DNA of 64,000 nt, taken from the NCBI GenBank assembly GCA_964442745.1, contig CAYUAI010000005.1:44426-108425 (forward strand), written 5' to 3'. Positions within the stretch are counted from its first letter, which is position 1. The number at the start of each line of letters is the position of its first letter. The position numbers were made by a program, and so were the translations under genes. This document shows positions 1 to 64,000 of the stretch, in pieces. This stretch comes from an uncultured Chromatiales bacterium. Lineage in GTDB: Bacteria; Pseudomonadota; Gammaproteobacteria; S012-40. The notes beneath the pieces were generated by a model that was given only the letters and a program-made list of their open reading frames with translations, did no database searches and was not told the origin of the DNA.

Positions 1-156
1 TCGTTAAGGCTAAATCAATAAATATAATGGTAGCTTACAACGGCATACGTCTGTATTTTAGGCGCTTCAGTGCATACACTTAAATAAAAATATAAAGTAT
101 AGACGATGTGGTCTGCCGCTTATCGTTCTATAAAAATAACTAATTGGGGAGTTTTT

Positions 157-1134
157 ATGAAATCTATAAACAAAGTCCTAGGTGCGATACTCATCGCAAC
201 AGGCCTTAGCTTCGCTAGTCAAGGTATCACCGCCAGCTCAGTAAAAAAAACCGATGCAGGGCATGGACATGACTATCGCACATTCCATGTTGACGGTCAT
301 ATCGATTACGGCCAAATCGGCGATTCCTACAACGCGGACTTGGTGATGTATTTAGCAGGCAACCAGTTCATGGTCATGGAAGAACTGATTCAAGATTTCC
401 AAAAAAAATATCCCAAGGTGAAAACTGTTTATGTTGAAACTATACCTCCCGGTCAAATATTGAAAAAACAAATCCTCAAACAAGGGGAAATCGATGACCA
501 AAAAACTAATCAAAATCCAGACCTGTTTGCCAGTGTTAACCTTAAGCATCTTAAAAAACTTAAAAAAATTGACAAAATGGATGATTATATGATTTACATC
601 CATAATAAACTCGAACTCATGGTCGCCGAAGGCAATCCGAAAAATATCCAAGGACCGAAAGATCTTGGACGAGATGACATCATCCAATCACATCCTAATC
701 CGCTCACCGAGGGTATCTTTAAATTCTATGGCTCAGAAATGTTAAAAGATCTTGGTCTGCATCAAAAAGTGACCGGTGGTAAACAGTGCAAAGCATGCTG
801 GGCTGTTGAAGGAAAAACCTGGTTTACCGCCCGCCACCACCGCGAAACCCCACACCGTATTGAGAATGGTCAAGCCGATGTGGGTATCGTCTGGACCTCA
901 GAAGTCAAACACGCCCAAGCAGAAAATCGCGCCATCGAAGGCGTTGCCATCCCTGCACCGTATAACAAACAAGACAAAGTTGGCTACGCAATCGGTCGAC
1001 TAACATCAGCTAAAAACCCAAGCAATGCGCAAAAATATATCGATTATTTAGCCAGCGATGCCGCCCAAAGCATCTATGAGAAATACGGTTTTGTCAAAGC
1101 AACAAGCAAGGAACTCACGCTAAAACCACTTTAA
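157..1134 (+). CDS. Periplasmic ModA-like (molybdate/sulfate/oxyanion-type) substrate-binding protein
   Basis: Signal peptide after ATG157 (GGGAG RBS); motifs AGNQF, PDLFAS, GNPKNI, ADVGIVW, AQSIYEKYGF typical of the ModA/SBP_bac_11 fold. Confidence 0.75.
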   Translation: MKSINKVLGAILIATGLSFASQGITASSVKKTDAGHGHDYRTFHVDGHIDYGQIGDSYNADLVMYLAGNQFMVMEELIQDFQKKYPKVKTVYVETIPPGQILKKQILKQGEIDDQKTNQNPDLFASVNLKHLKKLKKIDKMDDYMIYIHNKLELMVAEGNPKNIQGPKDLGRDDIIQSHPNPLTEGIFKFYGSEMLKDLGLHQKVTGGKQCKACWAVEGKTWFTARHHRETPHRIENGQADVGIVWTSEVKHAQAENRAIEGVAIPAPYNKQDKVGYAIGRLTSAKNPSNAQKYIDYLASDAAQSIYEKYGFVKATSKELTLKPL

Positions 1135-1162
1135 AAAATCCTTCGGATTGATATCTATCAGC

Positions 1163-1199
1163 AAACCACTGCCAATCATCCCATTTTGCAGTGGTTTTT
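1163..1199 (+). terminator. Putative intrinsic terminator
   Basis: AAACCACTGC...GCAGTGGTTTTT inverted repeat just after the stop codon. Confidence 0.55.
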
Positions 1200-1595
1200 C
1201 CTTAGAGGCGTGTAAAAAATGCGCATGCTCCTTAGCAATCTTTCCACTCCCGACCTCGCTCTAATTTTAAATGCAGTAAAATCCACCGGCCACAGGTCTA
1301 TTAACCAATAAGCCAAGTCAACATTCATCACATCGACAAACGATGAGTTAGCTTGGATTATCCCAAAAAAATAATTGCTAACTGTTTAGCCAACGCTAAC
1401 GATAGTGCTTGCGCTCAATCAACGGATCACTGACTAACCCGTTTTCTCTGCGAAGCAACAAGCACAGAATATAGGCGGCATCCCCATCATATATTTTGTG
1501 TAAAAAGCAACCTCCGAGGTGTATATACTCAGCAAGCGCATCAACGTTTCCATTCCTTGAGTTGTTGACCCTGCTGTTAAAGGTTTGTTGGCTGA

Positions 1596-2276
1596 ATGAC
1601 GAGTATAACGAAAAGACGCTATTTACAATCTCGCATGGACCACTTAACAGGAACGTTACCGATGCCTCCTCGCCTCACCTCACCTCATCGCAATATTCGT
1701 TTTCGAAGACAAAAAACAACCAAATTCATCTTGTTTTTTATTAGCTTTTTTTTGCTGCAAAATACCGCATTAGCCATTGATGTCTTTTCCACCGATCGAA
1801 TTGCGATGGAGGTGGGCACCAGTCGCAAAGGTGTCCACATCGCGAAAGTACTCTTACAATGGGACTGGAAAGCCATTGAAGACACCGCCTGTCTGTGTGA
1901 CTTCTCTTATATTGAATTCAATGTCAGTCACTGGAAAGCGATCGACAGTGCGGTGGGTTTAGACTACTTAACCGAGATCGGCATAAAACCGGTTATCCGT
2001 TTACAGCGCGGGCCATTATCTTTTCTTCCATCGGTCAAACCTTTTTTAGAAGGGGCTTTTGGTTTCCATTATTTATCGAAAAAAAGACTCGCCAACACCG
2101 ACTTTAATACCTCGACTAAATTCCAGTTTAGCCAGCATTTAGCCTGGGGGCTTAGCCTTGGTAAAAACAATAAATTTGTCATTAGCCAACGTTTCCAACA
2201 CTTATCCAATGGCAATATTAGGATGCCGAATCCAGGCATTAACTATCGACTCATTCATATGGCCTATCGTTTTTAA
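1596..2276 (+). CDS. PagL-like lipid A 3-O-deacylase / acyloxyacyl hydrolase (outer-membrane beta-barrel); true start probably downstream
   Basis: FQHLSNG..NPGIN His-Ser motif, FQFSQHL, C-terminal YRF, signal peptide ending ALA. Confidence 0.8.
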   Translation: MTSITKRRYLQSRMDHLTGTLPMPPRLTSPHRNIRFRRQKTTKFILFFISFFLLQNTALAIDVFSTDRIAMEVGTSRKGVHIAKVLLQWDWKAIEDTACLCDFSYIEFNVSHWKAIDSAVGLDYLTEIGIKPVIRLQRGPLSFLPSVKPFLEGAFGFHYLSKKRLANTDFNTSTKFQFSQHLAWGLSLGKNNKFVISQRFQHLSNGNIRMPNPGINYRLIHMAYRF

Positions 2277-2279
2277 GTC

Positions 2280-2307
2280 GTAGGCTTTCCATTCTCGGAC
2301 GGCCTGC
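2280..2307. repeat. 28-bp hairpin repeat family B, copy 1
   Basis: GTAGGCTTTCCATTCTCGGACGGCCTGC; related copies at 60237 and 61539. Confidence 0.7.
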
Positions 2308-2362
2308 TAGTAGACGTCAAACGGCAAAGCCGTATACTGTTACCCTTTTTCAAACCTCAAGG

Positions 2363-2773
2363 GTGCCAAAGAATATGCTGGAAGAAACGGTCATAGCCGC
2401 GACATTAACGTATATACTGATGATCGCAGCGTATAAATATTCACATATACGTAAATTTCACATCCCCTCCATGACAGCGATTATCCTCTTTGACTTATGC
2501 ATGCCGTTTTACCTGTATTTCACTCAGGATTGGAAAGAACGTTTAATTGATGGCGGTGAAATTTTCAGCTTTTTAATTTGGATGCATGTCGGTTTAGTCA
2601 TCACACTGTATGTGCTTTATGCATTACAAGTCAGTGCTGGACGTAAAATCCTGCAAGGTAATGACCCGTCAATCAGGGATGAACATAAAAACCAAGGAAA
2701 AGGTATATTATTAACCCGAGCATTGGTGATCGCTACCGGTGCATTACTCGTCGAACCAGAAACACTTCTATAG
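2363..2773 (+). CDS. Small multi-pass membrane protein (DUF420-like); start may be ATG2375
   Basis: About four hydrophobic segments with His residues at helix ends (KFHIP, WMHVG, DEHKN). Confidence 0.5.
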   Translation: MPKNMLEETVIAATLTYILMIAAYKYSHIRKFHIPSMTAIILFDLCMPFYLYFTQDWKERLIDGGEIFSFLIWMHVGLVITLYVLYALQVSAGRKILQGNDPSIRDEHKNQGKGILLTRALVIATGALLVEPETLL

Positions 2774-2821
2774 CGCACGGGGATGACATCTCACCTTAGC
2801 GTATATAATGTAAGTAAGCAC

Positions 2822-2853
2822 AAAAAAAGCCCGAATGTTTTTCAGGCTTTTTT
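2822..2853. terminator. Bidirectional intrinsic terminator
   Basis: A7-GCCCGAA...TTCAGGC-T6 between convergent genes. Confidence 0.7.
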
Positions 2854-2864
2854 ATTTTAAACGA

Positions 2865-3734
2865 TCAATTTTTGCGCCGATTCTCCATCAAGTCATGAAT
2901 TAACGGCGTTAAAATCAACTCCATGGCAAATCCCATTTTACCACCCGGAACCACCAGGGTGTTGGGACGCGACATGAATGAGCCTTGGATCAAATTTAAA
3001 TAATAGGGAAAATCGACCCCAGACGGATCTTGAAAACGAATGACCACAAAACTTTCATCGGGTGTCGGAATATCACGGGCAATAAATGGATTAGAGGTAT
3101 CGACCGTGGGGACCCGTTGAAAATTGATGTGCGTTCTAGAAAACTGAGGGGCAACATAATGTACATAGTCATACATGCGGCGTAAAATGGTATCCGTCAC
3201 GGCTTCAGCTGAGTAACCCCGTTGCGCCGTATCTCGGTGAATTTTCTGGATCCACTCCAGATTAACAATGGGTACCACACCGATTAATAAATCGACATAC
3301 TGGGCAATGTCTACCTCCCCGGACACTACCCCACCATGCAAACCCTCATAGAATAACAAATCACTACCCGGCGGAATCACTTCCCATGGGGTAAATGTTC
3401 CAGGCGCTTGATTGTAGGGTTCACCCTCTTCAATGGAATGTAAATATTTACGCGTCTGACCTGACCCCGAATTACCATATTCACGGAATAATTCACTCAA
3501 TTTTGCAAATTCATTGCCCTCTGGACCAAAATGACTCAGCGTTCGCCCTTCTTCATTGACTTTTTTGATCGCTTCTTTCATTTGTGCCCGATCGTAACGG
3601 TGAAAGCTATCCCCTTCCACAACAATGGGACTAATGCCTTCCCGGCGAAAAATATGCTCAAATGCATTCTTCACCGTGGTGGTCCCAGCACCAGATGACC
3701 CGGTTACCGCAATCACAGGATTTTTTATCGACAT
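2865..3734 (-). CDS. cbbP: Phosphoribulokinase (proteobacterial type)
   Basis: AVTGSSGAGTTT P-loop, EGDSFHRYDR, SHFGPEGN, FYEGLHG, QFSRTHINFQRVPTVDTSNPFIARDIPT. Confidence 0.97.
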   Translation of the reverse strand: MSIKNPVIAVTGSSGAGTTTVKNAFEHIFRREGISPIVVEGDSFHRYDRAQMKEAIKKVNEEGRTLSHFGPEGNEFAKLSELFREYGNSGSGQTRKYLHSIEEGEPYNQAPGTFTPWEVIPPGSDLLFYEGLHGGVVSGEVDIAQYVDLLIGVVPIVNLEWIQKIHRDTAQRGYSAEAVTDTILRRMYDYVHYVAPQFSRTHINFQRVPTVDTSNPFIARDIPTPDESFVVIRFQDPSGVDFPYYLNLIQGSFMSRPNTLVVPGGKMGFAMELILTPLIHDLMENRRKN

Positions 3735-4194
3735 ACCATCTCCTTGTAAGGTTTAAAAATAAAATTTTTCAATAGGTTAAATTAAATTTCGCTACTTTAT
3801 AGTCCGCGAATGCAACCACAAACACAGCACGTCAAATAACGTTTAAGGTAAAAATCTGACAAATCAAAATTGTTATCTTAAACGTTATTTCAACGGGTAT
3901 AAGGAGCGAAAGTATAACCAAATTAACCAAAAGTGGTAGGACAATTTTACCCATAATTTATCTAGGATTAAAACACATATTAATCAGCAATTCTAAATTC
4001 ATAGTGTTTCGAACGAATTTTCAACTTAGTTGGTGATTATGACATCAGAATAAATCAATTAACGACAAGCAAAAATTACTTCCGCGGTATTCAAAAGTCA
4101 CGGACGGTTAAACGGTAAAAAACCATCCGATTTAAAAAACACAGGCAACAACATGCCATTCCCATCGCTCGAGGGCAAAAAATGAGCCGGTTAA

Positions 4195-4540
4195 GCAGGT
4201 ATATCATTTTTGTGCGATCACCGCATCGGCCCAGTCATGAAAGAGTGGTATGAGATTTAGGTTTGCCTACGAGAATAAAACTTAATCCTTGATTTAATAT
4301 CGCTTGGCAAAAAAAAACAGAGAAGGCGCTCAGCCCGACCTCTTCCATCGTGTACTGAATGTGGTCGCCAAAACGTGGGTCCGGAAATTGGGCGGTAATC
4401 GACTTAAAGTAGGCGGTTAACTGATCGATCGGTTGAATTTTGAGCTCAGGTTGAAAAGGGCAGCTCATGGCTTTAGCATGGATAGGGTTTTTGGTGATGT
4501 GATTACCTATATGAACGCTTTTGACGCCATCATCGGGCAA
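4195..4540 (-). mobile_element. Degenerate, internally deleted transposase remnant (ISNCY-like)
   Basis: FPDPRFG..IQYTMEEVGLSAFSVFFCQ joined directly to FILVGKPKSHTTL, then a frameshift continuing as HDWADAV; boundaries approximate. Confidence 0.65.
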
Positions 4541-4573
4541 ATCAAAGATGGTCTGAGTCGTTACTAAAAATAT

Positions 4574-4810
4574 ATGAAGAATGAAAGGATTAAGATGCCT
4601 TTAGCGCAAACACCAAATTCAGAAAATAAACTTGCGAATACGCAAACAACTTATGCCGTGGCGAGTGCTGATTTGCCATTGCATTATCCCATGAGCGGTA
4701 TGGCTTTATGGAATTCTCATCCACGTGTTTTTTTACCCATTGAAAAAACAGGGAGTACTAAGTGCTCTTATTGTGGTGCCGAGTTTGCTTTGCAGAAAAA
4801 CGAAACATAA
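4574..4810 (+). CDS. zf-CHCC zinc-finger protein (first Cys replaced by Tyr)
   Basis: DLPLH(Y)PMSGMALWNSHPRVFLPIEKTG..KCSYCG; this family commonly lies next to waaF. Confidence 0.85.
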   Translation: MKNERIKMPLAQTPNSENKLANTQTTYAVASADLPLHYPMSGMALWNSHPRVFLPIEKTGSTKCSYCGAEFALQKNET

Positions 4811-4817
4811 ACCGTAT

Positions 4818-5846
4818 ATGACTGCATTCAAGATCTTAATCATCGGTCCTTCTTGGATCGGTGATATGGTTATGGCTCAGAGCTTATTTCGGCATTTAAA
4901 GCAGCAGAACGAATCCACGCTGATAGACGTGGTTGCTCCGGCCTGGAGTGAGCCATTAATCGCACGTATGCCCGAAGTGCGCCGATCCATAGACATGCCG
5001 TTTGCTCATGGTCAGTTTAAGCCTATTAAACGTTTGCAAATGGGCGCACGTTTAATAAGCGAAAAATATGATCAGGCCATCGTTTTGCCTTACACATGGA
5101 AGGCTGCGCTTCTTCCTTTCGGTGCTAAAATTACCAAGCGCACCGGTTTTGTGGGTGAGGCGCGTTGGGGTTTGCTGAATGATGCCAGGCCTTTAGATAA
5201 AAATAAGCTACCAATGATGGTGCAGCGACATGTTTCGCTGGGTTTCGATAAGGATGTGTTTACTGATCAGCGCTTTCCTAAACCAAAACTTAAAACGAGC
5301 GAAAAGCTCCAACAAGCCGTATTAATCAAGTTAGATTTGCCGGCATTAACTCAGCATATTGTTGTTTTTTGTCCTGGTGCGGAATATGGTCCCGCTAAGC
5401 GTTGGCCGGCTAAGCATTTTGCTACGTTAGCACTTAAGCTGAGTGCCGAAGGTAAAACAATTTGGCTGCTAGGCTCAGAAAAAGATTCAGCGATTGCGCA
5501 CGAGATTAACGAGCTTACCGGTAATAAGTGTGATGACTTAACTGGGCGGACGAGTTTGGAAGATGTTATAGATTTGTTAGCTATGGCGAGTCTTGTCGTG
5601 TGCAATGACTCTGGCTTAATGCATATAGCCGCTGCCGTAGGTGCGCCCATTGTGGCGTTGTATGGCTCTTCAGATCCTGGTTATACCCCGCCATTAGCTG
5701 ATAATGTACAGATAGCTTCGCTTAAGCTGGATTGTAGTCCGTGTTTTAAGAAAGAGTGCCCGCTGGGTCATTATGATTGTCTTAATAATCTATTGGTTGA
5801 TCGGATACAGAGAGATATAGAATTTTCTTTAAGGAGATGTAGATGA
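4818..5846 (+). CDS. waaF: LPS heptosyltransferase II
   Basis: KILIIGPSWIGDMVMAQSL, FCPGAEYGPAKRWP, NDSGLMHIAAA, YGSSDPGYTPP; start ATG4818. Confidence 0.95.
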   Translation: MTAFKILIIGPSWIGDMVMAQSLFRHLKQQNESTLIDVVAPAWSEPLIARMPEVRRSIDMPFAHGQFKPIKRLQMGARLISEKYDQAIVLPYTWKAALLPFGAKITKRTGFVGEARWGLLNDARPLDKNKLPMMVQRHVSLGFDKDVFTDQRFPKPKLKTSEKLQQAVLIKLDLPALTQHIVVFCPGAEYGPAKRWPAKHFATLALKLSAEGKTIWLLGSEKDSAIAHEINELTGNKCDDLTGRTSLEDVIDLLAMASLVVCNDSGLMHIAAAVGAPIVALYGSSDPGYTPPLADNVQIASLKLDCSPCFKKECPLGHYDCLNNLLVDRIQRDIEFSLRRCR

Positions 5847-5980
5847 AGAGTTTCACTCCTTTATCTGTCGCGATTATTACTTATAATGAAATAAATATTA
5901 TCTTATTTAAAAAATTTAGCGTTGCGCATGCTGTCACTGACAAGATTTGGATAGCATCGGGATTAATAAAAGTATTATGA
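5843..5980 (+). pseudogene. 45-codon remnant beginning like a GT2 (WaaE/KdtX-type) glycosyltransferase
   Basis: AAGGAG RBS; MKSFTPLSVAIITYNEINI... resembles LSVAVITFNEERNI of the intact GT2 at 19148-19954; ATGA overlaps with both neighbours. Confidence 0.65.
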
Positions 5981-6939
5981 GAAATACTGGTGTTAGGAAA
6001 AGGGTTTTAGTAACGGGCGGAGCAGGTTTTTTAGGGTCCCATTTGTGTGAGCGTTTATTAAAGGATGGGCATGATATATTGTGTGTCGATAATTTCTATA
6101 CGGGCAGCAAAGATAATATTGTTGCAATGATGGATAATCATCATTTTGAGTTGATCCGGCATGATATAACATTTCCTTTATATGTTGAGGTCGATGAAAT
6201 CTATAACTTAGCGTGTCCTGCTTCTCCTATTCACTATCAGTTTGATCCCGTGCAAACAACAAAAACGAATGTTCATGGTGCTATCAATGTGCTGGGATTG
6301 GCGAAGCGCGTAAAGGCAAAGGTATTTCAAGCCTCGACCAGTGAGATTTATGGTGATCCCGTTGTTCATCCTCAGCCTGAATCCTATTGGGGGAATGTGA
6401 ATCCTATCGGTTTTCGCTCCTGTTATGATGAAGGAAAACGTTGCGCCGAAACGCTTTTTTTTGATTACCATCGACAGCATGGATTGGAAATAAAGGTTGC
6501 GCGTATATTTAATACTTATGGGCCTAGAATGCATCCAAACGATGGTAGGGTAGTATCCAATTTTATCGTGCAGGCACTTAAAGGCCAGGATATTACTATT
6601 TATGGTGATGGTGGGCAGTCACGCTCTTTTTGTTACGTCGATGATCTAATCGAGGTCTTTGTTCGTTTGATGAATACTTCTTCAGAAGTCACTGGCCCGA
6701 TGAATATAGGTAATCCTCATGAGTTTACTATTCGAGAGTTAGCAGAAGCTGTTATTGATATAACGAATTCGCAATCGAAAATTATATTTAGAGATTTGCC
6801 TCATGATGATCCAAGGCAGCGCCAGCCTGACATCAGCTCGGCAAAACGCGTGCTAGATTGGGAGCCAGCAATTCAGCTGAGAGAGGGGCTTGCCAAAACC
6901 GTTGAGTATTTCAGGGTGCTATTGAAAGAGTATGACTAA
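5977..6939 (+). CDS. UDP-glucuronic acid decarboxylase (UDP-xylose synthase) family SDR
   Basis: [68 protein letters not shown]. Confidence 0.93.
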
Positions 6940-7390
6940 GAAACCGCGATATGAATTTAGTTGTCTAGAGTCTATTGAGAAGAATCTGGATTGAGTTTGA
7001 TATGAATTTCTTACATAAAAATTTTGATAAGCATTAATCCAAAAACTAAAAAATTCGGTAGTGGCTTCTATTGACTGTGCATGATCATGAAAGCATGTAA
7101 TTCATTGTTTATTAATAAAATAAAGTCAAATGAACCGACAGCCATTGTCTGTGTTTGTTTCATGGATCATCGCTCAGATTGGGTTAGATCTCTCCGTCGG
7201 TTGGTTGAGCAATTTTGACAGCAGAAATGGTCGATGCGATGTGACAGAGTAAATGCTTTAATTGTGAGGGTAAGTCGTTGAATTTAATTCTATTTAAGCT
7301 GGCGGTCAATAGACGCCACCACCCAACACTTGGCCTGCAAAGCAATTTTATGTCATAATCGCCTGTTAATTTTGTGTTTCCGGATATTTT

Positions 7391-8713
7391 ATGTACGATC
7401 GATGGCAAGCGCTTTATTGTTACCTCATTCTGCCGTTGCTCATGGTCGCCGTGCGCTTATTCGCGATCATGCATCACAAAACCGCCCGTACTCTGCAGGG
7501 GCATCGAGGGCTTTGGCACAGAATTGAGCAACAAGCCAAACAATTTAATCTCAATCAACCACTCATTTGGTTTCATGTGGCGAGCGCTGGTGAATTATTG
7601 CAAGCCCAACCCGTCATGGAGCGCTTCATGGGGCGTGGTTATGCTTGTGCTCTCACCCTGACATCCGTTTCCGGCATGGCTTGGGCTAACAAACTCAAAA
7701 AAAAACACAGCAATCTGGTGCTAGTGGATTATTTACCGTTTGATACCCTCAAGAACACCGACCGATTATTAAAACAATTAAACCCGGTTGCCACCATTTA
7801 CGTCAAATTTGATTTATGGCCTAACCTGATTTGGCAATGCCACCAACAGGCGATTCCCCAATTTCTCATCTCGGCCACACTGCGTAAACACTCCAAACGT
7901 TTAACGAACCCGCTAGGCCGATCATTATGCCGATCGTTATACGCCTGTTTAAATAGTATTTTTGCGGTATCAAAAGCGGATCAACAACGATTTTTGCGCA
8001 CTAACCCTGATCACCCAGCTATTTTACAGGTGGGTGATACCCGATTTGACAGCGTTCTTGATCGCAAAAAAAATATCTCGCCACCCAGCCTACCCGAGTC
8101 TCTTAAAAACCGCACGACGATGGTCCTGGGTAGTACCTGGCCAACCGATGAAATACACATCTTTCCCGCCATCCAAAAAGCCTTAACGGATGATCCGCAG
8201 CGGTTAGTTTTTATCGCACCCCACGAAACGAAACCCGAGCATTTGCTGGAAATTGAAAACTATTTTTCTCAACAGAAAATGGTACGCTTTAGCCAACTTG
8301 ACGGAAATACCAACATCAATATGGTATTAATTGACAGCGTTGGGCAACTCTCTGCGCTGTATCACTATGCAAATATTGCGTTTGTCGGTGGCGCTTTCGG
8401 CAAAGGTGTCCACAATGTCATGGAACCGGCCGCCATGGGTGTTCCCGCGATTTGTGGTCCTTATTATCAAAACTCCCCTGAAGTCATTGAGTTAGTGGAA
8501 CAAAAAAAATGCTTTTCGATCACAAATCAAGAAGGTTTTCAGCAAATATTATTCGGTTTATTGTCTGATCTGACTCACACCCATGAACTTGGGCAGCAAG
8601 CGGCAAGCTACATTGAGCAACAAGCCGGTGCATCAGACATCTGTTTTCGACTTATTGAGGATCAATTGCATGAGCAGCACCCATCATCAACGTCTGACGC
8701 ACAATCACTATAA
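7391..8713 (+). CDS. waaA: Kdo transferase (GT30)
   Basis: IWFHVASAGE, YLPFD, LWPNL, GDTRFD, FVGG..HNVMEPAA; N-terminal membrane anchor. Confidence 0.85.
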   Translation: MYDRWQALYCYLILPLLMVAVRLFAIMHHKTARTLQGHRGLWHRIEQQAKQFNLNQPLIWFHVASAGELLQAQPVMERFMGRGYACALTLTSVSGMAWANKLKKKHSNLVLVDYLPFDTLKNTDRLLKQLNPVATIYVKFDLWPNLIWQCHQQAIPQFLISATLRKHSKRLTNPLGRSLCRSLYACLNSIFAVSKADQQRFLRTNPDHPAILQVGDTRFDSVLDRKKNISPPSLPESLKNRTTMVLGSTWPTDEIHIFPAIQKALTDDPQRLVFIAPHETKPEHLLEIENYFSQQKMVRFSQLDGNTNINMVLIDSVGQLSALYHYANIAFVGGAFGKGVHNVMEPAAMGVPAICGPYYQNSPEVIELVEQKKCFSITNQEGFQQILFGLLSDLTHTHELGQQAASYIEQQAGASDICFRLIEDQLHEQHPSSTSDAQSL

Positions 8714-9635
8714 AAATGTGCCCACCTATATCCAGATCGAAACCACCATCAAATGCAATGCAACCTGCTGGTTTTGCCCACAACACAATAGTTTAAGAAG
8801 TCCAAACTATATGGAAGAAAAGATTTGGAAAAAAATCATTGATGAATCCCGTGGCCTAGGTGCAACTTATCGCCCTTTTATTTTGAACGAACCTTTTGCT
8901 GATAAGCGCATGCCTGACATTGTACGTTATATTAAGCAAGACCCCACCGCCAAGGTAGAATTTAACACCAATGCCAGCATGTTAACCCCCAAGGTCACAG
9001 ACCAGCTGTTGGAAATTGGCGTCGACATCATGCGATTTAGTATTGACGGCTTATATCGATCGACATTCGATGAATCCCGAGGCATCAGTTATGATCATGT
9101 ATATCAGCACGTCAAGTACTTTTTAGCCGCCAATCGTGCGATGGGTAATAAAACAAGCACCGAAGTCAGAATGATTAACTTACCCGATACTGAACAAGAG
9201 CAAATTGAATTCAAGGACTATTGGAGCCAACATCAACCCGGCAATATTATTTTTACCAATTTATATCAATATCCTTGGGAAGGACAAACCCAATCACTCC
9301 CGTTACCTTGCTTAAAAATAGCCAACGAAATGCACTTTTATGTAGATGGCAAGGCCACCTTATGTTGTTGGGATACCAAAGGACGGCAAATTGTGGGTGA
9401 TATCAATACCCAATCCGTACTTGATATCTGGAATGGCACAGAATTAGCTCGCTGCCGTACATTACTTGATCATGGGCAACGTGATCAACTCGACCTTTGC
9501 CAACGCTGTGATGCCTATGCTCACGTTGACTTCAGCCAATGGCAACAAGCGCTGCCATTGGCGAAAAACAAATCATCCTTAGCCAATCCCATCAACATTC
9601 CCATCAAAGTTGAGCCCAGTGTGGCCACCAATTAA
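8670..9635 (+). CDS. Radical SAM protein with SPASM/Twitch domain
   Basis: CNATCWFC (CxxxCxxC), NEPFAD, TNASML, FSIDG; C-terminal LPC...LCCWD...GDI...IWN...CQRC. Confidence 0.9.
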   Translation: MSSTHHQRLTHNHYKNVPTYIQIETTIKCNATCWFCPQHNSLRSPNYMEEKIWKKIIDESRGLGATYRPFILNEPFADKRMPDIVRYIKQDPTAKVEFNTNASMLTPKVTDQLLEIGVDIMRFSIDGLYRSTFDESRGISYDHVYQHVKYFLAANRAMGNKTSTEVRMINLPDTEQEQIEFKDYWSQHQPGNIIFTNLYQYPWEGQTQSLPLPCLKIANEMHFYVDGKATLCCWDTKGRQIVGDINTQSVLDIWNGTELARCRTLLDHGQRDQLDLCQRCDAYAHVDFSQWQQALPLAKNKSSLANPINIPIKVEPSVATN

Positions 9636-9651
9636 AGAACGGTAGAGAGGC

Positions 9652-10815
9652 ATGTTGAACAGAATTTCACCTGAAGGAAGATCATGTAAGAATCAACCGA
9701 AGGCCTCGCCAAACAAAACAGCCCCTTTTACCCGAAGGGGAAAACCTACCTGCCATGCCACGGCACCAACCTCTATTTGCCTATTACGCCTCTCTGCCAT
9801 TGGTGATGTATGCCATGCCTTGCCCATCGTACGTACCCTGCAAGCGCACTGGCCAGAGACGCCAATTAGCTGGGTTATCGGTAAAACCGAATACCAACTG
9901 ATTGGTGACATTCCGGATATTGAATTTATTATTTTTGATAAATCCAAAAAAAATCGCGCTTATTCGTCCTTGCGGCAAAGCCTGAAACACCGTCGCTTCG
10001 ATGTGCTGCTGCATATGCAAACCTCACTGCGCGCCAACATTGCCAGTCTATGCATCCCCGCCCAGCAAAAAATTGGCTTTGATCGAGCCCGCGCCAAAGA
10101 ACTCCAATGGCTATTTACGCACCAAAAAATTGCGCCCTCTGCACAAGGACAGCATCAAATCGATGTTTTTTTTAGCTTCATTAAATCGCTGGGTATTCAA
10201 GCAAAAACCTTACGTTGGGATATTCCCATCCCTCAAGCGGCTGTCACCTTGGCGCGTCGCATTTGCTCATCCACTCAACCCACCTTAGTGATCAATGCTT
10301 GCTCCAGTCCATCGAAACGTGTGCAACGTAATTGGTCTGTTGAAGGCTATGCTCAAGTCATCGATTATGCGGCACACACACTCAATTACCAGGTTATATT
10401 ATGTGGTGGCCCGAGCGCATTTGAACAACAAACGGGCGAACAAATAAGCTACTTATGCCAATCAAAACCGCTTAATTTAATCGGAAAAACCGATTTAAAG
10501 CAACTGCTTGCACTGCTGGATCGCGCCGATGTTTTAATTACCTCGGACTCCGGACCTGCTCATATCGCCACCGCCGTTGGCACCCCAGTCATCGGCTTAT
10601 ATGCCGTCACCAACCCCTTCCAAACTGGCCCCTACCTGAGTTATCCCTGGTTGATCAATAAATACCCTGAGGCAATCACACAAGAATATAATCACAACTT
10701 AGAAAAACTTCCGTGGGGAATTCGAGTCCACTCTGAACAAGCCATGCGCCAGATCACTAGCGCAGAAGTCACGGCCATGCTGAACCGATTCACCCATCAG
10801 CTTGCGAAAACTTAA
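9652..10815 (+). CDS. GT9 heptosyltransferase-family glycosyltransferase (start may be further downstream)
   Basis: LLRLSAIGDVCHALP, LIGKTDLKQL, SDSGPAHIATAVGTPVIGLY. Confidence 0.9.
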   Translation: MLNRISPEGRSCKNQPKASPNKTAPFTRRGKPTCHATAPTSICLLRLSAIGDVCHALPIVRTLQAHWPETPISWVIGKTEYQLIGDIPDIEFIIFDKSKKNRAYSSLRQSLKHRRFDVLLHMQTSLRANIASLCIPAQQKIGFDRARAKELQWLFTHQKIAPSAQGQHQIDVFFSFIKSLGIQAKTLRWDIPIPQAAVTLARRICSSTQPTLVINACSSPSKRVQRNWSVEGYAQVIDYAAHTLNYQVILCGGPSAFEQQTGEQISYLCQSKPLNLIGKTDLKQLLALLDRADVLITSDSGPAHIATAVGTPVIGLYAVTNPFQTGPYLSYPWLINKYPEAITQEYNHNLEKLPWGIRVHSEQAMRQITSAEVTAMLNRFTHQLAKT

Positions 10816-11062
10816 AACACCATATTCGTCATTAAAATAATAACCTTCGACATGGCATTAAAAATCACGAAGGAACTTGATGTCATAGTTTTTTCTGAAG
10901 AATAATCCGTCTTATTCTTTGTGAAACCAAAAATCCATTAAGATCAAATAATAGACGATTCACTGCCGTGTTCGATAAGAAGAAAACTTTTTTGCCAATG
11001 GCACCGATAACATACCTAATTGGATCGCCAGTTTTGCGGGGAAATTAATTGGAACAAATCAT

Positions 11063-12265
11063 ATGACAAAAATTCAACGCCTACTTTTAGCATTAATTTG
11101 TTTAATCATTTCCAGCCATAGCTGGGCTGAGCCGATGCGTGATAATCATGAACTTGATGAACTGTTTGACGATGGACTCGCCTCTTTCGAAGTCGCGGAC
11201 TATAAGGAGGCCTATCAAATCTGGCGACTACTCGCCGAACAAGGCTCCAGCGCCGCTCAATATTATTTGGGTATGCTGTGCGCAAACGGCTGGGGAACAA
11301 AAAAAAATCGGGTGAAAGCGGTACACTGGTATCGCATGGCCGCCGCACAAAATCATACCCTAGCACAGTACGCCCTCGCCAACGCCCTGCTGAACGGGCA
11401 AGGCGTGGGACAAGATGAAATTGAAGCCTTTCGTTGGTTTTTAAGCGCGGCCAAAGCAGGCGATGCGCATAGTCAATTTGCAGTGGGTCTCATGTATTTA
11501 AATGGTCGAGGCGGCCTCCAGAAAGACTATCAACAAGCCATCACCTGGTTTACTACAGCGAGTACACGAGAGCATGTCATCAGCATGATCAAGTTGGGTG
11601 ACATCTATTTAAAAGGCAAAGGGGTTACTCAAAACATCCCCGAAGCGCTTAGTTTTTATCAACAAGCTGCCGCCAAAGGTAATGTGTATGCGATCAGGCG
11701 TATCACCGCACTCAGCACACATAAAGATTGCTACGCACAGGCCAAAACACTGCTTTTCAATCAATTGATTAAATGTACCACTCGGGCAGAATTCCGTACC
11801 GCGATACGAACCGCCGGTCTGCCTGCCATCACTGAAAACAACCAAGAGGATACGGATACCTATGATTCCGCAAAGCGATTACCCGGCTCAAAAACCTTTA
11901 CCGTGACCTACACTAAAAATAAACAATTTGCCATCGCCACTTATCAATTTCCAAGCCTTGCCAATCGTTATAATCAAGCTTCTGGACAAGATGATGTCCA
12001 ACAAATCAGTCAACTACTCTCCCTGCTTGAAACGAAATACGGCACAGCCGACAGCGCCATCGGTCACGCTGGCAGAAGCACCACACAATTTGAATGGCAA
12101 CTAAGCGATGGCATTGCGTTGATATTGCGACAAGTAACGGTATATAACTCAATTTACCTGGAATATATTGATCCAGAAAACTTCAAGCAAATCCAGCAAC
12201 CAGAAAATGCACCATTAAGACGTTTAATAAACGAACAAGAAGAGTCACCCAGTTTTGTTTTCTAA
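11063..12265 (+). CDS. Secreted Sel1-like repeat protein with an unknown C-terminal domain
   Basis: Signal peptide; four SLR units (AQYYLG, AQYALA, SQFAVG, SMIKLG). Confidence 0.85.
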   Translation: MTKIQRLLLALICLIISSHSWAEPMRDNHELDELFDDGLASFEVADYKEAYQIWRLLAEQGSSAAQYYLGMLCANGWGTKKNRVKAVHWYRMAAAQNHTLAQYALANALLNGQGVGQDEIEAFRWFLSAAKAGDAHSQFAVGLMYLNGRGGLQKDYQQAITWFTTASTREHVISMIKLGDIYLKGKGVTQNIPEALSFYQQAAAKGNVYAIRRITALSTHKDCYAQAKTLLFNQLIKCTTRAEFRTAIRTAGLPAITENNQEDTDTYDSAKRLPGSKTFTVTYTKNKQFAIATYQFPSLANRYNQASGQDDVQQISQLLSLLETKYGTADSAIGHAGRSTTQFEWQLSDGIALILRQVTVYNSIYLEYIDPENFKQIQQPENAPLRRLINEQEESPSFVF

Positions 12266-12321
12266 ACGTTTCCCAGGTTTGTCTGCCGAGCCTCACCCAA
12301 CTGCGCTGGCAAGCAACATGG

Positions 12322-13284
12322 CTAATTGATTTTTGGGTGAGCGTTCAACCAATCTAAATACTTGTCAACGCCTTGCTCCACCGTTTGAAACGGTGGCGTA
12401 TAACCTACTTGACGTAACGCATTCATATCGGCTTCAGTGAAACTTTGATAACGACCTTTTAAATGATCTGGAAATGGAATATAACGAATTTCCCCTGCGT
12501 TGTTATGCCAAGCAATCACGGCATTAGCCAGCTCATTAAAACTTTGGCTACGCCCGGTTCCTACATTAAATACTCCACTAATCTCCGAATGAGCGGCCAA
12601 CCATAAGTTGACCGCCACCACATCGGCCACATAAATAAAGTCTCTTCGTTGCTCACCGTGACCATAACCTTCCGAACCTTCAAACAAAGACACATGGCCG
12701 GTTTGTAAAATTTGATCGTTAAAATGATAAGCCACACTAGCCATACTCCCTTTATGCTGCTCACGAGGACCATACACATTGAAATAGCGCAACCCGACAA
12801 TTTGGCTTTTCGCCGTAGGCAGTAACTGCCTGACATATTGGTCAAACTGAAATTTCGAAAAGCCATATACGTTCAATGGCATTTCGTATTGACGCTGCTC
12901 TTTAAAAATCGGCCCTTGACCATAAACAGACGCCGATGAGGCATAAATGAAAGGAATTTGCCGATCTTGGCAATAATGCAATAGCTGTTTTGAGTAGCGA
13001 TAGTTTACGTCCATCACAAATTGACCATTCCATTCCGTGGTCGTGGAACAGGCCCCTTCATGGAATACAACGTCAATGGGTTCATGAAACGCTTCACCCT
13101 TTGAAACTTTTGCTAAAAACTCCGCTTTATCCAAATAATCACAAATATTACAATCAGCCAGATTTCGAAATTTAGTGCCATCCGTTAAATCATCGACGAC
13201 GGTAATATCTGTGCGCCCTTGATCATTGAGTTGTTTAACAATATTGCTACCGATGAAACCCGCGCCACCTGTTACTATAATCAC
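12322..13284 (-). CDS. hldD: ADP-L-glycero-D-manno-heptose 6-epimerase
   Basis: [55 protein letters not shown]; GTG start 13284. Confidence 0.96.
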
Positions 13285-13563
13285 ATGAAGCCCCTTCAAT
13301 TTAACGGCCTTATTCATCATCTCGGCCAATTAGATCACAATGCGATCCTTATCCTCCAAGTCATCTGATCGTTCCGCCCCTCATCACCGAAAGCTCAGGG
13401 CTGATAGGGTAGCCGAAACGATGAACAAGACCAATTTAACCTATTTTCCGCCTGCCTAAGTGCAAAATAATAGGTTTTATGTAACACACTAAAATAAAGC
13501 TTGTCATATTTTGAAATTGGCATGATATCATAACCGCAGTACCACCACGCTGACTCACTAAAC

Positions 13564-15483
13564 ATGACACTGAATAACAGTTATTTCCGATTTTTTTTCA
13601 TTCTCTTGCTATTTTTTGCTCTGTTCATGGCAGCACGAGCTGCACTCTATTTTGCTTACCAAGACAATTTCAGTGGTTTAAGCCAGCGTGATGTTATTAC
13701 CGCCTTTATTTATGGTCTACGATTTGATGCATCAACCATCACCATCTTCATTGGTCTTCCACTATTATTGACCTTGATTCCTCACTCATTTGCCCAACAT
13801 GCCGGCTGGCAAAAAACCTGGTTATGGTTTATTTATGCGATGTTCATTATGCTAGCTATTGTGCTCATCGCTGATTTCATTTATTTCGGGTTTGTCAATC
13901 GCCATATCGGTGCTGAAGTCACGTTATTCAGTGGCGACCCACAACTCATGATAGATATCATCATCACGGATTATGGACAGTTAACATTAATATTTGGGTT
14001 ATTAGGTGGCGCCTTTGCTTTGCTATGGCATCAATGGTTTTCGCAACACATCCACAAACCCACGCACCCTACCTTTCGTTGGATTACCATTTTATTATTA
14101 TTTCTGGTTTTCGTTGTTATTGGGCGAGGTGGTTTACAATATAAACCCATTAGCGTTGCTGATGCGTTTGCCATTGGTTCGACGTCGGCTGGCTACCTTT
14201 CCATGAATGGCGCTTTCGCCGTACAACATGCGGCCATCAGTGGCCAACCCAAGAAAACCACTTTCATGCCGCAAGACCAAGCCGAAGCCATCGTTCAAGA
14301 TAGCTTATCGAGCCCAAACGAACAGTTTCTCAGCCCCGATTACCCTCTGCTTAGAACCACAACCAACCGGCGAAACAATAAACCCAATGTCGTTATTTTT
14401 ACCCTGGAAAGCTGGGATGCGATTCATATCGATGTGATGCGGCGCGATCGTGAGTTAAGCGCGTTAGGCGTTACGCCTAATTTTGACGCACTTAGTCGCC
14501 AAGGCCAACTCTATCGTACGTTTTATGCCACCGGCCAACGCAGCATGGATGGCTTGGCTGCCATTTTAGCGTCCGTTCCGACCTTGCCAGGCATGCCATA
14601 CATCGGTAAAGGACTGGAGCAAAGCCGCCTCTCTTATTTGGGCGTATTAGCCAAACAAGCCGGTTATCAAACGCTATTTTTACAAAGCAGCAACCGAGGA
14701 TCATTCCATATTGATGCCATTGCTGCGCAAGCGGGGTTTGACCAATATTTAGGTGCGGAAGATATTCCAGCAATTCATAAAAATGTCAATAAATCTCACG
14801 ACTGGGGAGTCTGGGACTTTGAAACCTTAAATCAAGCACACCAATTATTTGAACAAAGTGAAACGCCTTTTCTGGGTTTTATCTTTACTTCAACAACACA
14901 TAATCCGTGGCGAGTGCCACACCAACGCTGGGAAAAATTTCCGCTAACCAGTGAACGCAATCGCTATCTCAATAGTTTATATTATGCTGACTGGGCCATC
15001 GGCGAATTTTTCAAACTCGCCAAACAAACAGATTATTATCGCAATACTATTTTTATATTAACCGGTGACCATATCAGCCCGTTTGATGCAGAACCTAAGC
15101 ATATACCTAGTCGTTACCACATCCCATTATTAATGATTGCTCCTGGTTTAGCGCCCGCTAAAATTGACCGCATTGGCAGTCAGCTTGATATATTACCTTC
15201 GATTATTGATTTAGCCGGTTGGTCTATGCCCTACGCAGGTTTAGGCCGATCATTATTTCAAGACAAACCATCCAGCGGTATCTTCACGGTGAATGGCAAC
15301 ATCATCGACTGGATTGAAATCAATGCCTGGTTATCCCACAATTTGACAAACCGAATCGAATCTTATCCACCGCAAACCAATGCACAATTAGATGTCATGG
15401 AAAAAAAATTACTCGCCACCTATCAAACGACATTACACTTATTTTTAGAAAATCGCTTCTTTCCGGCAAAATATAGCTTTTAA
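13564..15483 (+). CDS. LTA synthase / phosphoglycerol transferase family (membrane sulfatase-fold) protein
   Basis: Five N-terminal TM helices, GLRFD, KPNVVIFTLESW, TPNFD, TSTTHNPW, YADWAIG, TGDH, GSQLDI. Confidence 0.88.
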   Translation: MTLNNSYFRFFFILLLFFALFMAARAALYFAYQDNFSGLSQRDVITAFIYGLRFDASTITIFIGLPLLLTLIPHSFAQHAGWQKTWLWFIYAMFIMLAIVLIADFIYFGFVNRHIGAEVTLFSGDPQLMIDIIITDYGQLTLIFGLLGGAFALLWHQWFSQHIHKPTHPTFRWITILLLFLVFVVIGRGGLQYKPISVADAFAIGSTSAGYLSMNGAFAVQHAAISGQPKKTTFMPQDQAEAIVQDSLSSPNEQFLSPDYPLLRTTTNRRNNKPNVVIFTLESWDAIHIDVMRRDRELSALGVTPNFDALSRQGQLYRTFYATGQRSMDGLAAILASVPTLPGMPYIGKGLEQSRLSYLGVLAKQAGYQTLFLQSSNRGSFHIDAIAAQAGFDQYLGAEDIPAIHKNVNKSHDWGVWDFETLNQAHQLFEQSETPFLGFIFTSTTHNPWRVPHQRWEKFPLTSERNRYLNSLYYADWAIGEFFKLAKQTDYYRNTIFILTGDHISPFDAEPKHIPSRYHIPLLMIAPGLAPAKIDRIGSQLDILPSIIDLAGWSMPYAGLGRSLFQDKPSSGIFTVNGNIIDWIEINAWLSHNLTNRIESYPPQTNAQLDVMEKKLLATYQTTLHLFLENRFFPAKYSF

Positions 15484-15494
15484 TAAAAGATCAA

Positions 15495-16937
15495 CTATCC
15501 GTCAGCGATTCCTTCCAGATTTTTAATACGCACAATCATCTGACTGGTGGAACAACCCTCCATAAAATGCAATACTTTCACTTCACCACCATGCTTTATC
15601 ACACAATCATAACCGGCAATGTCTGCCACTTGATAATCCCCCCCTTTCACTAAAACATCGGGTTTAATTTGGCAAATCGGCGCTTCAGGCGTGTCATCAG
15701 AGAATGAAATCACCCAATCCACACTCGCTAAACCAGCAAGTACTGCCATACGCTGTGCTAATGGATTGATCGGCCGAGCGGCTCCTTTTAAGCGGGCGAC
15801 CGATGCATCATCATTGACAGCAACAATTAAACGATCACCTAGGCGCCTAGCTTGTTCCAAATAACTTACGTGGCCAGCATGTAAAATATCAAAACAGCCA
15901 TTGGTCATAACGATTTTTTCTTTCCGTCGATGCGCATCATGCACTGCCGCCATCAGCACCTCCAGACTGACCACACCTAAATCATGTTCTTGTTCCGCTT
16001 TCAGTGCTAAATTTAATTCCGAATACGTCACTACAGCGGTGCCCAATTTACCCACCACGATACCCGCTGCTACATTGGCTAATAAGGTAGCTTCCTCAAA
16101 AGACTTATCACCCGCGACTGACGCCGCTAATACCGAAATCACCGTATCACCGGCGCCAGTGACATCATAAACCTCTCGCGCCTGAGTCGGCAAATGCAAT
16201 ACTGGGCGCTGATGTTGGATCAGCGACATACCTTGCTCTCCGCGAGTGACTAACAATGCCTTTAACGAAAGTTTCTCTAATAATTGTTGGCCTTTTACTG
16301 CAATATCATGCTCAGTATTACAGACACCGACCACGGCTTCAAACTCTGAAAAATTGGGCGTAATCACACTGGCCTGCCGGTATTTTTCAAAGTCTTTGCC
16401 CTTCGGATCAACAAAAATTTTTTTATTCTGTGCATTAGCTAGAGCAATGAGTGGCTCTATATTTTGCAAGACACCCTTACCATAATCAGAAAAAATAATC
16501 ACCGCATAATCTGCCAATATTTCTGTGAATCGTTGGCTTAACAAAGCATCATGATAATGTTCAACTTGATTTTCAAAGTCCAGGCGAATCAGTTGTTGAT
16601 GGCGACTAATCACTCGCAGCTTAGTGATGGTTTTGCGATGTGATGATCGCACAAAATGGCATTTCACTTGCGCTGCTTCCAAAAGATTTTGCAAGGTATC
16701 TGCTGCCTCATCGTTTCCGACTCCACCAAGCAAATGGACATCCGCCCCTAATGAGGCAATATTTAATGCCACGTTGGCCGCGCCACCTGCCCGTGCTTCA
16801 ACCTCGCCAATGCCGACCACGGGCACGGGTGCTTCAGGAGAAATCCGCTTTGAATCGCCATACCAATAGCGATCCAACATAAGATCACCAACAACTAATA
16901 TACGACTTTTGGAAAACGTGTTTTTATCAATTAACAT
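15495..16937 (-). CDS. hldE: Bifunctional heptose-7-phosphate kinase / heptose-1-phosphate adenylyltransferase
   Basis: GDLMLDRYWYG..RISPEAPVPV, DVTGAGDTV, MTNGCFDILHAGHV, VKGGDY. Confidence 0.97.
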   Translation of the reverse strand: MLIDKNTFSKSRILVVGDLMLDRYWYGDSKRISPEAPVPVVGIGEVEARAGGAANVALNIASLGADVHLLGGVGNDEAADTLQNLLEAAQVKCHFVRSSHRKTITKLRVISRHQQLIRLDFENQVEHYHDALLSQRFTEILADYAVIIFSDYGKGVLQNIEPLIALANAQNKKIFVDPKGKDFEKYRQASVITPNFSEFEAVVGVCNTEHDIAVKGQQLLEKLSLKALLVTRGEQGMSLIQHQRPVLHLPTQAREVYDVTGAGDTVISVLAASVAGDKSFEEATLLANVAAGIVVGKLGTAVVTYSELNLALKAEQEHDLGVVSLEVLMAAVHDAHRRKEKIVMTNGCFDILHAGHVSYLEQARRLGDRLIVAVNDDASVARLKGAARPINPLAQRMAVLAGLASVDWVISFSDDTPEAPICQIKPDVLVKGGDYQVADIAGYDCVIKHGGEVKVLHFMEGCSTSQMIVRIKNLEGIADG

Positions 16938-17051
16938 ACAATTTTACGAATCTACCACTTGAATTAATTTCATGACAGAGGAATATAGCTAAATATTACC
17001 TGCAACGCACTTTGGCGATAAGTATAATATTTTGCTAGCAATTACGCTATA

Positions 17052-18104
17052 ATGACACCCGCCATCACCAATATAAATGAAAGATCACCTATGAAAATCT
17101 TAGTTGTCAGAGTGGGACGGGTTGGCGATATGATTATGTTAACCCCGGCTTTAGATGCTTTAATGGATGTCTTTCCCAATGCACAATTTTACCTGCTCAC
17201 TAGCCCGGAGGGTCGTCCTGTACTGAAAAATTATGATACTCGGTTAAAAGGTGAAATAATATACGACCGTCGCAAACTAATCGCCTTTATCGAACGTGCA
17301 CGAGTACGCAAGAAAATCATCAAGGGACAATTTGATTATATATTCTCTTTCCAAGCTAAAAAAAGTTTTGATCGTTTAATCACTATTCCCAATACTAAAG
17401 TACGTATCGTTGATGCCCAGCGACTCGGCGAACATTTCGCTCACAAATGCTTGCGACTGGTCAAGTCGTATCATCCAGCGTTAGACATTGAGTCCTATTA
17501 CGCCAGACTTCCTATTAGCCCTCTTGGTGAACAACAAGCCCTACAACAATTGCAACAGCTCAATGTGCATGATGCAACATTTTTAATCGGTCTGCATCCT
17601 TCTTTTAGTGGCCTGAGTCAACGTTTTTGGCGGGGCCAGCAAATGAAAAAAAACAAAATGTGGCCGGTACAATATTGGGGAGAAATCGGCAAACGTTTGT
17701 ATGAGTATGGCAAAGCTATCCACCAGGATATTCAAATCATCATGGATTTAGTGCCTGAAGACCAAAGGCTTGGTGAACAAATCGTGCAAGCTAGCCAGGG
17801 CTGCGTAAAACTACAAATTCCACCGCTGAATATGGAGCGTTATAAAGCCACATTGGCCCGTATGAATCTGCTAATTACCCCGGATACGGGACCCATGCAT
17901 ATCGCCGCCGCCATCGGCACCAATATCGTTGCGCTATTTGCCAACAAAGACCCCGCCGACTGCGGCCCGTATTGTCCTCAAAATCAATTTAAAGTACTTG
18001 AGGCCAAAACTTTTAGCAAAAATCAGTCAGAAATACGCTTAGCCGCGATCACTCCTGAGCTTGTATTTACGGCCTGCCAAGTGTTTTTGCCTGGTGAGAC
18101 ATAA
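17052..18104 (+). CDS. GT9 heptosyltransferase-family glycosyltransferase (likely start ATG17091)
   Basis: KILVVRVGRVGDMIMLTP, TPDTGPMHIAAAIG. Confidence 0.88.
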   Translation: MTPAITNINERSPMKILVVRVGRVGDMIMLTPALDALMDVFPNAQFYLLTSPEGRPVLKNYDTRLKGEIIYDRRKLIAFIERARVRKKIIKGQFDYIFSFQAKKSFDRLITIPNTKVRIVDAQRLGEHFAHKCLRLVKSYHPALDIESYYARLPISPLGEQQALQQLQQLNVHDATFLIGLHPSFSGLSQRFWRGQQMKKNKMWPVQYWGEIGKRLYEYGKAIHQDIQIIMDLVPEDQRLGEQIVQASQGCVKLQIPPLNMERYKATLARMNLLITPDTGPMHIAAAIGTNIVALFANKDPADCGPYCPQNQFKVLEAKTFSKNQSEIRLAAITPELVFTACQVFLPGET

Positions 18105-18109
18105 GTCCA

Positions 18110-19144
18110 ATGCATATCTGTCACATCAATTTGGCCAAAGGTTTTAGGGGCGGAGAACGCCAAACATTATTGCTCATCGAAGGACTGGCCAACAAAGGCA
18201 TTAAACAAACACTGATCTGTCGAAAAAATACTCCGATGGAAAACAAAGCAAAAATCATTCATCAGCTCACCACCATCGCCATTGGTAAGCCTTTTATATT
18301 ACATCGATTGAAATGTACCGACTTTGATCTTATGCACGCCCATGAAGGGCGCTCTTGTCACTTTACACACTTAAATCATTTGATTAGCTCAACGCCCTAC
18401 CTAATTACTCGCCGCATCCCCAACAAACCCAAACAAAACTTTATTACTCATCGTACCTACCGAAAGGCTAAATACATTATCACGTTATCTCAAGCTATCA
18501 AACACAACTTGCAACAGTATGATGATCAATTATCCATAGCGGTTATCCCCTCAATGTTTAGCAACTTATCCGTCAACCACAATCATGTCATACACCTTCA
18601 AAAAAAATATCAAGGGAAAACTATCATTGGACATATTGGGGCATTGGTCAATCATCATAAGGGTCAACAGACAATCATCGAAGCGGCAAAAAAACTACAA
18701 AACAGCCACCCACATGTACAATTTTTATTATTAGGGCAAGGTAAGGATGAACTTTGGTTAAAAAAACAAGCCGGTGGCCTAAGCAACATAAAATTTGTCG
18801 GTTTTATTGATAACGTTGGCGATTACATCAAGCTGTTCGATTTATTTGTGTTTCCCTCATGGGAAGAGGGATTAGGCTCCATTTTATTGGATATCATGCA
18901 ATTTCAAGTACCCATTATTGCCTCCAATGTGGATGGTATTCCTGACATTATTCAACCTAACTATAATGGCTTGCTAATCGAACCTAAAGCCACTGAACAG
19001 CTCACAAGATCCATCATTGAGTTATTGGAGAACTCAGCCTACGCTCATCAATTAGCATTAAATGCCAGCAAACATCTCAATAACTATTCGGTAGATAATA
19101 TTTCAGATCGCTATCTCACTATTTATCAACAGTTACTGCAATGA
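18110..19144 (+). CDS. GT4 glycosyltransferase
   Basis: GFRGGERQ, HKGQ, FVFPSWEEGLGSILLD, SNVDGIPDII. Confidence 0.9.
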   Translation: MHICHINLAKGFRGGERQTLLLIEGLANKGIKQTLICRKNTPMENKAKIIHQLTTIAIGKPFILHRLKCTDFDLMHAHEGRSCHFTHLNHLISSTPYLITRRIPNKPKQNFITHRTYRKAKYIITLSQAIKHNLQQYDDQLSIAVIPSMFSNLSVNHNHVIHLQKKYQGKTIIGHIGALVNHHKGQQTIIEAAKKLQNSHPHVQFLLLGQGKDELWLKKQAGGLSNIKFVGFIDNVGDYIKLFDLFVFPSWEEGLGSILLDIMQFQVPIIASNVDGIPDIIQPNYNGLLIEPKATEQLTRSIIELLENSAYAHQLALNASKHLNNYSVDNISDRYLTIYQQLLQ

Positions 19145-19147
19145 GTT

Positions 19148-19954
19148 TCACTCTTTATTATAACTTGCAGGTATATTGCTAATTCGCTGCAACTTTAATT
19201 TATCCAGTTCATAAATTTTTGCTTCCACTAAAAAAGCGGAAAAGGCGGAACTGACGGCAATAATAAAACCAGCTAAACCATCGAGAAAACCACGCTTTAC
19301 CAAATACAATTCAATAAACTTTGAGAGCGGTTTAAATAACATTCTAAACATGGAAAAGCGCTGTCCTTTTGCAAAACGGGTAAACGCCTTGATTGTCGAA
19401 AATTTATTGACCGTATTTATCTGATCAGATAAATCGACAAAGCTATAATGAATTAAATCTCCCTGTAGTGTGCTTGTGCTACCGTGCACAATTAAGGTAT
19501 CGTGCGGGTTCTCCCCTCCCCAAGTGGCTGTCCCGTTCCGTATTAAACGAAATCGGGCATTGGGATACCAGCCCGTGTGACGAATATATTTGTTTAAATG
19601 ATATGTCAAGCGCGGAAATTTTGCGCCATTGACTTTCGGCTCGCTGGCTAAAAATTCCTTGATAGTGTTTTGCAATTCTGGGCTCAGTCTTTCATCCGCA
19701 TCTAAAGATAGAATCCAGGCTCCCGAGCAATAGCTTAACGCCCGATTTTTTTGGGGAATGTGGCCATCAAAGGCATGTTGAAAAAACGTTACTTTAGCAA
19801 ACTGTTGACAAATTGACTGTGTTTGGTCGGTACTAAAAGAATCTAGTACAATGATTTCATCCGCCAAATCCACCACCGATGAAATACATGCATGAATATT
19901 TCTCTCTTCATTAAAGGTAATCACTGCCACTGATAATCGAGGTAATGCAGCCAT
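19148..19954 (-). CDS. GT2 glycosyltransferase (WaaE/KdtX-like)
   Basis: LSVAVITFNEERNI, DSFSTD, ILSLDADE, RGFLDGLAG. Confidence 0.9.
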   Translation of the reverse strand: MAALPRLSVAVITFNEERNIHACISSVVDLADEIIVLDSFSTDQTQSICQQFAKVTFFQHAFDGHIPQKNRALSYCSGAWILSLDADERLSPELQNTIKEFLASEPKVNGAKFPRLTYHLNKYIRHTGWYPNARFRLIRNGTATWGGENPHDTLIVHGSTSTLQGDLIHYSFVDLSDQINTVNKFSTIKAFTRFAKGQRFSMFRMLFKPLSKFIELYLVKRGFLDGLAGFIIAVSSAFSAFLVEAKIYELDKLKLQRISNIPASYNKE

Positions 19955-20004
19955 GGATATTTCCTTAAATTAACAAGCTTTATTACAACCAGCCATCCCC
20001 TGTG

Positions 20005-21312
20005 CTATGAGTACATTTTCCGCCAGCGACTTTTCAAACGGAAAAACAGAGTGGCCAGCTCAACAGACCTCGACGGTTGTTGTTTTGCCATATGATTAGC
20101 GATACTCGACATAAACACTAACAAAAAAATGAGATAGGCTTTCACCATAGCACTGCGCGACAACCAGCCTTCCGTCAAACCAAAAACAGCAAACCCAACA
20201 ACAATAATCAAACCTGAAAGCGAATAAAATCTAAGCGATGCCGTATTGCAAGCGTTCCAAAAAGAATAAAATATATAGAGTGGCACACAAAAAACACATA
20301 CCACTAACACAACCAGACCAAATAACCCTAAGGTAGCCAATGCATCAAAATATACACTATGTGCATGCCGATAGGGTTTGCTTAAATGTGAGATATTATC
20401 CGCAATTAATTCGGCACTATCCCCTGCAAAATCACCCAATCCTGTCCCAAAGATGGGGGATGCTTTCCAAATAGCGATACTGTCATTCCACATATTCATT
20501 CGTTCCCCCCACGATGATATGTGACTCGGATCTTCCAGGTGGGCTTTGAGTTCTTCAATTCCAATATTAATGTGCCGTTGCACCGGATTATTTAAACCCA
20601 CGGCTAAGCCACCAAAAATAACAACACTCGCGCTGATCGCAAGCAGCCAGTTACGCCGAGAAATACCATGCCGAAACAACCAAAGTAAACCAACCAAAGC
20701 AATCGGAAGCAACAGCCATGAGCCCCTAGTTTGCGATAACACACTGGCATATACAGCACTACAAACAGCGGCTATGCCAATCAAATAACACCACATTGGC
20801 TTTTCAAGGGTCAGCATCGCCGCGACGATAATCAACGCCAAAATCATCGCGATATCCCCAAAAATTATTTTGTGGTAGGCCCCTTCGGCGTAATCAGCCG
20901 TCAGCACATTAATTTCATAAAGTGCCTGTGCTAACAACACAAAACCCGCCACAACAGCCCCCAGCAAAAGCGTTTTCCCAGTCTCAATTTTTAATTCACG
21001 AAACAAAAGATAGATGGGAATGCAAAGTGGAAAGTATAAAAAACGCTCTAATTTGCTCACCCCTTCATGAAGGTTTTCCGTATTGATCAAAGAAATGCCA
21101 GCCATCAAGAATAAAAGTATAAACCCGAACAATAAATGCTTTTCCCATTTGTGCAAATTTTTCCAGGCCGGCCATCCCCAAATCACACCCAATACAATCA
21201 AAATGACAGCAATAATGCCCCCACTATTTTTCACTGTTGCCACAACAATGGGAAAGCAAAAGATTGAAATATGCACAATAAAATCTTTATAGTCAGGTAA
21301 TCGCTTTTTCAT
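20005..21312 (-). CDS. waaL: O-antigen ligase
   Basis: Multi-TM protein; SQTRGSW, SWGERMNMW, PIFGTG, HAHSVYF. Confidence 0.88.
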   Translation of the reverse strand: MKKRLPDYKDFIVHISIFCFPIVVATVKNSGGIIAVILIVLGVIWGWPAWKNLHKWEKHLLFGFILLFLMAGISLINTENLHEGVSKLERFLYFPLCIPIYLLFRELKIETGKTLLLGAVVAGFVLLAQALYEINVLTADYAEGAYHKIIFGDIAMILALIIVAAMLTLEKPMWCYLIGIAAVCSAVYASVLSQTRGSWLLLPIALVGLLWLFRHGISRRNWLLAISASVVIFGGLAVGLNNPVQRHINIGIEELKAHLEDPSHISSWGERMNMWNDSIAIWKASPIFGTGLGDFAGDSAELIADNISHLSKPYRHAHSVYFDALATLGLFGLVVLVVCVFCVPLYIFYSFWNACNTASLRFYSLSGLIIVVGFAVFGLTEGWLSRSAMVKAYLIFLLVFMSSIANHMAKQQPSRSVELATLFFRLKSRWRKMYS

Positions 21313-21517
21313 ATTTTAATGGGCTACTGAATATTACGTAAATAATGGCAAGTGGATGAATCGGTTATCGCCGATTATAAAGTTTAATCAGCTAAAGTAG
21401 AAGTGTTTAAATAATGCCTGAACCGGCATACGGCATTCAGTAATAGATACCCCATCCAAGGATAGCGTGCAGCGTATAATCCGCCACCTAGACAGAAAAG
21501 ATCAAATATTCAGCCCC

Positions 21518-22219
21518 TTATCTTTTAATAAAACATAGATCCCAAACCTTGTGGCCTAATCGTTGGCCACGGCGTTCAAATTTGGTCAGTGGTCGTATGG
21601 CAGGACGTGGCGTATAAGTTTGATCAGCGGCGGTATTATTTAGTTGAGGTGTATTGGATAACACATTGAGCATGTGCTCGGCATAGTTTTGCCAGTCGGT
21701 CGCCAAGCGAACTAAGCCATGCGTTTTGAGTTTTTGGGTGAGCAGCGTGGTAAATTCCGGCTGGATAAGGCGTCTTTTGTGATGGCGTCTTTTGTGCCAA
21801 GGGTCTGGGAAAAAGATATTAAACGTATCGATGCTGCCATCAGGAATTTGATAATTTAATATCTCGACGGCGTCATGCTGGATAGCGCGAATATTGTGCG
21901 ACGCGTGTTGATTGGCTTGGTCAAGGGTGTGGCCGACGCCCGGTCCATAGACTTCGATACCGAGGAAATCTTCATCAGGTGCGGTGTTGGCCATGGCCAA
22001 TAAGGCGTCACCCATGCCGAAGCCAATTTCTATATTTTTAGGGGCTGATCGACCAAAAAGATCATTTAGGTCTAGCGGAAATTGACTAAACTCAACGCCA
22101 TATTTTGGCCATAATTGGCTGATGGCGGTTTTTTGATGATTGGTCATGCGACCTTGGCGGCGCACAAAACTTCGAATCGTTCGGTGTGGGCGCACTCGCA
22201 TGATATTATTCAAAGCCAA
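21518..22219 (-). CDS. trmB: tRNA (guanine-N7)-methyltransferase
   Basis: IRSFVRRQGRMT, EIGFGMG, FFPDPWHK, ATDWQNYA, TKFERRG. Confidence 0.96.
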   Translation of the reverse strand: MALNNIMRVRPHRTIRSFVRRQGRMTNHQKTAISQLWPKYGVEFSQFPLDLNDLFGRSAPKNIEIGFGMGDALLAMANTAPDEDFLGIEVYGPGVGHTLDQANQHASHNIRAIQHDAVEILNYQIPDGSIDTFNIFFPDPWHKRRHHKRRLIQPEFTTLLTQKLKTHGLVRLATDWQNYAEHMLNVLSNTPQLNNTAADQTYTPRPAIRPLTKFERRGQRLGHKVWDLCFIKR

Positions 22220-22224
22220 CTCGA

Positions 22225-23031
22225 TTAAAAGAAAATACCGTCAATGGGAGACGAGGCGGTGGCATAAGGTTTTTTGGGAATGCGGCCGGCTAAGTAGGCC
22301 TCGCGTCCCGCTTCAATGGCTTTTTTCATGGCAGAAGCCATGAGCACCGGGTTTTTGGCCCCGGCAATGGCGGTGTTCATTAATACCCCATCGCAACCTA
22401 ACTCCATGGCAATGGCGGCATCAGAGGCCGTGCCGACGCCAGCGTCAACTAAAATGGGGACGTTGGCATTTTCTACAATGGTACGAATATTATATGGGTT
22501 GCGAATCCCCAAGCCAGAGCCAATGGGGGCGGCCAGTGGCATCACGGCCACACAGCCCATTTCCTCAAAGCGTTTCGCGGCGATGGGGTCATCGTTAGTG
22601 TAAACCATGACGTCAAAACCGTCTTTGATTAATATTTCTGCGGCCGTTAGGGTTTGTTGGATGTCCGGATAGAGGGTTCTTTCATCGCCAAGGACTTCGA
22701 GTTTGACTAATTTATGTCCGTCCAGCAATTCTCGTGCAAGTTGGCAGGTGCGTACTGCCTCATCGACGGTGTAACACATGGCCGTGTTTGGCAGCAGTGT
22801 ATACTGTGAGGCAGGGATGGCTTCAAGTAAGTTGGGTTCGTTGTGGTGTTGGCCGATGTTGCTACGGCGGATCGCCACAGTGACGATTTGGGCGCCGCTG
22901 GCTTCAGTGGCCAGGCGTGTTTCTTCTAGGTCTTGGTACTTACCTGTGCCTACAAGTAGGCGTGAGCGATAGGTTTTCCCGGCCAAAGTAAAACTGTTTT
23001 TGGATTGAATTGTTGTCGTATCTGGTATCAT
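22225..23031 (-). CDS. thiG: Thiazole synthase
   Basis: [46 protein letters not shown]. Confidence 0.97.
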
Positions 23032-23064
23032 GCTAATTAAGCTGGTTATAAAAAAGGTATCGAG

Positions 23065-23286
23065 CTAAGGGGATGTCATGGTTGAGCCGCCGCCAATGGC
23101 GCGTACGATTTCTACCTGATCCCCCGCGGTAAAAGTGAACTGGTCATAGCGGCTGCGAGGAATGACTTGCCGATTGACTTCCATGGCAATGCGCTGCTCG
23201 TGCAACCCGAGTAAATGGGTGAGTTCTAATGCCGTACATTGCGGTGCAATGCGCTTTTTTTCTCCGTTGAGTATAATTTCTAACAT
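23065..23286 (-). CDS. thiS: Sulfur carrier protein (short extension after the GG motif)
   Basis: ILNGE, IAMEVN, GDQVEIVRAIGGG. Confidence 0.93.
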   Translation of the reverse strand: MLEIILNGEKKRIAPQCTALELTHLLGLHEQRIAMEVNRQVIPRSRYDQFTFTAGDQVEIVRAIGGGSTMTSP

Positions 23287-23336
23287 ATATTAATGGATGG
23301 CGTTCATTTAGATGATGAGAGTGGCCAAACAGTTTT

Positions 23337-23435
23337 TTAGCTAATCAGCCCAGTTTGAAATAATAATAACCCGATGCTAATGAAGGCTGATGTCGCCAAA
23401 ATCCCTAGTATAAGTAAGGCAAGTACGAGTTTCAT
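23337..23435 (-). CDS. Putative 32-aa single-pass membrane microprotein (below the ORF-track cutoff)
   Basis: AGGA RBS then MKLVLALLILGILATSAFISIGLLLFQTGLIS*; co-oriented between the upstream ORF and thiS. Confidence 0.5.
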   Translation of the reverse strand: MKLVLALLILGILATSAFISIGLLLFQTGLIS

Positions 23436-23470
23436 ACGATTATCCTGTTGTTCGCTAAGCCAACCGCCGG

Positions 23471-23893
23471 TTAGCTTGGGTTAGATTCTGTCAATTGTAA
23501 TGATGCATTACACGCTGGGCAATAGGTCCATTTTGGAAGTTTGTCATTCGCTTCTAAGTGAATCGTTGTTCCTGCTTTGTGTTGTGGACATAAGCCGATC
23601 ACTTTTTCTTTGGCATCCATTTGCTTGTATTTAGAGAGGCCAATCATTGGGCCGGCGATCAAAAAAGCGGGCACTAAGAAAAAATGAGCAATGGGAATAA
23701 AGAGCGTAATACTTGCTAGTACCCAGCAGCCAAGCCAGCTAAGGGTTGCCCGTTTTATACGATCGCTATGATTATACGCTGTTACATGGAGCGTACCTTC
23801 CGTTGTTCCATGGTCATTGCTCTCAATATTGACGCTTAGCTCTTTTTTGGTTGCCATGATATTGTCCGAACTTAGTTGGTTTTCGCTTACCAT
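23471..23893 (-). CDS. Hypothetical two-TM protein with a C-terminal Zn-ribbon-like motif
   Basis: Hydrophobic hairpin FIPIAHFFLVP; CPQH...CPAC. Confidence 0.6.
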   Translation of the reverse strand: MVSENQLSSDNIMATKKELSVNIESNDHGTTEGTLHVTAYNHSDRIKRATLSWLGCWVLASITLFIPIAHFFLVPAFLIAGPMIGLSKYKQMDAKEKVIGLCPQHKAGTTIHLEANDKLPKWTYCPACNASLQLTESNPS

Positions 23894-23944
23894 GATTAGG
23901 CGAGGCCGATTAGACTAACATGGGGCCATTGACAACAGCAAATA

Positions 23945-25048
23945 ATGATGAAAAAACCTAAGATTAAAACAGTGAATGAGATCTCTGAGACACCAATATT
24001 ACCGGCTGAAGACTTTCAACAGTGGGTTTTAACCTGGTACCAAATTCATGGGCGTAAGACACTGCCTTGGAAGGCAAAAGGTAATTTATATATTGTTTGG
24101 GTTTCTGAGATTATGTTGCAACAAACCCAGGTGGCGACAGTGATACCGTATTTTGAACGTTTTATACAGCATTTTCCGGATGTTAAAGCATTGGCAAGGG
24201 CTTCGGTTGATGAGGTGCTGCACTTGTGGTCTGGGCTAGGTTATTATTCGCGCGCGCGCAATTTATACAAAGCCGCGCAAATTATTGATCAAGACTACGC
24301 CGGAGGTATGCCAACCGAGTATGATCAGTGGCTCGCCTTGCCTGGGATTGGGCGTTCCACGGCGGGGGCCATTTTGGCACAAGCGATTGGGCATCGCCAC
24401 GCCATTTTGGATGGTAATGTCAAGCGCGTGTTATGTCGTTTGCATCGCATTACGGAATGGCCAGGCGCGACCGCGACCGAAAAAAAATTATGGCAGTTGG
24501 CTGAATACTACACACCCTCAAAACAAGTCGCTGATTACACCCAGGCGATGATGGATCTAGGGGCCACACTTTGCAAGCGTGGTCGTCCGCTTTGTGGTGA
24601 GTGTCCGTTTCAAAAGGTCTGCTTAGCTTACCGATTTGCCGAACAAGCGATGATTCCTCAATCGCGTGCGCGTAAATCATTGCCTGTTAGGCAAGTCACG
24701 ATGTTATTGTTGTGTAATGCGCAAAACGAAATTTTGCTTCAAAAAAGACCACCCGTAGGGATATGGGGTGGGCTTTGGAGTTTGTTGGAATGTCCAGCCG
24801 AGCAAGATGTGATGGATTGGTGTCAAAAAAATTTACCGTATACGGTGTTGCCGGAACAAACTTGGCCAATCGTGCGCCATACTTTTAGTCATTTTCACTT
24901 AGATATTACGCCGGTACTCATGAAAACTAAAAACCATACTTTACAAGTGATGGAAGACAATACCACCATTTGGTATAACACGGCTAAACCGGATCGCCTG
25001 GGCTTACCGACGCCGGTGCAACGGTTATTAACGCGTCTACAAAAGTAG
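23945..25048 (+). CDS. mutY: A/G-specific adenine glycosylase
   Basis: WVSEIMLQQTQV, WSGLGYYSRARN, LPGIGRSTAGAI, DGNVKRV, Fe-S motif C..RGRPLCGECP...C, HTFSHF. Confidence 0.97.
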   Translation: MMKKPKIKTVNEISETPILPAEDFQQWVLTWYQIHGRKTLPWKAKGNLYIVWVSEIMLQQTQVATVIPYFERFIQHFPDVKALARASVDEVLHLWSGLGYYSRARNLYKAAQIIDQDYAGGMPTEYDQWLALPGIGRSTAGAILAQAIGHRHAILDGNVKRVLCRLHRITEWPGATATEKKLWQLAEYYTPSKQVADYTQAMMDLGATLCKRGRPLCGECPFQKVCLAYRFAEQAMIPQSRARKSLPVRQVTMLLLCNAQNEILLQKRPPVGIWGGLWSLLECPAEQDVMDWCQKNLPYTVLPEQTWPIVRHTFSHFHLDITPVLMKTKNHTLQVMEDNTTIWYNTAKPDRLGLPTPVQRLLTRLQK

Positions 25049-25110
25049 ACACTTGAATTCATCAAACTAAACCCCTGATGAAATTTAAGCCACAATATTA
25101 GGAGTGTAAA

Positions 25111-25386
25111 ATGTCTCGAATGGTACAGTGTATTAAATTGGGTAAAGAAGCCGAAGGCTTGGATCGTCCGACATATCCAGGGGAATTGGGTAAAAAAATC
25201 TTTGAAGATGTGTCAAAGGAAGCTTGGCAAATGTGGATGGGCCAGCAGACCATACTGATGAATGAGTACCGTTTGAGTCCTATCGATCCTAAAGCAAGAA
25301 AATTTATTGAAGAGCAAATGGAGAGCTTCTTTTTTGGTAATGGAGGACAAGTACCCGAAGGCTTTGTCCCCCCGGAAAATAATTAG
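25111..25386 (+). CDS. yggX: Fe(II)-trafficking / oxidative damage protection protein
   Basis: [30 protein letters not shown]; canonical position after mutY. Confidence 0.95.
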
Positions 25387-25511
25387 TTAGCTTCCATATC
25401 GTGACCTGGTTTTCTTAGTCTTCGAGGGGGGGGGGAGGGGAAGCCAGGTGACAAATTTACATCGATTTGTTTGTTTATCAAGCAATCTAACAGCTTTCTA
25501 TAAGGAAATAC

Positions 25512-25540
25512 TTGACTTAAAGGCTGGCTAACGGTTTAAT
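25512..25540 (+). promoter_or_regulatory. sigma70 promoter of tRNA-Phe
   Basis: TTGACT-17 bp-TTTAAT ending 14 nt upstream of the tRNA. Confidence 0.75.
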
Positions 25541-25554
25541 TCGCACTCCTCGAT

Positions 25555-25630
25555 GGCCAGGTAGCTCAGTCGGTAGAGCAGGGGACTGAAAATCCCCGTG
25601 TCGGCAGTTCGATTCTGTCCCTGGCCACCA
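25555..25630 (+). tRNA. tRNA-Phe(GAA)
   Basis: GGCCAGG/CCTGGCC acceptor stem, GGGGA-CTGAAAA-TCCCC anticodon arm, GTTCGATTC T-loop, encoded CCA; 76 nt. Confidence 0.98.
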
Positions 25631-25637
25631 TGACGCG

Positions 25638-25774
25638 TATATCCAGCCCAGCCCTCCGCGATCATTTTCATCGCCCTTCTTCTGTTGAAAAATCCTCCCA
25701 ATGGTTCCCATCAGATTGGTCAAACCTAAGCGAATTCTGGGCGCGAGAATCCTATTTTATGGTCGTGCTGAGTA
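25638..25774 (-). mobile_element. MITE family A, degenerate reverse-oriented copy
   Basis: ccatcagattggtcaaacctaagcgaattctgggcgcgagaatcctattttatggtcgtgctgagta aligns with the reverse complement of 60342-60410. Confidence 0.7.
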
Positions 25775-25907
25775 TTAATTATTAGTAATCGCTTTGCAGA
25801 TGTATTAGACACTAAGAAAGAATTCCAGCCAAGGCCGGCCACCGGTGATTTGAGCGGAGTAATGAGGAGGGGGGCGGTATATCAGTGGAAGGCAATGTTG
25901 ATAAGAC

Positions 25908-25947
25908 AAAAAAAACGGTTCGCTAGATTTAGCGAACCGTTTTTTTT
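25908..25947. terminator. Bidirectional intrinsic terminator
   Basis: A8-CGGTTCGCTA-gatt-TAGCGAACCG-T8. Confidence 0.9.
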
Positions 25948-25970
25948 ATGACAGGAAGTCCTATAAGCAA

Positions 25971-26642
25971 TTATTTAGCTTTACGACGACCCAGTCTCAA
26001 TGCAAGTAAACCACCCGCCATCAGCGCTAAAGAAGCCGGCTCTGGAACTGTTACAGGAGGAGCGATAGGAGCGAGGTCACCTGTTGTCTCTAATGAATCC
26101 AGCGTTAAGTCAGATGCAATGCCACCTACAATTTGCAAAGAAATTAAATCTACCGAGGTAAAGTCAATGCCTGCAAAACTGGAGAACGCCACGGATTCAG
26201 TGCCTGCCCCTGCCCCTGAAAAAGTGAAGGAATCTGCCCCGCCGAGTGTATCTTCAACACTAAGAATCAGGTCAATATCACCTTGGTCAATGCTTAAGAT
26301 ATCGAAACTGAAAACATTATTAATCAAACCTTCAATCAGATCCATGCCACCGAGGCCTGCACCGTTAGCATTCCAGGTAATGGTGCTGGTGGCGCTGGTT
26401 AATGCGTCTGCACTGTGGCTGAAGATACCTGGTGGCGTGATAACAGCCGCTGATGCACCCAGACTACCGGTCTTTACGATATCAACAGTACGGTAGCCAC
26501 CAATACCGCTAATAGCCGTTATGTCAGTGCCCGGCGCATCAACCAATTGTGCTCCATCATCAAAATTATCGATCAAAATAGCTTGTGCGCTTCCCATGGA
26601 AAAAGTAGCGACCAAGGCCAAACCCAGTAGTTTTTTATTCAT
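25971..26642 (-). CDS. PEP-CTERM sorting-domain surface protein
   Basis: Signal peptide ending AQA; Ser/Thr/Gly/Asp-rich body; VPEPASLALMAGGLLALRLGRRKAK C-terminus. Confidence 0.93.
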   Translation of the reverse strand: MNKKLLGLALVATFSMGSAQAILIDNFDDGAQLVDAPGTDITAISGIGGYRTVDIVKTGSLGASAAVITPPGIFSHSADALTSATSTITWNANGAGLGGMDLIEGLINNVFSFDILSIDQGDIDLILSVEDTLGGADSFTFSGAGAGTESVAFSSFAGIDFTSVDLISLQIVGGIASDLTLDSLETTGDLAPIAPPVTVPEPASLALMAGGLLALRLGRRKAK

Positions 26643-26792
26643 TAGTATGGAACCCTCACTATGTCTTAAGATTAATTAAAAATTGTTCATTTTCTACAGC
26701 TGCTACCATAGGTGCGATCATGAAAATCACTTTAAAAGCAATTGTTTATGCAAAGCTAATGAAGCTTAGGTTATGGCAGCAAGCCATGAGAA

Positions 26793-26808
26793 TGCAATTA
26801 TAATGCCA
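26793..26808 (-). promoter_or_regulatory. sigma54 -24/-12 promoter for the PEP-CTERM gene
   Basis: Minus strand TGGCATTATAATTGCA (GG-N10-GC). Confidence 0.75.
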
Positions 26809-26881
26809 TAATTTATTTATTGCGTCTTTTCAAGTAATTAGTGCCATATACAAATAAGCTTAAATCACCATTAACTGGAAC

Positions 26882-26898
26882 CGTAAAATTTTTCGACA
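26882..26898. promoter_or_regulatory. Putative upstream enhancer site (PrsR-type) for the sigma54 promoter
   Basis: CGTAAAATTTTTCGACA about 75-90 bp upstream of the sigma54 site; IHF-like TTTCAAGTAATTA (26828-26840) lies between them. Confidence 0.55.
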
Positions 26899-26949
26899 AA
26901 ACCAACATCCGATACAATCGAATAGCAACGCATAATCAACAAAAATCTG

Positions 26950-26991
26950 ATGATACTTGGCCCCATAAATAAGGGTATTGATAGGTATCAA
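26950..26991 (-). promoter_or_regulatory. FNR/CRP-family box with class II promoter geometry
   Basis: Perfect TTGAT-AGGT-ATCAA at 26978-26991; minus-strand -10 TATCAT at 26955-26950 places the box centre near -41.5. Confidence 0.6.
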
Positions 26992-27538
26992 TCGATAGGT
27001 TGATTAATGGACGTTCCATGTTGCGAAGCATACCTGTATTTGTCGCATAATAATAGAGGTAAGATGCCTGATTTTCATGCAAACAAACTATCCGGCGAGG
27101 TTGGTAAATGGCTTTTATTTGATAAGCTGATCACTCAACGTCCTAATCCCTGGATGAAACATAGACAGCCATCGTTGGATGTTGATTGATGCGGGCAACT
27201 CTTTTAAAGTGGACAGCTTGCTTGTCAAAGCAAGGCTTATGTTTATGATATACTTGAACCGGTTAGAAATTGCTTGTTTGCAGGTGCTGTGTATGGTTGC
27301 TTTGGCGATTTGTTTTCAATTTGGCCCATGGCTTATCGAAAAATCTTCGGCGCTGTTAAAACCGATATTGGGCAGTCTATTTTTTGAGAGGGTGCCCAAT
27401 ATCGGTTTTAAGTAAAATCAATTAAGGCGGTGGGTGATTGGTTCTTAATGTCTATTTATTACACTACAATGAACTCGGTCCCTGTGCTTGCAGAGCATTA
27501 GGGCTGGTTATTAATATATTCAAGGAAAATGAATAAAC

Positions 27539-28870
27539 ATGTCAGTTGATAATGCGAATTCAAATTTGCCAGCAATAGATACATTAATGGGCTGGCGTGA
27601 AAAGATTATTGAACCAGCGGCTAAGATGTTGCGTGTCGAACTAAGTCCTCGTTCGGTGATGACTAGCGTTCCCACCGTGCTGTTGCTGGGCAATCATAGT
27701 TCAGGAAAATCAAGTTTAATTAATCATTTGTTAGGTGAGCCATTGCAGCGAACCGGGGTGGCGCCGACGGATGATTCATTCACCATCTTAATGTATGGCG
27801 ATGAAGACCGTCGTATTGATGGCCAAACCTTGGTTGGAAGTAGTCAATTACCTTATAAAGAACTAGAGCAATTTGGTCCGCAATTTTTACAGCATATCGA
27901 AGGGCGTACGCTAAAAAGAGATGTGTTGCAAAAAGTCACGATTATTGATAGCCCTGGCATGATTGATTCGGCGAATCGATCGTTAGAGCGGCCTTATAAC
28001 TACATTGAAGTGGTCAAATGGTTGGCAGAACGATGTGATTTAGTGTTCTTGTTATTTGATCCTGATAAGCCAGGTACCACGGGTGAAACGCTCAACGTAT
28101 TGTCGAAAGCGATCTCGGAGATTGATTGCAATCTGCGTATTATCATGAACAAAATGGACTTATTTGATAATTTAAGAGATTTTTCTCGAACCTATGGCGC
28201 ACTGTGTTGGAATTTATCGCGCAGTTTAAAAACCAAAGATTTGCCTTATGTCTATACCACGGTGATACCTGAATTGGTGACGCCTAGAGAGAATTCTTTA
28301 CCGTTAGATGATTTTGTTCAGGCGCTTAATGAATTAAAACAATATATCACTGAATTGCCGAAATATCGCAGTGATTTTGTGATCAATCATACCTTGGAAG
28401 AGACCACGGATTTATATATTCGAGCAAAATTATTGTCCCATGTTAACAAATCGGTGAAAAAGCGTAAGTGGTTAGGGTATTCGATTGTATGGACCTTGGT
28501 GGCTTTATTGGGTTATTACGCGTTTACCTTATTCGGTTCGGCGGATATGATGACAGCGTTATTTTTTGCGGCCATTGCGGTTGTCGTATTTGTGCTAGGG
28601 TCATGGATAGTCAATAAACTCGCCGGATTTTTTAAACGTTATTATGCGAATGATCTGGAATCTATTTTTCGCAAGTTATTTCGCATAGAAATCGCTGAGC
28701 GTGACAATGAAGACCATTTGCTGGCTTGTTTTTATCGGGTTAAACCCAAGATCATGCGAACTTTGCGCTTACTTGACTTAAGCGACATAAAAGTGCTGAG
28801 CAGCTCGCAAACTTCGTTGCTCCAGCGATTAATTGAGAAGGATATTCCAAAATTAAGACAAGATATTTAG
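27539..28870 (+). CDS. Dynamin-superfamily ATPase/GTPase, EHD-like, with two C-terminal TM helices
   Basis: LLGNHSSGKS, TGVAPTDD, IIDSPG, WLAERCDLVFLLFD, NKMD, YGALCWNL. Confidence 0.85.
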   Translation: MSVDNANSNLPAIDTLMGWREKIIEPAAKMLRVELSPRSVMTSVPTVLLLGNHSSGKSSLINHLLGEPLQRTGVAPTDDSFTILMYGDEDRRIDGQTLVGSSQLPYKELEQFGPQFLQHIEGRTLKRDVLQKVTIIDSPGMIDSANRSLERPYNYIEVVKWLAERCDLVFLLFDPDKPGTTGETLNVLSKAISEIDCNLRIIMNKMDLFDNLRDFSRTYGALCWNLSRSLKTKDLPYVYTTVIPELVTPRENSLPLDDFVQALNELKQYITELPKYRSDFVINHTLEETTDLYIRAKLLSHVNKSVKKRKWLGYSIVWTLVALLGYYAFTLFGSADMMTALFFAAIAVVVFVLGSWIVNKLAGFFKRYYANDLESIFRKLFRIEIAERDNEDHLLACFYRVKPKIMRTLRLLDLSDIKVLSSSQTSLLQRLIEKDIPKLRQDI

Positions 28871-28930
28871 CCGCAAAAAATAAGCATAATTAATTTTATC
28901 TAGAGGCGGGTGCCTCGCCATTATCCTTGG

Positions 28931-29935
28931 TTAATGGGGTGCCTTGCTTGCCCATTTATTTTTAGTCTTTAACTCGATGGTACTTTCCGTTTTTTTAAGC
29001 TTACATAGGAAAAAAGCCTCCATGCCATCGGTCGGCAAAATACGTCGACTGAGCATTACTTGAGGGTTGTAGGTTTTTTTCTTCCATTGACTGAGACCGG
29101 GTTGCCAATTCGTGAAGGGAAGCTCAATGGCTTCGACAGTGAGTGCCTGGGGAAATTTACGGAGGATGGCATGGATAATGGCTTCGTTTTCTTCGGGAGC
29201 AAACGAGCAAGTCGAATAAATTAATGTGCCACCCGGTTTTAAACTCTGTACGGCCGAGTAGATCAGTTTGCGTTGTTTGGTTGCCATTTCTTTGATTTTT
29301 CGCTCACTCCAATAAGCGTAACTGGCTGGCTTATTTAGTTGGAATCGAGATTCAGTTGAGCATGGCGCATCTAACAGAATCCGATCAAAATGTTCAGGGC
29401 ATTTTCTCCAGACCCGTGCGCCATCCATTAAATAAGTATGTACATTGGTCGCCCCTTGCGTTTTCAGATTATCTTTTAATTTAAAAAAGCGTGGTTTGAC
29501 ATTTTCTACGGCGGAAATCCAGCCGGTATTTTTCATTAAGGTGGCTATTTGCAATGTTTTACTGCCTGGGGCGGCGGTTAAGTCGAGTATGGTTTCGTGA
29601 GCTTGTGGCGCTAAATGCAGGACCGGTACCATGCTGGACAGGTTTTGAAAATAAATTAATCCTTGTTCATGCAGACTGGATTGGCTGAGTATCGTTTTGT
29701 CTTGGTGCGCTAGCTGATAGCTATTGGCTAGCCAGTTGACGGGCGAGAGTGTGACCCCTAGGGTGGCGAGTTGAGTAAGTATCTCCTTGGGCTCTCCTTT
29801 TAAGCGATTGACTCTAATACAAGGCTTACTGGGTTTTGCAAAGCTGGCTAAGCACGCTTCATATACATTGTCAGGGACAATGGTTTGCAAGCGGCGGATA
29901 AAATCGATCGGTAAATGAAATTCAGTTGGCATCAT
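28931..29935 (-). CDS. RsmB/NOP (RsmF-like) RNA m5C methyltransferase
   Basis: IRVNRLK, LDLTAAPGSKT, FDRILLDAPCS, LIYSTCSFAPEENE. Confidence 0.9.
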   Translation of the reverse strand: MMPTEFHLPIDFIRRLQTIVPDNVYEACLASFAKPSKPCIRVNRLKGEPKEILTQLATLGVTLSPVNWLANSYQLAHQDKTILSQSSLHEQGLIYFQNLSSMVPVLHLAPQAHETILDLTAAPGSKTLQIATLMKNTGWISAVENVKPRFFKLKDNLKTQGATNVHTYLMDGARVWRKCPEHFDRILLDAPCSTESRFQLNKPASYAYWSERKIKEMATKQRKLIYSAVQSLKPGGTLIYSTCSFAPEENEAIIHAILRKFPQALTVEAIELPFTNWQPGLSQWKKKTYNPQVMLSRRILPTDGMEAFFLCKLKKTESTIELKTKNKWASKAPH

Positions 29936-31370
29936 TGAATATAAATTGGCCTAAGCCCCATTGGCTGGCAAGTGTTTCGCTCGCATTTAAGATTTCTTCC
30001 ATTCGTGAAGGATGATTATAGCGTGTATTGACGATGGTTTTGAGTTGTTGCTCGGGCGCGTGGTTACCTGTCAGGCTATGGATGAGTTCACCGGCTTGTT
30101 CACCGACAATTTCGCCGCCTAAAAATCTACCGGTATCTAGATCGGCTAACAATCTTACGTGGCCATGGGTTGCCTCTTGTCCCATGGCACAGGGGGAGAC
30201 TTGAAAGGACGAAAAGCCGATGGCAGGTTCAAAGCCTCGATCTTCAGCTTGATCATCGTTCCATCCGATACGCGCCATTTCCGTCGCACTATAAATCACC
30301 TGGGGCACCCATTGGGGCTCATAGGCCGGTTGTGAGGTGCCGAGGATATGGTTGATGACATAGCTGGCTTCGGCTAACGCATGATTGGCGGTCATGTTTG
30401 GATTGGCGCAATCCCCGATGGCGTAAATATTTTTGTACTGGGTTTGTAAGTGTTGGTTTCGTTGGATAAAGCCGTGTGGATTAAGTTTCAGGGCGATATT
30501 GTTAAGTTGTAATGGGGCGCTATAAGGGGACCTACCCGTGCCTAATAAGATCCAATCGACTGTGATCGTCGGTAGGTTATCGAAAGTGAGGGTGATGTCG
30601 TTATCGTTGATATCAACATTGATAAGCTGATGGTATTGCTGCCAACAGGTGTTTGCTGACGCTAAGGCGGTATTTAATGCTTTGAGACCCGGTTGGCTAA
30701 AGCGGGACGTAGATAAGGGGGGGGAGCGCACTAGCCATGAAATTTGTTTGTTATATTGGCTTAGAATAAAAGCCATTTCGGTGCCGACCACGCTTGAACC
30801 AAAAATAGCCACTCGATGACCGGTGGGGGGTAGCCTATCAAATAACATGTCGGTGGATAAAATGCGATTTTCGATCCAGGGTAATGACTGAATGGGTTTG
30901 GCTGAGGAGCCGGTGGCAATAATTATATTTTTTGCGGTGAGGGTGGTCTTGGTATGATCGGATTGTTTGATGCACAGACGCTGAGGTGTCAGGAACGAGG
31001 CGATGCCTTGGTATTTGGTCACATTGAGATGGCTTAGATAATTCAGATAATTGGTTTGGGTGGTGGTCACCACCGATCGCTGGTGTTGCCAACTTTGCTG
31101 CAGATCGCCTTGCAAGTGACCGGTTAAACCGCGCTTGTTAAACGTTTGGCTTTTTTTGATCAAGGTGGCGGTGTAGTGCCAGGCTTTTTTGGGAACGCAG
31201 CCACGATTAAGACAGCAGCCACCCCAGCGATCTTTTTCAATAATGGCGACGCGCTTACCACGTAAGGCGGCAACAATCGCCGCTCGGTAGCCACCAGGGC
31301 CAGAGCCGATAATAGCGATGTCAAATATGTTTTGCATGTCAGTCTGTTTTTTGTCTCCGATTCTTTGCAT
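29922..31370 (-). CDS. Dihydrolipoamide dehydrogenase-like pyridine nucleotide-disulfide oxidoreductase
   Basis: IGSGPGG, GGCCLNRGCVPKK, IIATGS, IYAIGD, C-terminal HPSRMEE. Confidence 0.85.
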   Translation of the reverse strand: MQRIGDKKQTDMQNIFDIAIIGSGPGGYRAAIVAALRGKRVAIIEKDRWGGCCLNRGCVPKKAWHYTATLIKKSQTFNKRGLTGHLQGDLQQSWQHQRSVVTTTQTNYLNYLSHLNVTKYQGIASFLTPQRLCIKQSDHTKTTLTAKNIIIATGSSAKPIQSLPWIENRILSTDMLFDRLPPTGHRVAIFGSSVVGTEMAFILSQYNKQISWLVRSPPLSTSRFSQPGLKALNTALASANTCWQQYHQLINVDINDNDITLTFDNLPTITVDWILLGTGRSPYSAPLQLNNIALKLNPHGFIQRNQHLQTQYKNIYAIGDCANPNMTANHALAEASYVINHILGTSQPAYEPQWVPQVIYSATEMARIGWNDDQAEDRGFEPAIGFSSFQVSPCAMGQEATHGHVRLLADLDTGRFLGGEIVGEQAGELIHSLTGNHAPEQQLKTIVNTRYNHPSRMEEILNASETLASQWGLGQFIFNDAN

Positions 31371-31528
31371 TGTAAGCTATTTTTTGTCGGTACTTATACC
31401 GATATCCCAATTTGAACAGGTTGTTTTAAACGTGTGTCATATGGGAGAGGGTTTTGTTAGCCTTTAATAAATTAATTGAAGGCTAACATGATTGTATTTT
31501 GTCGTTGTCAGTGGGTGAGGGTATATAG

Positions 31529-32002
31529 ATGATAGATTTATGGATACGCCGATGTCACCTATTTTTAATTTTATGGGTGATCACTGGGTCGCTTGGGGCG
31601 GTTGAGCGCTCGGTACCTGAAGTGGTTGATTTTCAACAGTTGGCTCAGCAAGCGCAACAGAGAAATTTGCCCATCCTGGTGTTTTTTTCAGCAAAACATT
31701 GTGAATACTGTGAACAGTTGGAAGCGGATCATTTAGGGTTTATGGTCAACAGCGAGGAATATGACAATAAAATGATTCTCCGAAAATTGATGATCGATGG
31801 ATATGCTCGTATTGTTGATTTTTCAGGCGAAGCGGTGTTGCCAGAAGATTTTGTGTATCGTTATAATGTGGATGTAACGCCAACGCTTTTATTCTTTGAC
31901 GCGCAAGGTAACCCGTTAGCGAAAAAAATCATCGGCTATAATCGAGGGAGTTTTTTTGGTTACACATTAGACGAGCGAATTAATGAGGTGGCTCGGCGTT
32001 AG
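31529..32002 (+). CDS. Periplasmic thioredoxin-fold protein (SoxW-like)
   Basis: Signal peptide; FSAKHCEYC; VDVTPTLLFFD cis-Pro motif. Confidence 0.8.
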   Translation: MIDLWIRRCHLFLILWVITGSLGAVERSVPEVVDFQQLAQQAQQRNLPILVFFSAKHCEYCEQLEADHLGFMVNSEEYDNKMILRKLMIDGYARIVDFSGEAVLPEDFVYRYNVDVTPTLLFFDAQGNPLAKKIIGYNRGSFFGYTLDERINEVARR

Positions 32003-32042
32003 TACAGCAGCCACTTTGTATTAGTGGGTGAATATTTTTCTC

Positions 32043-32139
32043 GTAGGGTGCGCTGCGCGCACCAATACCCAATCGCCCAACCGGCTAAGATTGGACGATG
32101 TATCCGTTAACCGTATTTAGTGCGCACAGCGCACTCTAC
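32043..32139. repeat. Inverted pair of GTAG-family REP-like elements
   Basis: GTAGGGTGCGCTGCGCGCACC and, on the opposite strand, GTAGAGTGCGCTGTGCGCACT. Confidence 0.75.
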
Positions 32140-32151
32140 CTTTCCTCAACG

Positions 32152-33096
32152 TTAGTTTTTAGATTGTATGCATTTTTTAATGCAGGCCTGGGTAGCAAAC
32201 TGTGGCTCCCAAGCTAATTCACGTTTTGCTTTATCTGTATTAATTACCAGGGAGTAAGGCAGGCCTTCCAGCCAGCCGGGATCTTCGCCAAGCTGGGTGA
32301 ATTTCCATAATATTTTATGCAACGAGCGTATCCAGTTAAATGGCACGGCGATGGGGTGTCGATGGTTGATTCGTAACATATCGGCAAAGGCTAACGGTGG
32401 CTGTGCGGCCAGGTTAAATGTGCCTTGTACCGGTTGACGCAAGCTGTTTAAGATGGCTTGTACCACATCGGTCTCCCAGACGCATTGGGTGAGGGGGAAC
32501 GGTGCGGCAAATTTAGGATAAAATGGTTGATTAAGTAAACGCAGCAAAAAAGGATGGGCACAAGGGCCTAATATGACATGTGGACGTAAGCGAACGATCT
32601 GTATATCCCCATCTGTTTCGCAAAAATCATCCAGCCAATCTTCAATGGTATTTTTATCTTCCGCATACGCAAAACCGTGCATTACCCGTCGTTTTTGATG
32701 TTCTGTGATAAGAGGTGGATTTCCCGGCAACGCTCCATAGACAATGGCACTTGAGGTATAGACAATTTTTTTTACAGCGTGTTGCTGGGCGGTGTTAAAT
32801 ACGTGTTGGCTGCCGTTGACATTGATGTCGTGAATCAATGATCGATTGTGTCGATGGTGGCCCAATTGACTGGGTAATACCACAAAGGCTAAATGGACGA
32901 CGGCGTCGATACCGCGCATGATATTGGATAATTGGGGCGATCGGATATCAACAAGATGTTCCTGGTATTTACCATGGCTTAATGGGCTTGCTCGTAAGTC
33001 AATGCCGATGACCTGAGAGACATCGGTACTGGCAAAGAGCGCCGGCAATAAAACTTGACCCAAGTGTGAGGCTGATCCAGTGACTAATAATTTCAT
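32152..33096 (-). CDS. NAD-dependent epimerase/dehydratase family (extended SDR)
   Basis: LLVTGSASHLG, VVHLAF, NVNGS, YTSSAIVYG, YAEDK, LRPHVILGP. Confidence 0.85.
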   Translation of the reverse strand: MKLLVTGSASHLGQVLLPALFASTDVSQVIGIDLRASPLSHGKYQEHLVDIRSPQLSNIMRGIDAVVHLAFVVLPSQLGHHRHNRSLIHDINVNGSQHVFNTAQQHAVKKIVYTSSAIVYGALPGNPPLITEHQKRRVMHGFAYAEDKNTIEDWLDDFCETDGDIQIVRLRPHVILGPCAHPFLLRLLNQPFYPKFAAPFPLTQCVWETDVVQAILNSLRQPVQGTFNLAAQPPLAFADMLRINHRHPIAVPFNWIRSLHKILWKFTQLGEDPGWLEGLPYSLVINTDKAKRELAWEPQFATQACIKKCIQSKN

Positions 33097-33137
33097 GTAT
33101 AGCTAATTTAAAATTTTTCAGGTTTTGAGGTTGCCTG

Positions 33138-34214
33138 TTAGTGAAATTCAGGCATGACTTCCGTAGCGATTAACTGTATGGATTGTTTCGTCAGCTCGGT
33201 CGGCAATACACCCGCGCCAATGGCGCATAATACATGATTAACGCCCGCAGATTCTAGTATTTTAAGTTTTTTTATACAGTGTTCAGGATTGCCGACAATG
33301 GCCATGCCTAAGTTTTCTAGTATGGTTAGATTAATGGTTTTTTCCAAGAGACTTTGGAAGTGTCCAAATTTTCTGTAATACTCATAGCTGGTATATAATT
33401 GTTGTAATATCGGCTTGGTTTGGCTAAACAGTTGTTGATAAAACCATTCAAAGGCGGCCTTTGCTTGTCCACGTGCTTGTTTTTTATCTTTTGTGCAATA
33501 GACGCCAAGCGTCATACCGACGCGAGGTTTTTTAGTCTTGTGATTCGGGTCGATCAAACTTTGTTTTTGCCAGGCTTGATGGTAAGACTTGATGTCTTCT
33601 TTTACCATAAACCACGGCTTAAATGGACCGACCAATACGCCAATGCCATGTTTTGCGGCGTATTCAAAACTTGTCGGGCTGACGGCTGCCGACCAAATGG
33701 GAGGGTGTGGTCGTTGAACTACTTTAGGTAAAATCTCGATATTTTGGCAATGAAAATGTTTTCCTTGGTAATTGATTGGTTGCCCAATAAAAGAGGCGAG
33801 AATAATATCCAGTGATTCCTGAGTGATCGCTCGACTGTTTGCCATGTCAACCCCAAACGCTTGATATTCTTTTGGGGAAAAGCCTCGACCAAATCCAAAT
33901 TCAACCCGGCCATTCGATAAAATGTCCAAGGTAGCCAGCCGCTCAGCCACTCGGATGGGATGATTATATGGTAATGGAATGATGCCATGGCCTAAGCGAA
34001 TGTGGTGTGTTTTTTGGCTGGCGGCGGCTAAAAGTAACTCAGGACAGGAGCTATGAGAGTATTGTTTCATAAAGTGATGTTCTACCAGCCAGGCCGTCTT
34101 GAATCCACATTGGTCGGCGATGATGATTTCTTCCAATGTGTTATGGAATACTTGTTGTTCATTATATTTTCCAGTGTTGGGGACGGATAATTCATAGAAT
34201 AAATCTAACTGCAT
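33138..34214 (-). CDS. Luciferase-like (LLM) flavin-dependent oxidoreductase
   Basis: AWLVEHHF, HPIRVAERLATLDILSNGRVEFGFGRG, QRPHPPIW, IVGNPEHC; start ATG34214. Confidence 0.9.
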   Translation of the reverse strand: MQLDLFYELSVPNTGKYNEQQVFHNTLEEIIIADQCGFKTAWLVEHHFMKQYSHSSCPELLLAAASQKTHHIRLGHGIIPLPYNHPIRVAERLATLDILSNGRVEFGFGRGFSPKEYQAFGVDMANSRAITQESLDIILASFIGQPINYQGKHFHCQNIEILPKVVQRPHPPIWSAAVSPTSFEYAAKHGIGVLVGPFKPWFMVKEDIKSYHQAWQKQSLIDPNHKTKKPRVGMTLGVYCTKDKKQARGQAKAAFEWFYQQLFSQTKPILQQLYTSYEYYRKFGHFQSLLEKTINLTILENLGMAIVGNPEHCIKKLKILESAGVNHVLCAIGAGVLPTELTKQSIQLIATEVMPEFH

Positions 34215-34441
34215 GCAGAATGGCTCCGTAAGCGATGTTGATAACAAAAGCTTATTATATTTCACGAGGAGGTAGGGTGATAATACCTGTCTTTTTTTGC
34301 TAGGTTGTGTTAAAAGAGCAAGGCCGTCGTGGCTATGAATTTTGTTTTAATGTGAAGCATGATTGTTGTTATTTTGGGGATCAGATTTAACGCAATGGAA
34401 ATCGTCAAGTTTATGCTGGGTGCTGCGTAAAATAGAAATGG

Positions 34442-35050
34442 TTGCATAACAGTATGGAATGTTTTTTGGGAGCAAGAAACTGGGATCATCGGCCGTGGGC
34501 GACAAGTTATTATCCACATGATTTACCTGTTGAGTGGCAATTAGGTTTTTATTCCCATGAATATCGAACTGTGTTGGTATCGGCCAACAAATGGTGTATG
34601 GCAAATCGCAATAAGGCGGCTCAATGGTATAACGATGCTGGTGAGTCCTTCCAGCTTTTCTTAGAATTGCCTAAAAATAGCGCATTATTACCGTTTGTGT
34701 TTCAATTTTGTCACAGATTGCCTAACTGGCCGGCGGGTTTTGTGATGAATACGCCGATGGTTCACTCGGTGGGTTATCGAAATGTGCTAGGCAAAGCGAT
34801 CCGCAGACAATCAAGTGATATTCCTTTGATATTCTATCAAGTCGATGCCGCGAGCTTACAAAAAGATCTACAATTCAAAGGCGGATTGAGCCACATTCAG
34901 TTGTTTAGTGCGATGTCTTTTGATCGTGCAATAAATGAACGCGTTGTGTTGGTGTTGTTTTCTGCAGTTAGTGGTATGGATGTGGCAAAGCTCAATCGGG
35001 TGATTGAGTTTTGGTCGTTTATTTATCGGGTGTACAGCGTTGTTTTTTAA
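34442..35050 (+). CDS. DUF72-like protein, divergent/truncated
   Basis: GARNWDHRPW..YYPHDLPVEWQLGFYSHEYRTVLV resembles the DUF72 N-terminus; remainder not recognisable. Confidence 0.5.
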   Translation: MHNSMECFLGARNWDHRPWATSYYPHDLPVEWQLGFYSHEYRTVLVSANKWCMANRNKAAQWYNDAGESFQLFLELPKNSALLPFVFQFCHRLPNWPAGFVMNTPMVHSVGYRNVLGKAIRRQSSDIPLIFYQVDAASLQKDLQFKGGLSHIQLFSAMSFDRAINERVVLVLFSAVSGMDVAKLNRVIEFWSFIYRVYSVVF

Positions 35051-35280
35051 TGCTAGACGGTGAGCCTCCTTCGATCGTGATGTTGGAGTGTTTAAATACC
35101 TTGCTTGAGTTACATGGTTTGTCGAGAAATGTGTGACTCGTTGAGTCTATGCTAAGTGTGCTAAAAGTGGCTTAAACTGTATTTTATTTGTTTTTGCAAG
35201 CTAATTGACCGAAAATGAGGCCCAGCCGCAGTATGTAGCTAAACTTGTAACAAGAATTTTTACGACCTCTTGGAGGCTGG

Positions 35281-36111
35281 ATGTCAAATAATACGCATGC
35301 ACTGAGCAGTGACTCGTTGGTAGAAATTGAAGGGTTGAAATTTAGTCATGGGGAACGTGTCATTTTAGATGGTGTTGACATTAAAATACCTCGTGGCAAA
35401 GTAACGACTATAATGGGGCCGAGTGGCACAGGTAAGACCACATTGCTGCGTTTGATTAGTGCTCAGTTGACGGCCACCTCTGGGCAAGTGCGGGTGGATG
35501 GGCTTAATGTGGCGACCTTGAAGCGTCAGGCACTTTATGAGTTACGCAAGCGCATGGGCATGATGTTTCAAACCGGGGCTTTATTTTCTGACTTGACGGT
35601 GTTTGAAAATGTGGCTTTTCCACTCAGAGAGCATACCGATTTATCGTTGGCCATGATCCGCAGTATTGTATTGATGAAATTACAAGCGGTTGGTTTGCGA
35701 GGCGCACGGGATTTGATGCCCAATGAATTATCCGGTGGTATGGCAAGACGGGTGGCGTTGGCGAGGGCGATTGTGTTAGACCCGATGATGATTATGTATG
35801 ATGAGCCATTTACTGGGCAAGATCCGATTACTGTCGGGGTGGTGATGAAGTTGATTCGTTTCTTAAACGATAATCTTGGGTTAACCAGCATTTTAGTGTC
35901 GCATGATGTGCAGGAAGTATTGGCGATTTCTGATTATTTGTATGTCATTTCGGGTGGCAAAGTGGTGGAGCATGGCTCTCCAGAACAATTAAGGCAATCG
36001 GATTCCGTCTGGGTGCAACAGTTTTTGCGAGGCTTGCCTGACGGTCCGGCCGCCTTTCATTATCCTGCCAACGATTATCAAGCCGACTTATTGTCGGGAG
36101 CGCAGGTATGA
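35281..36111 (+). CDS. mlaF: Mla ABC transporter ATPase
   Basis: GPSGTGKT, LSGGMARRVALARA, MYDEPFTGQDP, GLPDGP..FHYPA. Confidence 0.96.
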   Translation: MSNNTHALSSDSLVEIEGLKFSHGERVILDGVDIKIPRGKVTTIMGPSGTGKTTLLRLISAQLTATSGQVRVDGLNVATLKRQALYELRKRMGMMFQTGALFSDLTVFENVAFPLREHTDLSLAMIRSIVLMKLQAVGLRGARDLMPNELSGGMARRVALARAIVLDPMMIMYDEPFTGQDPITVGVVMKLIRFLNDNLGLTSILVSHDVQEVLAISDYLYVISGGKVVEHGSPEQLRQSDSVWVQQFLRGLPDGPAAFHYPANDYQADLLSGAQV

Positions 36112-36890
36112 TGGGGGGGGTGCAGCGACTCGGCGCCAAGGCATTATTCTTTTTTGAGCGACTGGGTTGTGCTCATCTTTTCCTCGGTCGGGTACTGCTC
36201 GCTGTGCCCAGTTTATTTGGGCAGTTTCGATTGCTTGTGCAACAAATGCATTCGGTGGGCGTATTGTCATTGCAAATCATTGCCGTGTCGGGGCTGACGG
36301 TGGGGATGGTGCTTGGCTTACAGGGTTATCATACCTTGGTTGATTTTGGGGCGGAAGAGTCTTTAGGACAAGTCGTTGCGCTGTCTTTAGTCCGAGAGAT
36401 GGGGCCGGTACTCACGGCGCTATTATTTGCAGGGCGAGCGGGTTCTGCGATTACGGCTGAAATCGGTTTAATGAAAGTGACTGAACAATTATCGGCCATG
36501 GAGATGATGGCGGTGGACCCTTATCGCCGGGTTATCGCGCCTCGGTTTGTGGCTGGGGTAATTTCTATGCCTTTGCTGGCGGCCATTTTTAGTGCACTGG
36601 GGGTTTTGGGTGGCTATTTTGTGGGGGTTGGATTGCTCGGTGTGGATGGCGGTGCTTTTTGGTCGCAAATGCAGACCAAGGTGGATTTATTTGATGACAT
36701 TCTCAACGGTGTGATTAAGAGCATTATTTTTGGTGCGGTGGCGACTGGGATTGCGGTCTTTGAAGGGTATCATGCGGCGCCGACGACGGAAGGAGTGAGC
36801 CGTGCTACCACCCGAACGGTTGTTTATACCGCCTTTGCCATTTTAGGCTTGGATTTTATCTTAACTGCACTGATGTTTGGAGGCTTATAA
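36108..36890 (+). CDS. mlaE: Mla ABC transporter permease
   Basis: LVREMGPVLTALLFAGRAGSAITAEIGLMK, EGVSRATTRTVV. Confidence 0.96.
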   Translation: MMGGVQRLGAKALFFFERLGCAHLFLGRVLLAVPSLFGQFRLLVQQMHSVGVLSLQIIAVSGLTVGMVLGLQGYHTLVDFGAEESLGQVVALSLVREMGPVLTALLFAGRAGSAITAEIGLMKVTEQLSAMEMMAVDPYRRVIAPRFVAGVISMPLLAAIFSALGVLGGYFVGVGLLGVDGGAFWSQMQTKVDLFDDILNGVIKSIIFGAVATGIAVFEGYHAAPTTEGVSRATTRTVVYTAFAILGLDFILTALMFGGL

Positions 36891-36892
36891 GA

Positions 36893-37360
36893 ATGCAAAA
36901 ACAAAAGGTTGAGATTGCTGTTGGCATTTTTGTCGTGCTGGGCCTGGCAGCGCTTGTGATGCTAGCGATGAAAGTGAGCAATCTAAGTGCTTTATCGGGT
37001 AATGCGGGTTATTATTTGACAGCGCGATTTGATAATATTGGGGGCTTAAAAGTGCGTTCGCCGGTGAATATGGCGGGCGTGCGAATTGGCCAGGTTACGG
37101 CGATTCGTTTAGACCAAGCGACGTTTGAAGCGGTGGTGATGTTGCGGGTTTCTGAACAATTTAACCAGCTGCCGTTAGATACCAGCGCCAGTGTTTATAC
37201 GTCCGGTTTGCTCGGGGAGCAATATATTTCCTTAGAACCCGGTGGCGAAGAGACCTTTTTAGCCGATGGGGCAGAAATTAAAATAACCTCATCATCATTT
37301 GTTTTAGAGCAAGTGATTGGTGAAGTATTGTTCAGTAAAGCCGCCGGCGAAGATAAATAA
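36893..37360 (+). CDS. mlaD: MCE-domain protein
   Basis: FDNIGGLKVRSPV..AGVRIG, TSGLLGEQYI; single MCE domain. Confidence 0.96.
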   Translation: MQKQKVEIAVGIFVVLGLAALVMLAMKVSNLSALSGNAGYYLTARFDNIGGLKVRSPVNMAGVRIGQVTAIRLDQATFEAVVMLRVSEQFNQLPLDTSASVYTSGLLGEQYISLEPGGEETFLADGAEIKITSSSFVLEQVIGEVLFSKAAGEDK

Positions 37361-37522
37361 CGATGCAAAGGCCGTGTTGGTAGGGTCGTCTTCTCGTTGC
37401 TAAAATCAATCCGTGATTTTGGCATTGACAGGAGTCAATCGCTTGGGTAGTTAGTTTCGCTGACGCTAAGTGATGGTATTTTTCCATCAATTAAATCTTT
37501 CATTAGGACTTCGTTTTTTTAT

Positions 37523-38908
37523 ATGAGTATTTGGTTAAGGGCTAGCAAGATTTGGCCTAGGGTCGTTTTGGTTGGAAGTATTATTGGTTGTGTTGGGCTG
37601 GTTTCAGCTGAGACATTCACCTTAGAGCAAGCGATCGAAAGAGCACTTACTGCGGACCCGCGGGTCGAAGAAAAAGAGCATTTAGTGATGGCAGCGAAGG
37701 CATTATTACAAGAAGCGCAAGGTGGCGATGGCCTTAAAGTCGATGTTAATACCTTTTTAGGCATTTCTCCTGGAATTGATGGTGGGTTTTTTAAAGAAAG
37801 CTGCGTTGGTGAGCTTAACAAATGTGTCAGAGATGATCGTTTTACCTTAGAAGATGGCATATCGCCATGGTTTTACTTTAAACTGTCACTCATTAAACCC
37901 TTGTTTACTTTTGGTAAAATAGAAAATTACAGTGATGCAGCGAATGCCAATATTGCGATTAAAAAAGCGGAGGTACGCTTGCAACGCTCAGAAATCATTC
38001 TCGACACTAAAAAAGCGTATTTTGGTCATTTGACAGCCAAGGATAGTCGTCTATTTTTGCAGGATATTCAACAGCGGATTGATAATGCTTTGCAGTTGGT
38101 CATGGATTGGCTGGATGGCGGGGACGGTGATGTGAAAGTGTCCGATCGTTATGCCCTTGAATCAGCCAGCGCCTTGGCCAGCAAGTTTATTTCTCAAGCG
38201 CAGGGTTTAGAGCAGGTGAGTTTGAGTGGCCTAAAAGTTGTTACCGGTATCGGCTTAGACAATGCGCTTAGCTTGGCTGACGAACATTTAAAGCCGGTGA
38301 CGTTGCCGAGTGAGACGTTGCCGGTATTGCAAGCGCGTGCCGCCCAAATGCGCCCAGAAATTAGTCAATTAAACGCGGGCTTGGAAGCGCGGCGGGCACT
38401 AGTGGCGGCCAATAAAGCGATGATTAAACCGAATATTTATGCAGGGATTGTCGGGATGCTGTCGTATTCCTATGGCCGGGACCCCATTGATAACCCGCAT
38501 ATTTCTGACCCATTTAATGACTATGGTGTTACTCCTTTGGTGGGTATGCAGTGGAGTTGGGAGACAGGTCGGCAGCCAGCGAAAGTCGCTCAGGCACAGG
38601 CTGAGCTCAGCGCTTTGATAGCGAAGTCTTCGTTTGCGCGGGAAGGGATTGCGTTTCAAGTGGCGGAGCAATTTAACCAAATGCATGCGTATTATGATTC
38701 CGTGCAGAGTTTGCGCAAGAGTGCCAAGGCGGCACGCCGTTGGATGATTAGTAGTTATACTGATTTTAGTGCGGGGATTGAAAAAGTAGATGGTGTGATT
38801 ACAGCCTTTCAAGCTTATGTTTTAGCCTATACTGAATATCTGCGAACGGTGTTTGAATACAATATGTATGTGGCACGACTGGAACATGTGACGGGAGCGT
38901 ATCAATGA
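37523..38908 (+). CDS. TolC-family outer membrane efflux protein embedded in the mla operon
   Basis: Signal peptide, FTLEQAIERAL, PLFTFGKI, RPEISQL, two OEP-like helical repeats, ARLEHVTG end. Confidence 0.85.
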   Translation: MSIWLRASKIWPRVVLVGSIIGCVGLVSAETFTLEQAIERALTADPRVEEKEHLVMAAKALLQEAQGGDGLKVDVNTFLGISPGIDGGFFKESCVGELNKCVRDDRFTLEDGISPWFYFKLSLIKPLFTFGKIENYSDAANANIAIKKAEVRLQRSEIILDTKKAYFGHLTAKDSRLFLQDIQQRIDNALQLVMDWLDGGDGDVKVSDRYALESASALASKFISQAQGLEQVSLSGLKVVTGIGLDNALSLADEHLKPVTLPSETLPVLQARAAQMRPEISQLNAGLEARRALVAANKAMIKPNIYAGIVGMLSYSYGRDPIDNPHISDPFNDYGVTPLVGMQWSWETGRQPAKVAQAQAELSALIAKSSFAREGIAFQVAEQFNQMHAYYDSVQSLRKSAKAARRWMISSYTDFSAGIEKVDGVITAFQAYVLAYTEYLRTVFEYNMYVARLEHVTGAYQ

Positions 38909-39516
38909 AGAATTATATTAAATGCTGGGTATTCTTGTTGCTGGTTGTTTTTTGTTTAGGCGCGCAGGCGAGTCGGCAGTCGCCGCAAGATCTGATTGAG
39001 TCAACAGCCAATCAGGTGCTAAAAAAACTGTCGAGTGAAAAGGCTTTGATATCTAAGGAGCCCGGTCGGGTTTATGACCTGGTGAATGAGTTTATTTTGC
39101 CGCATTTTGATTTTGAGCGGATGTCAAAATCGGTATTGGGGAAATATTGGCGCCGTACAACAACCGAACAGAAAACCCGTTTTATTGAAGAATTCAGAAC
39201 GCTATTAGTGAGAACTTATGCCACTTCATTGGCCGAGTATACCAACAATAAAATTAGTTATTTACCTTTTCGGGATGATGTGTCCAGTGGTGATGTGACC
39301 GTTCGGTCTGAAATTGATCAGCCTGGCGGGTTTCCCATCCCGATTAACTATCGTTTGAAAAAAAACGGAGATACCTGGAAGGTTTATGATGTGACCATTG
39401 ATGATATCAGTTTAGTGGCGAACTATCGCTCTTCTTTTTCCAAAGAAATTCGTAAGGCTGGCCTTGATAAGTTGATTAGTACGCTGACTCACAGAAATAA
39501 GCAACATGCGCCATGA
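38905..39516 (+). CDS. mlaC: Periplasmic phospholipid shuttle
   Basis: ILPHFDFERMS..VLGKYWR, FRTLLVRTY, WKVYDV..ISLVANYRSSF. Confidence 0.95.
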   Translation: MKNYIKCWVFLLLVVFCLGAQASRQSPQDLIESTANQVLKKLSSEKALISKEPGRVYDLVNEFILPHFDFERMSKSVLGKYWRRTTTEQKTRFIEEFRTLLVRTYATSLAEYTNNKISYLPFRDDVSSGDVTVRSEIDQPGGFPIPINYRLKKNGDTWKVYDVTIDDISLVANYRSSFSKEIRKAGLDKLISTLTHRNKQHAP

Positions 39517-39803
39517 GTCAGGTAAATTTCGCTCAAGTTAGGACAGGCGCTTATAGCATTGAAGGTCAATTGACCTATTCAACAGTATCAAGTGTGGTGA
39601 ACAAAGGGTTAGTTGCTTTTGATCAGTCCGCGAAATGTCAAATTGATTTAGCCGGTGTGACACAGGCCGATAGCGCTGGTTTGTCGCTTATCGTAGAATG
39701 GGTCAAATATGCAAAATCGAACAATATCACCTTGGATTTTGTCAATGTACCCGAGCAGATGAAAGCTTTGTCCAAAGTGAATGGTTTGGAGTTCATGATT
39801 TAA
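39513..39803 (+). CDS. mlaB: STAS-domain subunit
   Basis: IDLAGVTQADSAGLSLIVEW; position after mlaC. Confidence 0.9.
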   Translation: MSQVNFAQVRTGAYSIEGQLTYSTVSSVVNKGLVAFDQSAKCQIDLAGVTQADSAGLSLIVEWVKYAKSNNITLDFVNVPEQMKALSKVNGLEFMI

Positions 39804-39883
39804 GTTTTTGGCTTGAGTATAAAATAGCATATACTGTATAGTTAGTTACGTCGCTCAGGCGTGGGGTTTTTTAAGGTGTCTAG

Positions 39884-40141
39884 ATGAATTCCGATGAAAT
39901 AAAAGCGCTAATAGAAGCGGGCATAGCGGGTGCGCAAATTTATATTTCTGGGGATGGTTGTAATGTCAAGGTTGTGGTGATTAGCGATGAGTTTGAAGGC
40001 AAATCTTTGATTGTACAGCAGCGCATGGTATACGATTGCCTTGGTGATAAAATAACGAGCGGTATCATTCATGCGCTCTCCATCAAGTCTTATACTCCGA
40101 TGCAATGGGAGGCGGTGCCGAATAAAGACGAGATTGTTTAG
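39884..40141 (+). CDS. ibaG: BolA/IbaG family protein
   Basis: GDGC..VISDEFEGKS..QQRMVY..IHALSIK; between mlaB and murA. Confidence 0.9.
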   Translation: MNSDEIKALIEAGIAGAQIYISGDGCNVKVVVISDEFEGKSLIVQQRMVYDCLGDKITSGIIHALSIKSYTPMQWEAVPNKDEIV

Positions 40142-40244
40142 CCCGGATCATTAAATCATTTCCGAGCATTCCAATTTGGGTGATATCTCGTTGTACCTCA
40201 ACAACAATGGCACTGTTGTTTTTACGCATTTGTTATTTTTATAA

Positions 40245-41564
<1,320 letters not shown>

Positions 41565-41566
41565 CA

Positions 41567-42214
41567 ATGCATAATCATTTAATTATCGCGTTATCTAAAG
41601 GGCGTATTTATAAAGAGACGATACCGCTACTGGCTCATGCTGGAATTACCCCGATTGATGACCCAGAAACCAGTCGCAAGTTGATTCTCGACACCAATCA
41701 GGCGGATGTGAAATTATTGGTGGTGAGAGCTTCTGATGTGCCAACTTACGTGGAATATGGCGCGGCGGATTTTGGGGTGGCGGGTAAAGATGTGTTAATT
41801 GAACATGGTGCGAATAATCTGTATGAGCCATTGGATTTAAAAATTGCCTGTTGCAAATTAATGGTGGCCGGCCGGCCGGAGGTGCTGAGTGCCGGACGAC
41901 GTTTACGTATTGCGACAAAATATGTCGTTTCCACCAAAAAATATTATGCGGCCAAGGGTGAGCAAGTTGAAATTGTTAAGCTCTATGGTTCCATGGAGTT
42001 AGCGCCACTAGTGGGTTTAGCGGATGCGATTGTCGATGTGGTGGATACGGGCAATACCTTAAAAGCCAATGGTTTGGTTCCATTAGAGAAGATTTCTGAT
42101 ATCAGTTCGCGGCTGATCGTCAATAAAGCCTCAATGAAGATGAAGTCAGGCAAGGTAAAAGCTTTTTTGAAGCATATGACAGAGGCTGTTGACAATACCA
42201 GTCAAGCGGCCTAA
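41567..42214 (+). CDS. hisG: ATP phosphoribosyltransferase, short form (HisZ-dependent)
   Basis: [40 protein letters not shown]; 215 aa. Confidence 0.97.
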
Positions 42215-42236
42215 TGCTAAATTTTGAGGCATTCGC

Positions 42237-43538
42237 ATGGTAAACATGAAAGAATTAGATAGTAAGCAGGCTGATTTTTGGGAGGCGCTTAAGTGTTTAA
42301 TCGCTTGGGAAGGCCTGTCAGGCCGTTCCGTCACTGAGGTGGTGAGTGATATTCTGCACAATGTTAAAACCCGAGGTGATCAGGCGCTGCTTGAATACAC
42401 CCAGCGATTCGATCATCTGACAATAAGCACCGCCGATGCACTTAAAATCCCTAAGCAACGGTTGCAGAGTGCATGGGACAATATTTCTGCGGAGCAGCGC
42501 CAACACCTGGAAATCGCTAAGCAGCGTATTCGTGCATATCATGAGCGCCAAAAAATGACATCATGGTCGTATAAAGAAGCAGATGGCACGCGATTGGGAT
42601 TGCGGGTGACCCCCTTAGATAGTGTCGGTCTTTACGTGCCAGGTGGCAAAGCGGCTTATCCTTCCTCGGTGTTGATGACGGCTATCCCGGCGAAAGTGGC
42701 GGGTGTTGAACAGGTGGTAATGGTGGTGCCTACGCCCCGTGGAGAGATTAATGAATTAATGTTAGCCGCGGTTTATGTCGCCGAAGTGGATGATGTCTAT
42801 ACGGTGGGCGGTGCGCAAGCGGTGGCGGCGTTAGCTTATGGCACAGAGACGATCCCTCAAGTATCAAAAATTGTCGGGCCTGGTAATATTTATGTGGCAA
42901 CAGCAAAACGTATGGTGTTTGGCACCGTAGGGATTGATATGATTGCCGGTCCCTCGGAAATTCTAGTCATTTGTGATGGCCAAACCGATCCTGATTGGAT
43001 AGCAATGGATTTATTTTCCCAGGCGGAGCATGATGAAGATGCTCAATCTATTTTGGTTTGTCCGAGCCAAGGCTATCTTGATCAAGTCAAACAAAGCATC
43101 AATAAACTCATCGTCGAGATGGAACGTCAAACCATTATTGAATCCTCACTCACCGCACGAGGTGCGATGGTTTTGGTGCGTGATATGGATGAAGCGGCGG
43201 AAGTGGCTAATGTCATCGCGCCAGAGCACCTGGAATTGTCAATGGAAGATCCGGCCTCGTTTGTGGAGAAAATTCGCCATGCTGGGGCGATATTTATGGG
43301 CCGCCACACCTCTGAAGCGCTTGGCGATTATTGTGCCGGTCCCAGTCATGTTTTGCCAACCTCGGGTACCGCTCGGTTTAGTTCGCCGTTAGGCGTTTAT
43401 GATTTTCAGAAAAGATCAAGTTTGATTATGTGTTCACCGCAAGGTGCTGACACACTGGGTAAAACGGCGTCTGTTTTAGCGCGTGGTGAAGGATTGACGG
43501 CGCATGCCTGTTCCGCTGAATATCGATTAAAAAGTTAG
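42237..43538 (+). CDS. hisD: Histidinol dehydrogenase
   Basis: [42 protein letters not shown]. Confidence 0.98.
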
Positions 43539-43575
43539 GTGCAGCAAATAATGAATCAAGTAGGTTGTTGAGTAA

Positions 43576-44169
43576 ATGAATGACAGAAAAGCCTCCATCG
43601 TTCGGGATACTCTCGAAACGAAAATTAATGTTTCAGTGAATTTGGATGGAACCGGGCAGTCCAATTTTGATACGGGTATTCCATTTTTGGAGCATATGCT
43701 GGAGCAAGTGGCGCGTCATGGGGTGATGGATTTAACGATTCAGGCCAAAGGTGATTTGCATATTGATGCCCATCATACCGTTGAAGATATCGGTATTACC
43801 CTGGGACAAGCATTTGCCAAAGCGTTAACGGATAAAAAGGGTATTTACCGTTATGGTCATGCCTATGTCCCTTTGGATGAGGCGCTTTCCCGCGTGGTGA
43901 TTGATTTTTCTGGGCGGCCAGGACTGGTGCTTCATGCCAATTTTCCAAGAGCGCAGGTGGGTGGGCTTGATGTGGATTTGTTTCACGAGTTTTTTCAAGG
44001 CTTTGTTAATCATGCACAAGTGACCCTGCATATTGATGTGATTCGTGGGCAGAATGGGCATCATATTGCCGAGACCATCTTTAAAGCTTTTGGACGGGCG
44101 CTGCGTATGGCGATAGCGTGGGATGCAAGAATGAAAGATGTGGTTCCTTCGACTAAAGGTCAATTGTGA
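43576..44169 (+). CDS. hisB: Imidazoleglycerol-phosphate dehydratase (monofunctional)
   Basis: [37 protein letters not shown]. Confidence 0.97.
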
Positions 44170-44198
44170 GACCGTTGAGATAGTTTGTTATTGCGAAA

Positions 44199-44870
44199 AT
44201 GGAAACGATAGCCGTTATTGATTATGGAATGGGAAATCTCCATTCCGTCGTAAAAGCGTTACAACATGCGGCGAATGATCGTCGTGTTAAAATACAAGTG
44301 GTGAGTAATAAAACGGATTTAGCCCATGCCCATCGGGTGGTTTTCCCTGGGGTGGGTGGTATTGGTTATTGTATGATGGCGTTGCAAAAATTAGATTTAA
44401 TTGATGCCATAAAAGAGGCGGTTGCGAACAAGCCCGTGTTGGCCATCTGCGTAGGTATGCAAGCCTTATTGGAATTTAGTGAAGAGAATGACGGGGTGAC
44501 TTGTCTGGGTCTTTTGCCCGGACAGGTCAAGCATTTTTTGCCAGTATTTAAGCAACAACAGTGGCTTCCTGGGCTGAAAATTCCTCACATGGGTTGGAAT
44601 CAAGTTAAGCAAGTTACGTCGCATCCGCTATGGCAAGCCATTCCTCAAGACAGTCGTTTTTATTTTGTGCATAGTTATTTTGCTGAGCTATCCGATATGG
44701 AGCAGACGGCAGGGCAAACCGAATATGGGATTAGATTTACCGCCGCGGTGGCCACGGATAATCTTTTTGCCGTGCAATTTCACCCTGAAAAAAGCCAGCG
44801 TGCGGGTTTGCAATTATTGTCCAATTTTATCCATTGGAATGGTGAAATCGCTATGGCTGAAAATGGATAG
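44199..44870 (+). CDS. hisH: IGP synthase glutaminase subunit
   Basis: IDYGMGNL, ICVGMQ, PHMGWN, YFVHSY, QFHPEKS. Confidence 0.97.
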   Translation: METIAVIDYGMGNLHSVVKALQHAANDRRVKIQVVSNKTDLAHAHRVVFPGVGGIGYCMMALQKLDLIDAIKEAVANKPVLAICVGMQALLEFSEENDGVTCLGLLPGQVKHFLPVFKQQQWLPGLKIPHMGWNQVKQVTSHPLWQAIPQDSRFYFVHSYFAELSDMEQTAGQTEYGIRFTAAVATDNLFAVQFHPEKSQRAGLQLLSNFIHWNGEIAMAENG

Positions 44871-44949
44871 CATGTCGAGTACATGAGTGAGTTTTTATTT
44901 TTATAGCGTTGTATATTTGTGACGGGTAGATAAATCAAGAGGAACGATC

Positions 44950-45690
44950 ATGCTGGTGATACCTGCGATAGATCTCAAGGGAGGTAAATGTGTTCGCCTT
45001 CGCCAAGGTAACTTAGATGATGAGACCATTTATTCTGAGAGTCCGATCGATATGGCTGAACAATGGGTTAAGGCGGGCGCCCGTCGATTGCATCTAGTTG
45101 ATTTAGATGGTGCTGTTGCGGGTAAGCCGATGAATACTGAGGTGATTCATCAGATTGCTGAGCGCTTTCCTGATATTCCTATCCAGGTGGGGGGAGGGAT
45201 TCGAGATGAGGATACCGTGCAATCCTATTTAGACGCGGGTGTGCAATATGTCATTATCGGCACCAAAGCAATTAATGCGCCTCATTTTGTTGAGGACCTT
45301 TGTTTAGAGTTTCCTGGACACATTATTGTGGGACTGGACGCAAAAAATGGCAAAGTAGCGATTGATGGCTGGTCCAAATTATCTCATCATGATGTCATTG
45401 ATATGGCGCAGAAATTTGAACATTGTGGGGTTGAGGCGATTATTTTTACCGACATCAGCCGTGACGGCATGATGACAGGCTTGAATTTAGACTCCACCGT
45501 TGAATTGGCTCGTGCAATAAAAATTCCCGTGATTGCTTCGGGAGGTGTGACCAATATTGATGATATTAAATCGTTATCTCAATTTAATGATGATGGTATC
45601 TCTGGTGTCATCACTGGACGTGCTATTTATGAAGGGAGTTTGGATTTTGCAGCCGCACAAAAATTGGCGGATGAATTGGCCGTTTCTTGA
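44950..45690 (+). CDS. hisA: ProFAR isomerase
   Basis: [39 protein letters not shown]. Confidence 0.97.
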
Positions 45691-45705
45691 TCTTAAGGTG
45701 AGTCA

Positions 45706-46479
45706 ATGAGTTTAGCAAAACGCATCATTCCCTGTTTGGATGTTGACAATGGTCGGGTTGTTAAGGGAGTCCAATTTGTTGATATTCGTGATGCCGGTGA
45801 TCCGGTAGCGATTGCTAAGCGTTATGATGAACAAGGTGCGGATGAACTCACCTTTTTGGATATCACGGCGAGCTCAGACCAGCGCGACACTATGATCCAT
45901 GTGGTGGAAGAGGTGGCTAGCCAGGTTTTTATTCCATTGACTGTCGGTGGCGGGATTCGAACGCTTGATGACATACGACGCATGCTCAATGCGGGTGCCG
46001 ATAAAGTCGCCATCAATACGGCGGCGGTATTTCACCCTGAGTTTGTCCGTGAAGCGTCGGATAAATTTGGTACGCAGTGTATTGTGGTTGCGATTGATGC
46101 AAAAAAAGTCAGTGCGGTGGATGAATCGCCGCGCTGGGAAATATTTACCCATGGTGGGCGTAAATCCACCGGCATGGAGGCCATTGCGTGGGCGAAAAAA
46201 ATGGTCGTTTATGGTGCGGGTGAGATATTATTGACCAGCATGGATAAGGATGGCACCAAAGCGGGATTCGATTTAGCGTTAACGCGTGCCATTAGTGATG
46301 CCGTGTTAGTGCCGGTGATTGCCTCGGGTGGTGTAGGTTGTCTGGCGCATTTGGCGGACGGAATCTTGAAAGGACAGGCGGAGGCCGTATTAGCGGCCAG
46401 TATTTTTCACTTTGGCGAACACACGATTGGGCAAGCGAAGGAATTTATGCATAGCCAAGGCATTGAAGTCAGAATATGA
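45706..46479 (+). CDS. hisF: IGP synthase cyclase subunit
   Basis: [32 protein letters not shown]. Confidence 0.97.
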
Positions 46480-46856
46480 ATCAGGCAAGCTGGTTAGATG
46501 AAATCCGTTGGTCACCCGAGGGTTTGGTGCCGGCCATTGCTCAAGACATGAAAACGGGTAAAATATTAATGTTAGCCTGGATGAATCGGGAAGCGCTTGC
46601 GCTTACCGCCCAAGAGGGGCGTGCTGTTTACTGGTCGCGATCTCGTAATGAATTATGGCGTAAAGGTGAGCAGTCCGGCCATATACAGCAGGTGGCTGAA
46701 ATGCGCTTGGATTGTGACAGCGATGTGATTTTGTTATCCGTTGAGCAAGTCGGTGGCATTGCCTGTCATACCGGGCGGGAAAGTTGTTTTTACAAGAAGT
46801 TAAGCCATGACCAGCAATGGCAACTTGTTGATCCTATTAAAAAAATCCAAAAGTGA
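46476..46856 (+). CDS. hisI: Phosphoribosyl-AMP cyclohydrolase
   Basis: [30 protein letters not shown]. Confidence 0.96.
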
Positions 46857-46859
46857 TGT

Positions 46860-47204
46860 ATGCGGACCAATAACGGTTATACCACGATTCTGAATGATTT
46901 AGCGCAGATTTTAGAAGATCGAAAGGCCATGGATTCGCAATCCTCTTACGTGGCGAGTTTATATGACCGGGGTTTGGATGTTATTTTAAAGAAAGTGGGT
47001 GAAGAGGCCGCAGAGACAATCATTGCCGCTAAAAATGAGGATGCCAATGCACTAGTGTCTGAGGTGGCTGATTTATGGTTTCATACCCTGGTGCTACTTG
47101 CGCATAAAAATTTAACGGTAGATGATGTGTTGCAGGAATTAAACAGACGATTTGGCATCTCAGGTATTGCAGAAAAGCAAGCGCGCAATCAAGACTCGGT
47201 TTAA
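46860..47204 (+). CDS. hisE: Phosphoribosyl-ATP diphosphatase
   Basis: SYVASL, KKVGEEAAE, EVADLWFH, RRFGISG. Confidence 0.96.
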   Translation: MRTNNGYTTILNDLAQILEDRKAMDSQSSYVASLYDRGLDVILKKVGEEAAETIIAAKNEDANALVSEVADLWFHTLVLLAHKNLTVDDVLQELNRRFGISGIAEKQARNQDSV

Positions 47205-47252
47205 AGTTGGTGAGCGGCTGGCTTGTTTAAATAATTTTTAGGAGAATGTTCA

Positions 47253-47528
47253 ATGGGTGGTATTAGTGTTTGGCAATTATTGATCGTTTTAGCGATCGTG
47301 CTGTTATTGTTCGGCGCAAAAAAATTGCGTACTATTGGTGGCGATTTAGGTTCAGCGGTGAAAGGTTTTCGCGGAGCCATGCGGGAAGGTGAGGAAAAAA
47401 TGGACGCCGATAAGCCGGATTCGACTAAACCGAATGAGCGCATTGAAGAGGCAGAGAACGGGCGAGTCATTGACGTGGATGTTTCTAAAAAAGAAACCGC
47501 CCCTCCACCAAAAAAAGATAACGTTTAA
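47253..47528 (+). CDS. tatA: Tat translocase subunit A
   Basis: [33 protein letters not shown]. Confidence 0.96.
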
Positions 47529-47606
47529 GGGATGATGAGCGCTTGATGTGAATGGCTTTGTGGTATTTGATGAATACCCGCGCCGCTAAAATAGCGATGT
47601 GTTATT

Positions 47607-47987
47607 ATGTTTGATATTGGATTTTGGGAAATTGCAGTGATTAGCGTGGTGGCTTTGATTGTTGTCGGACCCGAGCGGTTTCCCGGTTTAGTACGTAGTG
47701 TTGGCATGTGGCTGGGACGCTTTCGTCGCATTATCACCACCGTGAAGAGTGAAATTCGAGAGGAAGTGGATAAAGCGGAGCAATTAAAAGCCTTAATGGA
47801 TGAACAGCTCGATATTGTGAAGCGGCATGAAACCTTGGATGATAGTAAACCCAACGTACCATTACAGGGAAAATCTGCTGAGTCCCCCTCATTAGCCAAG
47901 GTAGTGCCGCCGGCGTCGGCCAAAAAGACAACCCAGGCGTCTGCTAACGTTGACAAATCTGAGGCGGGTTCGCCGCCAAATTCATGA
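47607..47987 (+). CDS. tatB: Tat translocase subunit B
   Basis: [20 protein letters not shown]. Confidence 0.95.
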
Positions 47988-48928
47988 ATAAAAAGGGATT
48001 TAAAGCAAATATCCGTGAGCAGCCGCTGGTTGCCCATTTAGTCGAGTTACGCGATCGACTATTGCGTGTTTTGTTAGGCATCCTGATTTTCTTTGTGGTG
48101 TTATTTCCTTTTGCTAATGATCTCTATGAGACCGTTGCCGCCCCATTGATGGCCCAATTACCCGAGGGGACATCAATGATTGCGACCGATGTTGCGTCCC
48201 CCTTTTTTACGCCTTTTAAGCTGACTTTGGTATTAGCGATTTTTTTAGGGATGCCGTGGATTTTATACCAAGCTTGGGCTTTTATTGCGCCGGGTTTGTA
48301 TAAGCACGAGCGCCGTTTAGTGCTACCCTTGCTTGCTTCCAGTACAGCATTATTTTATGCGGGTGGACTATTCGCTTATTATGTGGTTTTTCCGTTAGTC
48401 TTTGGTTTTTTTACCAGTGTGGCACCAGATGGTGTTGCTGTGATGACGGATATTAGTCGTTATCTGGATTTTGTTTTAAAAATGTTTTTTGCCTTTGGAT
48501 TGGCATTTGAAGTACCGATTGTCACCATTGTGTTAGTCTGGTCCGGTGTTGCAAGTCGTCAGAGTTTAGCGGCAAAACGGCCTTATATTATCGTCGGTGC
48601 TTTTGTTTTTGCCATGCTGCTCACACCGCCTGATGCCATTTCTCAAACCTTATTGGCGGTGCCGATGATTTTGTTATTTGAGTTAGGGTTGATTTTCTCC
48701 AAACCGTTTGAGAAAGACGTCGACGACGAGCAAGTTGACGAAGATCATTTATCTGAGGCGGATGCTCGGCCCCAGGCGGACACCTCCGATCGACAGTCGT
48801 ATTACGATGATACATCGACGGGTAGCCAGGGTGACAGTTCGTTTGATATGAAGGCTGAGCTCGATCGGGCAGAAGCCGATGAGCGTCGTTTAGATCAAGA
48901 AGGCGACAACCCGAAACCTAAGGAATGA
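47984..48928 (+). CDS. tatC: Tat translocase subunit C with an acidic C-terminal extension
   Basis: [29 protein letters not shown]. Confidence 0.96.
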
Positions 48929-49137
48929 GACATTGATTAAAATACCCATCTAGTTGGTCTTTTTGCCCGTATTTTCCATGGCCACGTGGGTTACTTAGCT
49001 CGCGACATTCTGGTCATGGCTCAGGGTTTGGCGGTAGTCGTATTGCATCCTTTAAATTAAACATCTAAGCCAGCACTTTATACGCAGGTGTCCACCTTGC
49101 GACTGGTTACAAATTCACATTTAAGCTGTCATTTTTC

Positions 49138-49187
49138 GGTCAAATCTAACCTAAATCTGGGCGCGAAAATTCCCGTTTATGACCGTG
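49138..49187 (-). repeat. MITE family A fragment
   Basis: ggtcaaatctaacctaaatctgggcgcgaaaattcccgtttatgaccgtg matches the copies at 25.7 kb and 60.35 kb. Confidence 0.65.
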
Positions 49188-49376
49188 ACACCCAACACCG
49201 TTATCCAATGATGGTTTTTGCTACCCATTTTTGGGGAGAATTTTGACTGATTTTTAATCTCAAAATCTTTAAGAGAGTACATCGATTCCTACGGCTTTGC
49301 TGAAGGCTCACGCGTTTTCGGCCATTGCTTATGCATCTCCCTCATCAATTTTTATACGCGGAGTGGAGTGATTGTT

Positions 49377-50570
49377 TTATTGTTCCGTTGGGGCCGGTCG
49401 CTCGCTTGTTTGAGCTGTCAACTGTATGCTTTTGCTATTGCGTATGACTGTCACCAATATTGGTGTGCCGGGGGGGGAATTGGATATCAATTTAACGGCA
49501 TGGCGACTATCCGTCACTTTTTCGTTACCAATTTGAATGATGGCATCGCCGGGTTTTAGGCCAGCCACATCGGCGGGTCCTGAGCGTAAAACGCCAGCAA
49601 CGATGACACCATTGGTATCTGGCAAATTAAAAGAGACAGCCAGTGCTGGACTGATATCTTGCACTTCAATACCCAGCCAGCCCCTGACGACATGACCATT
49701 CTCGATAATTTGTTGAGTGACGTTTTTGACTAGATTCACGGGAATCGCGAAACCGATGCCTTGCGATCCGCCTGAGCGAGAGAAAATGGCGGTATTCACA
49801 CCGACTAAATGACCAAAGGTATTGATTAATGCGCCACCGGAATTGCCAGGGTTGATGGCGGCGTCAGTTTGAATAAAGTTCTCAAAGGTATTAAGGCCCA
49901 GGCGATCCCTGCCCGTGGCGCTGATAATGCCCATGGTTACCGTTTGGCCGACGCCAAATGGGTTGCCAATCGCCAATACCACATCGCCTATTTTTAAATT
50001 GTCTGAAGCCCCTAAGGTGATGGCGGGCAATTCATCCAATTCGATTTTTAATAAGGCGATATCTGATTCTGCATCCACCCCAACGATGGTTGCATTGGCG
50101 CTGCGACCATCACGCAGCGCCACTTGGATTTCTTCGGCGGCTTTAATGACGTGATGATTGGTTAACACGTAACCTTGAGGGCTAATGATAACGCCGGAAC
50201 CCAAACTGTTTTCTTGGCGCTGACGGTGTTTAGGTATCCTATCATCAAAAAAACGATCAAAGCCAGGGTGATTAAAAAAATTAGACTTTCTTGATGGGAT
50301 GGTTTTTGATGTGAAAATGTTGACCACCGCCGAGGCGGCGGCTTCTACTGCACTCGCATAAGAGGCAACGCTTGTTTGATTTTGCTGTCTGGCCGCCACG
50401 GCAAGTTGCTGTGCATTTTCGGCTGAAATTTCGCTAATTTCCACCACATTTTTACCTAAACGAGGCAGGTTTTCCACAAAATACACGACAACAATGCCGC
50501 CTAATAAGCCAATGATAGTGAATAGGATCAGGTTTTTAAGGGTATCTTTTGTATTTTTGCTGATTAGCAT
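49377..50570 (-). CDS. degS: HtrA-family serine protease, single PDZ domain, N-terminal anchor
   Basis: LGSGVI, LTNHHV, DIALL, IQTDAAINPGNSGGAL; one PDZ; divergent from nif3. Confidence 0.88.
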   Translation of the reverse strand: MLISKNTKDTLKNLILFTIIGLLGGIVVVYFVENLPRLGKNVVEISEISAENAQQLAVAARQQNQTSVASYASAVEAAASAVVNIFTSKTIPSRKSNFFNHPGFDRFFDDRIPKHRQRQENSLGSGVIISPQGYVLTNHHVIKAAEEIQVALRDGRSANATIVGVDAESDIALLKIELDELPAITLGASDNLKIGDVVLAIGNPFGVGQTVTMGIISATGRDRLGLNTFENFIQTDAAINPGNSGGALINTFGHLVGVNTAIFSRSGGSQGIGFAIPVNLVKNVTQQIIENGHVVRGWLGIEVQDISPALAVSFNLPDTNGVIVAGVLRSGPADVAGLKPGDAIIQIGNEKVTDSRHAVKLISNSPPGTPILVTVIRNSKSIQLTAQTSERPAPTEQ

Positions 50571-51057
50571 GTGATTTAAGGGTCCTTGGTTGTCGTGACA
50601 AAAAATATCTAATGAGCTAAAAAGCGAGGCTGTTTAAAAAAGCACTGACCGAGTATAGCTTGCTGCCAACTGGCGTTTTTGGGTGTTGCTTTGTTATGGC
50701 CTAAATCTGATTCTTTTCTATCATTTTTCGTGATTAGCGAATAGCATGACTTGTCAGGGTGTTTGGTTGCTTCGTCTGCTCGATAATGCGTCGCAGATGA
50801 CAGTCGGCTTGGTGAATAAACGCGCTGCGCTAGGCCTGTCCTTCAGTACGCGCTTTTGATTGCGCTGAAGCTGAATCATGCTACTTGACTAAGTATAGTG
50901 ATAAAATACCACATGAATTTTATCACTCTATTGTCGCTTTTAATCTGCTGAATGGCAAAACAGCCGATAGCCGATCCTAAATTCACAGCAGAGTATGTGA
51001 AAATAGTGATAGCCACTGAGTTTGTTTTTTTATTCTTTATTATCAGGAGAAATCCAC

Positions 51058-51810
51058 ATGGCAGTGCTGCGAGAGATTTTGGCTTACACGAATCAATTGC
51101 TCGATATTTCGTCGTTTAATGATTATTGTCCCAATGGCTTGCAGGTGGAGGGGGTTTCTGATGTGCAGAAGATCATTACTGGGGTGACGGCTTCTCAAGC
51201 CTTATTGCAACAAGCGGTGGATCAACAAGCCAATGTGGTATTAGTCCATCATGGTTTTTTTTGGCGAGGAGAAGAGGTAACCATTGTCGGGTTGAAAAAA
51301 CAGAAAATTGCTTTACTCGTTGAAAATGATATTTCTTTAGTGGCTTATCACTTGCCGTTGGATGCGCATACTAAGCTTGGCAATAATGCGCAGCTGGCTA
51401 AACAATTGGGCTTGAGCATTGAAGGGCGATTTGGTGTGGCTCCAAGTGTGGGGATGCATGGCAGTCTATTAACAAAACGTAATGGGCAGGAATTAGCGGA
51501 TCATATTGCGCATACTTTGGGCAGAACTCCGTTATGGGTCGGTGAGGCTGACAAGAGTATTTCATCGGTGGCGTGGTGTACCGGCGCCGCTCAAAACTAT
51601 TTTGGTGAAATAATATCCTTAGGCGTGGATGCCTACATCACGGGTGAGGTGTCTGAGCAAAATTATCATATGGCGTTGGAGACAGGGATCAATTTTTATG
51701 CCGCCGGTCATCATGCGACTGAGCGATACGGTGTGCAGGCGTTGGGTCAGCATTTGGCAGAAGCCTTCATGGTTGAGCACCAATATATCGAATTACCAAA
51801 TCCCATCTGA
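51058..51810 (+). CDS. Nif3-like dinuclear metal protein (YbgI / GTP cyclohydrolase 1 type 2 family)
   Basis: DYCPNGLQVEG, VHHG, YHLPLDAH, AAGHHATERYG; AGGAG RBS before ATG51058. Confidence 0.94.
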   Translation: MAVLREILAYTNQLLDISSFNDYCPNGLQVEGVSDVQKIITGVTASQALLQQAVDQQANVVLVHHGFFWRGEEVTIVGLKKQKIALLVENDISLVAYHLPLDAHTKLGNNAQLAKQLGLSIEGRFGVAPSVGMHGSLLTKRNGQELADHIAHTLGRTPLWVGEADKSISSVAWCTGAAQNYFGEIISLGVDAYITGEVSEQNYHMALETGINFYAAGHHATERYGVQALGQHLAEAFMVEHQYIELPNPI

Positions 51811-51972
51811 AGCCAATTGAGTGGCGCACTTGCATACTCAGTAATCCATTCTATCGACTTTAAATTTTGTTGATAAAAACGCTTGATGGAGGCGATTACT
51901 AACCGATTGTAAAAATAGAATTTGATGGCTTTAGGGGAGAGGCTGAAATTAAAGTACCTATATTGCGCCGGA

Positions 51973-52018
51973 TTTTTGCCCGTCGTTTCCTCGGTCCCGT
52001 GGAAACGACGGGCAAAAA
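51973..52018. repeat. Perfect 18-bp inverted repeat (REP-like); related half-copy at 48960-48989
   Basis: TTTTTGCCCGTCGTTTCC-10 nt-GGAAACGACGGGCAAAAA; T-run precedes and A-run follows, so not a terminator layout. Confidence 0.75.
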
Positions 52019-52262
52019 GACCAGCGAATGGGTATTTTAATCAATGCCTCATTCCTTAGCGACGGTGATGTCTCATTATTATGCAGTAATTTTCTCTCAA
52101 TACGCCTGGGGTTTGCCGCAAAAATATACGGTCAACGTATTCAGGGGAAATAAATATTGTGGCAGAACGTGTTTTATTTTACCTTTACGGGGCTGCGTGT
52201 TTTATTTGGACAGTAGAACAAATACTGTGAGACAGGCTGGGAGGAATAATTGACAATTTTCG

Positions 52263-52292
52263 TTGACAATTTGCTTTAACTTCGTCTAGCAT
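52263..52292 (+). promoter_or_regulatory. Candidate sigma70 promoter of the ACIII operon
   Basis: TTGACA-18 bp-TAGCAT. Confidence 0.45.
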
Positions 52293-52609
52293 CGGTCAGC
52301 ACATCAGCGCTACAACAAGCAAGTATTGATAATTAATCAGAATATGCTGATATTATAGCGCTGTTGAATGATAGGGAGGAACTCTATGTTCAATCGTGTT
52401 GGTATCGACTCATGAATTAAATTTGTTCGTGTGTGCATCAAGTTTTACTTATCTTGCCGAAATTACTATTTGTAATTTTCTGGCGACTTAACATAATTGG
52501 GATTTTCAGGACTCGGCTAAAAACCGGATAAGGTTTTTGGTAGGTTTTTTTTTGAAATTTGTTATGTTTGTTTACCGTAATACATAAACAAATGCTTTGA
52601 GGGTGGGAA

Positions 52610-53257
52610 ATGCATTTTACCAAAATACATCGAGCTTACGCCGCTGGTTGCGGATATTTGTCCCGTTTATTTGAATCGGGTATTAAAAAAACTTCTCTTT
52701 CACTCACGGTCTTAATTGTATTTTGCTTAATGATGCCATTGGTTGTCTTCGCTGAATTGCCCGTGCCGGCGCATATTAAGCCACCGGTGGGTACGCACGT
52801 TGGTGAGGATGTACCACAGCCCATTGAGTTTCCACACGATATTCATACTAAAGTCAATAAGATTAATTGTATGTACTGCCATACCTATGCGCGCCGCAGT
52901 AAAGTGGCTGGCATTCCACCAACCAGCAAATGTTTGGGGTGTCACAAAATCATAGCTACCGACCGCGATCGTATTAAAAAATTGACTGAGTATTGGGACA
53001 AAGGCGAATCACCACGATGGAAAAAAGTGCATGATCTGCCTGACTATGTGCATTTTACCCACGAGAAGCATTTAAAGCGTTTTGTTTTTGATGCGGATTT
53101 TCCGGTGGAAGATGTTGAGCAAGTCTGTGGTTTATGCCATGGGGAAGTGAGAGAGATGACAGTGGCACACAAGGTAAAGCCATTGAATATGGGGTTTTGT
53201 CAGCGCTGTCATGAGGCAAATGGCGGTCCTGGGGATTGCTGGAAGTGCCATAAATAA
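52610..53257 (+). CDS. actA: Alternative complex III pentaheme cytochrome c
   Basis: Five CxxCH (CMYCH, CLGCH, CGLCH, CQRCH, CWKCH); QPIEFPHDIH, AGIP, WKKVHDLPDYVHFTHEKH, PLNMGFC. Confidence 0.92.
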   Translation: MHFTKIHRAYAAGCGYLSRLFESGIKKTSLSLTVLIVFCLMMPLVVFAELPVPAHIKPPVGTHVGEDVPQPIEFPHDIHTKVNKINCMYCHTYARRSKVAGIPPTSKCLGCHKIIATDRDRIKKLTEYWDKGESPRWKKVHDLPDYVHFTHEKHLKRFVFDADFPVEDVEQVCGLCHGEVREMTVAHKVKPLNMGFCQRCHEANGGPGDCWKCHK

Positions 53258-53313
53258 GTGCTTTTAATTAAGAGCTTAATTTATGCGGGATACGCTAATA
53301 AAACACAGGGTGG

Positions 53314-55536
53314 ATGGCTATGAATAGCGTAAAAGTTAATCGTAGAAAATTTTTAAAAATGTTAGGCTGGGGTGGTGCTGGCACAGCGTTAGCTGGCTGT
53401 GATTTGCCCACGACAGTGACCTTGGAAGAAGGTAAAGAGGAAGTTGTTGCCTACGTATTGCCGGAAGAATATGTGATTCCTGGTATTGGCGTCTGGTATG
53501 CTTCAACGTGTATCCAATGTGCTGCCGGCTGTGGTTTGCATGGGCGCGTGCGGGAAGGTCGGGTGCTCAAGGTAGAAGGCCATCCTGATTCACCGATCAA
53601 TCATGGTAAAACGTGCATGATGGGGCAAGCGGGAGTGCAAGCACACTATAATCCGGATCGGATTACGTCGCCGATGATGCGCAAAGCCGGTCGTATGCAA
53701 GCGGTATCCTGGGATGAGGCGCTGGCTGAAATCAACAAAAAGATTGGTGCGGACTCAGACTTGAAAGGCGAGCGGTTTGCTTGGTTTACTGGCAGCGTGA
53801 GTGGGCATCAGGCGGTATTGGTTTCAGACTTAGCCAAGCAATTGGGTGCTGGCGATCACTATGCCCACGAAATGATACACTCAACCGTTTGGCAATCCGT
53901 ATGTCAAGAGATGTTAGGTGATTCAATGCCGCGGCTTCGCTTTGATAAAGCACAAGTTGTTTTATCTTTTGGTGCGGACTTTTTAGGCACTTGGGTTTCA
54001 CCTGTTCACTTTTCGGGAGAATACGCAAAATTTCGATCGGGCGATCGTGGTGTTTTAATCCAAGTCGAACCTAAGATGACGCTCACTGGCGGCAATGCCG
54101 ACCTATGGATGCCTGCCAAGCCGGGGACGGAAGGTGTTTTAGCTTATGGTCTGGCTAATTTTATCATTGACCGTGGTTGGAATAAGGTTCATGTGCCCGA
54201 TGTCATTCGACAATCTTTAGCGCAATATAATGTTGATGCCGTCAGTGAAATAACTGAAATTCCGGTATCGAAAATTAAGCGCATCGCCAGTTTCTTAACG
54301 GAAAGAGCGCCGAGTTTGATCTTGGCCGGCGCGTCAACAGAAGGGCATGAAAATGGTTTTGATGCCGTCTCTGCGGTGATGTTGCTGAATATTATTATGG
54401 GCAACATTGGTGAGACCATCGAACCAGGTAATCACTTTCCTGAAGCGAGTTTGCATGCCAAGCCAGGTAACACCAAGAGCGTTATTGATTTTGCCAAGGC
54501 CGTGAGTGAAAAAGCCTATGACGTGGTTTTCTTTTATGGCAGCAATCCGGTGTTTACCGCGCCGAAAACGCTGGGTCTTAGTGATAGCTTAGAGACGGTT
54601 CCCTTTAAGGTTGCATTTGCTCAGTTTCCTGATGAAACCACCATGAAAGCCGATGTGATTTTACCGATTTTTTCTAACATGGAAGATTGGGGTTCGCATG
54701 TGGCGGCGTATCAGGCGAATGAGACGATCATAAGTTTACAGCAGCCGTTGATGGAGCCACTTTATAAGGAAACCCGAGGTTTTGGTGATGTGATCTTGAG
54801 TCTTCTGCAGATGCGCGATAAGGAATATGGTAATTTCAAAGATTACTATGCGTATTTAGTCGCGGCAATGACCAATATGCCTGGGGCTGATGTGGCTGAT
54901 ACGCCAAGAGCGAAGCAAGATTACTGGGAGAATGTATTGCAGCATGGGCAAGTGAAAGTATCGCCGATGCAAAACAAGTTACGGCCGAAAATGCTAGTGG
55001 CAAATTTGAAGGCATCGTCAGATACCGGTGAATATAGTATGCATTTAGCGCCTTCGGCACGCCTGGGACTTTGGGATGGGCGGCACGCCAATCTTCCTTG
55101 GTTACAGGAAGCGCCAGACCAAATTAGCAAAGTGGTGTGGGGTTCTTGGGCAGAGTTGCATCCGAGTACCGCCGGTAAGTTGGGTGTGAAGAACGGTGAT
55201 TACGTGATGATATCATCAGAGAATGGCTCGATTGAAACGCAAGTTTATGTGCATAAAGGGATTCGTCAGGATGTGGTTTCCGTGCCCATGGGGCAGGGCC
55301 ATGAGGAATACGGGCGTTATGCGAAAAATCGGGGTGTGAGCCCTTTTACCATACTCTCAGCAAAAACCGAGCAAAAAACCGGAGAGCTGGCGTTATATGC
55401 CACCAAGGTGAAAGTAGCTAAGGTTAGGAAATCTGAAGTATTGGTGAAAATGGGAGGGAGTGAAACCCAGCTGGGACGTAAACTGGTTCAGACGGTTTCT
55501 GCTGACAGTTTGCGGCGTAGCGAAGGGGAGGTGTAA
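53314..55536 (+). CDS. actB1: ACIII subunit B1, molybdopterin-oxidoreductase-like; predicted Tat lipoprotein
   Basis: NRRKFLK Tat motif + LAGC lipobox; CIQCAAGC...C; GADFLGTW; DGRHANLPWLQEAPD signature of ActB. Confidence 0.88.
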   Translation: MAMNSVKVNRRKFLKMLGWGGAGTALAGCDLPTTVTLEEGKEEVVAYVLPEEYVIPGIGVWYASTCIQCAAGCGLHGRVREGRVLKVEGHPDSPINHGKTCMMGQAGVQAHYNPDRITSPMMRKAGRMQAVSWDEALAEINKKIGADSDLKGERFAWFTGSVSGHQAVLVSDLAKQLGAGDHYAHEMIHSTVWQSVCQEMLGDSMPRLRFDKAQVVLSFGADFLGTWVSPVHFSGEYAKFRSGDRGVLIQVEPKMTLTGGNADLWMPAKPGTEGVLAYGLANFIIDRGWNKVHVPDVIRQSLAQYNVDAVSEITEIPVSKIKRIASFLTERAPSLILAGASTEGHENGFDAVSAVMLLNIIMGNIGETIEPGNHFPEASLHAKPGNTKSVIDFAKAVSEKAYDVVFFYGSNPVFTAPKTLGLSDSLETVPFKVAFAQFPDETTMKADVILPIFSNMEDWGSHVAAYQANETIISLQQPLMEPLYKETRGFGDVILSLLQMRDKEYGNFKDYYAYLVAAMTNMPGADVADTPRAKQDYWENVLQHGQVKVSPMQNKLRPKMLVANLKASSDTGEYSMHLAPSARLGLWDGRHANLPWLQEAPDQISKVVWGSWAELHPSTAGKLGVKNGDYVMISSENGSIETQVYVHKGIRQDVVSVPMGQGHEEYGRYAKNRGVSPFTILSAKTEQKTGELALYATKVKVAKVRKSEVLVKMGGSETQLGRKLVQTVSADSLRRSEGEV

Positions 55537-55538
55537 CA

Positions 55539-56384
55539 ATGTCTTTTAAAAATATTATAGAGAACTTTTCGCATTACCGTAGAGATGCTGAGGACGGTGG
55601 TCATCACGATTATGAGCATCGCTGGGGGATGGCTATTGATCTTAATCTGTGTACTGGCTGTAATGCGTGTTCGACGGCGTGTTATGCGGAAAATAATTTG
55701 GCCGTGGTTGGTAAAGAGCGCTTTGAAAAAGGTCAGGCGATGCACTGGATGCGCATTGAGCGTTATTGGGATGAGCATAGTGATAGTGATTATCCCGAGC
55801 AGGGTGCGCAATTTTTGCCAATGATGTGTCAACAATGTGGTGCGGCGACTTGCGAACCTGTTTGTCCCGTGGCGGCGACCTATCATACGCCTGATGGGTT
55901 GAATGCACAGGTTTATAATCGCTGTATCGGGTCTCGTTATTGTAGTAATAACTGTCCTTTCCGGGTTCGCTATTTTAATTTCTGGTCGTATTATGAAGAT
56001 TCATGGCCAGAGCCTCTGGAGCAGCAGTTAAACCCTGATTTGTCGGTACGCGACAAAGGTGTGATGGAAAAATGCACTTTCTGCATTCAGCGAATTCGCG
56101 TGGCAAAAGATAAAGCGGGACGGGAGGATCGCTTGCTCTCCGATGGTGAGTTCTCGACAGCGTGTGCTCAGGCCTGCCCAACCAGTGCGATTACCTTTGG
56201 CGATACCATGGATCCTACCAGTCAGGTGAGCCAGGCTTGGAAAAAGCATCAAGTGGCGCGTGGTCCTTATACACAAAAGAAAGAGAAAGATGACGCCGAG
56301 TTGCGTGGGTATCGCATTTTTGAAGAATTAAATGTGGATCCCTCCGTGATGTATTTGGAGCGTATACGAGAAACTGAAGTATAA
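55539..56384 (+). CDS. actB2: ACIII subunit B2, iron-sulfur protein (three [4Fe-4S] + one [3Fe-4S] pattern)
   Basis: WGMAIDLNLCTGCNACSTACYAENN, CQQC..CEPVCP, RCIGSRYCSNNCP, GVMEKCTFC, TACAQACP. Confidence 0.92.
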   Translation: MSFKNIIENFSHYRRDAEDGGHHDYEHRWGMAIDLNLCTGCNACSTACYAENNLAVVGKERFEKGQAMHWMRIERYWDEHSDSDYPEQGAQFLPMMCQQCGAATCEPVCPVAATYHTPDGLNAQVYNRCIGSRYCSNNCPFRVRYFNFWSYYEDSWPEPLEQQLNPDLSVRDKGVMEKCTFCIQRIRVAKDKAGREDRLLSDGEFSTACAQACPTSAITFGDTMDPTSQVSQAWKKHQVARGPYTQKKEKDDAELRGYRIFEELNVDPSVMYLERIRETEV

Positions 56385-56513
56385 GCCGGCGATCAAAATT
56401 ATTTTAACATTGACTCGCCTATTTCCCGCCCTTTGGCGTGACAGCTTCGCTGTGCCTTGAAGGGCAAAAAATAGGCTTCGCAAATTTTGTTACAATAATT
56501 TTAGGCTCGCTTA
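56382..56513. repeat. 132-bp imperfect palindrome (MITE-like) between actB2 and actC
   Basis: Nested arms taagc..aaaattatt.taaca / tgtta.aataatttt..gctta; gcctattt / aaataggc; gccctt / aagggc; acagc / gctgt. Confidence 0.75.
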
Positions 56514-56563
56514 CTTAGTTTGAGTGTTTAGGGCATGGGTTAGATAAACAGATAGGGAACACC

Positions 56564-57994
56564 ATGAGTCTCGATAATGAAAAAGATATAAACGAAAACC
56601 TGAAATGGTCTCGGATTAATGAGGACATTCTTCGTTCAATGGAGAATCCTCGCCGAGCCTATTGGGTCACTTTTATTGTTTGTTCGGCAATGTTTGCATG
56701 TGCCATTGCTGCGGAAATTTATCAGTACAGATATGGGATGGGAAGCGCCAATTTAAATAACCCACACATGTGGGATATGTATATTGCGACCTTCGTATTT
56801 TGGATTGGTATGAGCCATGCGGGCACCTTGTTGTCAGCCATTTTGCATATTATCAACGCCCAATGGCGTAAGCCCATCTATCGCTTTGCAGAAGCCATGA
56901 CGACATTCTCGTTGATGACGGCGGGTTTCTTCCCGATGATCCATTTGGGTCGGGTATGGAATCTCTATTGGGTGCTTCCTTATGTGAGTGATCGTGGAAT
57001 CTGGCCGAATTTTCGCTCACCGTTGGTGTGGGACGCCTTCGCGATCAGTACTTATCTGTCAGCATCAGCATTATTCTTGTTCATTGGCATGATTCCTGAT
57101 TTAGCGATTGCTCGTGATCATGGTCGGGGATGGCGCAAGAAAGTCTATGGCATTCTGTCCTTAGGGTGGCGTGGTGATGATCGTCAATGGCGAAATTTCC
57201 GTAAAACCTATTTGCTGATGGCGTGTTTTTTGATTCCATTAGCGATCTCGGTGCATTCCATCGTATCCTCCGATTTTGCGATGTCCATTATGCCGGGCTG
57301 GCATATTACAACCTTTCCTCCTTACTTTGTGGCTGGCGCCTTATATTCAGGTTGTGCGGCGATCATGACGCTCTTCATTTGTTTGCGATATTTTTTCCGC
57401 ATGGAAGAATACATGACCCTGTCGATCATGGAAAAAACATGTAAGTTGACGTTTGCAATTGCCATGGTTTGGACATACCTCAACCTGGTTGAATTTGCAG
57501 CCACTTGGTATGGCCATAATATGTATGACAAAGAGTTGTTAATTGCTAAAGCAGTCGGGCCATACTCGTTTATTTTCTGGACGATGCTATTTTGTGGGGT
57601 CGTTGCGCCGTTTGCGCTGTGCTTCAGGAAACTGAGGCGGCACATGCCAAGTATGTTTGTGTTATCGATTGTCTTGCAGGTCGGTATGTTTGTTGAGCGA
57701 TGGATGATTGTTGCTCCGACACTCGCAATGTCACATCAACCGTTTCAGCATGATGTGATGTGGGGGAGTGTCATTGAATGGGCGATTGTGTTTGGTAGTT
57801 TTGGTTGGTTTGGTATCTTGTTCCTCGTGTTTGTGAAGATCTTTCCATGTGTATCAATGTATGAAGTGAAAGAGCTGGTTTATCACATTAAGCGTGAAAG
57901 CGAAGCGGAAGAGCAAGCTGAAAAAAGTAAAAGTACCAAAACAGCGACGGGTGAAGACAAACCCACCGGTTCACCTGGAATGGAGGGAGCGTAA
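56564..57994 (+). CDS. actC: ACIII subunit C (NrfD/PsrC-family quinol-binding membrane subunit)
   Basis: FVFWIGMSHAGTLLSAIL, RFAEAMT, IHLGRVW, NFRSPLVWDAFAISTY, VHSIVSSDFA, FPPYFVAGA. Confidence 0.94.
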   Translation: MSLDNEKDINENLKWSRINEDILRSMENPRRAYWVTFIVCSAMFACAIAAEIYQYRYGMGSANLNNPHMWDMYIATFVFWIGMSHAGTLLSAILHIINAQWRKPIYRFAEAMTTFSLMTAGFFPMIHLGRVWNLYWVLPYVSDRGIWPNFRSPLVWDAFAISTYLSASALFLFIGMIPDLAIARDHGRGWRKKVYGILSLGWRGDDRQWRNFRKTYLLMACFLIPLAISVHSIVSSDFAMSIMPGWHITTFPPYFVAGALYSGCAAIMTLFICLRYFFRMEEYMTLSIMEKTCKLTFAIAMVWTYLNLVEFAATWYGHNMYDKELLIAKAVGPYSFIFWTMLFCGVVAPFALCFRKLRRHMPSMFVLSIVLQVGMFVERWMIVAPTLAMSHQPFQHDVMWGSVIEWAIVFGSFGWFGILFLVFVKIFPCVSMYEVKELVYHIKRESEAEEQAEKSKSTKTATGEDKPTGSPGMEGA

Positions 57995-58524
57995 TGAGTG
58001 AGCGTAATGTGCTTGCCATGTTTGATAATTTCGATGATGCGATTGATGTCATTAACGGAATAAAAAAACATGAGGTAGCGGGTGTTGATATTGACGATGT
58101 GACAGTTTTATCACCGATTGAACATCCCGATATTGATGACATTCTCGAAGGACGGCCGGTGAATATTCAGAAATTTACCTTTGCCGGTGCCTTGTTTGGT
58201 CTATCGTTCGGGTTTTTATTTCTGGCTTCTGCGCAGGCCAGCTTTCTGGTGCAGCCGCAAGGAGGTAAGCCTGTTATTCCATTGCCTACCAACTTTGTCT
58301 TGATGTATGAAATGCTGATTTTCTTTGCGGTGTGGACCACGGTTATCACATTTACCGTGATGGCGGGTTTATTTAAATCGCGAGGCAATTTATATACAGA
58401 GCGATTGACGGTGGATGGCGTCGGGATCTTGATCGAAGGGCTCGATGAAAGCAAACTAGGCCCCTTGAAAAGCTACTTCAAGGATAATAAGGCCATCGAA
58501 ATTCGAGAAGAGAAAGCAAAATGA
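57994..58524 (+). CDS. actD: ACIII subunit D (DUF3341)
   Basis: VLAMFD, LSPI, two TM helices flanking GGKP, YEMLIFF; position after actC. Confidence 0.85.
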   Translation: MSERNVLAMFDNFDDAIDVINGIKKHEVAGVDIDDVTVLSPIEHPDIDDILEGRPVNIQKFTFAGALFGLSFGFLFLASAQASFLVQPQGGKPVIPLPTNFVLMYEMLIFFAVWTTVITFTVMAGLFKSRGNLYTERLTVDGVGILIEGLDESKLGPLKSYFKDNKAIEIREEKAK

Positions 58525-59069
58525 GAATGAAAGATGTAACTTTCGTTGTTGCTTTGGCGATCACGCCCACGCTCGCGTTTGCGTGGCCTTGGTCTCAAGA
58601 TATGATGAATCAACCCAGCATCAAACCTCAGGAAGGGCCGCCAGCGGCTTTTCCTGCTCGGTCGATTCCTACCACAGGACAACCCACTAAGGTGAAAGAT
58701 CGACAAGAGGCGGAAAGTTTAGATAATCCGATGGCAGTGAGCGAAGCCTCACTCAAGCAAGGGCGAACGCTATATCGCATCATTTGCAGTGCTTGTCATG
58801 GTTTGACAGGTAAAGCCGATGCCCCTGTGGGTTTAAAAATGGGGGCGATTGACTTAACCAGCGAGTATGTGCAAACCAATTTAACGGAGGGTTGGATTTA
58901 CGGGACAATCACTTTTGGTGGCGCCATCATGCCAGCTTATGGTCGCCCTTCTCGGGAGAGTGGAGGGTCTAACGATCTGACGCCGGAAGAACGTTGGCAT
59001 GTTGTCAACTATGTGAGAAATGGCTTGGTAAAAGAATCAGCGCAAACCAGTCAGGCGAGCGCCCAATAA
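58521..59069 (+). CDS. actE: ACIII subunit E, monoheme cytochrome c
   Basis: DMMNQPSIKPQE, single CSACH, IMPAY, ERWHVVNYVR. Confidence 0.88.
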   Translation: MRMKDVTFVVALAITPTLAFAWPWSQDMMNQPSIKPQEGPPAAFPARSIPTTGQPTKVKDRQEAESLDNPMAVSEASLKQGRTLYRIICSACHGLTGKADAPVGLKMGAIDLTSEYVQTNLTEGWIYGTITFGGAIMPAYGRPSRESGGSNDLTPEERWHVVNYVRNGLVKESAQTSQASAQ

Positions 59070-59091
59070 TTAACAAAGGGTAGGAATTAAT

Positions 59092-60129
59092 ATGGAAGGG
59101 TTTGGAAGCTGGTCGGTACTCACGACTAATTTTCTAATCGTCCTATACATTGCTTTGAACGGGGTCACTTTAGCGGCCCTCGTTCACTTAGCGAATGGAA
59201 AATGGCGATTTAAATTTCGTTACTTAGCGTGCTCGTTAGCAGCATTATTTCCCGTAGCGTTTGTCTTGTTGATTATTTTGCTCCTCAATGGGGAATCAAC
59301 ATTTCAGTGGTTAGCACATGCCCACGATGCCGATGCGCATTTACCCGGTTGGCATAACTATACTTTTCTGGTGACACGCCAAATCGTTGGTTTTTTCGTG
59401 ATCGCAGGGTTGTATGGTTTATTCATTAAACACCAGTATTTGGCAACCATTGATCCATCCTATAGTGCGCAACGCCAGTTCCGCAATATTGCATTATTAA
59501 TTCCTTTTGGTTATGTGCTTTATGCAACGATGGTGGCCTGGGATTTCGAGATGACCATGGTGCCAAATTGGCATAGTGCAAGCTATGGCGTTTATCATTT
59601 TATTAGTAACTTCCATTTCTTCCTGGCATTTTTTGCCATCTTCCTATTTGTGTTGGTGGGGACTGGGCGATTACGCAAGGAAGTGCCGCACTATGTGTTT
59701 AACTTTCTCGCACAAATGATGTTGGCATTCACCATTTTGTGGACCTACTTTTTCTTTACCCAATACCTGATTATGTGGTATGGGCGATTGCCGGAGGAGA
59801 TTGGGCGATTTGATAACATGATGGACTATGGTTTAGGGCCGATTTGGTGGACGTTTGTGACATTGAAATTCATTATTCCGTTATGTGCACTGATTTTCAC
59901 GTACAATCGACATACGCCAAAGGTGATTGTAATAATCGCCGCCAGTATTTGTTTGGGCACTTGGTTAGAGCGTTATACCTGGATTTCTGGTTCAATCGAT
60001 CCACAGTTCTACCATATCCCCATGAGTTCAGGCTTTGATTGGATCGTGACATTGATCGTCTTTGGGGTGGCATTTGCTGCCGTGCGCTGGTCAGTCTACA
60101 AGTATGGTTTGTTGAAATCTCCAACATGA
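59092..60129 (+). CDS. actF: ACIII subunit F (ActC paralogue, membrane)
   Basis: WDFEMTMVPNWHSASYG, LWTYFFFTQYLIMWYGRLPEE, WLERY. Confidence 0.87.
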   Translation: MEGFGSWSVLTTNFLIVLYIALNGVTLAALVHLANGKWRFKFRYLACSLAALFPVAFVLLIILLLNGESTFQWLAHAHDADAHLPGWHNYTFLVTRQIVGFFVIAGLYGLFIKHQYLATIDPSYSAQRQFRNIALLIPFGYVLYATMVAWDFEMTMVPNWHSASYGVYHFISNFHFFLAFFAIFLFVLVGTGRLRKEVPHYVFNFLAQMMLAFTILWTYFFFTQYLIMWYGRLPEEIGRFDNMMDYGLGPIWWTFVTLKFIIPLCALIFTYNRHTPKVIVIIAASICLGTWLERYTWISGSIDPQFYHIPMSSGFDWIVTLIVFGVAFAAVRWSVYKYGLLKSPT

Positions 60130-60154
60130 CAAGGCATTGAATGAACACATTATG

Positions 60155-60184
60155 GGCGGATAGGGTAACCTATCCGCCTTTTTT
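60155..60184 (+). terminator. Intrinsic terminator closing the ACIII operon
   Basis: GGCGGATAGG-gtaa-CCTATCCGCC followed by a T-run. Confidence 0.9.
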
Positions 60185-60236
60185 GTCGGTGACGTTAAGC
60201 TGTTTTTTTTTGCTCAGTTTGTTCGCGTTGTGGTGA

Positions 60237-60264
60237 GGAGGTTTTCCATTCTCGGGCAGGCTCC
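60237..60264. repeat. 28-bp hairpin repeat family B, copy 2
   Basis: GGAGGTTTTCCATTCTCGGGCAGGCTCC. Confidence 0.7.
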
Positions 60265-60341
60265 TTGTGGTTGAGCAAGTATTCACCTCTCTTTTTATAA
60301 AATAAATTTAAATAGATATCCTATCAAGCTCGCCTATTTGC

Positions 60342-60524
60342 TATACTCAGCACGGTTATAAAATGGGGTTTTCGTGCCCAGATTTGGGCTAGATTGAATC
60401 GATCTGATGGCATAAAGCCGCAAGAATCGTTGTTCTATTCTGAGGACTTTGTAACGGAAGGTCGGTCATAATATCGCCTGAAAATGGGAGGCGAAAATGA
60501 TAGTTTATGGCCGTGCTGAGTATA
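60342..60524. mobile_element. MITE family A, apparently complete 183-bp copy
   Basis: Terminal inverted repeats TATACTCAGCACGG(TT)ATAAA / TTTAT(GG)CCGTGCTGAGTATA, TA at both ends, no coding capacity. Confidence 0.8.
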
Positions 60525-60607
60525 TATTTACGATAATCTACATTTTGTTGCCAAAACGGTTATAATTTGTGTCGATGTAACTTTGTATCTTTAGGAGATG
60601 TTTTAAA

Positions 60608-61234
60608 ATGGCTCTTGCTACTAATAAACGGGCGGTTATGACGTTGTATTCAGGGTCAATCGATACATATAGCCATCGTACACGTATTGTTTTGGCAGAG
60701 AAAAATGTCACCTTTGATATTCATGAAGTAGAGCCAGGTAATCTTCCAGAAGACTTGATTGATTTAAATCCTTACAATTCGGTTCCTACGTTAATCGATA
60801 GGGATTTGGTGTTGTATGATTCCAGAGTGATTATGGAATATCTGGATGAGCGTTTTCCCCATCCGCCATTAATGCCCGTTGATCCCGTGTCAAGAGCGCG
60901 AAGTCGTTTAATGTTGCATCGGATTGATCATGATTGGTATCGCTTAGTTGCCGCATTGGAAGGGGAAGATGGCGCCGCAAAAGATAATGCCCGCAAAGAG
61001 CTACGCGATAGCATAACATCCATTGCACCCATATTTGATGCTAAGCCATATTTTATGAGTGATGAGTTTTCATTAATCGATTGCAGTGTTGCACCTTTGT
61101 TATGGCGGCTTGGTCATTATGGGGTCGAATTGTCTCCGGCAGCAAAAGCGGTGGAAGCTTATGCTGAACGATTATTTGAGCGTAATTCAATGGTGCAAAG
61201 TTTGACTGAAGCGGAAAAAGAGTTAAGGATGTAA
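60608..61234 (+). CDS. sspA: Stringent starvation protein A
   Basis: NKRAVMTLYSG, SHRTRIVLAEK, NPYNSVPTLIDRDL, EYLDERFPHPPLMPVDPV. Confidence 0.96.
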   Translation: MALATNKRAVMTLYSGSIDTYSHRTRIVLAEKNVTFDIHEVEPGNLPEDLIDLNPYNSVPTLIDRDLVLYDSRVIMEYLDERFPHPPLMPVDPVSRARSRLMLHRIDHDWYRLVAALEGEDGAAKDNARKELRDSITSIAPIFDAKPYFMSDEFSLIDCSVAPLLWRLGHYGVELSPAAKAVEAYAERLFERNSMVQSLTEAEKELRM

Positions 61235-61339
61235 TAAATAGCCTGCTTGGCAATTAAGCGGAGAGGCTTTAAATATACCCAGTGCTGCCTCCTTTAAATT
61301 AAGTATCTTATTAAGCCCAATGTAAAAGGTGTGCTAGCC

Positions 61340-61450
61340 GTCGGGTGCATTATAGGCACCCAGCAATGGTGAAGAGGGCAATTCACGATTGATGAATACG
61401 GAAGCATGGATTGAGGTTAAACGCCCGACGGTGCGTCTAATGCGCCCGAC
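61340..61450. repeat. Inverted REP-like pair (GTCG variant) between sspA and sspB
   Basis: GTCGGGTGCATTATAGGCACC and, on the opposite strand, GTCGGGCGCATTAGACGCACC. Confidence 0.7.
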
Positions 61451-61538
61451 AAAAATCAAACGCTTAGGCTTTGAAAAATTCAGTAAAATGCCTTATGCAC
61501 CAAACGATTCGGTGGGTTATTTAAAGGATACGGTACGA

Positions 61539-61566
61539 GGAGGCTTTCCATTCTTGGGCAGCCTCC
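61539..61566. repeat. 28-bp hairpin repeat family B, copy 3
   Basis: GGAGGCTTTCCATTCTTGGGCAGCCTCC. Confidence 0.7.
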
Positions 61567-61677
61567 TAATTTGGGTATTTTTTGTCGTTATTGGCCAATA
61601 ATTGGCGAAAAGATAAGTCATTAAATCGATTGCAATGGTGTTAAATATTTGCTTAAATTTTTACATTTTGGTGCGCT

Positions 61678-62088
61678 ATGAATGATCAGCTACAAATGAC
61701 TTCAAGTCGTCCTTATTTGATGAGGGCGTTAAATGACTGGATTCTTGATAACAAAATGACGCCTTATATTGTGGTGGATGCAACGCACAAAGATGTACAA
61801 GTGCCCCTGCAGTATGTTGACGGTGGAAAAATTGTGCTTAATCTTAGTCCCTCGGCCGTCCGAGATTTGCTTATCGATAATCGGCGTGTATTATTTTCCG
61901 CCCGCTTTGGTGGGGTCTCCATGGATGTGATTGTGCCTATTCAAGCGGTGTTAGCTATTTATACGAAAGAAAGTGGTCAGGGAATGATATTTAATGGGTC
62001 GCTAAATGAAATTAATAACTCCATTACGGATGAATCTAAACAGTTGAGCAAGAAAGTGGTGAAACCCAATCTGACATTAGTCAAATAA
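61678..62088 (+). CDS. sspB: ClpXP adaptor / stringent starvation protein B
   Basis: RPYLMRALNDWILDN..TPY, IVLNLSPSAV, ARFGG, C-terminal PNLTLVK. Confidence 0.96.
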   Translation: MNDQLQMTSSRPYLMRALNDWILDNKMTPYIVVDATHKDVQVPLQYVDGGKIVLNLSPSAVRDLLIDNRRVLFSARFGGVSMDVIVPIQAVLAIYTKESGQGMIFNGSLNEINNSITDESKQLSKKVVKPNLTLVK

Positions 62089-62126
62089 CATCAAAGTCTA
62101 GATCGGTATTGAATGTGTCTATTTTT

Positions 62127-63314
62127 TTAAAGCTGTTGATTGGTACGGATTAGCGCTAAAATTTCACGATAGCTGACTTGTTGTTGGCTGAGTGTTTGGA
62201 TTTGTTGTTCGCGTTGTGTGGTTGGTAAATCCCCTAAATGTTTGGCAGCCTGATAATAATTTGGCCAAACTCCTTTGGACTCTTTAAATAGGGCAATAAA
62301 CGCAGGGATGTTTTTCAAGTAGTTCATGCTGGCGGCTAGTCGTGCATTATTGACTGGGCTATCGAACCAGAAATCAAAACCCGTGTATCCGTGCCAGGTA
62401 TCCTTTAAGGTCTGATAGTTATTTTTCAATGCAGTAAAAATCTGTCGTTTTTCTCGCCTTTTTTCTGATTCTGTCTTTGCGGTGCTATAAAGTGTTTCGA
62501 GCTGTGTTCGGGTATTCAACAAGAGTTGTCGAAATTGTTGGCTGCGTGCTAGAGAGGCTAGATAGTTTGCCATATTATCCGGTTTGTTTTCGGCCAGCCA
62601 GGTGATGACTGCCATTTTTTCGGTGGCTAAAGCAAAGGCTTCGTTAAATGCCACATCATTTTTAATATAAAGCACTTGATGGCTTAATTCGTGAAAAATA
62701 ACCCCACTAAAATGTGTTTCATTCCAATTTATCATGGTGCTCAGTATGGGATCATCAAACCAGCCGAGTGTTGAATAGGCGGCCACCCCACGTACGTGAG
62801 TATCCAGACCTTGCTTGCTCAGTTGTTCTGCTAGCTGGTCGGCATCACTTTCCGCATAATAACCACGATAACTCACGCAACCAACCACCGGATAACACCA
62901 GTTCTTGGGGGACAGTGAAAATTCTGGGGCGGCGGTGATATTCCAAACCACGTATTTCCTCGGTAATTTTACATAACTTTTATAGCTGTCATTGTCTGGT
63001 AGGCTGAGCTGTTCACTGGCGAATTTTCGAATAGTGAGCGCCTGCTGTAGTTTTTCTTTTAATGGCTGGAGTGTTTTGGGATGATCAATCAGGGTTGTGA
63101 TATCTTGGCGGTGCCACAAGATTTTAAGATGGCCGCTGATGGATTGCTGATAATAACTTAAGGTAGAGCATGCCGTGAGCTGTGCCAAAGTGAGACATAG
63201 CCAGCCGGCGGCTAGCCAATATCGGATTGTTCGATGAGGGTGGGCTGTGGCCCTGGCAAAACCCGTGGTTTTATCTTGGATGGGACTAAATATTGTTTCC
63301 ATAATATAATCCAT
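62127..63314 (-). CDS. Putative zinc aminopeptidase lipoprotein (DUF2265-like)
   Basis: LTAC lipobox, WCYPVVGCVSYRGYY, AYSTLGWFDDP, FHELSH, FNEAFA. Confidence 0.85.
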   Translation of the reverse strand: MDYIMETIFSPIQDKTTGFARATAHPHRTIRYWLAAGWLCLTLAQLTACSTLSYYQQSISGHLKILWHRQDITTLIDHPKTLQPLKEKLQQALTIRKFASEQLSLPDNDSYKSYVKLPRKYVVWNITAAPEFSLSPKNWCYPVVGCVSYRGYYAESDADQLAEQLSKQGLDTHVRGVAAYSTLGWFDDPILSTMINWNETHFSGVIFHELSHQVLYIKNDVAFNEAFALATEKMAVITWLAENKPDNMANYLASLARSQQFRQLLLNTRTQLETLYSTAKTESEKRREKRQIFTALKNNYQTLKDTWHGYTGFDFWFDSPVNNARLAASMNYLKNIPAFIALFKESKGVWPNYYQAAKHLGDLPTTQREQQIQTLSQQQVSYREILALIRTNQQL

Positions 63315-63363
63315 GCTGGCATTGTTAATAGCAGAAGTCTAGTGTCTTTGGTAAGATAATTCT

Positions 63364-64000
63364 ATGAAAGAAAAAGTATTTGAGGTGTATTTAGTGGGGG
63401 GAGCTGTGCGAGATCAATTGCTCGGGTATCCTGTAAGGGAGCGCGATTGGGTGGTGGTTGGCGCCTGTCCTGAACAACTGGCAGCGCAAGGATTTAAACA
63501 AGTGGGCAAAGACTTTCCTGTGTTTTTACACCCTAAAACTAAAGAAGAATATGCGCTGGCACGAACAGAGCGTAAAACTCAAAAAGGCTATGGGGGTTTT
63601 ATTGTGGATGCTGATCCCCGCATTTCGTTAGTCGAGGACTTGCGGCGGCGCGATCTAACCATCAATGCCATGGCCATGACACCTGAAGGGCAACTGGTCG
63701 ATCCATATCACGGTCAACGAGATATTGAATTAAAACTATTACGCCATGTGTCAAGTGCATTTGTGGAAGATCCGCTGAGAATTTTACGGGTGGCCCGATT
63801 GGCGGCGCGTTACCATTTGCTTGGCTTTCGGGTCGCCGATGAAACCATGCAATTAATGCAACAAATTGTGCGCCATGGCGAAGTCGAACACTTAGTGAAA
63901 GAGCGGGTGTTTGTGGAAATGCATAAAGCATTATCAGAAGATAAGCCGTCGGTATTTTTCACTGTATTAAAAGACTGTGGTGCATTGGCGATCTTATTTC
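63364..64000 (+). CDS. cca: CCA-adding tRNA nucleotidyltransferase (partial, runs off the window)
   Basis: [63 protein letters not shown]. Confidence 0.96.

Follow-up and report, generated by a model that had tools for sequence, protein, structure and literature searches.

A 461-residue protein encoded between mlaD and mlaC in an uncultured Chromatiales bacterium was shown, by profile searches and a predicted structure, to be a divergent TolC-fold outer membrane factor (OMF). As the reading frames at related loci show, its gene is co-encoded and, to judge by the overlaps, translationally coupled with mlaD and mlaC. Carriers of this OMF are usually without MlaA, which suggests, at the level of genome comparison, that the protein forms an undescribed outer-membrane end of the Mla lipid route. 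The entry and exit of phospholipids at the outer membrane are still argued, and MlaA-porin is the sole known outer-membrane end for the MlaC shuttle. No description of a TolC-like OMF coupled to MlaC in an Mla operon was found in the literature.

The mla operon encodes a divergent TolC-fold protein

The window, the whole stretch of 64,000 nucleotides analysed here, carries the operon on its plus strand at positions 35281 to 39803. ORFs and profile searches bore out the gene order given in a preliminary description of this DNA, mlaF-mlaE-mlaD-OMF-mlaC-mlaB, and placed ibaG-murA after it; MlaF, MlaE, MlaD, MlaC, and MlaB are encoded together as in the Mla pathway. mlaF (35281..36111) encodes an ABC ATPase of 276 aa, which matched PF00005 (6e-30) and the MlaF model NF008809 (5e-116; 386.7 bits, below the cut-off of 441). 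Its stop overlaps the start of mlaE (36108..36890), the product of which, a permease of 260 aa, matched PF02405 (1.4e-74) and NF033619 (4e-120; 400 bits, above the cut-off of 315). mlaD (36893..37360) encodes a short single-MCE protein of 155 aa (PF02470, 5e-22; TIGR04430, 4.5e-53, 179 bits, above the cut-off of 135) and is followed by a 162-nt spacer (37361..37522), an atypical length for this type of operon. When the spacer was searched for a terminator-like site, none was found, and its RNA fold z-score was −1.95. The TGA stop of the OMF gene (P0001; 37523..38908) overlaps the ATG of mlaC (38905..39516) as ATGA, again as first described. MlaC, the periplasmic lipid carrier (203 aa; PF05494, 5.3e-59), has a signal peptide that by inspection ends in AQA before S, and mlaB (39513..39803) encodes a STAS protein of 96 aa (PF13466, 1.9e-12; NF033618, 31 bits, below the cut-off). 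Because an ibaG/bolA-like gene and murA (39884..41564; PF01722, 8e-15; TIGR01072, 611 bits) adjoin downstream, followed by hisG and hisD, the operon was assigned to the housekeeping mla locus. It is the sole MlaC-bearing system of the genome.

The OMF matched PF02321 (OEP, 9.1e-27) with the two tandem repeats of the TolC family, and both halves were recovered in a six-frame search of the genome. PF02321 was its sole Pfam match; with no match to PF04333, it is not a member of the MlaA family, and it may nevertheless work like MlaA. The protein scored far below the NCBIfam cut-offs for TolC (TIGR01844, 51.9 against 225.15 bits) and NodT (TIGR01845, 18.5 against 210.05 bits), and its best sequence match in the PDB was CusC (E = 3e-5). 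The AF2 model (pLDDT 93, pTM 0.85) has four strands (72-83, 113-128, 304-316, and 333-343) and helices at 132-199, 206-241, 350-416, and 422-457, giving a TolC-type protomer fold. Foldseek matched the model with TolC, ST50, OprN, CusC, and OprM (E 1e-18 to 1e-14), and the values for TolC, ST50, and OprN were E 1e-18 and TM 0.71-0.84 at 14-18% identity. The four strands with two long helical hairpins and the Sec-type signal peptide are thus shared with the OMFs of tripartite pumps (AcrAB-TolC and MacAB-TolC; TC 1.B.17), whereas the identity to solved OMFs is low. Also unlike those pumps, the OMF has one surface loop among its most conserved parts and MlaC as the modelled partner of its tip, and no membrane fusion protein (MFP) is encoded in the operon or the window.

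A cysteine pair in the motif SCVGELNKC had been placed in a probable surface loop, and the model agrees: C94 and C101 lie in predicted loop 1 (residues 84-112; 37772..37858) between strands 72-83 and 113-128, which is presumably extracellular, going by TolC topology. Among 66 orthologues this loop has exactly two cysteines in 43, none in 23, and never one, a pattern that fits the expectation for a disulfide. Predicted loop 2 (residues 317-332; 38471..38518; R..NP...DPFN) is unusually conserved, with a mean top-residue frequency of 0.79 compared with 0.65 for the mature protein.

Conservation of the arrangement and distribution of MlaA

The order mlaD-OMF-mlaC, on whose conservation the preliminary reading depended, recurs widely. 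Among the best 80 of 281 public relatives, the OMF gene adjoins mlaD and/or mlaC in all 80 loci, with mlaD upstream in 79 and mlaC downstream in 79. It lies beside mlaD and/or mlaC in 14 of 15 genomes of the same family; at the 14 loci with an OMF orthologue (44-57% identity), Mla genes adjoin in every case, with mlaC downstream in 14 and mlaD detected upstream in 13. In a class-wide sample, mlaD and/or mlaC adjoin the OMF gene in 26/26 checked OMF-positive genomes (both neighbours in 22, mlaC only in 1, and a contig end cutting the locus in 3). In three genomes of other classes, the OMF of an mlaFED-OMF-mlaC operon is more distant, at about 31% identity. The stop of the OMF gene overlaps the start of mlaC by 4 nt at 48 of 89 loci and by 1 nt at 17, and 71 of the 89 fall within 20 nt. 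Similarly, mlaD and the OMF gene overlap or are separated by at most 20 nt at 85 of 92 related loci, from which the 162-nt spacer of the window departs.

The presence of MlaA (PF04333) was compared with that of the OMF (profile E ≤ 1e-60) in 401 genomes sampled evenly across the class. PF04333 was detected in 5 of 41 OMF-positive genomes compared with 327 of 360 OMF-negative genomes, MlaA being absent from 36/41 and 33/360, respectively; these counts, made by eye from tables, are of genomes rather than of separate gains and losses along a tree, and relatives among them do not represent independent observations. When only genomes at least 90% complete were considered, MlaA was present in 5 of 36 OMF-positive and 289 of 313 OMF-negative genomes. 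MlaA was found in none of five OMF genomes reached via their loci, one of which is a complete genome, and in none of the three OMF-carrying genomes of other classes. Within the same family MlaA occurred in 1 of 15 genomes, compared with 22 of 25 in other families. Two families (f49 and f182) show the contrast internally: where MlaA is present, this locus reads simply mlaE-D-C-B-ibaG-murA, and sister genera have the OMF and are without MlaA. One genome (G105) has mlaFEDC and neither MlaA nor an Mla-type OMF. Since carriers have lost MlaA, it can be argued that the OMF covers the job of MlaA.

A genome search for mlaA, proposed in the preliminary description, found one gene, split over two contig ends (PF04333, 172.8 and 62.7 bits). 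These are the only PF04333 matches of the genome and lie on contigs other than that of the window, adjoining a decayed mlaC. The 5' part of mlaA runs into a multicopy 1.4-kb repeat in the contigs of three of four runs, and a contig of one run joins both halves intact; mlaA is polymorphic for the junction with the repeat. The earlier idea that the OMF replaces or supplements MlaA is supported by the lack of MlaA in most OMF-positive genomes of the sample, but because this genome encodes MlaA the OMF here would at most supplement it. The persistence of mlaA means that both outer-membrane partners may coexist in this bacterium, or that mlaA may be in the course of being lost.

Probable link between the OMF and MlaC

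A complex of OMF residues 30-461 with MlaC residues 23-203 was modelled, and the ipSAE was 0.62 (0.65, 0.62, and 0.62 in separate runs), compared with 0.01 for the best of three controls. The mark reached was attained by 116/157 solved complexes and 2/215 mismatched pairs, counts that apply only roughly because the model contains one OMF protomer, not a trimer, and was built from alignments made for this analysis. The runs shared at least 88% of contacts, and the partner pLDDT was at least 80. MlaC was placed on the lower helical barrel and tip of the OMF, with predicted contacts in lower helix H3 and the first hairpin turn (residues 174-203; 38042..38131) and in lower helix H7 and the second hairpin turn (residues 398-419; 38714..38779). 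Within the latter stretch R405 and G418 are invariant, and R406, D414, and A417 are near-invariant. Taken together, however, the contact residues of the OMF do not exceed the remainder in conservation (0.62 versus 0.65), and those of MlaC are equally conserved in three MlaC proteins from MlaA-type operons, so that no OMF-specific signature was found.

A natural fusion, P0052, joins an OMF (31-448) to MlaC (509-672) through a linker that is rich in Pro and Gly and lacks a signal peptide. Another genome (G003) encodes a second OMF, of 27% identity, after genes for an MlaC-like protein and an MMPL/RND transporter. The putative exchange of cargo with MlaC, foreseen in the preliminary description, agrees with the modelled interface and with the fusion.

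Proposed role and known systems

As judged from gene context and modelling, the OMF probably serves Mla as a dedicated partner in the outer membrane and stands in for MlaA. It would act as the outer-membrane component of Mla phospholipid trafficking, in the position held by MlaA-porin in E. coli. A trimer would lie in the outer membrane with its helical barrel extending into the periplasm, and soluble MlaC may dock on the outer face of the lower barrel and on the hairpin tips, where MFPs meet ordinary OMFs. MlaC would then ferry lipid between this OMF and MlaFEDB, with its short MlaD, in the inner membrane, and the conserved surface loops, putatively disulfide-stapled in many lineages, would face the lipid at the outer leaflet. 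In known members of the TolC family the tunnel is filled with water, which makes a phospholipid path through the OMF awkward.

A wider proposal, for which we put the chances a little short of even, is that a whole branch of the TolC superfamily consists of outer-membrane proteins of lipid pathways and not of exit ducts for drugs or proteins. A soluble MlaC-type carrier would take the dock of the MFP and link the OMF to the lipid engine of the inner membrane, be it MlaFEDB or an HpnN-like MMPL/RND transporter. In roughly one in ten of the class genomes sampled, and also outside the class, MlaA-type lipoproteins would have given way to this module.

It appears unlikely that the OMF forms a continuous bridge, in which the six hairpin tips of the trimer would dock on the MlaD hexamer as TolC does on the MacA hexamer to form a trans-envelope conduit, and in which MlaC, instead of ferrying lipid, would have an accessory or loading role. 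The three-fold symmetry of OMFs is compatible with the six-fold symmetry of MlaD, as seen in the MlaFEDB and MacAB-TolC structures, mlaD is coupled to the OMF gene as tightly as the OMF gene is to mlaC, and conservation is high at G202, D414, A417, and G418 in the hairpin turns. However, MlaD is short in the relatives, at 149-172 aa in all but one of 77, the exception being partial, and has no helical extension, and TolC with a short MCE ring would not reach across a periplasm of E. coli size. Moreover, MlaC is kept in every complete locus, the OMF gene stays with mlaC and not with mlaFED where the operon is split (L013 and L157), and the natural fusion is with MlaC.

The same partners might instead carry another cargo or work in the other direction, exporting a particular lipid, such as a hopanoid or some other envelope lipid, out of the inner membrane and to the outer membrane or through it, instead of retrieving misplaced phospholipid. 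To our knowledge, known systems with an OMF all use it as an exit duct, and carriers are often labelled as sulfur- or iron-oxidising lithotrophs in the titles of public records. The MlaC of the window scored higher with the HpnM model TIGR03481 (106.8 bits) than with that for E. coli-type MlaC (86.7 bits), both below their cut-offs, and the transporter beside the paralogous OMF of G003 is of the HpnN kind. On the other hand, the operon occupies the housekeeping mlaFEDCB-ibaG-murA locus as the only MlaC-bearing system, and the loss of MlaA in carriers argues that the OMF does the work of MlaA; a different cargo or direction is thus considered improbable. Very little likelihood is given to an ordinary efflux or type I secretion duct, merely co-transcribed with mla for envelope maintenance and serving MFP-dependent pumps encoded elsewhere. 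The OMF has a full TolC fold, and E. coli TolC is likewise an orphan gene serving many pumps. In Negativicutes, tolC follows mlaEFD with no functional link shown in the available part of the report (Grasekamp et al. 2023, PMC10665443). However, a hitch-hiker predicts neither the loss of MlaA, nor the fusion with MlaC, nor an OMF beside an MlaC-like gene in the unrelated transporter cluster of G003; the score of the OMF-MlaC model was far above the controls, and the protein lies far below the TolC and NodT cut-offs. Pfam scans of 15 and 43 ORFs (the second of ORFs of at least 110 aa at E ≤ 1e-10) detected no MFP, RND pump, or MlaA in the window, as the preliminary description had stated, and no HlyD/MFP, RND, or efflux-type ABC partner of the kind usually co-encoded with an OMF was present in the operon or window. 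Of nine further OMF genes in the genome, seven adjoin MFP and/or pump genes (six with both and one, at a contig end, with an RND gene only), and a classic orphan TolC adjoins pcm, which we take to be the usual site of housekeeping TolC. The OMF is therefore not needed as an efflux duct, and no evidence was obtained that it pairs with a separate efflux pump.

If the OMF is an outer-membrane partner of Mla, MlaA is not universal among MlaC-using bacteria, and OMFs gain a function beyond efflux and secretion. This reading would explain the MlaC-bearing proteobacteria without MlaA in surveys that score MlaA by Pfam, and would offer a second, structurally unrelated system for testing the direction and mechanism of transport. 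Because cultured carriers exist, namely Sulfuriferula and, from record titles, also Thiobacillus, the prediction is directly testable.

The operon resembles the E. coli system (MlaFEDB, MlaC, and MlaA-OmpC/F) in having all of MlaF, MlaE, MlaD, MlaC, and MlaB at the same locus before ibaG-murA, with a short MlaD and a soluble MlaC bearing a signal peptide, and differs from it in the TolC-fold gene between mlaD and mlaC, in an OMF that is not homologous to MlaA, and in carriers mostly without MlaA. In the mlaEFD-tolC-tamB operons of Negativicutes, organisms without MlaA, the gene right after mlaD is likewise a homologue of tolC (Grasekamp et al. 2023, PMC10665443). According to the available part of that paper, MlaC is absent, tamB follows, and the long MlaD, which combines a helical region with a β-barrel at its C-terminus, was proposed to bridge the envelope alone; TolC was used there as an outer-membrane marker and given no lipid-transport role (PMC10665443). 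In contrast, the window encodes an MlaD of 155 aa and an MlaC coupled to the OMF, with no tamB following, and the long MlaD and missing MlaC of the Negativicutes-type minimal Mla were not found. A hopanoid route of HpnN, HpnM, and HpnS has also been proposed, in which, in the part of the preprint available, the MlaA-like lipoprotein HpnS is the outer-membrane partner (bioRxiv 2025, PMC12324291). Both cases bring together the genes for a lipid transporter of the inner membrane, an MlaC-like periplasmic carrier, and a partner in the outer membrane; in G003, however, the OMF occupies the place of HpnS after the MlaC-like gene, and the inner-membrane engine of the window is MlaFEDB.

An outer-membrane factor gene in the mla operon

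ORF listing and Pfam/NCBIfam scans placed six genes on the forward strand of the window: mlaF (35281-36111), mlaE (36108-36890), mlaD (36893-37360; 155 aa), an outer-membrane factor (OMF) gene of the OEP family (P0001, 37523-38908; 461 aa), mlaC (38905-39516), and mlaB (39513-39803). The same scans identified a BolA/IbaG-like gene, murA, hisG, and hisD on the 3' side of mlaB. The stop codon of the OMF gene and the start codon of mlaC have ATGA in common. The preliminary description, which had located a TolC-family gene inside the mla operon with an ATGA overlap with mlaC and had seen neither an MFP/RND partner nor mlaA in the window, was confirmed; the scans of the window ORFs detected no membrane-fusion protein (MFP), RND pump, or MlaA. 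This operon is the E. coli-type housekeeping mla locus with one additional gene, that of the OMF. Gene spacing speaks for translational coupling of the OMF gene with both of its neighbors; the 162-nt spacer between mlaD and the OMF gene in the window is an exception to the tight spacing among relatives. No regulatory feature is claimed for this spacer, because promoter- and terminator-like matches occurred at chance level and the fold z-score was −1.95.

The OMF matched PF02321 with two repeats (9.1e-27), and its NCBIfam TolC score reached only 51.9 bits against a cut-off of 225. The best PDB sequence matches, obtained with a profile of 15 orthologues, were weak (CusC and SilC, E = 3e-5 to 3e-4, with CusC on top at 3e-5). 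A confident AlphaFold2 model based on a 59-row alignment (pLDDT 93, pTM 0.85) showed a protomer built of four strands and a pair of long helical hairpins, and Foldseek aligned it over its full length with TolC, ST50, OprN, CusC, and OprM (E about 1e-18 to 1e-14; TM 0.71-0.84; identity with solved OMFs, 14-18%). The window OMF is a genuine TolC-fold OMF but a remote member of the family.

A Cys pair had been assigned to a probable surface loop, and in the model C94 and C101 indeed fell within the 29-residue loop joining strands one and two. In a set of 66 orthologues, this loop contained two Cys residues in 43, none in 23, and one in no case, and these were the sole Cys residues of the mature proteins. 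This two-or-none pattern fits a predicted lineage-specific disulfide. The second surface loop (residues 317-332) was among the best-kept parts of the OMF (0.79 vs 0.65 overall); surface loops in efflux OMFs are usually variable. The motif IKPLxTFGK is not counted as a special feature, being presumably the common OEP strand-to-helix motif. The IIGC in the N-terminus (SIIGC..VSA/E, window 37523-37612) resembles a lipobox, but its Cys is not conserved in the orthologues, the N-termini of which have plain signal-peptidase-I type sites.

Distribution of the OMF and of MlaA

An orthologue of the OMF was found in 14 of the 15 other genomes of the GTDB family of the window (44-57% identity). Mla genes lay beside it at all 14 loci, with mlaD detected upstream in 13 and mlaC downstream in 14. 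In a search of one genome per species, a single-protein query returned no relatives, and an alignment-based pattern returned 281; according to record titles, these include Sulfuriferula, Sulfuricella, Thiobacillus, Sideroxydans, Candidatus Tenderia, and many gammaproteobacterial MAGs. Among the best 80 of the 281, mlaD was upstream in 79 and mlaC downstream in 79, and mlaA was found within 4 kb of the OMF gene in none. In an even sample of the class, the OMF was carried by 41 of 401 genomes in about 24 families. Loci were checked in 26 of these 41, spanning the families: 22 had the order mlaD-OMF-mlaC, three were truncated at a contig end, and the last had OMF-mlaC without upstream mlaFED. A phylum sample yielded three genomes outside the class with OMFs of about 31% identity in the order mlaF-E-D-OMF-mlaC. 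The proposed conservation of the mlaD-TolC-mlaC order thus held within the family, among the best 80 of 281 relatives, and across the 26 class genomes. Two operons were split (L013 in G008 and L157 in G337), and in both an OMF-mlaC pair occurred without preceding mlaFED in the fetched flank; therefore, the OMF stays with mlaC wherever the operon is split.

PF04333, the MlaA profile, was present in 332 of the 401 genomes. It was found in 5 of the 41 OMF-positive genomes compared with 327 of the 360 OMF-negative genomes, in a table counted by eye in which related genomes are not independent; three of the 327 (G160, G314, and G326) are flagged unpublished. When only genomes of at least 90% completeness were considered, the counts were 5 of 36 and 289 of 313, respectively. 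In a nearer sample, MlaA occurred in 1 of 15 same-family genomes compared with 22 of 25 from other families. It was not detected in five further OMF carriers, one of them a complete chromosome, or in three OMF carriers of other classes. Two families (f49 and f182) contain both states: the MlaA-positive members have plain mlaE-D-C-B-ibaG-murA at the locus, and the OMF-positive members are without MlaA. The OMF and MlaA are largely mutually exclusive. Both occur in the genome of the window (G000), G136, G159, G259, and G294; in the two dual genomes examined, the only MlaC adjoined the OMF and mlaA stood alone elsewhere. Five genomes had neither, and four of them also lacked MlaC and are therefore not counter-examples. 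The fifth, G105 (100% complete by markers, in 300 contigs), has mlaF-E-D-C-murA (L140), and searches of it found neither MlaA nor the OMF; either its assembly missed one of the two, or a third kind of partner exists.

MlaA, the presence of which had been named among the refuting conditions in the preliminary description, is encoded in the genome of the window: PF04333 matches were found at the starts of two of its contigs (C66:1-451, L002; C117:1-864, L001). The locus nevertheless looks like a remnant. The two contig ends share 55 identical bases, beyond which one contig extends another 50 nt into a sequence with which contigs C43, C80, C156, and C166 likewise terminate. Among public-run contigs, a 1383-nt record of a multicopy repeat of about 1.4 kb, with about 19-fold higher depth, ends in that sequence. 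A contig from one run, perhaps the source run, joins the mlaA halves intact, and in three runs (X2, X3, and X6) a contig with the 5' half leads into the repeat, an observation from contigs alone with which an intact allele may coexist. It appears that mlaA is interrupted in at least some natural variants. Directly downstream of mlaA lies a broken mlaC, consisting of a 64-aa ORF with a signal peptide and then a 53-aa frame corresponding to PF05494 positions 118-150. A second Mla cluster in G271 (L127) has the order mlaD-mlaA-mlaC, and its MlaA is 58% identical to the mlaA fragment; this identity suggests that mlaA and the broken mlaC may be the relic of such a cluster. Only two MCE genes were found in the genome, the window mlaD and one in a separate cluster on contig C14 (L120:4157-7707), in which a 387-aa STAS-MlaE fusion is encoded together with an ABC ATPase, a 314-aa MCE protein, and an auxiliary lipoprotein of the PF03886 family. 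The latter cluster resembles the Mla-Pqi chimeric type reported from Brucella (PMC12436622).

Evidence linking the OMF with MlaC

A natural OMF-MlaC fusion, the OMF part of which belongs to the wider family of the window OMF, was present among the library proteins (P0052, 677 aa): residues 31-448 are the OMF, next comes a linker rich in Pro and Gly that contains no signal peptide, and the MlaC domain spans 509-672. In G003, the gene for an 811-aa MMPL/RND transporter is followed by those for a 224-aa MlaC-like protein and a 446-aa OMF (L128:5219-9575). This second OMF of G003 is paralogous to that of the window (27% identity), and on sequence grounds the cluster is a putative second pairing of an OMF-family protein with an MlaC-type protein, with a different inner-membrane engine. 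For the corresponding place in hopanoid clusters, an MlaA-like lipoprotein is proposed in a preprint (PMC12324291).

A complex model of one OMF protomer, not the trimer, with mature MlaC, built from our own alignments, gave a median ipSAE of 0.62 in three runs; the best control gave 0.01. Among solved complexes, 116 of 157 attained the ipSAE mark of this pair; among mismatched pairs, 2 of 215 did. The three runs had at least 88% of contacts in common, and the partner pLDDT was at least 80. The modeled OMF contacts (residues 174-203, 255, 398-419, and 436) take in the two hairpin turns, the lower half of each of the two long helices, and a single equatorial residue. By TolC topology, this zone corresponds to the outer face of the lower barrel, at which fusion proteins contact ordinary OMFs. 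Conservation of the OMF contact residues was not raised (0.62 vs 0.65), and the MlaC contact residues were conserved (0.75 vs 0.60 elsewhere). The latter were the same in three MlaC proteins from MlaA-type operons; therefore, they do not discriminate between partner types, and no OMF-specific MlaC signature was found.

The most likely reading, which we consider fairly probable, is that the OMF is a dedicated outer-membrane partner of the MlaC shuttle in MlaA's place. Transport of a different cargo or in a different direction is improbable, and we give a similarly low chance to a direct bridge between MlaD and the OMF. In the available part of Grasekamp et al. (PMC10665443), Negativicutes are described with an mlaEFD-tolC-tamB cluster, without MlaA and MlaC, and with a long, barrel-bearing MlaD, and the TolC of this cluster is given no lipid role there. 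That the OMF is an efflux duct hitch-hiking in the operon is unlikely. Six of the nine other OMF genes in the genome of the window are accompanied by an HlyD-type fusion protein and an RND/ABC pump, a seventh has an RND gene next to it at the end of a contig, and the remaining two are orphans, of which one adjoins pcm. Gene neighborhoods in this genome revealed no tie between the Mla-embedded OMF and any pump, and seven of the nine others have partner genes of their own; the pairing with a separate efflux pump, raised earlier as a refutation, was accordingly not encountered. A literature search within the papers available turned up neither a proteobacterial mlaFED-OMF-mlaCB operon nor an OMF that partners MlaC. 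The mlaFED-OMF-mlaCB finding is real and conserved, and, as far as can be told, it has not been described in print.

Other genes of the window

The remainder of the window contains LPS-core genes, his genes, tatC, and genes for a DegP-like protease and alternative complex III. A large LPS-core/lipid A gene neighborhood lies upstream on the same contig (window 1596-21312), with genes for a PagL-like deacylase, three GT9 heptosyltransferase-like proteins, a Kdo transferase, an O-antigen ligase-like protein, a sulfatase-family (possibly EptA-like) protein, and an HldE-like kinase/adenylyltransferase. A phosphoribulokinase gene (2865-3734) hints that the organism is autotrophic. The alternative-complex-III-like genes (53314-60129) encode a molybdopterin-oxidoreductase-like subunit, a 4Fe-4S protein, an NrfD-like protein, and ActD, together with two family-less ORFs. 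On the 5' side of mlaF, a 202-aa ORF with a TTG start (34442-35050) matched no Pfam/NCBIfam family and may not be a gene.

Follow-up and report, generated by a model that had tools for sequence, protein, structure and literature searches.

A complete and apparently functional operon for alternative complex III (ACIII), with ActA, a split ActB1/ActB2, ActC, ActD, ActE and ActF, was recognised from its sequence between nif3 and sspA in an uncultured Chromatiales bacterium. This ACIII is probably a long-standing resident of an interval that holds the cytochrome bc1 genes petABC in relatives: it would have been added beside bc1 and not as a substitute for it, the petABC of this slot would have been deleted later, and bc1 activity would come from a divergent operon, here named P-type, elsewhere in the genome. 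The first-pass annotation of the window (the whole stretch of DNA that was analysed, 64,000 nucleotides) had proposed that bc1 was replaced in place, and non-orthologously, by ACIII. That proposal fell when a search of the genome for petA, petB and petC found an intact operon on another contig, C2. The intact bc1 genes indicate that ACIII came as an addition to bc1 in this organism, not in its place, and that two quinol:cytochrome c oxidoreductases are present in the cell.

The ACIII operon and its parts

Domain and family profile searches of the open reading frames in the window gave the order degS, nif3, actA-B1-B2-C-D-E-F, a hairpin terminator and sspA-sspB, in agreement with the first-pass annotation, which was also right that no oxidase genes are attached: none were found between tatC and cca. 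The upstream anchor is a gene for a degS/htrA-family serine protease (49377..50570, minus strand) with Trypsin_2 and PDZ domains, matched by the NCBIfam DegS and Do-family models below their cut-offs. All further genes are on the plus strand. The first, nif3 (51022..51810), belongs to the DUF34/NIF3 family (PF01784, 227 bits; TIGR00486, 197.7 bits against a cut-off of 130.55). The best sigma-70-like promoter match 5' of actA lies at 52263..52292 on the plus strand (TTGACA-18-TAGCAT, 10/12); this is a consensus match only, and the regional total of such sites is not above that of shuffled sequences.

The gene actA (52610..53257) encodes a membrane-anchored pentahaem cytochrome c with five CXXCH motifs, an N-terminal hydrophobic segment and a Cytochrome_C7 match of 30.9 bits. 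The two ActB modules are separate genes, as had been claimed. The molybdopterin-oxidoreductase-like ActB1 (53314..55536; PF00384, PF04879 and PF01568) has a Tat motif, RRKFLK, at residue 10, a LAGC lipobox-like motif and a Cx2Cx3C motif, and aligns with the N-terminal region of the fused chains 6lod_B, 6f0k_B, 8k9e_B and 6btm_B. The iron-sulfur (polyferredoxin) subunit ActB2 (55539..56384) matches 4Fe-4S dicluster families and has 15 cysteines, with the QrcC and DsrO models below their cut-offs. The NrfD-like, quinol-interacting membrane subunit ActC (56564..57994; PF03916, 92.5 bits) matches chain C of the solved ACIII 8k9e, 6f0k, 6lod and 6btm with E-values of 1e-105 to 8e-101. It is followed by the ACIII-specific membrane subunit ActD (57994..58524; PF11821, 92 bits, cut-off 25.7), for which the genome has no second match, and by ActE (58521..59069), a monohaem cytochrome c that has one CXXCH motif and a signal peptide (Cytochrome_CBB3 and Cytochrom_C families). 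The last subunit, ActF (59092..60129), is a second NrfD-like membrane protein and a distant paralogue of ActC (21% identity, E 1e-9); it has no Pfam match and matches 6f0k_F (E 5.9e-21) and three further solved ActF chains. The operon is closed by an intrinsic-terminator-like hairpin (60154..60179, plus strand; 11 pairs, 7 of them G-C, a loop of 4, then TTTTTT) that starts 25 nt past the actF stop codon. The downstream anchor is sspA (60608..61234), for stringent starvation protein A (NF007016, 318.7 bits against a cut-off of 314), and next comes sspB (61678..62088), for the ClpXP specificity-enhancing factor (PF04386, 112 bits; NF008769, 160.7 bits against a cut-off of 135).

The solved ACIII complexes, presumably those of Rhodothermus marinus, Flavobacterium johnsoniae, Roseiflexus castenholzii and Chloroflexus (PDB 6f0k, 6btm, 6lod/6loe and 8k9e), have the subunit set ActA to ActF in common with the cluster in the window. 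They differ from it in their fused ActB chains of 933-1039 aa, whereas the split genes here encode 740 and 281 aa. The cluster also departs from them in that ActE, with just two cysteine residues, has no lipobox cysteine, no further act gene follows actF, no oxidase genes adjoin and a bc1 complex coexists. Clusters with a split ActB have been described in neutrophilic iron oxidisers (Gallionellaceae, Zetaproteobacteria).

The Qrc complex of sulfate reducers (NF041781-NF041783) has homologous multihaem, molybdopterin-like and iron-sulfur subunits next to an NrfD-type membrane subunit, and the top NCBIfam names for ActA, ActB1 and ActB2 are indeed QrcA, QrcB and QrcC. These matches are far under the cut-offs, at 73 versus 180, 291 versus 440 and 225 versus 400 bits, respectively. 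Qrc is not known to contain ActD, ActE and ActF, all of which are present here, and ActC and ActF are best matched by solved ACIII chains. It is thus extremely unlikely that the cluster encodes a Qrc-type quinone reductase or another NrfD/PsrC-type member of the complex iron-sulfur molybdoenzyme-like group.

The nif3-sspA interval in relatives

The first-pass annotation had stated that petABC and then sspAB follow his-tat-degS-nif3 in many Beta- and Gammaproteobacteria, and relatives at class level do have petABC in this interval. Among 26 canonical petB loci fetched out of 34, sspA or sspB adjoins petC in 23; nif3 lies directly 5' of petA in four (nif3-petABC-sspAB in L041, L056, L058 and L060) and degS in six others. 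In the window's genome, the nif3-sspA interval contains no canonical, sspAB-linked petABC. The position of ACIII in the bc1 slot stands; the replacement of bc1 does not.

ActD searches found ACIII in 15/15 family-level relatives and in just 4 of 45 other class-level genomes, and in seven family genomes nif3-ACIII-sspAB is present on a single contig. In a wider set of 80 related ActC loci, 67 upstream and 65 downstream sides were readable. The gene nif3 is upstream of ACIII on 40 of the former, and actF is directly followed by petABC on 12 of the latter, nine of which run on into sspAB. ACIII also lies beside the slot petABC in the family members G007 and G014. In G014, two contigs overlapping by 151 bp at 100% identity join to his-tat-degS-nif3-ACIII-petABC-sspAB-aminopeptidase-cca, a join that depends on this end overlap, which a branch in the assembly graph would also give. 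No full nif3-ACIII-petABC-sspAB arrangement on one contig was found among the loci examined, and nif3 was never upstream in the 12 loci that retain petABC, where other genes or the contig end were found instead. The adjacency of ACIII and slot petABC in relatives implies that ACIII was gained and petABC lost in separate events, and the order, with ACIII directly before petABC-sspAB, points to an insertion upstream of bc1 and a later loss of the slot bc1.

A tree of ActB2 and ActC (87 rows) divides the sspAB-linked clade into four subclades, and petABC-keeping loci occur in three of them; the 12-row subclade of the window holds no locus with a slot petABC. The distances between ACIII proteins correlate with those between the flanking TatC, DegS and Nif3 (Mantel r 0.555, 37 loci), a value reached by 0 of 2000 permutations.

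The claimed repeat and MITE debris on both flanks was confirmed, and one more repeat was found within the operon. Copy numbers are given as the maximum of overlapping BLASTN hits against the whole genome, the element itself included; no strand is assigned to these elements. Dispersed repeats are found at 48931-49001 (up to 13 hits), in the 799-bp nif3-actA spacer at 51926..52060 (up to 14 hits, with a near-perfect 22-nt hairpin at 51973-52018 and the inverted repeats I2, I4 and I6), in the actB2-actC spacer at 56385..56520 (up to 14 hits) and between sspA and sspB at 61277..61539 (up to 10 hits, the best with 89% identity over 263 nt). A MITE-like element in the actF-sspA spacer (60335..60528, up to 21 hits) has 33-nt inverted ends, I3, at 60342-60374 and 60492-60524. 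The spacers that carry these repeats are longer than those of relatives, with 179 bp versus about 50-65 bp for actB2-actC, 478 bp versus about 130-210 bp for actF-sspA and 443 bp versus about 10-40 bp for sspA-sspB, which suggests that the repeats are probably later arrivals. The repeat between actB2 and actC, which could alter the expression of the operon, also occurs in a diverged strain (public run X6, record 28). Public-run contigs show 3- to 13-fold spikes in depth at the repeat positions and break at repeats, and the nif3-actA and actF-sspA junctions are not independently bridged by them.

Such repeats, multi-copy and located both within the operon and in the spacers that flank it, could be taken as traces of a recent horizontal arrival of ACIII that was carried or favoured by mobile elements, and the act genes have a slightly higher G+C (0.45-0.49) than their flanks (0.40-0.44). 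A recent arrival is nevertheless highly improbable, given the shared placement of ACIII in 15/15 family genomes, its position behind nif3 in 40 of the 80 related loci, the shorter spacers of relatives at the repeat sites and the correlated distances of ACIII and flanks.

Two bc1 lineages in ACIII-bearing genomes

The operon on C2 lies beside purH-fis-dusB-prmA and consists of petA, petB and petC, preceded by a gene for a small monohaem cytochrome c. PetA (189 aa) has the Rieske motifs CTHLGC and CPCHGS, matches PF10399 and PF00355 and scores 192.5 bits with TIGR01416 (Rieske_proteo) against a cut-off of 97.4; PetB (418 aa) has an intact PEWY motif and matches PF00033 (244.7 bits) and PF00032; PetC (220 aa) has one CXXCH motif and matches PF02167. 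As the genes for the Rieske protein, cytochrome b and cytochrome c1 lie together and their products have the cofactor motifs, this operon encodes a bc1 complex. The window's genome is a metagenome-assembled genome (MAG) of 206 contigs that is 97.9% complete and 0.8% contaminated, and it is in principle possible that C2 was mis-binned. The P-type operon is found in nine further family genomes, several times adjoining purH-fis-dusB.

The P-type PetB sequences form a clade of 13 rows that is set off by a long branch (SH-aLRT 100). It is conceivable that the bc1 on C2 is the old slot operon, moved and then fast-evolving, so that the family has a single bc1 lineage; no family genome was seen with both bc1 types, as relocation would give. 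This reading is very unlikely, as it conflicts with several results. A tree in which the 15 family PetB are constrained to a single clade is worse by 312 lnL units and is rejected (p-AU 7.8e-05). The P-type clade also holds PetB of other families (G046 and G049) and takes in the PetB of Tenderia-labelled MAGs at 71-74% identity, and one genome, G092, has a P-type PetB together with fragments scoring as slot-type. In addition, P-type PetB are 57-62% identical to the best PetB from another class and about 50-55% identical to canonical PetB of their own class. An origin of the second bc1 lineage within the family is rejected by the AU test. The P-type bc1 may be an ancient paralogue or a transfer; the PetB tree, which is unrooted and has three clades, fits either.

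A census of 79 ACIII-bearing genomes shows how the two lineages are distributed. Where ACIII is followed by sspAB, 12 genomes have the P-type bc1, three have none and none has the slot type; where ACIII is followed by petABC, only the slot type is present (12/12). Genomes that are without the slot bc1 thus have either a divergent second bc1 elsewhere, as in the window's genome, or no bc1, and the loss of slot petABC tracks the presence of another bc1 lineage and not the presence of ACIII.

The view that ACIII took over from bc1 both in function and in position, leaving the organism to respire without bc1, can draw on the empty slot and on those relatives that do without bc1. No cytochrome b (PF00033) match was found in 23 of the 79 relatives, one of which carries ACIII on a 3.0-Mb contig, and the five of these examined further have no cytochrome c1 (PF02167) match and all keep haem-copper oxidases. 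Replacement of bc1 by ACIII may have taken place in other lineages. For the organism studied here it is highly unlikely, in view of the intact petABC on C2, the P-type operon in the further family genomes and the 12 related loci, G007 and G014 in which ACIII and slot petABC stand side by side.

Under the preferred reading, in which ACIII was added beside bc1, the ancestor of a large uncultured group of sulfur-, iron- or electrode-oxidising Gammaproteobacteria, including the window's family, the Tenderiales and related MAGs, would have had the order his-tatABC-degS-nif3-petABC-sspAB. The act operon would then have been inserted between nif3 and petA, and the canonical slot petABC would subsequently have been deleted in several lineages, that of the window among them, with at least three losses on the ACIII tree. 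The bc1 activity of the window's organism would come from the P-type operon on C2.

Electron flow and wider meaning

The source organism is a hydrothermal-vent sulfur-oxidising autotroph. The look-up of sox and dsr genes proposed in the first-pass annotation succeeded in part: SoxB (849 bits) was found in the genome, and no dsrA model match was above the cut-off. RuBisCO (457 bits) is also present, as is one full-length haem-copper oxidase that is only distantly CcoN-like (cbb3-like). ACIII would link the quinone pool to periplasmic c-type cytochromes via ActC, the iron-sulfur clusters of ActB2 and the haems of ActA and ActE. A search with PF01355 found no HiPIP gene, so a c-type cytochrome would be the likelier partner of ACIII. 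Downhill respiration is plausibly the task of one of these complexes, ACIII or bc1, and the other would run in reverse, driven by the proton-motive force, from cytochrome c to quinone for the formation of NAD(P)H.

The combination of ACIII and bc1 is already described. According to the available text of reports on the Tenderiales and relatives, both complexes are present in these bacteria, along with two cytochrome c1 orthogroups that exclude each other, and ACIII has been proposed to carry reverse electron transport, forward or reverse flow being a published hypothesis (Eddie et al. 2017, PMC5371394; bioRxiv 10.1101/2022.05.06.490989). Their bc1 is of a divergent type, and the split between P-type and slot-type agrees with the 'unique cyt c1' orthogroup, which does not co-occur with the common one, as far as that text describes it. 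'Candidatus Tenderia electrophaga' and the Tenderiales have the same type of ACIII, with Tenderia-labelled ActC 68-71% identical and likewise behind his-tat-degS-nif3. They are a different family, and L134, the one Tenderia-labelled locus that is annotated downstream, has DUF3530-rpe-gph-trpE after actF, whereas the window has sspAB. In the accessible part of the Tenderiales literature, the supplementary tables of which may contain it, no mention was found of the nif3/petABC/sspAB position of ACIII or of its syntenic history. The neutrophilic iron oxidisers of the Gallionellaceae are lithoautotrophs that resemble the window's organism in complex content: in the portion of their pangenome study available, bc1 and ACIII are frequently found together in a genome and are both discussed as routes to the quinone pool for NADH formation (PMC10734462). 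Taken by itself, the locus in the window is an ordinary complete ACIII operon.

The synteny adds a date and an order to this picture, as it places the arrival of ACIII before the loss of the canonical bc1 and sorts the related genomes into those with the slot bc1, with the divergent bc1 and with no bc1. These three sets offer a useful basis for the question of which of the complexes runs forward in lithoautotrophs and which in reverse. The finding also carries a caution, namely that the presence of a gene in the slot of another does not show that it has taken over the function until a genome-wide search has been made. Tentatively, and with somewhat less than even confidence, the interval may be seen as a three-way sorting of complex III within one gammaproteobacterial radiation, in which a single insertion of ACIII upstream of petABC was followed by at least three independent slot losses, leaving ACIII with the slot bc1, ACIII with the P-type bc1 and its own small cytochrome c, or ACIII alone. 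If this is true, the lineages are natural knock-outs, ACIII can be the sole quinol-cytochrome c link in lithoautotrophic Gammaproteobacteria, and the divergent bc1 would appear to be a specialised partner rather than a redundant copy, for example in reverse electron flow.

The ACIII operon and its repeat-rich spacers

The interval between nif3 (51022-51810) and sspA (60608-61234) in the window, which spans 44426-108425 of contig C5, is occupied by seven co-directional act genes (52610-60129). The gene degS (49377-50570, minus strand), located between his/tatABC and cca, lies on the nif3 side, and sspB (61678-62088), a divergent aminopeptidase gene and then cca follow on the other. Open reading frames and family matches confirm the order degS, nif3, seven-gene set, terminator hairpin, sspA, sspB of the first-pass annotation, as well as its statement that no oxidase genes are attached to the act operon. 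Judged by its sequence, the seven-gene set is an Alternative Complex III (ACIII) operon. ActA carries a membrane anchor and five CXXCH motifs, ActB1 has molybdopterin-oxidoreductase domains and a Tat motif, ActB2 is a polyferredoxin, and ActC is NrfD-like (E 1e-105 to 8e-101 against chain C of four solved ACIII sequences). ActD matches PF11821 (92 bits; cut-off 25.7), and ActE has one CXXCH. ActF gave no Pfam match; it is a paralogue of ActC (21% identity) and matches the ActF chain of 6f0k (E 5.9e-21). A split ActB is known from iron oxidisers, and the split is real here, since ActB1 matches the N-terminal part of fused ActB chains (933-1039 aa). Downstream of actF, at 60154-60179, a strong hairpin is followed by a run of T. 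No FNR/Anr box was found upstream of actA in 51811-52609; the whole window has nine matches, a total reached by 7 of 100 shuffles.

The repeat debris previously described in the ACIII flanks was also found. The spacers hold dispersed repeats, each with up to 10-21 overlapping genome BLASTN matches, the element itself counted, and one of these repeats has 33-nt inverted ends. In public sequencing runs, contig depth spikes exactly at the spacer repeats and is even from degS to sspB; Logan contigs end at the repeats without independently bridging the junctions. One repeat (56385-56520; at most 14 overlapping genome BLASTN matches including itself) lies within the operon, in the actB2-actC spacer, which measures 179 bp in the window versus about 50-65 bp in relatives. 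This repeat is also carried by a diverged strain in one public run (X6). The sspA-sspB spacer (61235-61677) spans 443 bp with a 263-bp multi-copy element, compared to about 10-40 bp in relatives.

A divergent bc1 complex on another contig

The first-pass annotation had proposed that ACIII replaced the cytochrome bc1 complex in place. This does not hold for the window's genome: a search found petABC on contig C2, a result named beforehand as refuting replacement. PF00033 and PF02167 have one locus each in this genome, and the two are adjacent. PetA (189 aa) has a Tat signal and the motifs CTHLGC and CPCHGS, and scores 192.5 bits against the proteobacterial Rieske equivalog (cut-off 97.4); PetB (418 aa) contains PEWY and PetC (220 aa) one CXXCH. 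The operon is bordered by a Lon-like protease gene on one side and by purH-fis-dusB-prmA on the other.

Directly upstream of petA, a monohaem cytochrome c of 102 aa is encoded (11011-11319 of locus L004 on contig C2). It is kept in front of petA in 10 of 10 further loci of this divergent bc1 type (hereafter P-type) in the family and was not detected adjoining slot-type petABC, the sspAB-linked operon of relatives, or other-class petABC in the loci examined. This small protein may be a dedicated redox partner of the divergent bc1. Some genomes carry two or three P-type operon copies (G010, at loci L031 and L032, G067, G072 and G094). The same contig C2 stretch carries, after ftsY-ftsE-ftsX, tandem sigma-70-family genes (3657-4529 and 4849-5706; 290 and 285 aa), whose products have regions 2 and 4 only and look like a duplicated rpoH-type sigma factor.

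PetB of the window's genome is 50-55% identical to slot PetB versus 73-78% to PetB of family genomes without the slot operon. In a 44-row PetB tree, the P-type forms a clade on a long branch (support 100) with 11 family rows plus genomes G046 and G049, and the slot PetB of four family genomes (G005, G007, G012 and G014) falls within the canonical gammaproteobacterial PetB. When the 15 family PetB are all constrained to a single clade, the tree loses 312 log-likelihood units (p-AU 7.8e-05). In a sample of 401 genomes from the phylum, which includes the unpublished G479, on which no claim hangs, the best non-self PetB matches come from another class at 57-62% identity, versus about 50-55% to the P-type's own class. 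A grouping of the P-type with that other class, read from a branch of 100% support, was dropped because the unrooted three-clade tree makes this branch uninformative; the identity difference stands. The P-type bc1 could be an ancient paralogue or could have been acquired by transfer, and the unrooted three-clade tree fits both.

The nif3-sspAB interval in relatives

The premise that petABC lies between degS/nif3 and sspAB in relatives proved correct, since among the 26 of 34 canonical petB loci of the class that were fetched, sspA or sspB adjoins petC in 23, nif3 immediately precedes petA in four and degS occupies that place in six more. In two loci from another class of the phylum (L167 and L179), nif3 is directly upstream of petABC, so the linkage predates the Gammaproteobacteria.

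ActD was found in 15 of 15 family genomes versus 4 of 45 elsewhere in the class. Of the 15, 13 have cytochrome b, and the two in which it was not found are 95% and 80% complete; these tallies include the unpublished G054, on which no claim hangs. Seven family genomes have degS-nif3-ACIII-sspAB on a single contig; in four more, the sequence agrees with this order as far as their contigs reach. In G007 and G014, petA-petB-petC comes next after actF, with sspA-sspB-aminopeptidase-cca behind it, an order shared by G058 from another family. A second contig of G014 reads his-tatC-degS-nif3-actA...actD and shares a 151-bp overlap, 100% identical, with the petABC contig. G005 carries nif3-ACIII on the same contig as an inverted petBC-sspAB, at a distance of roughly 13 kb.

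An ActC alignment, used for a pattern scan, retrieved 586 relatives, and the best 80 of these were analysed. All 80 are from uncultured MAGs, nearly all of them assigned to Gammaproteobacteria, with Tenderia, Thiohalomonadales and Chromatiales labels among them, and two labelled Thalassospiraceae. Given these relatives, a provisional placement of the window in Beggiatoaceae was discarded. Upstream of ACIII, the 67 readable loci among these 80 have nif3 (40), degS only (5) or other genes (22); downstream, the 65 readable loci have sspAB (15), canonical petABC (12, nine of which run on into sspAB), another petABC (1) or other genes (37). Two of these 37 were annotated, with DUF3530, rpe, a HAD phosphatase and trpE, to which L142 adds trpG, trpD and trpC. 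No single contig among the best 80 loci and the family carries nif3 upstream and petABC downstream of ACIII. From the G014 join, the arrangement in G005 and the fact that different lineages link ACIII to one or the other side of the slot, we infer an ancestral order in which ACIII stood between nif3 and petABC-sspAB.

In an 87-row ActB2 and ActC tree, all sspAB- or petABC-linked loci fall in one 41-row clade (SH-aLRT 100). Loci that keep petABC occur in three of its four subclades, and none with slot petABC is in the window's 12-row subclade (support 99). Because the keepers are scattered over subclades, and L085, a locus without petABC, is nested among them, slot petABC would have been lost at least three times. 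Distances of ACIII and flank proteins are correlated over 37 loci (Mantel r 0.555; none of 2000 permutations reached this value), which fits co-inheritance, though related genomes share everything anyway. The two loci labelled Thalassospiraceae (L146 and L147), an alphaproteobacterial family, have a gammaproteobacterial-type ACIII (ActC 68-73% identical) that would reflect either transfer or a mislabelled bin; in L147, petABC of a third kind follows. In L129, a second ActC-like gene after actF (ActC matches at 5084 and 9099) suggests a partly duplicated act operon.

The 79 genomes behind the best 80 loci were typed by identity to PetB of the window's genome. Where sspAB follows ACIII (15 genomes), 12 have the P-type, none the slot-type and three no PetB match; where slot petABC follows (12 genomes), all 12 have the slot-type, and none has the P-type or lacks PetB. 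Other genes follow in 37 genomes (P-type 18, slot-type 1, namely G005, none 18), and another petABC in one, typed as slot-type. Both types together were found in none of these, and in one of the 14 genomes with a contig cut after ACIII (otherwise P-type 5, slot-type 6, none 2). The 23 genomes without a PetB match (G529, G525, G531, G532, G535 and 18 more) include whole ACIII subclades, and PF00033 was found in 0 of 23. In five tested further, cytochrome c1 was found in none and haem-copper oxidases in all; in G529 (L142), ACIII lies on a 3.02-Mb contig of a 3.1-Mb assembly. These MAGs are candidate lineages with ACIII as their only complex III.

Possible roles of two quinol-oxidising complexes

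The window's ACIII locus belongs to an already known kind of operon. A study on Ca. Tenderia already puts forward a forward/reverse split of ACIII and bc1 as a hypothesis, with ACIII expression clustering with NADH:quinone oxidoreductase and bc1 with cbb3 and succinate dehydrogenase (PMC5371394). For Tenderiales, a preprint describes both complexes together with a pair of cytochrome c1 orthogroups that exclude each other (10.1101/2022.05.06.490989), and in the Gallionellaceae pangenome bc1 and ACIII often overlap (PMC10734462). Full-text literature searches and the passages on these complexes in the three papers make no mention of ACIII between nif3 and petABC/sspAB or of repeated slot bc1 loss.

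Window DNA is present in public runs whose label is hydrothermal vent metagenome, and no RNA run is listed among the public runs that contain it. SoxB (849 bits) and RuBisCO are both encoded in the genome; dsrA gave no match above the cut-off, and HiPIP no match. Its sole full-length haem-copper oxidase subunit I (contig C3 109698-110945, locus L064) is only remotely related to CcoN (224.6 bits versus a cut-off of 583), and no canonical ccoN was seen in the genome. The oxidase is partnered by an atypical CcoO-like protein (318 aa). If a thiosulfate-oxidising autotroph feeds in electrons at the level of cytochrome c, it would need uphill electron flow to NAD(P)+, and two quinol:cytochrome c oxidoreductases may provide one forward and one reverse route.
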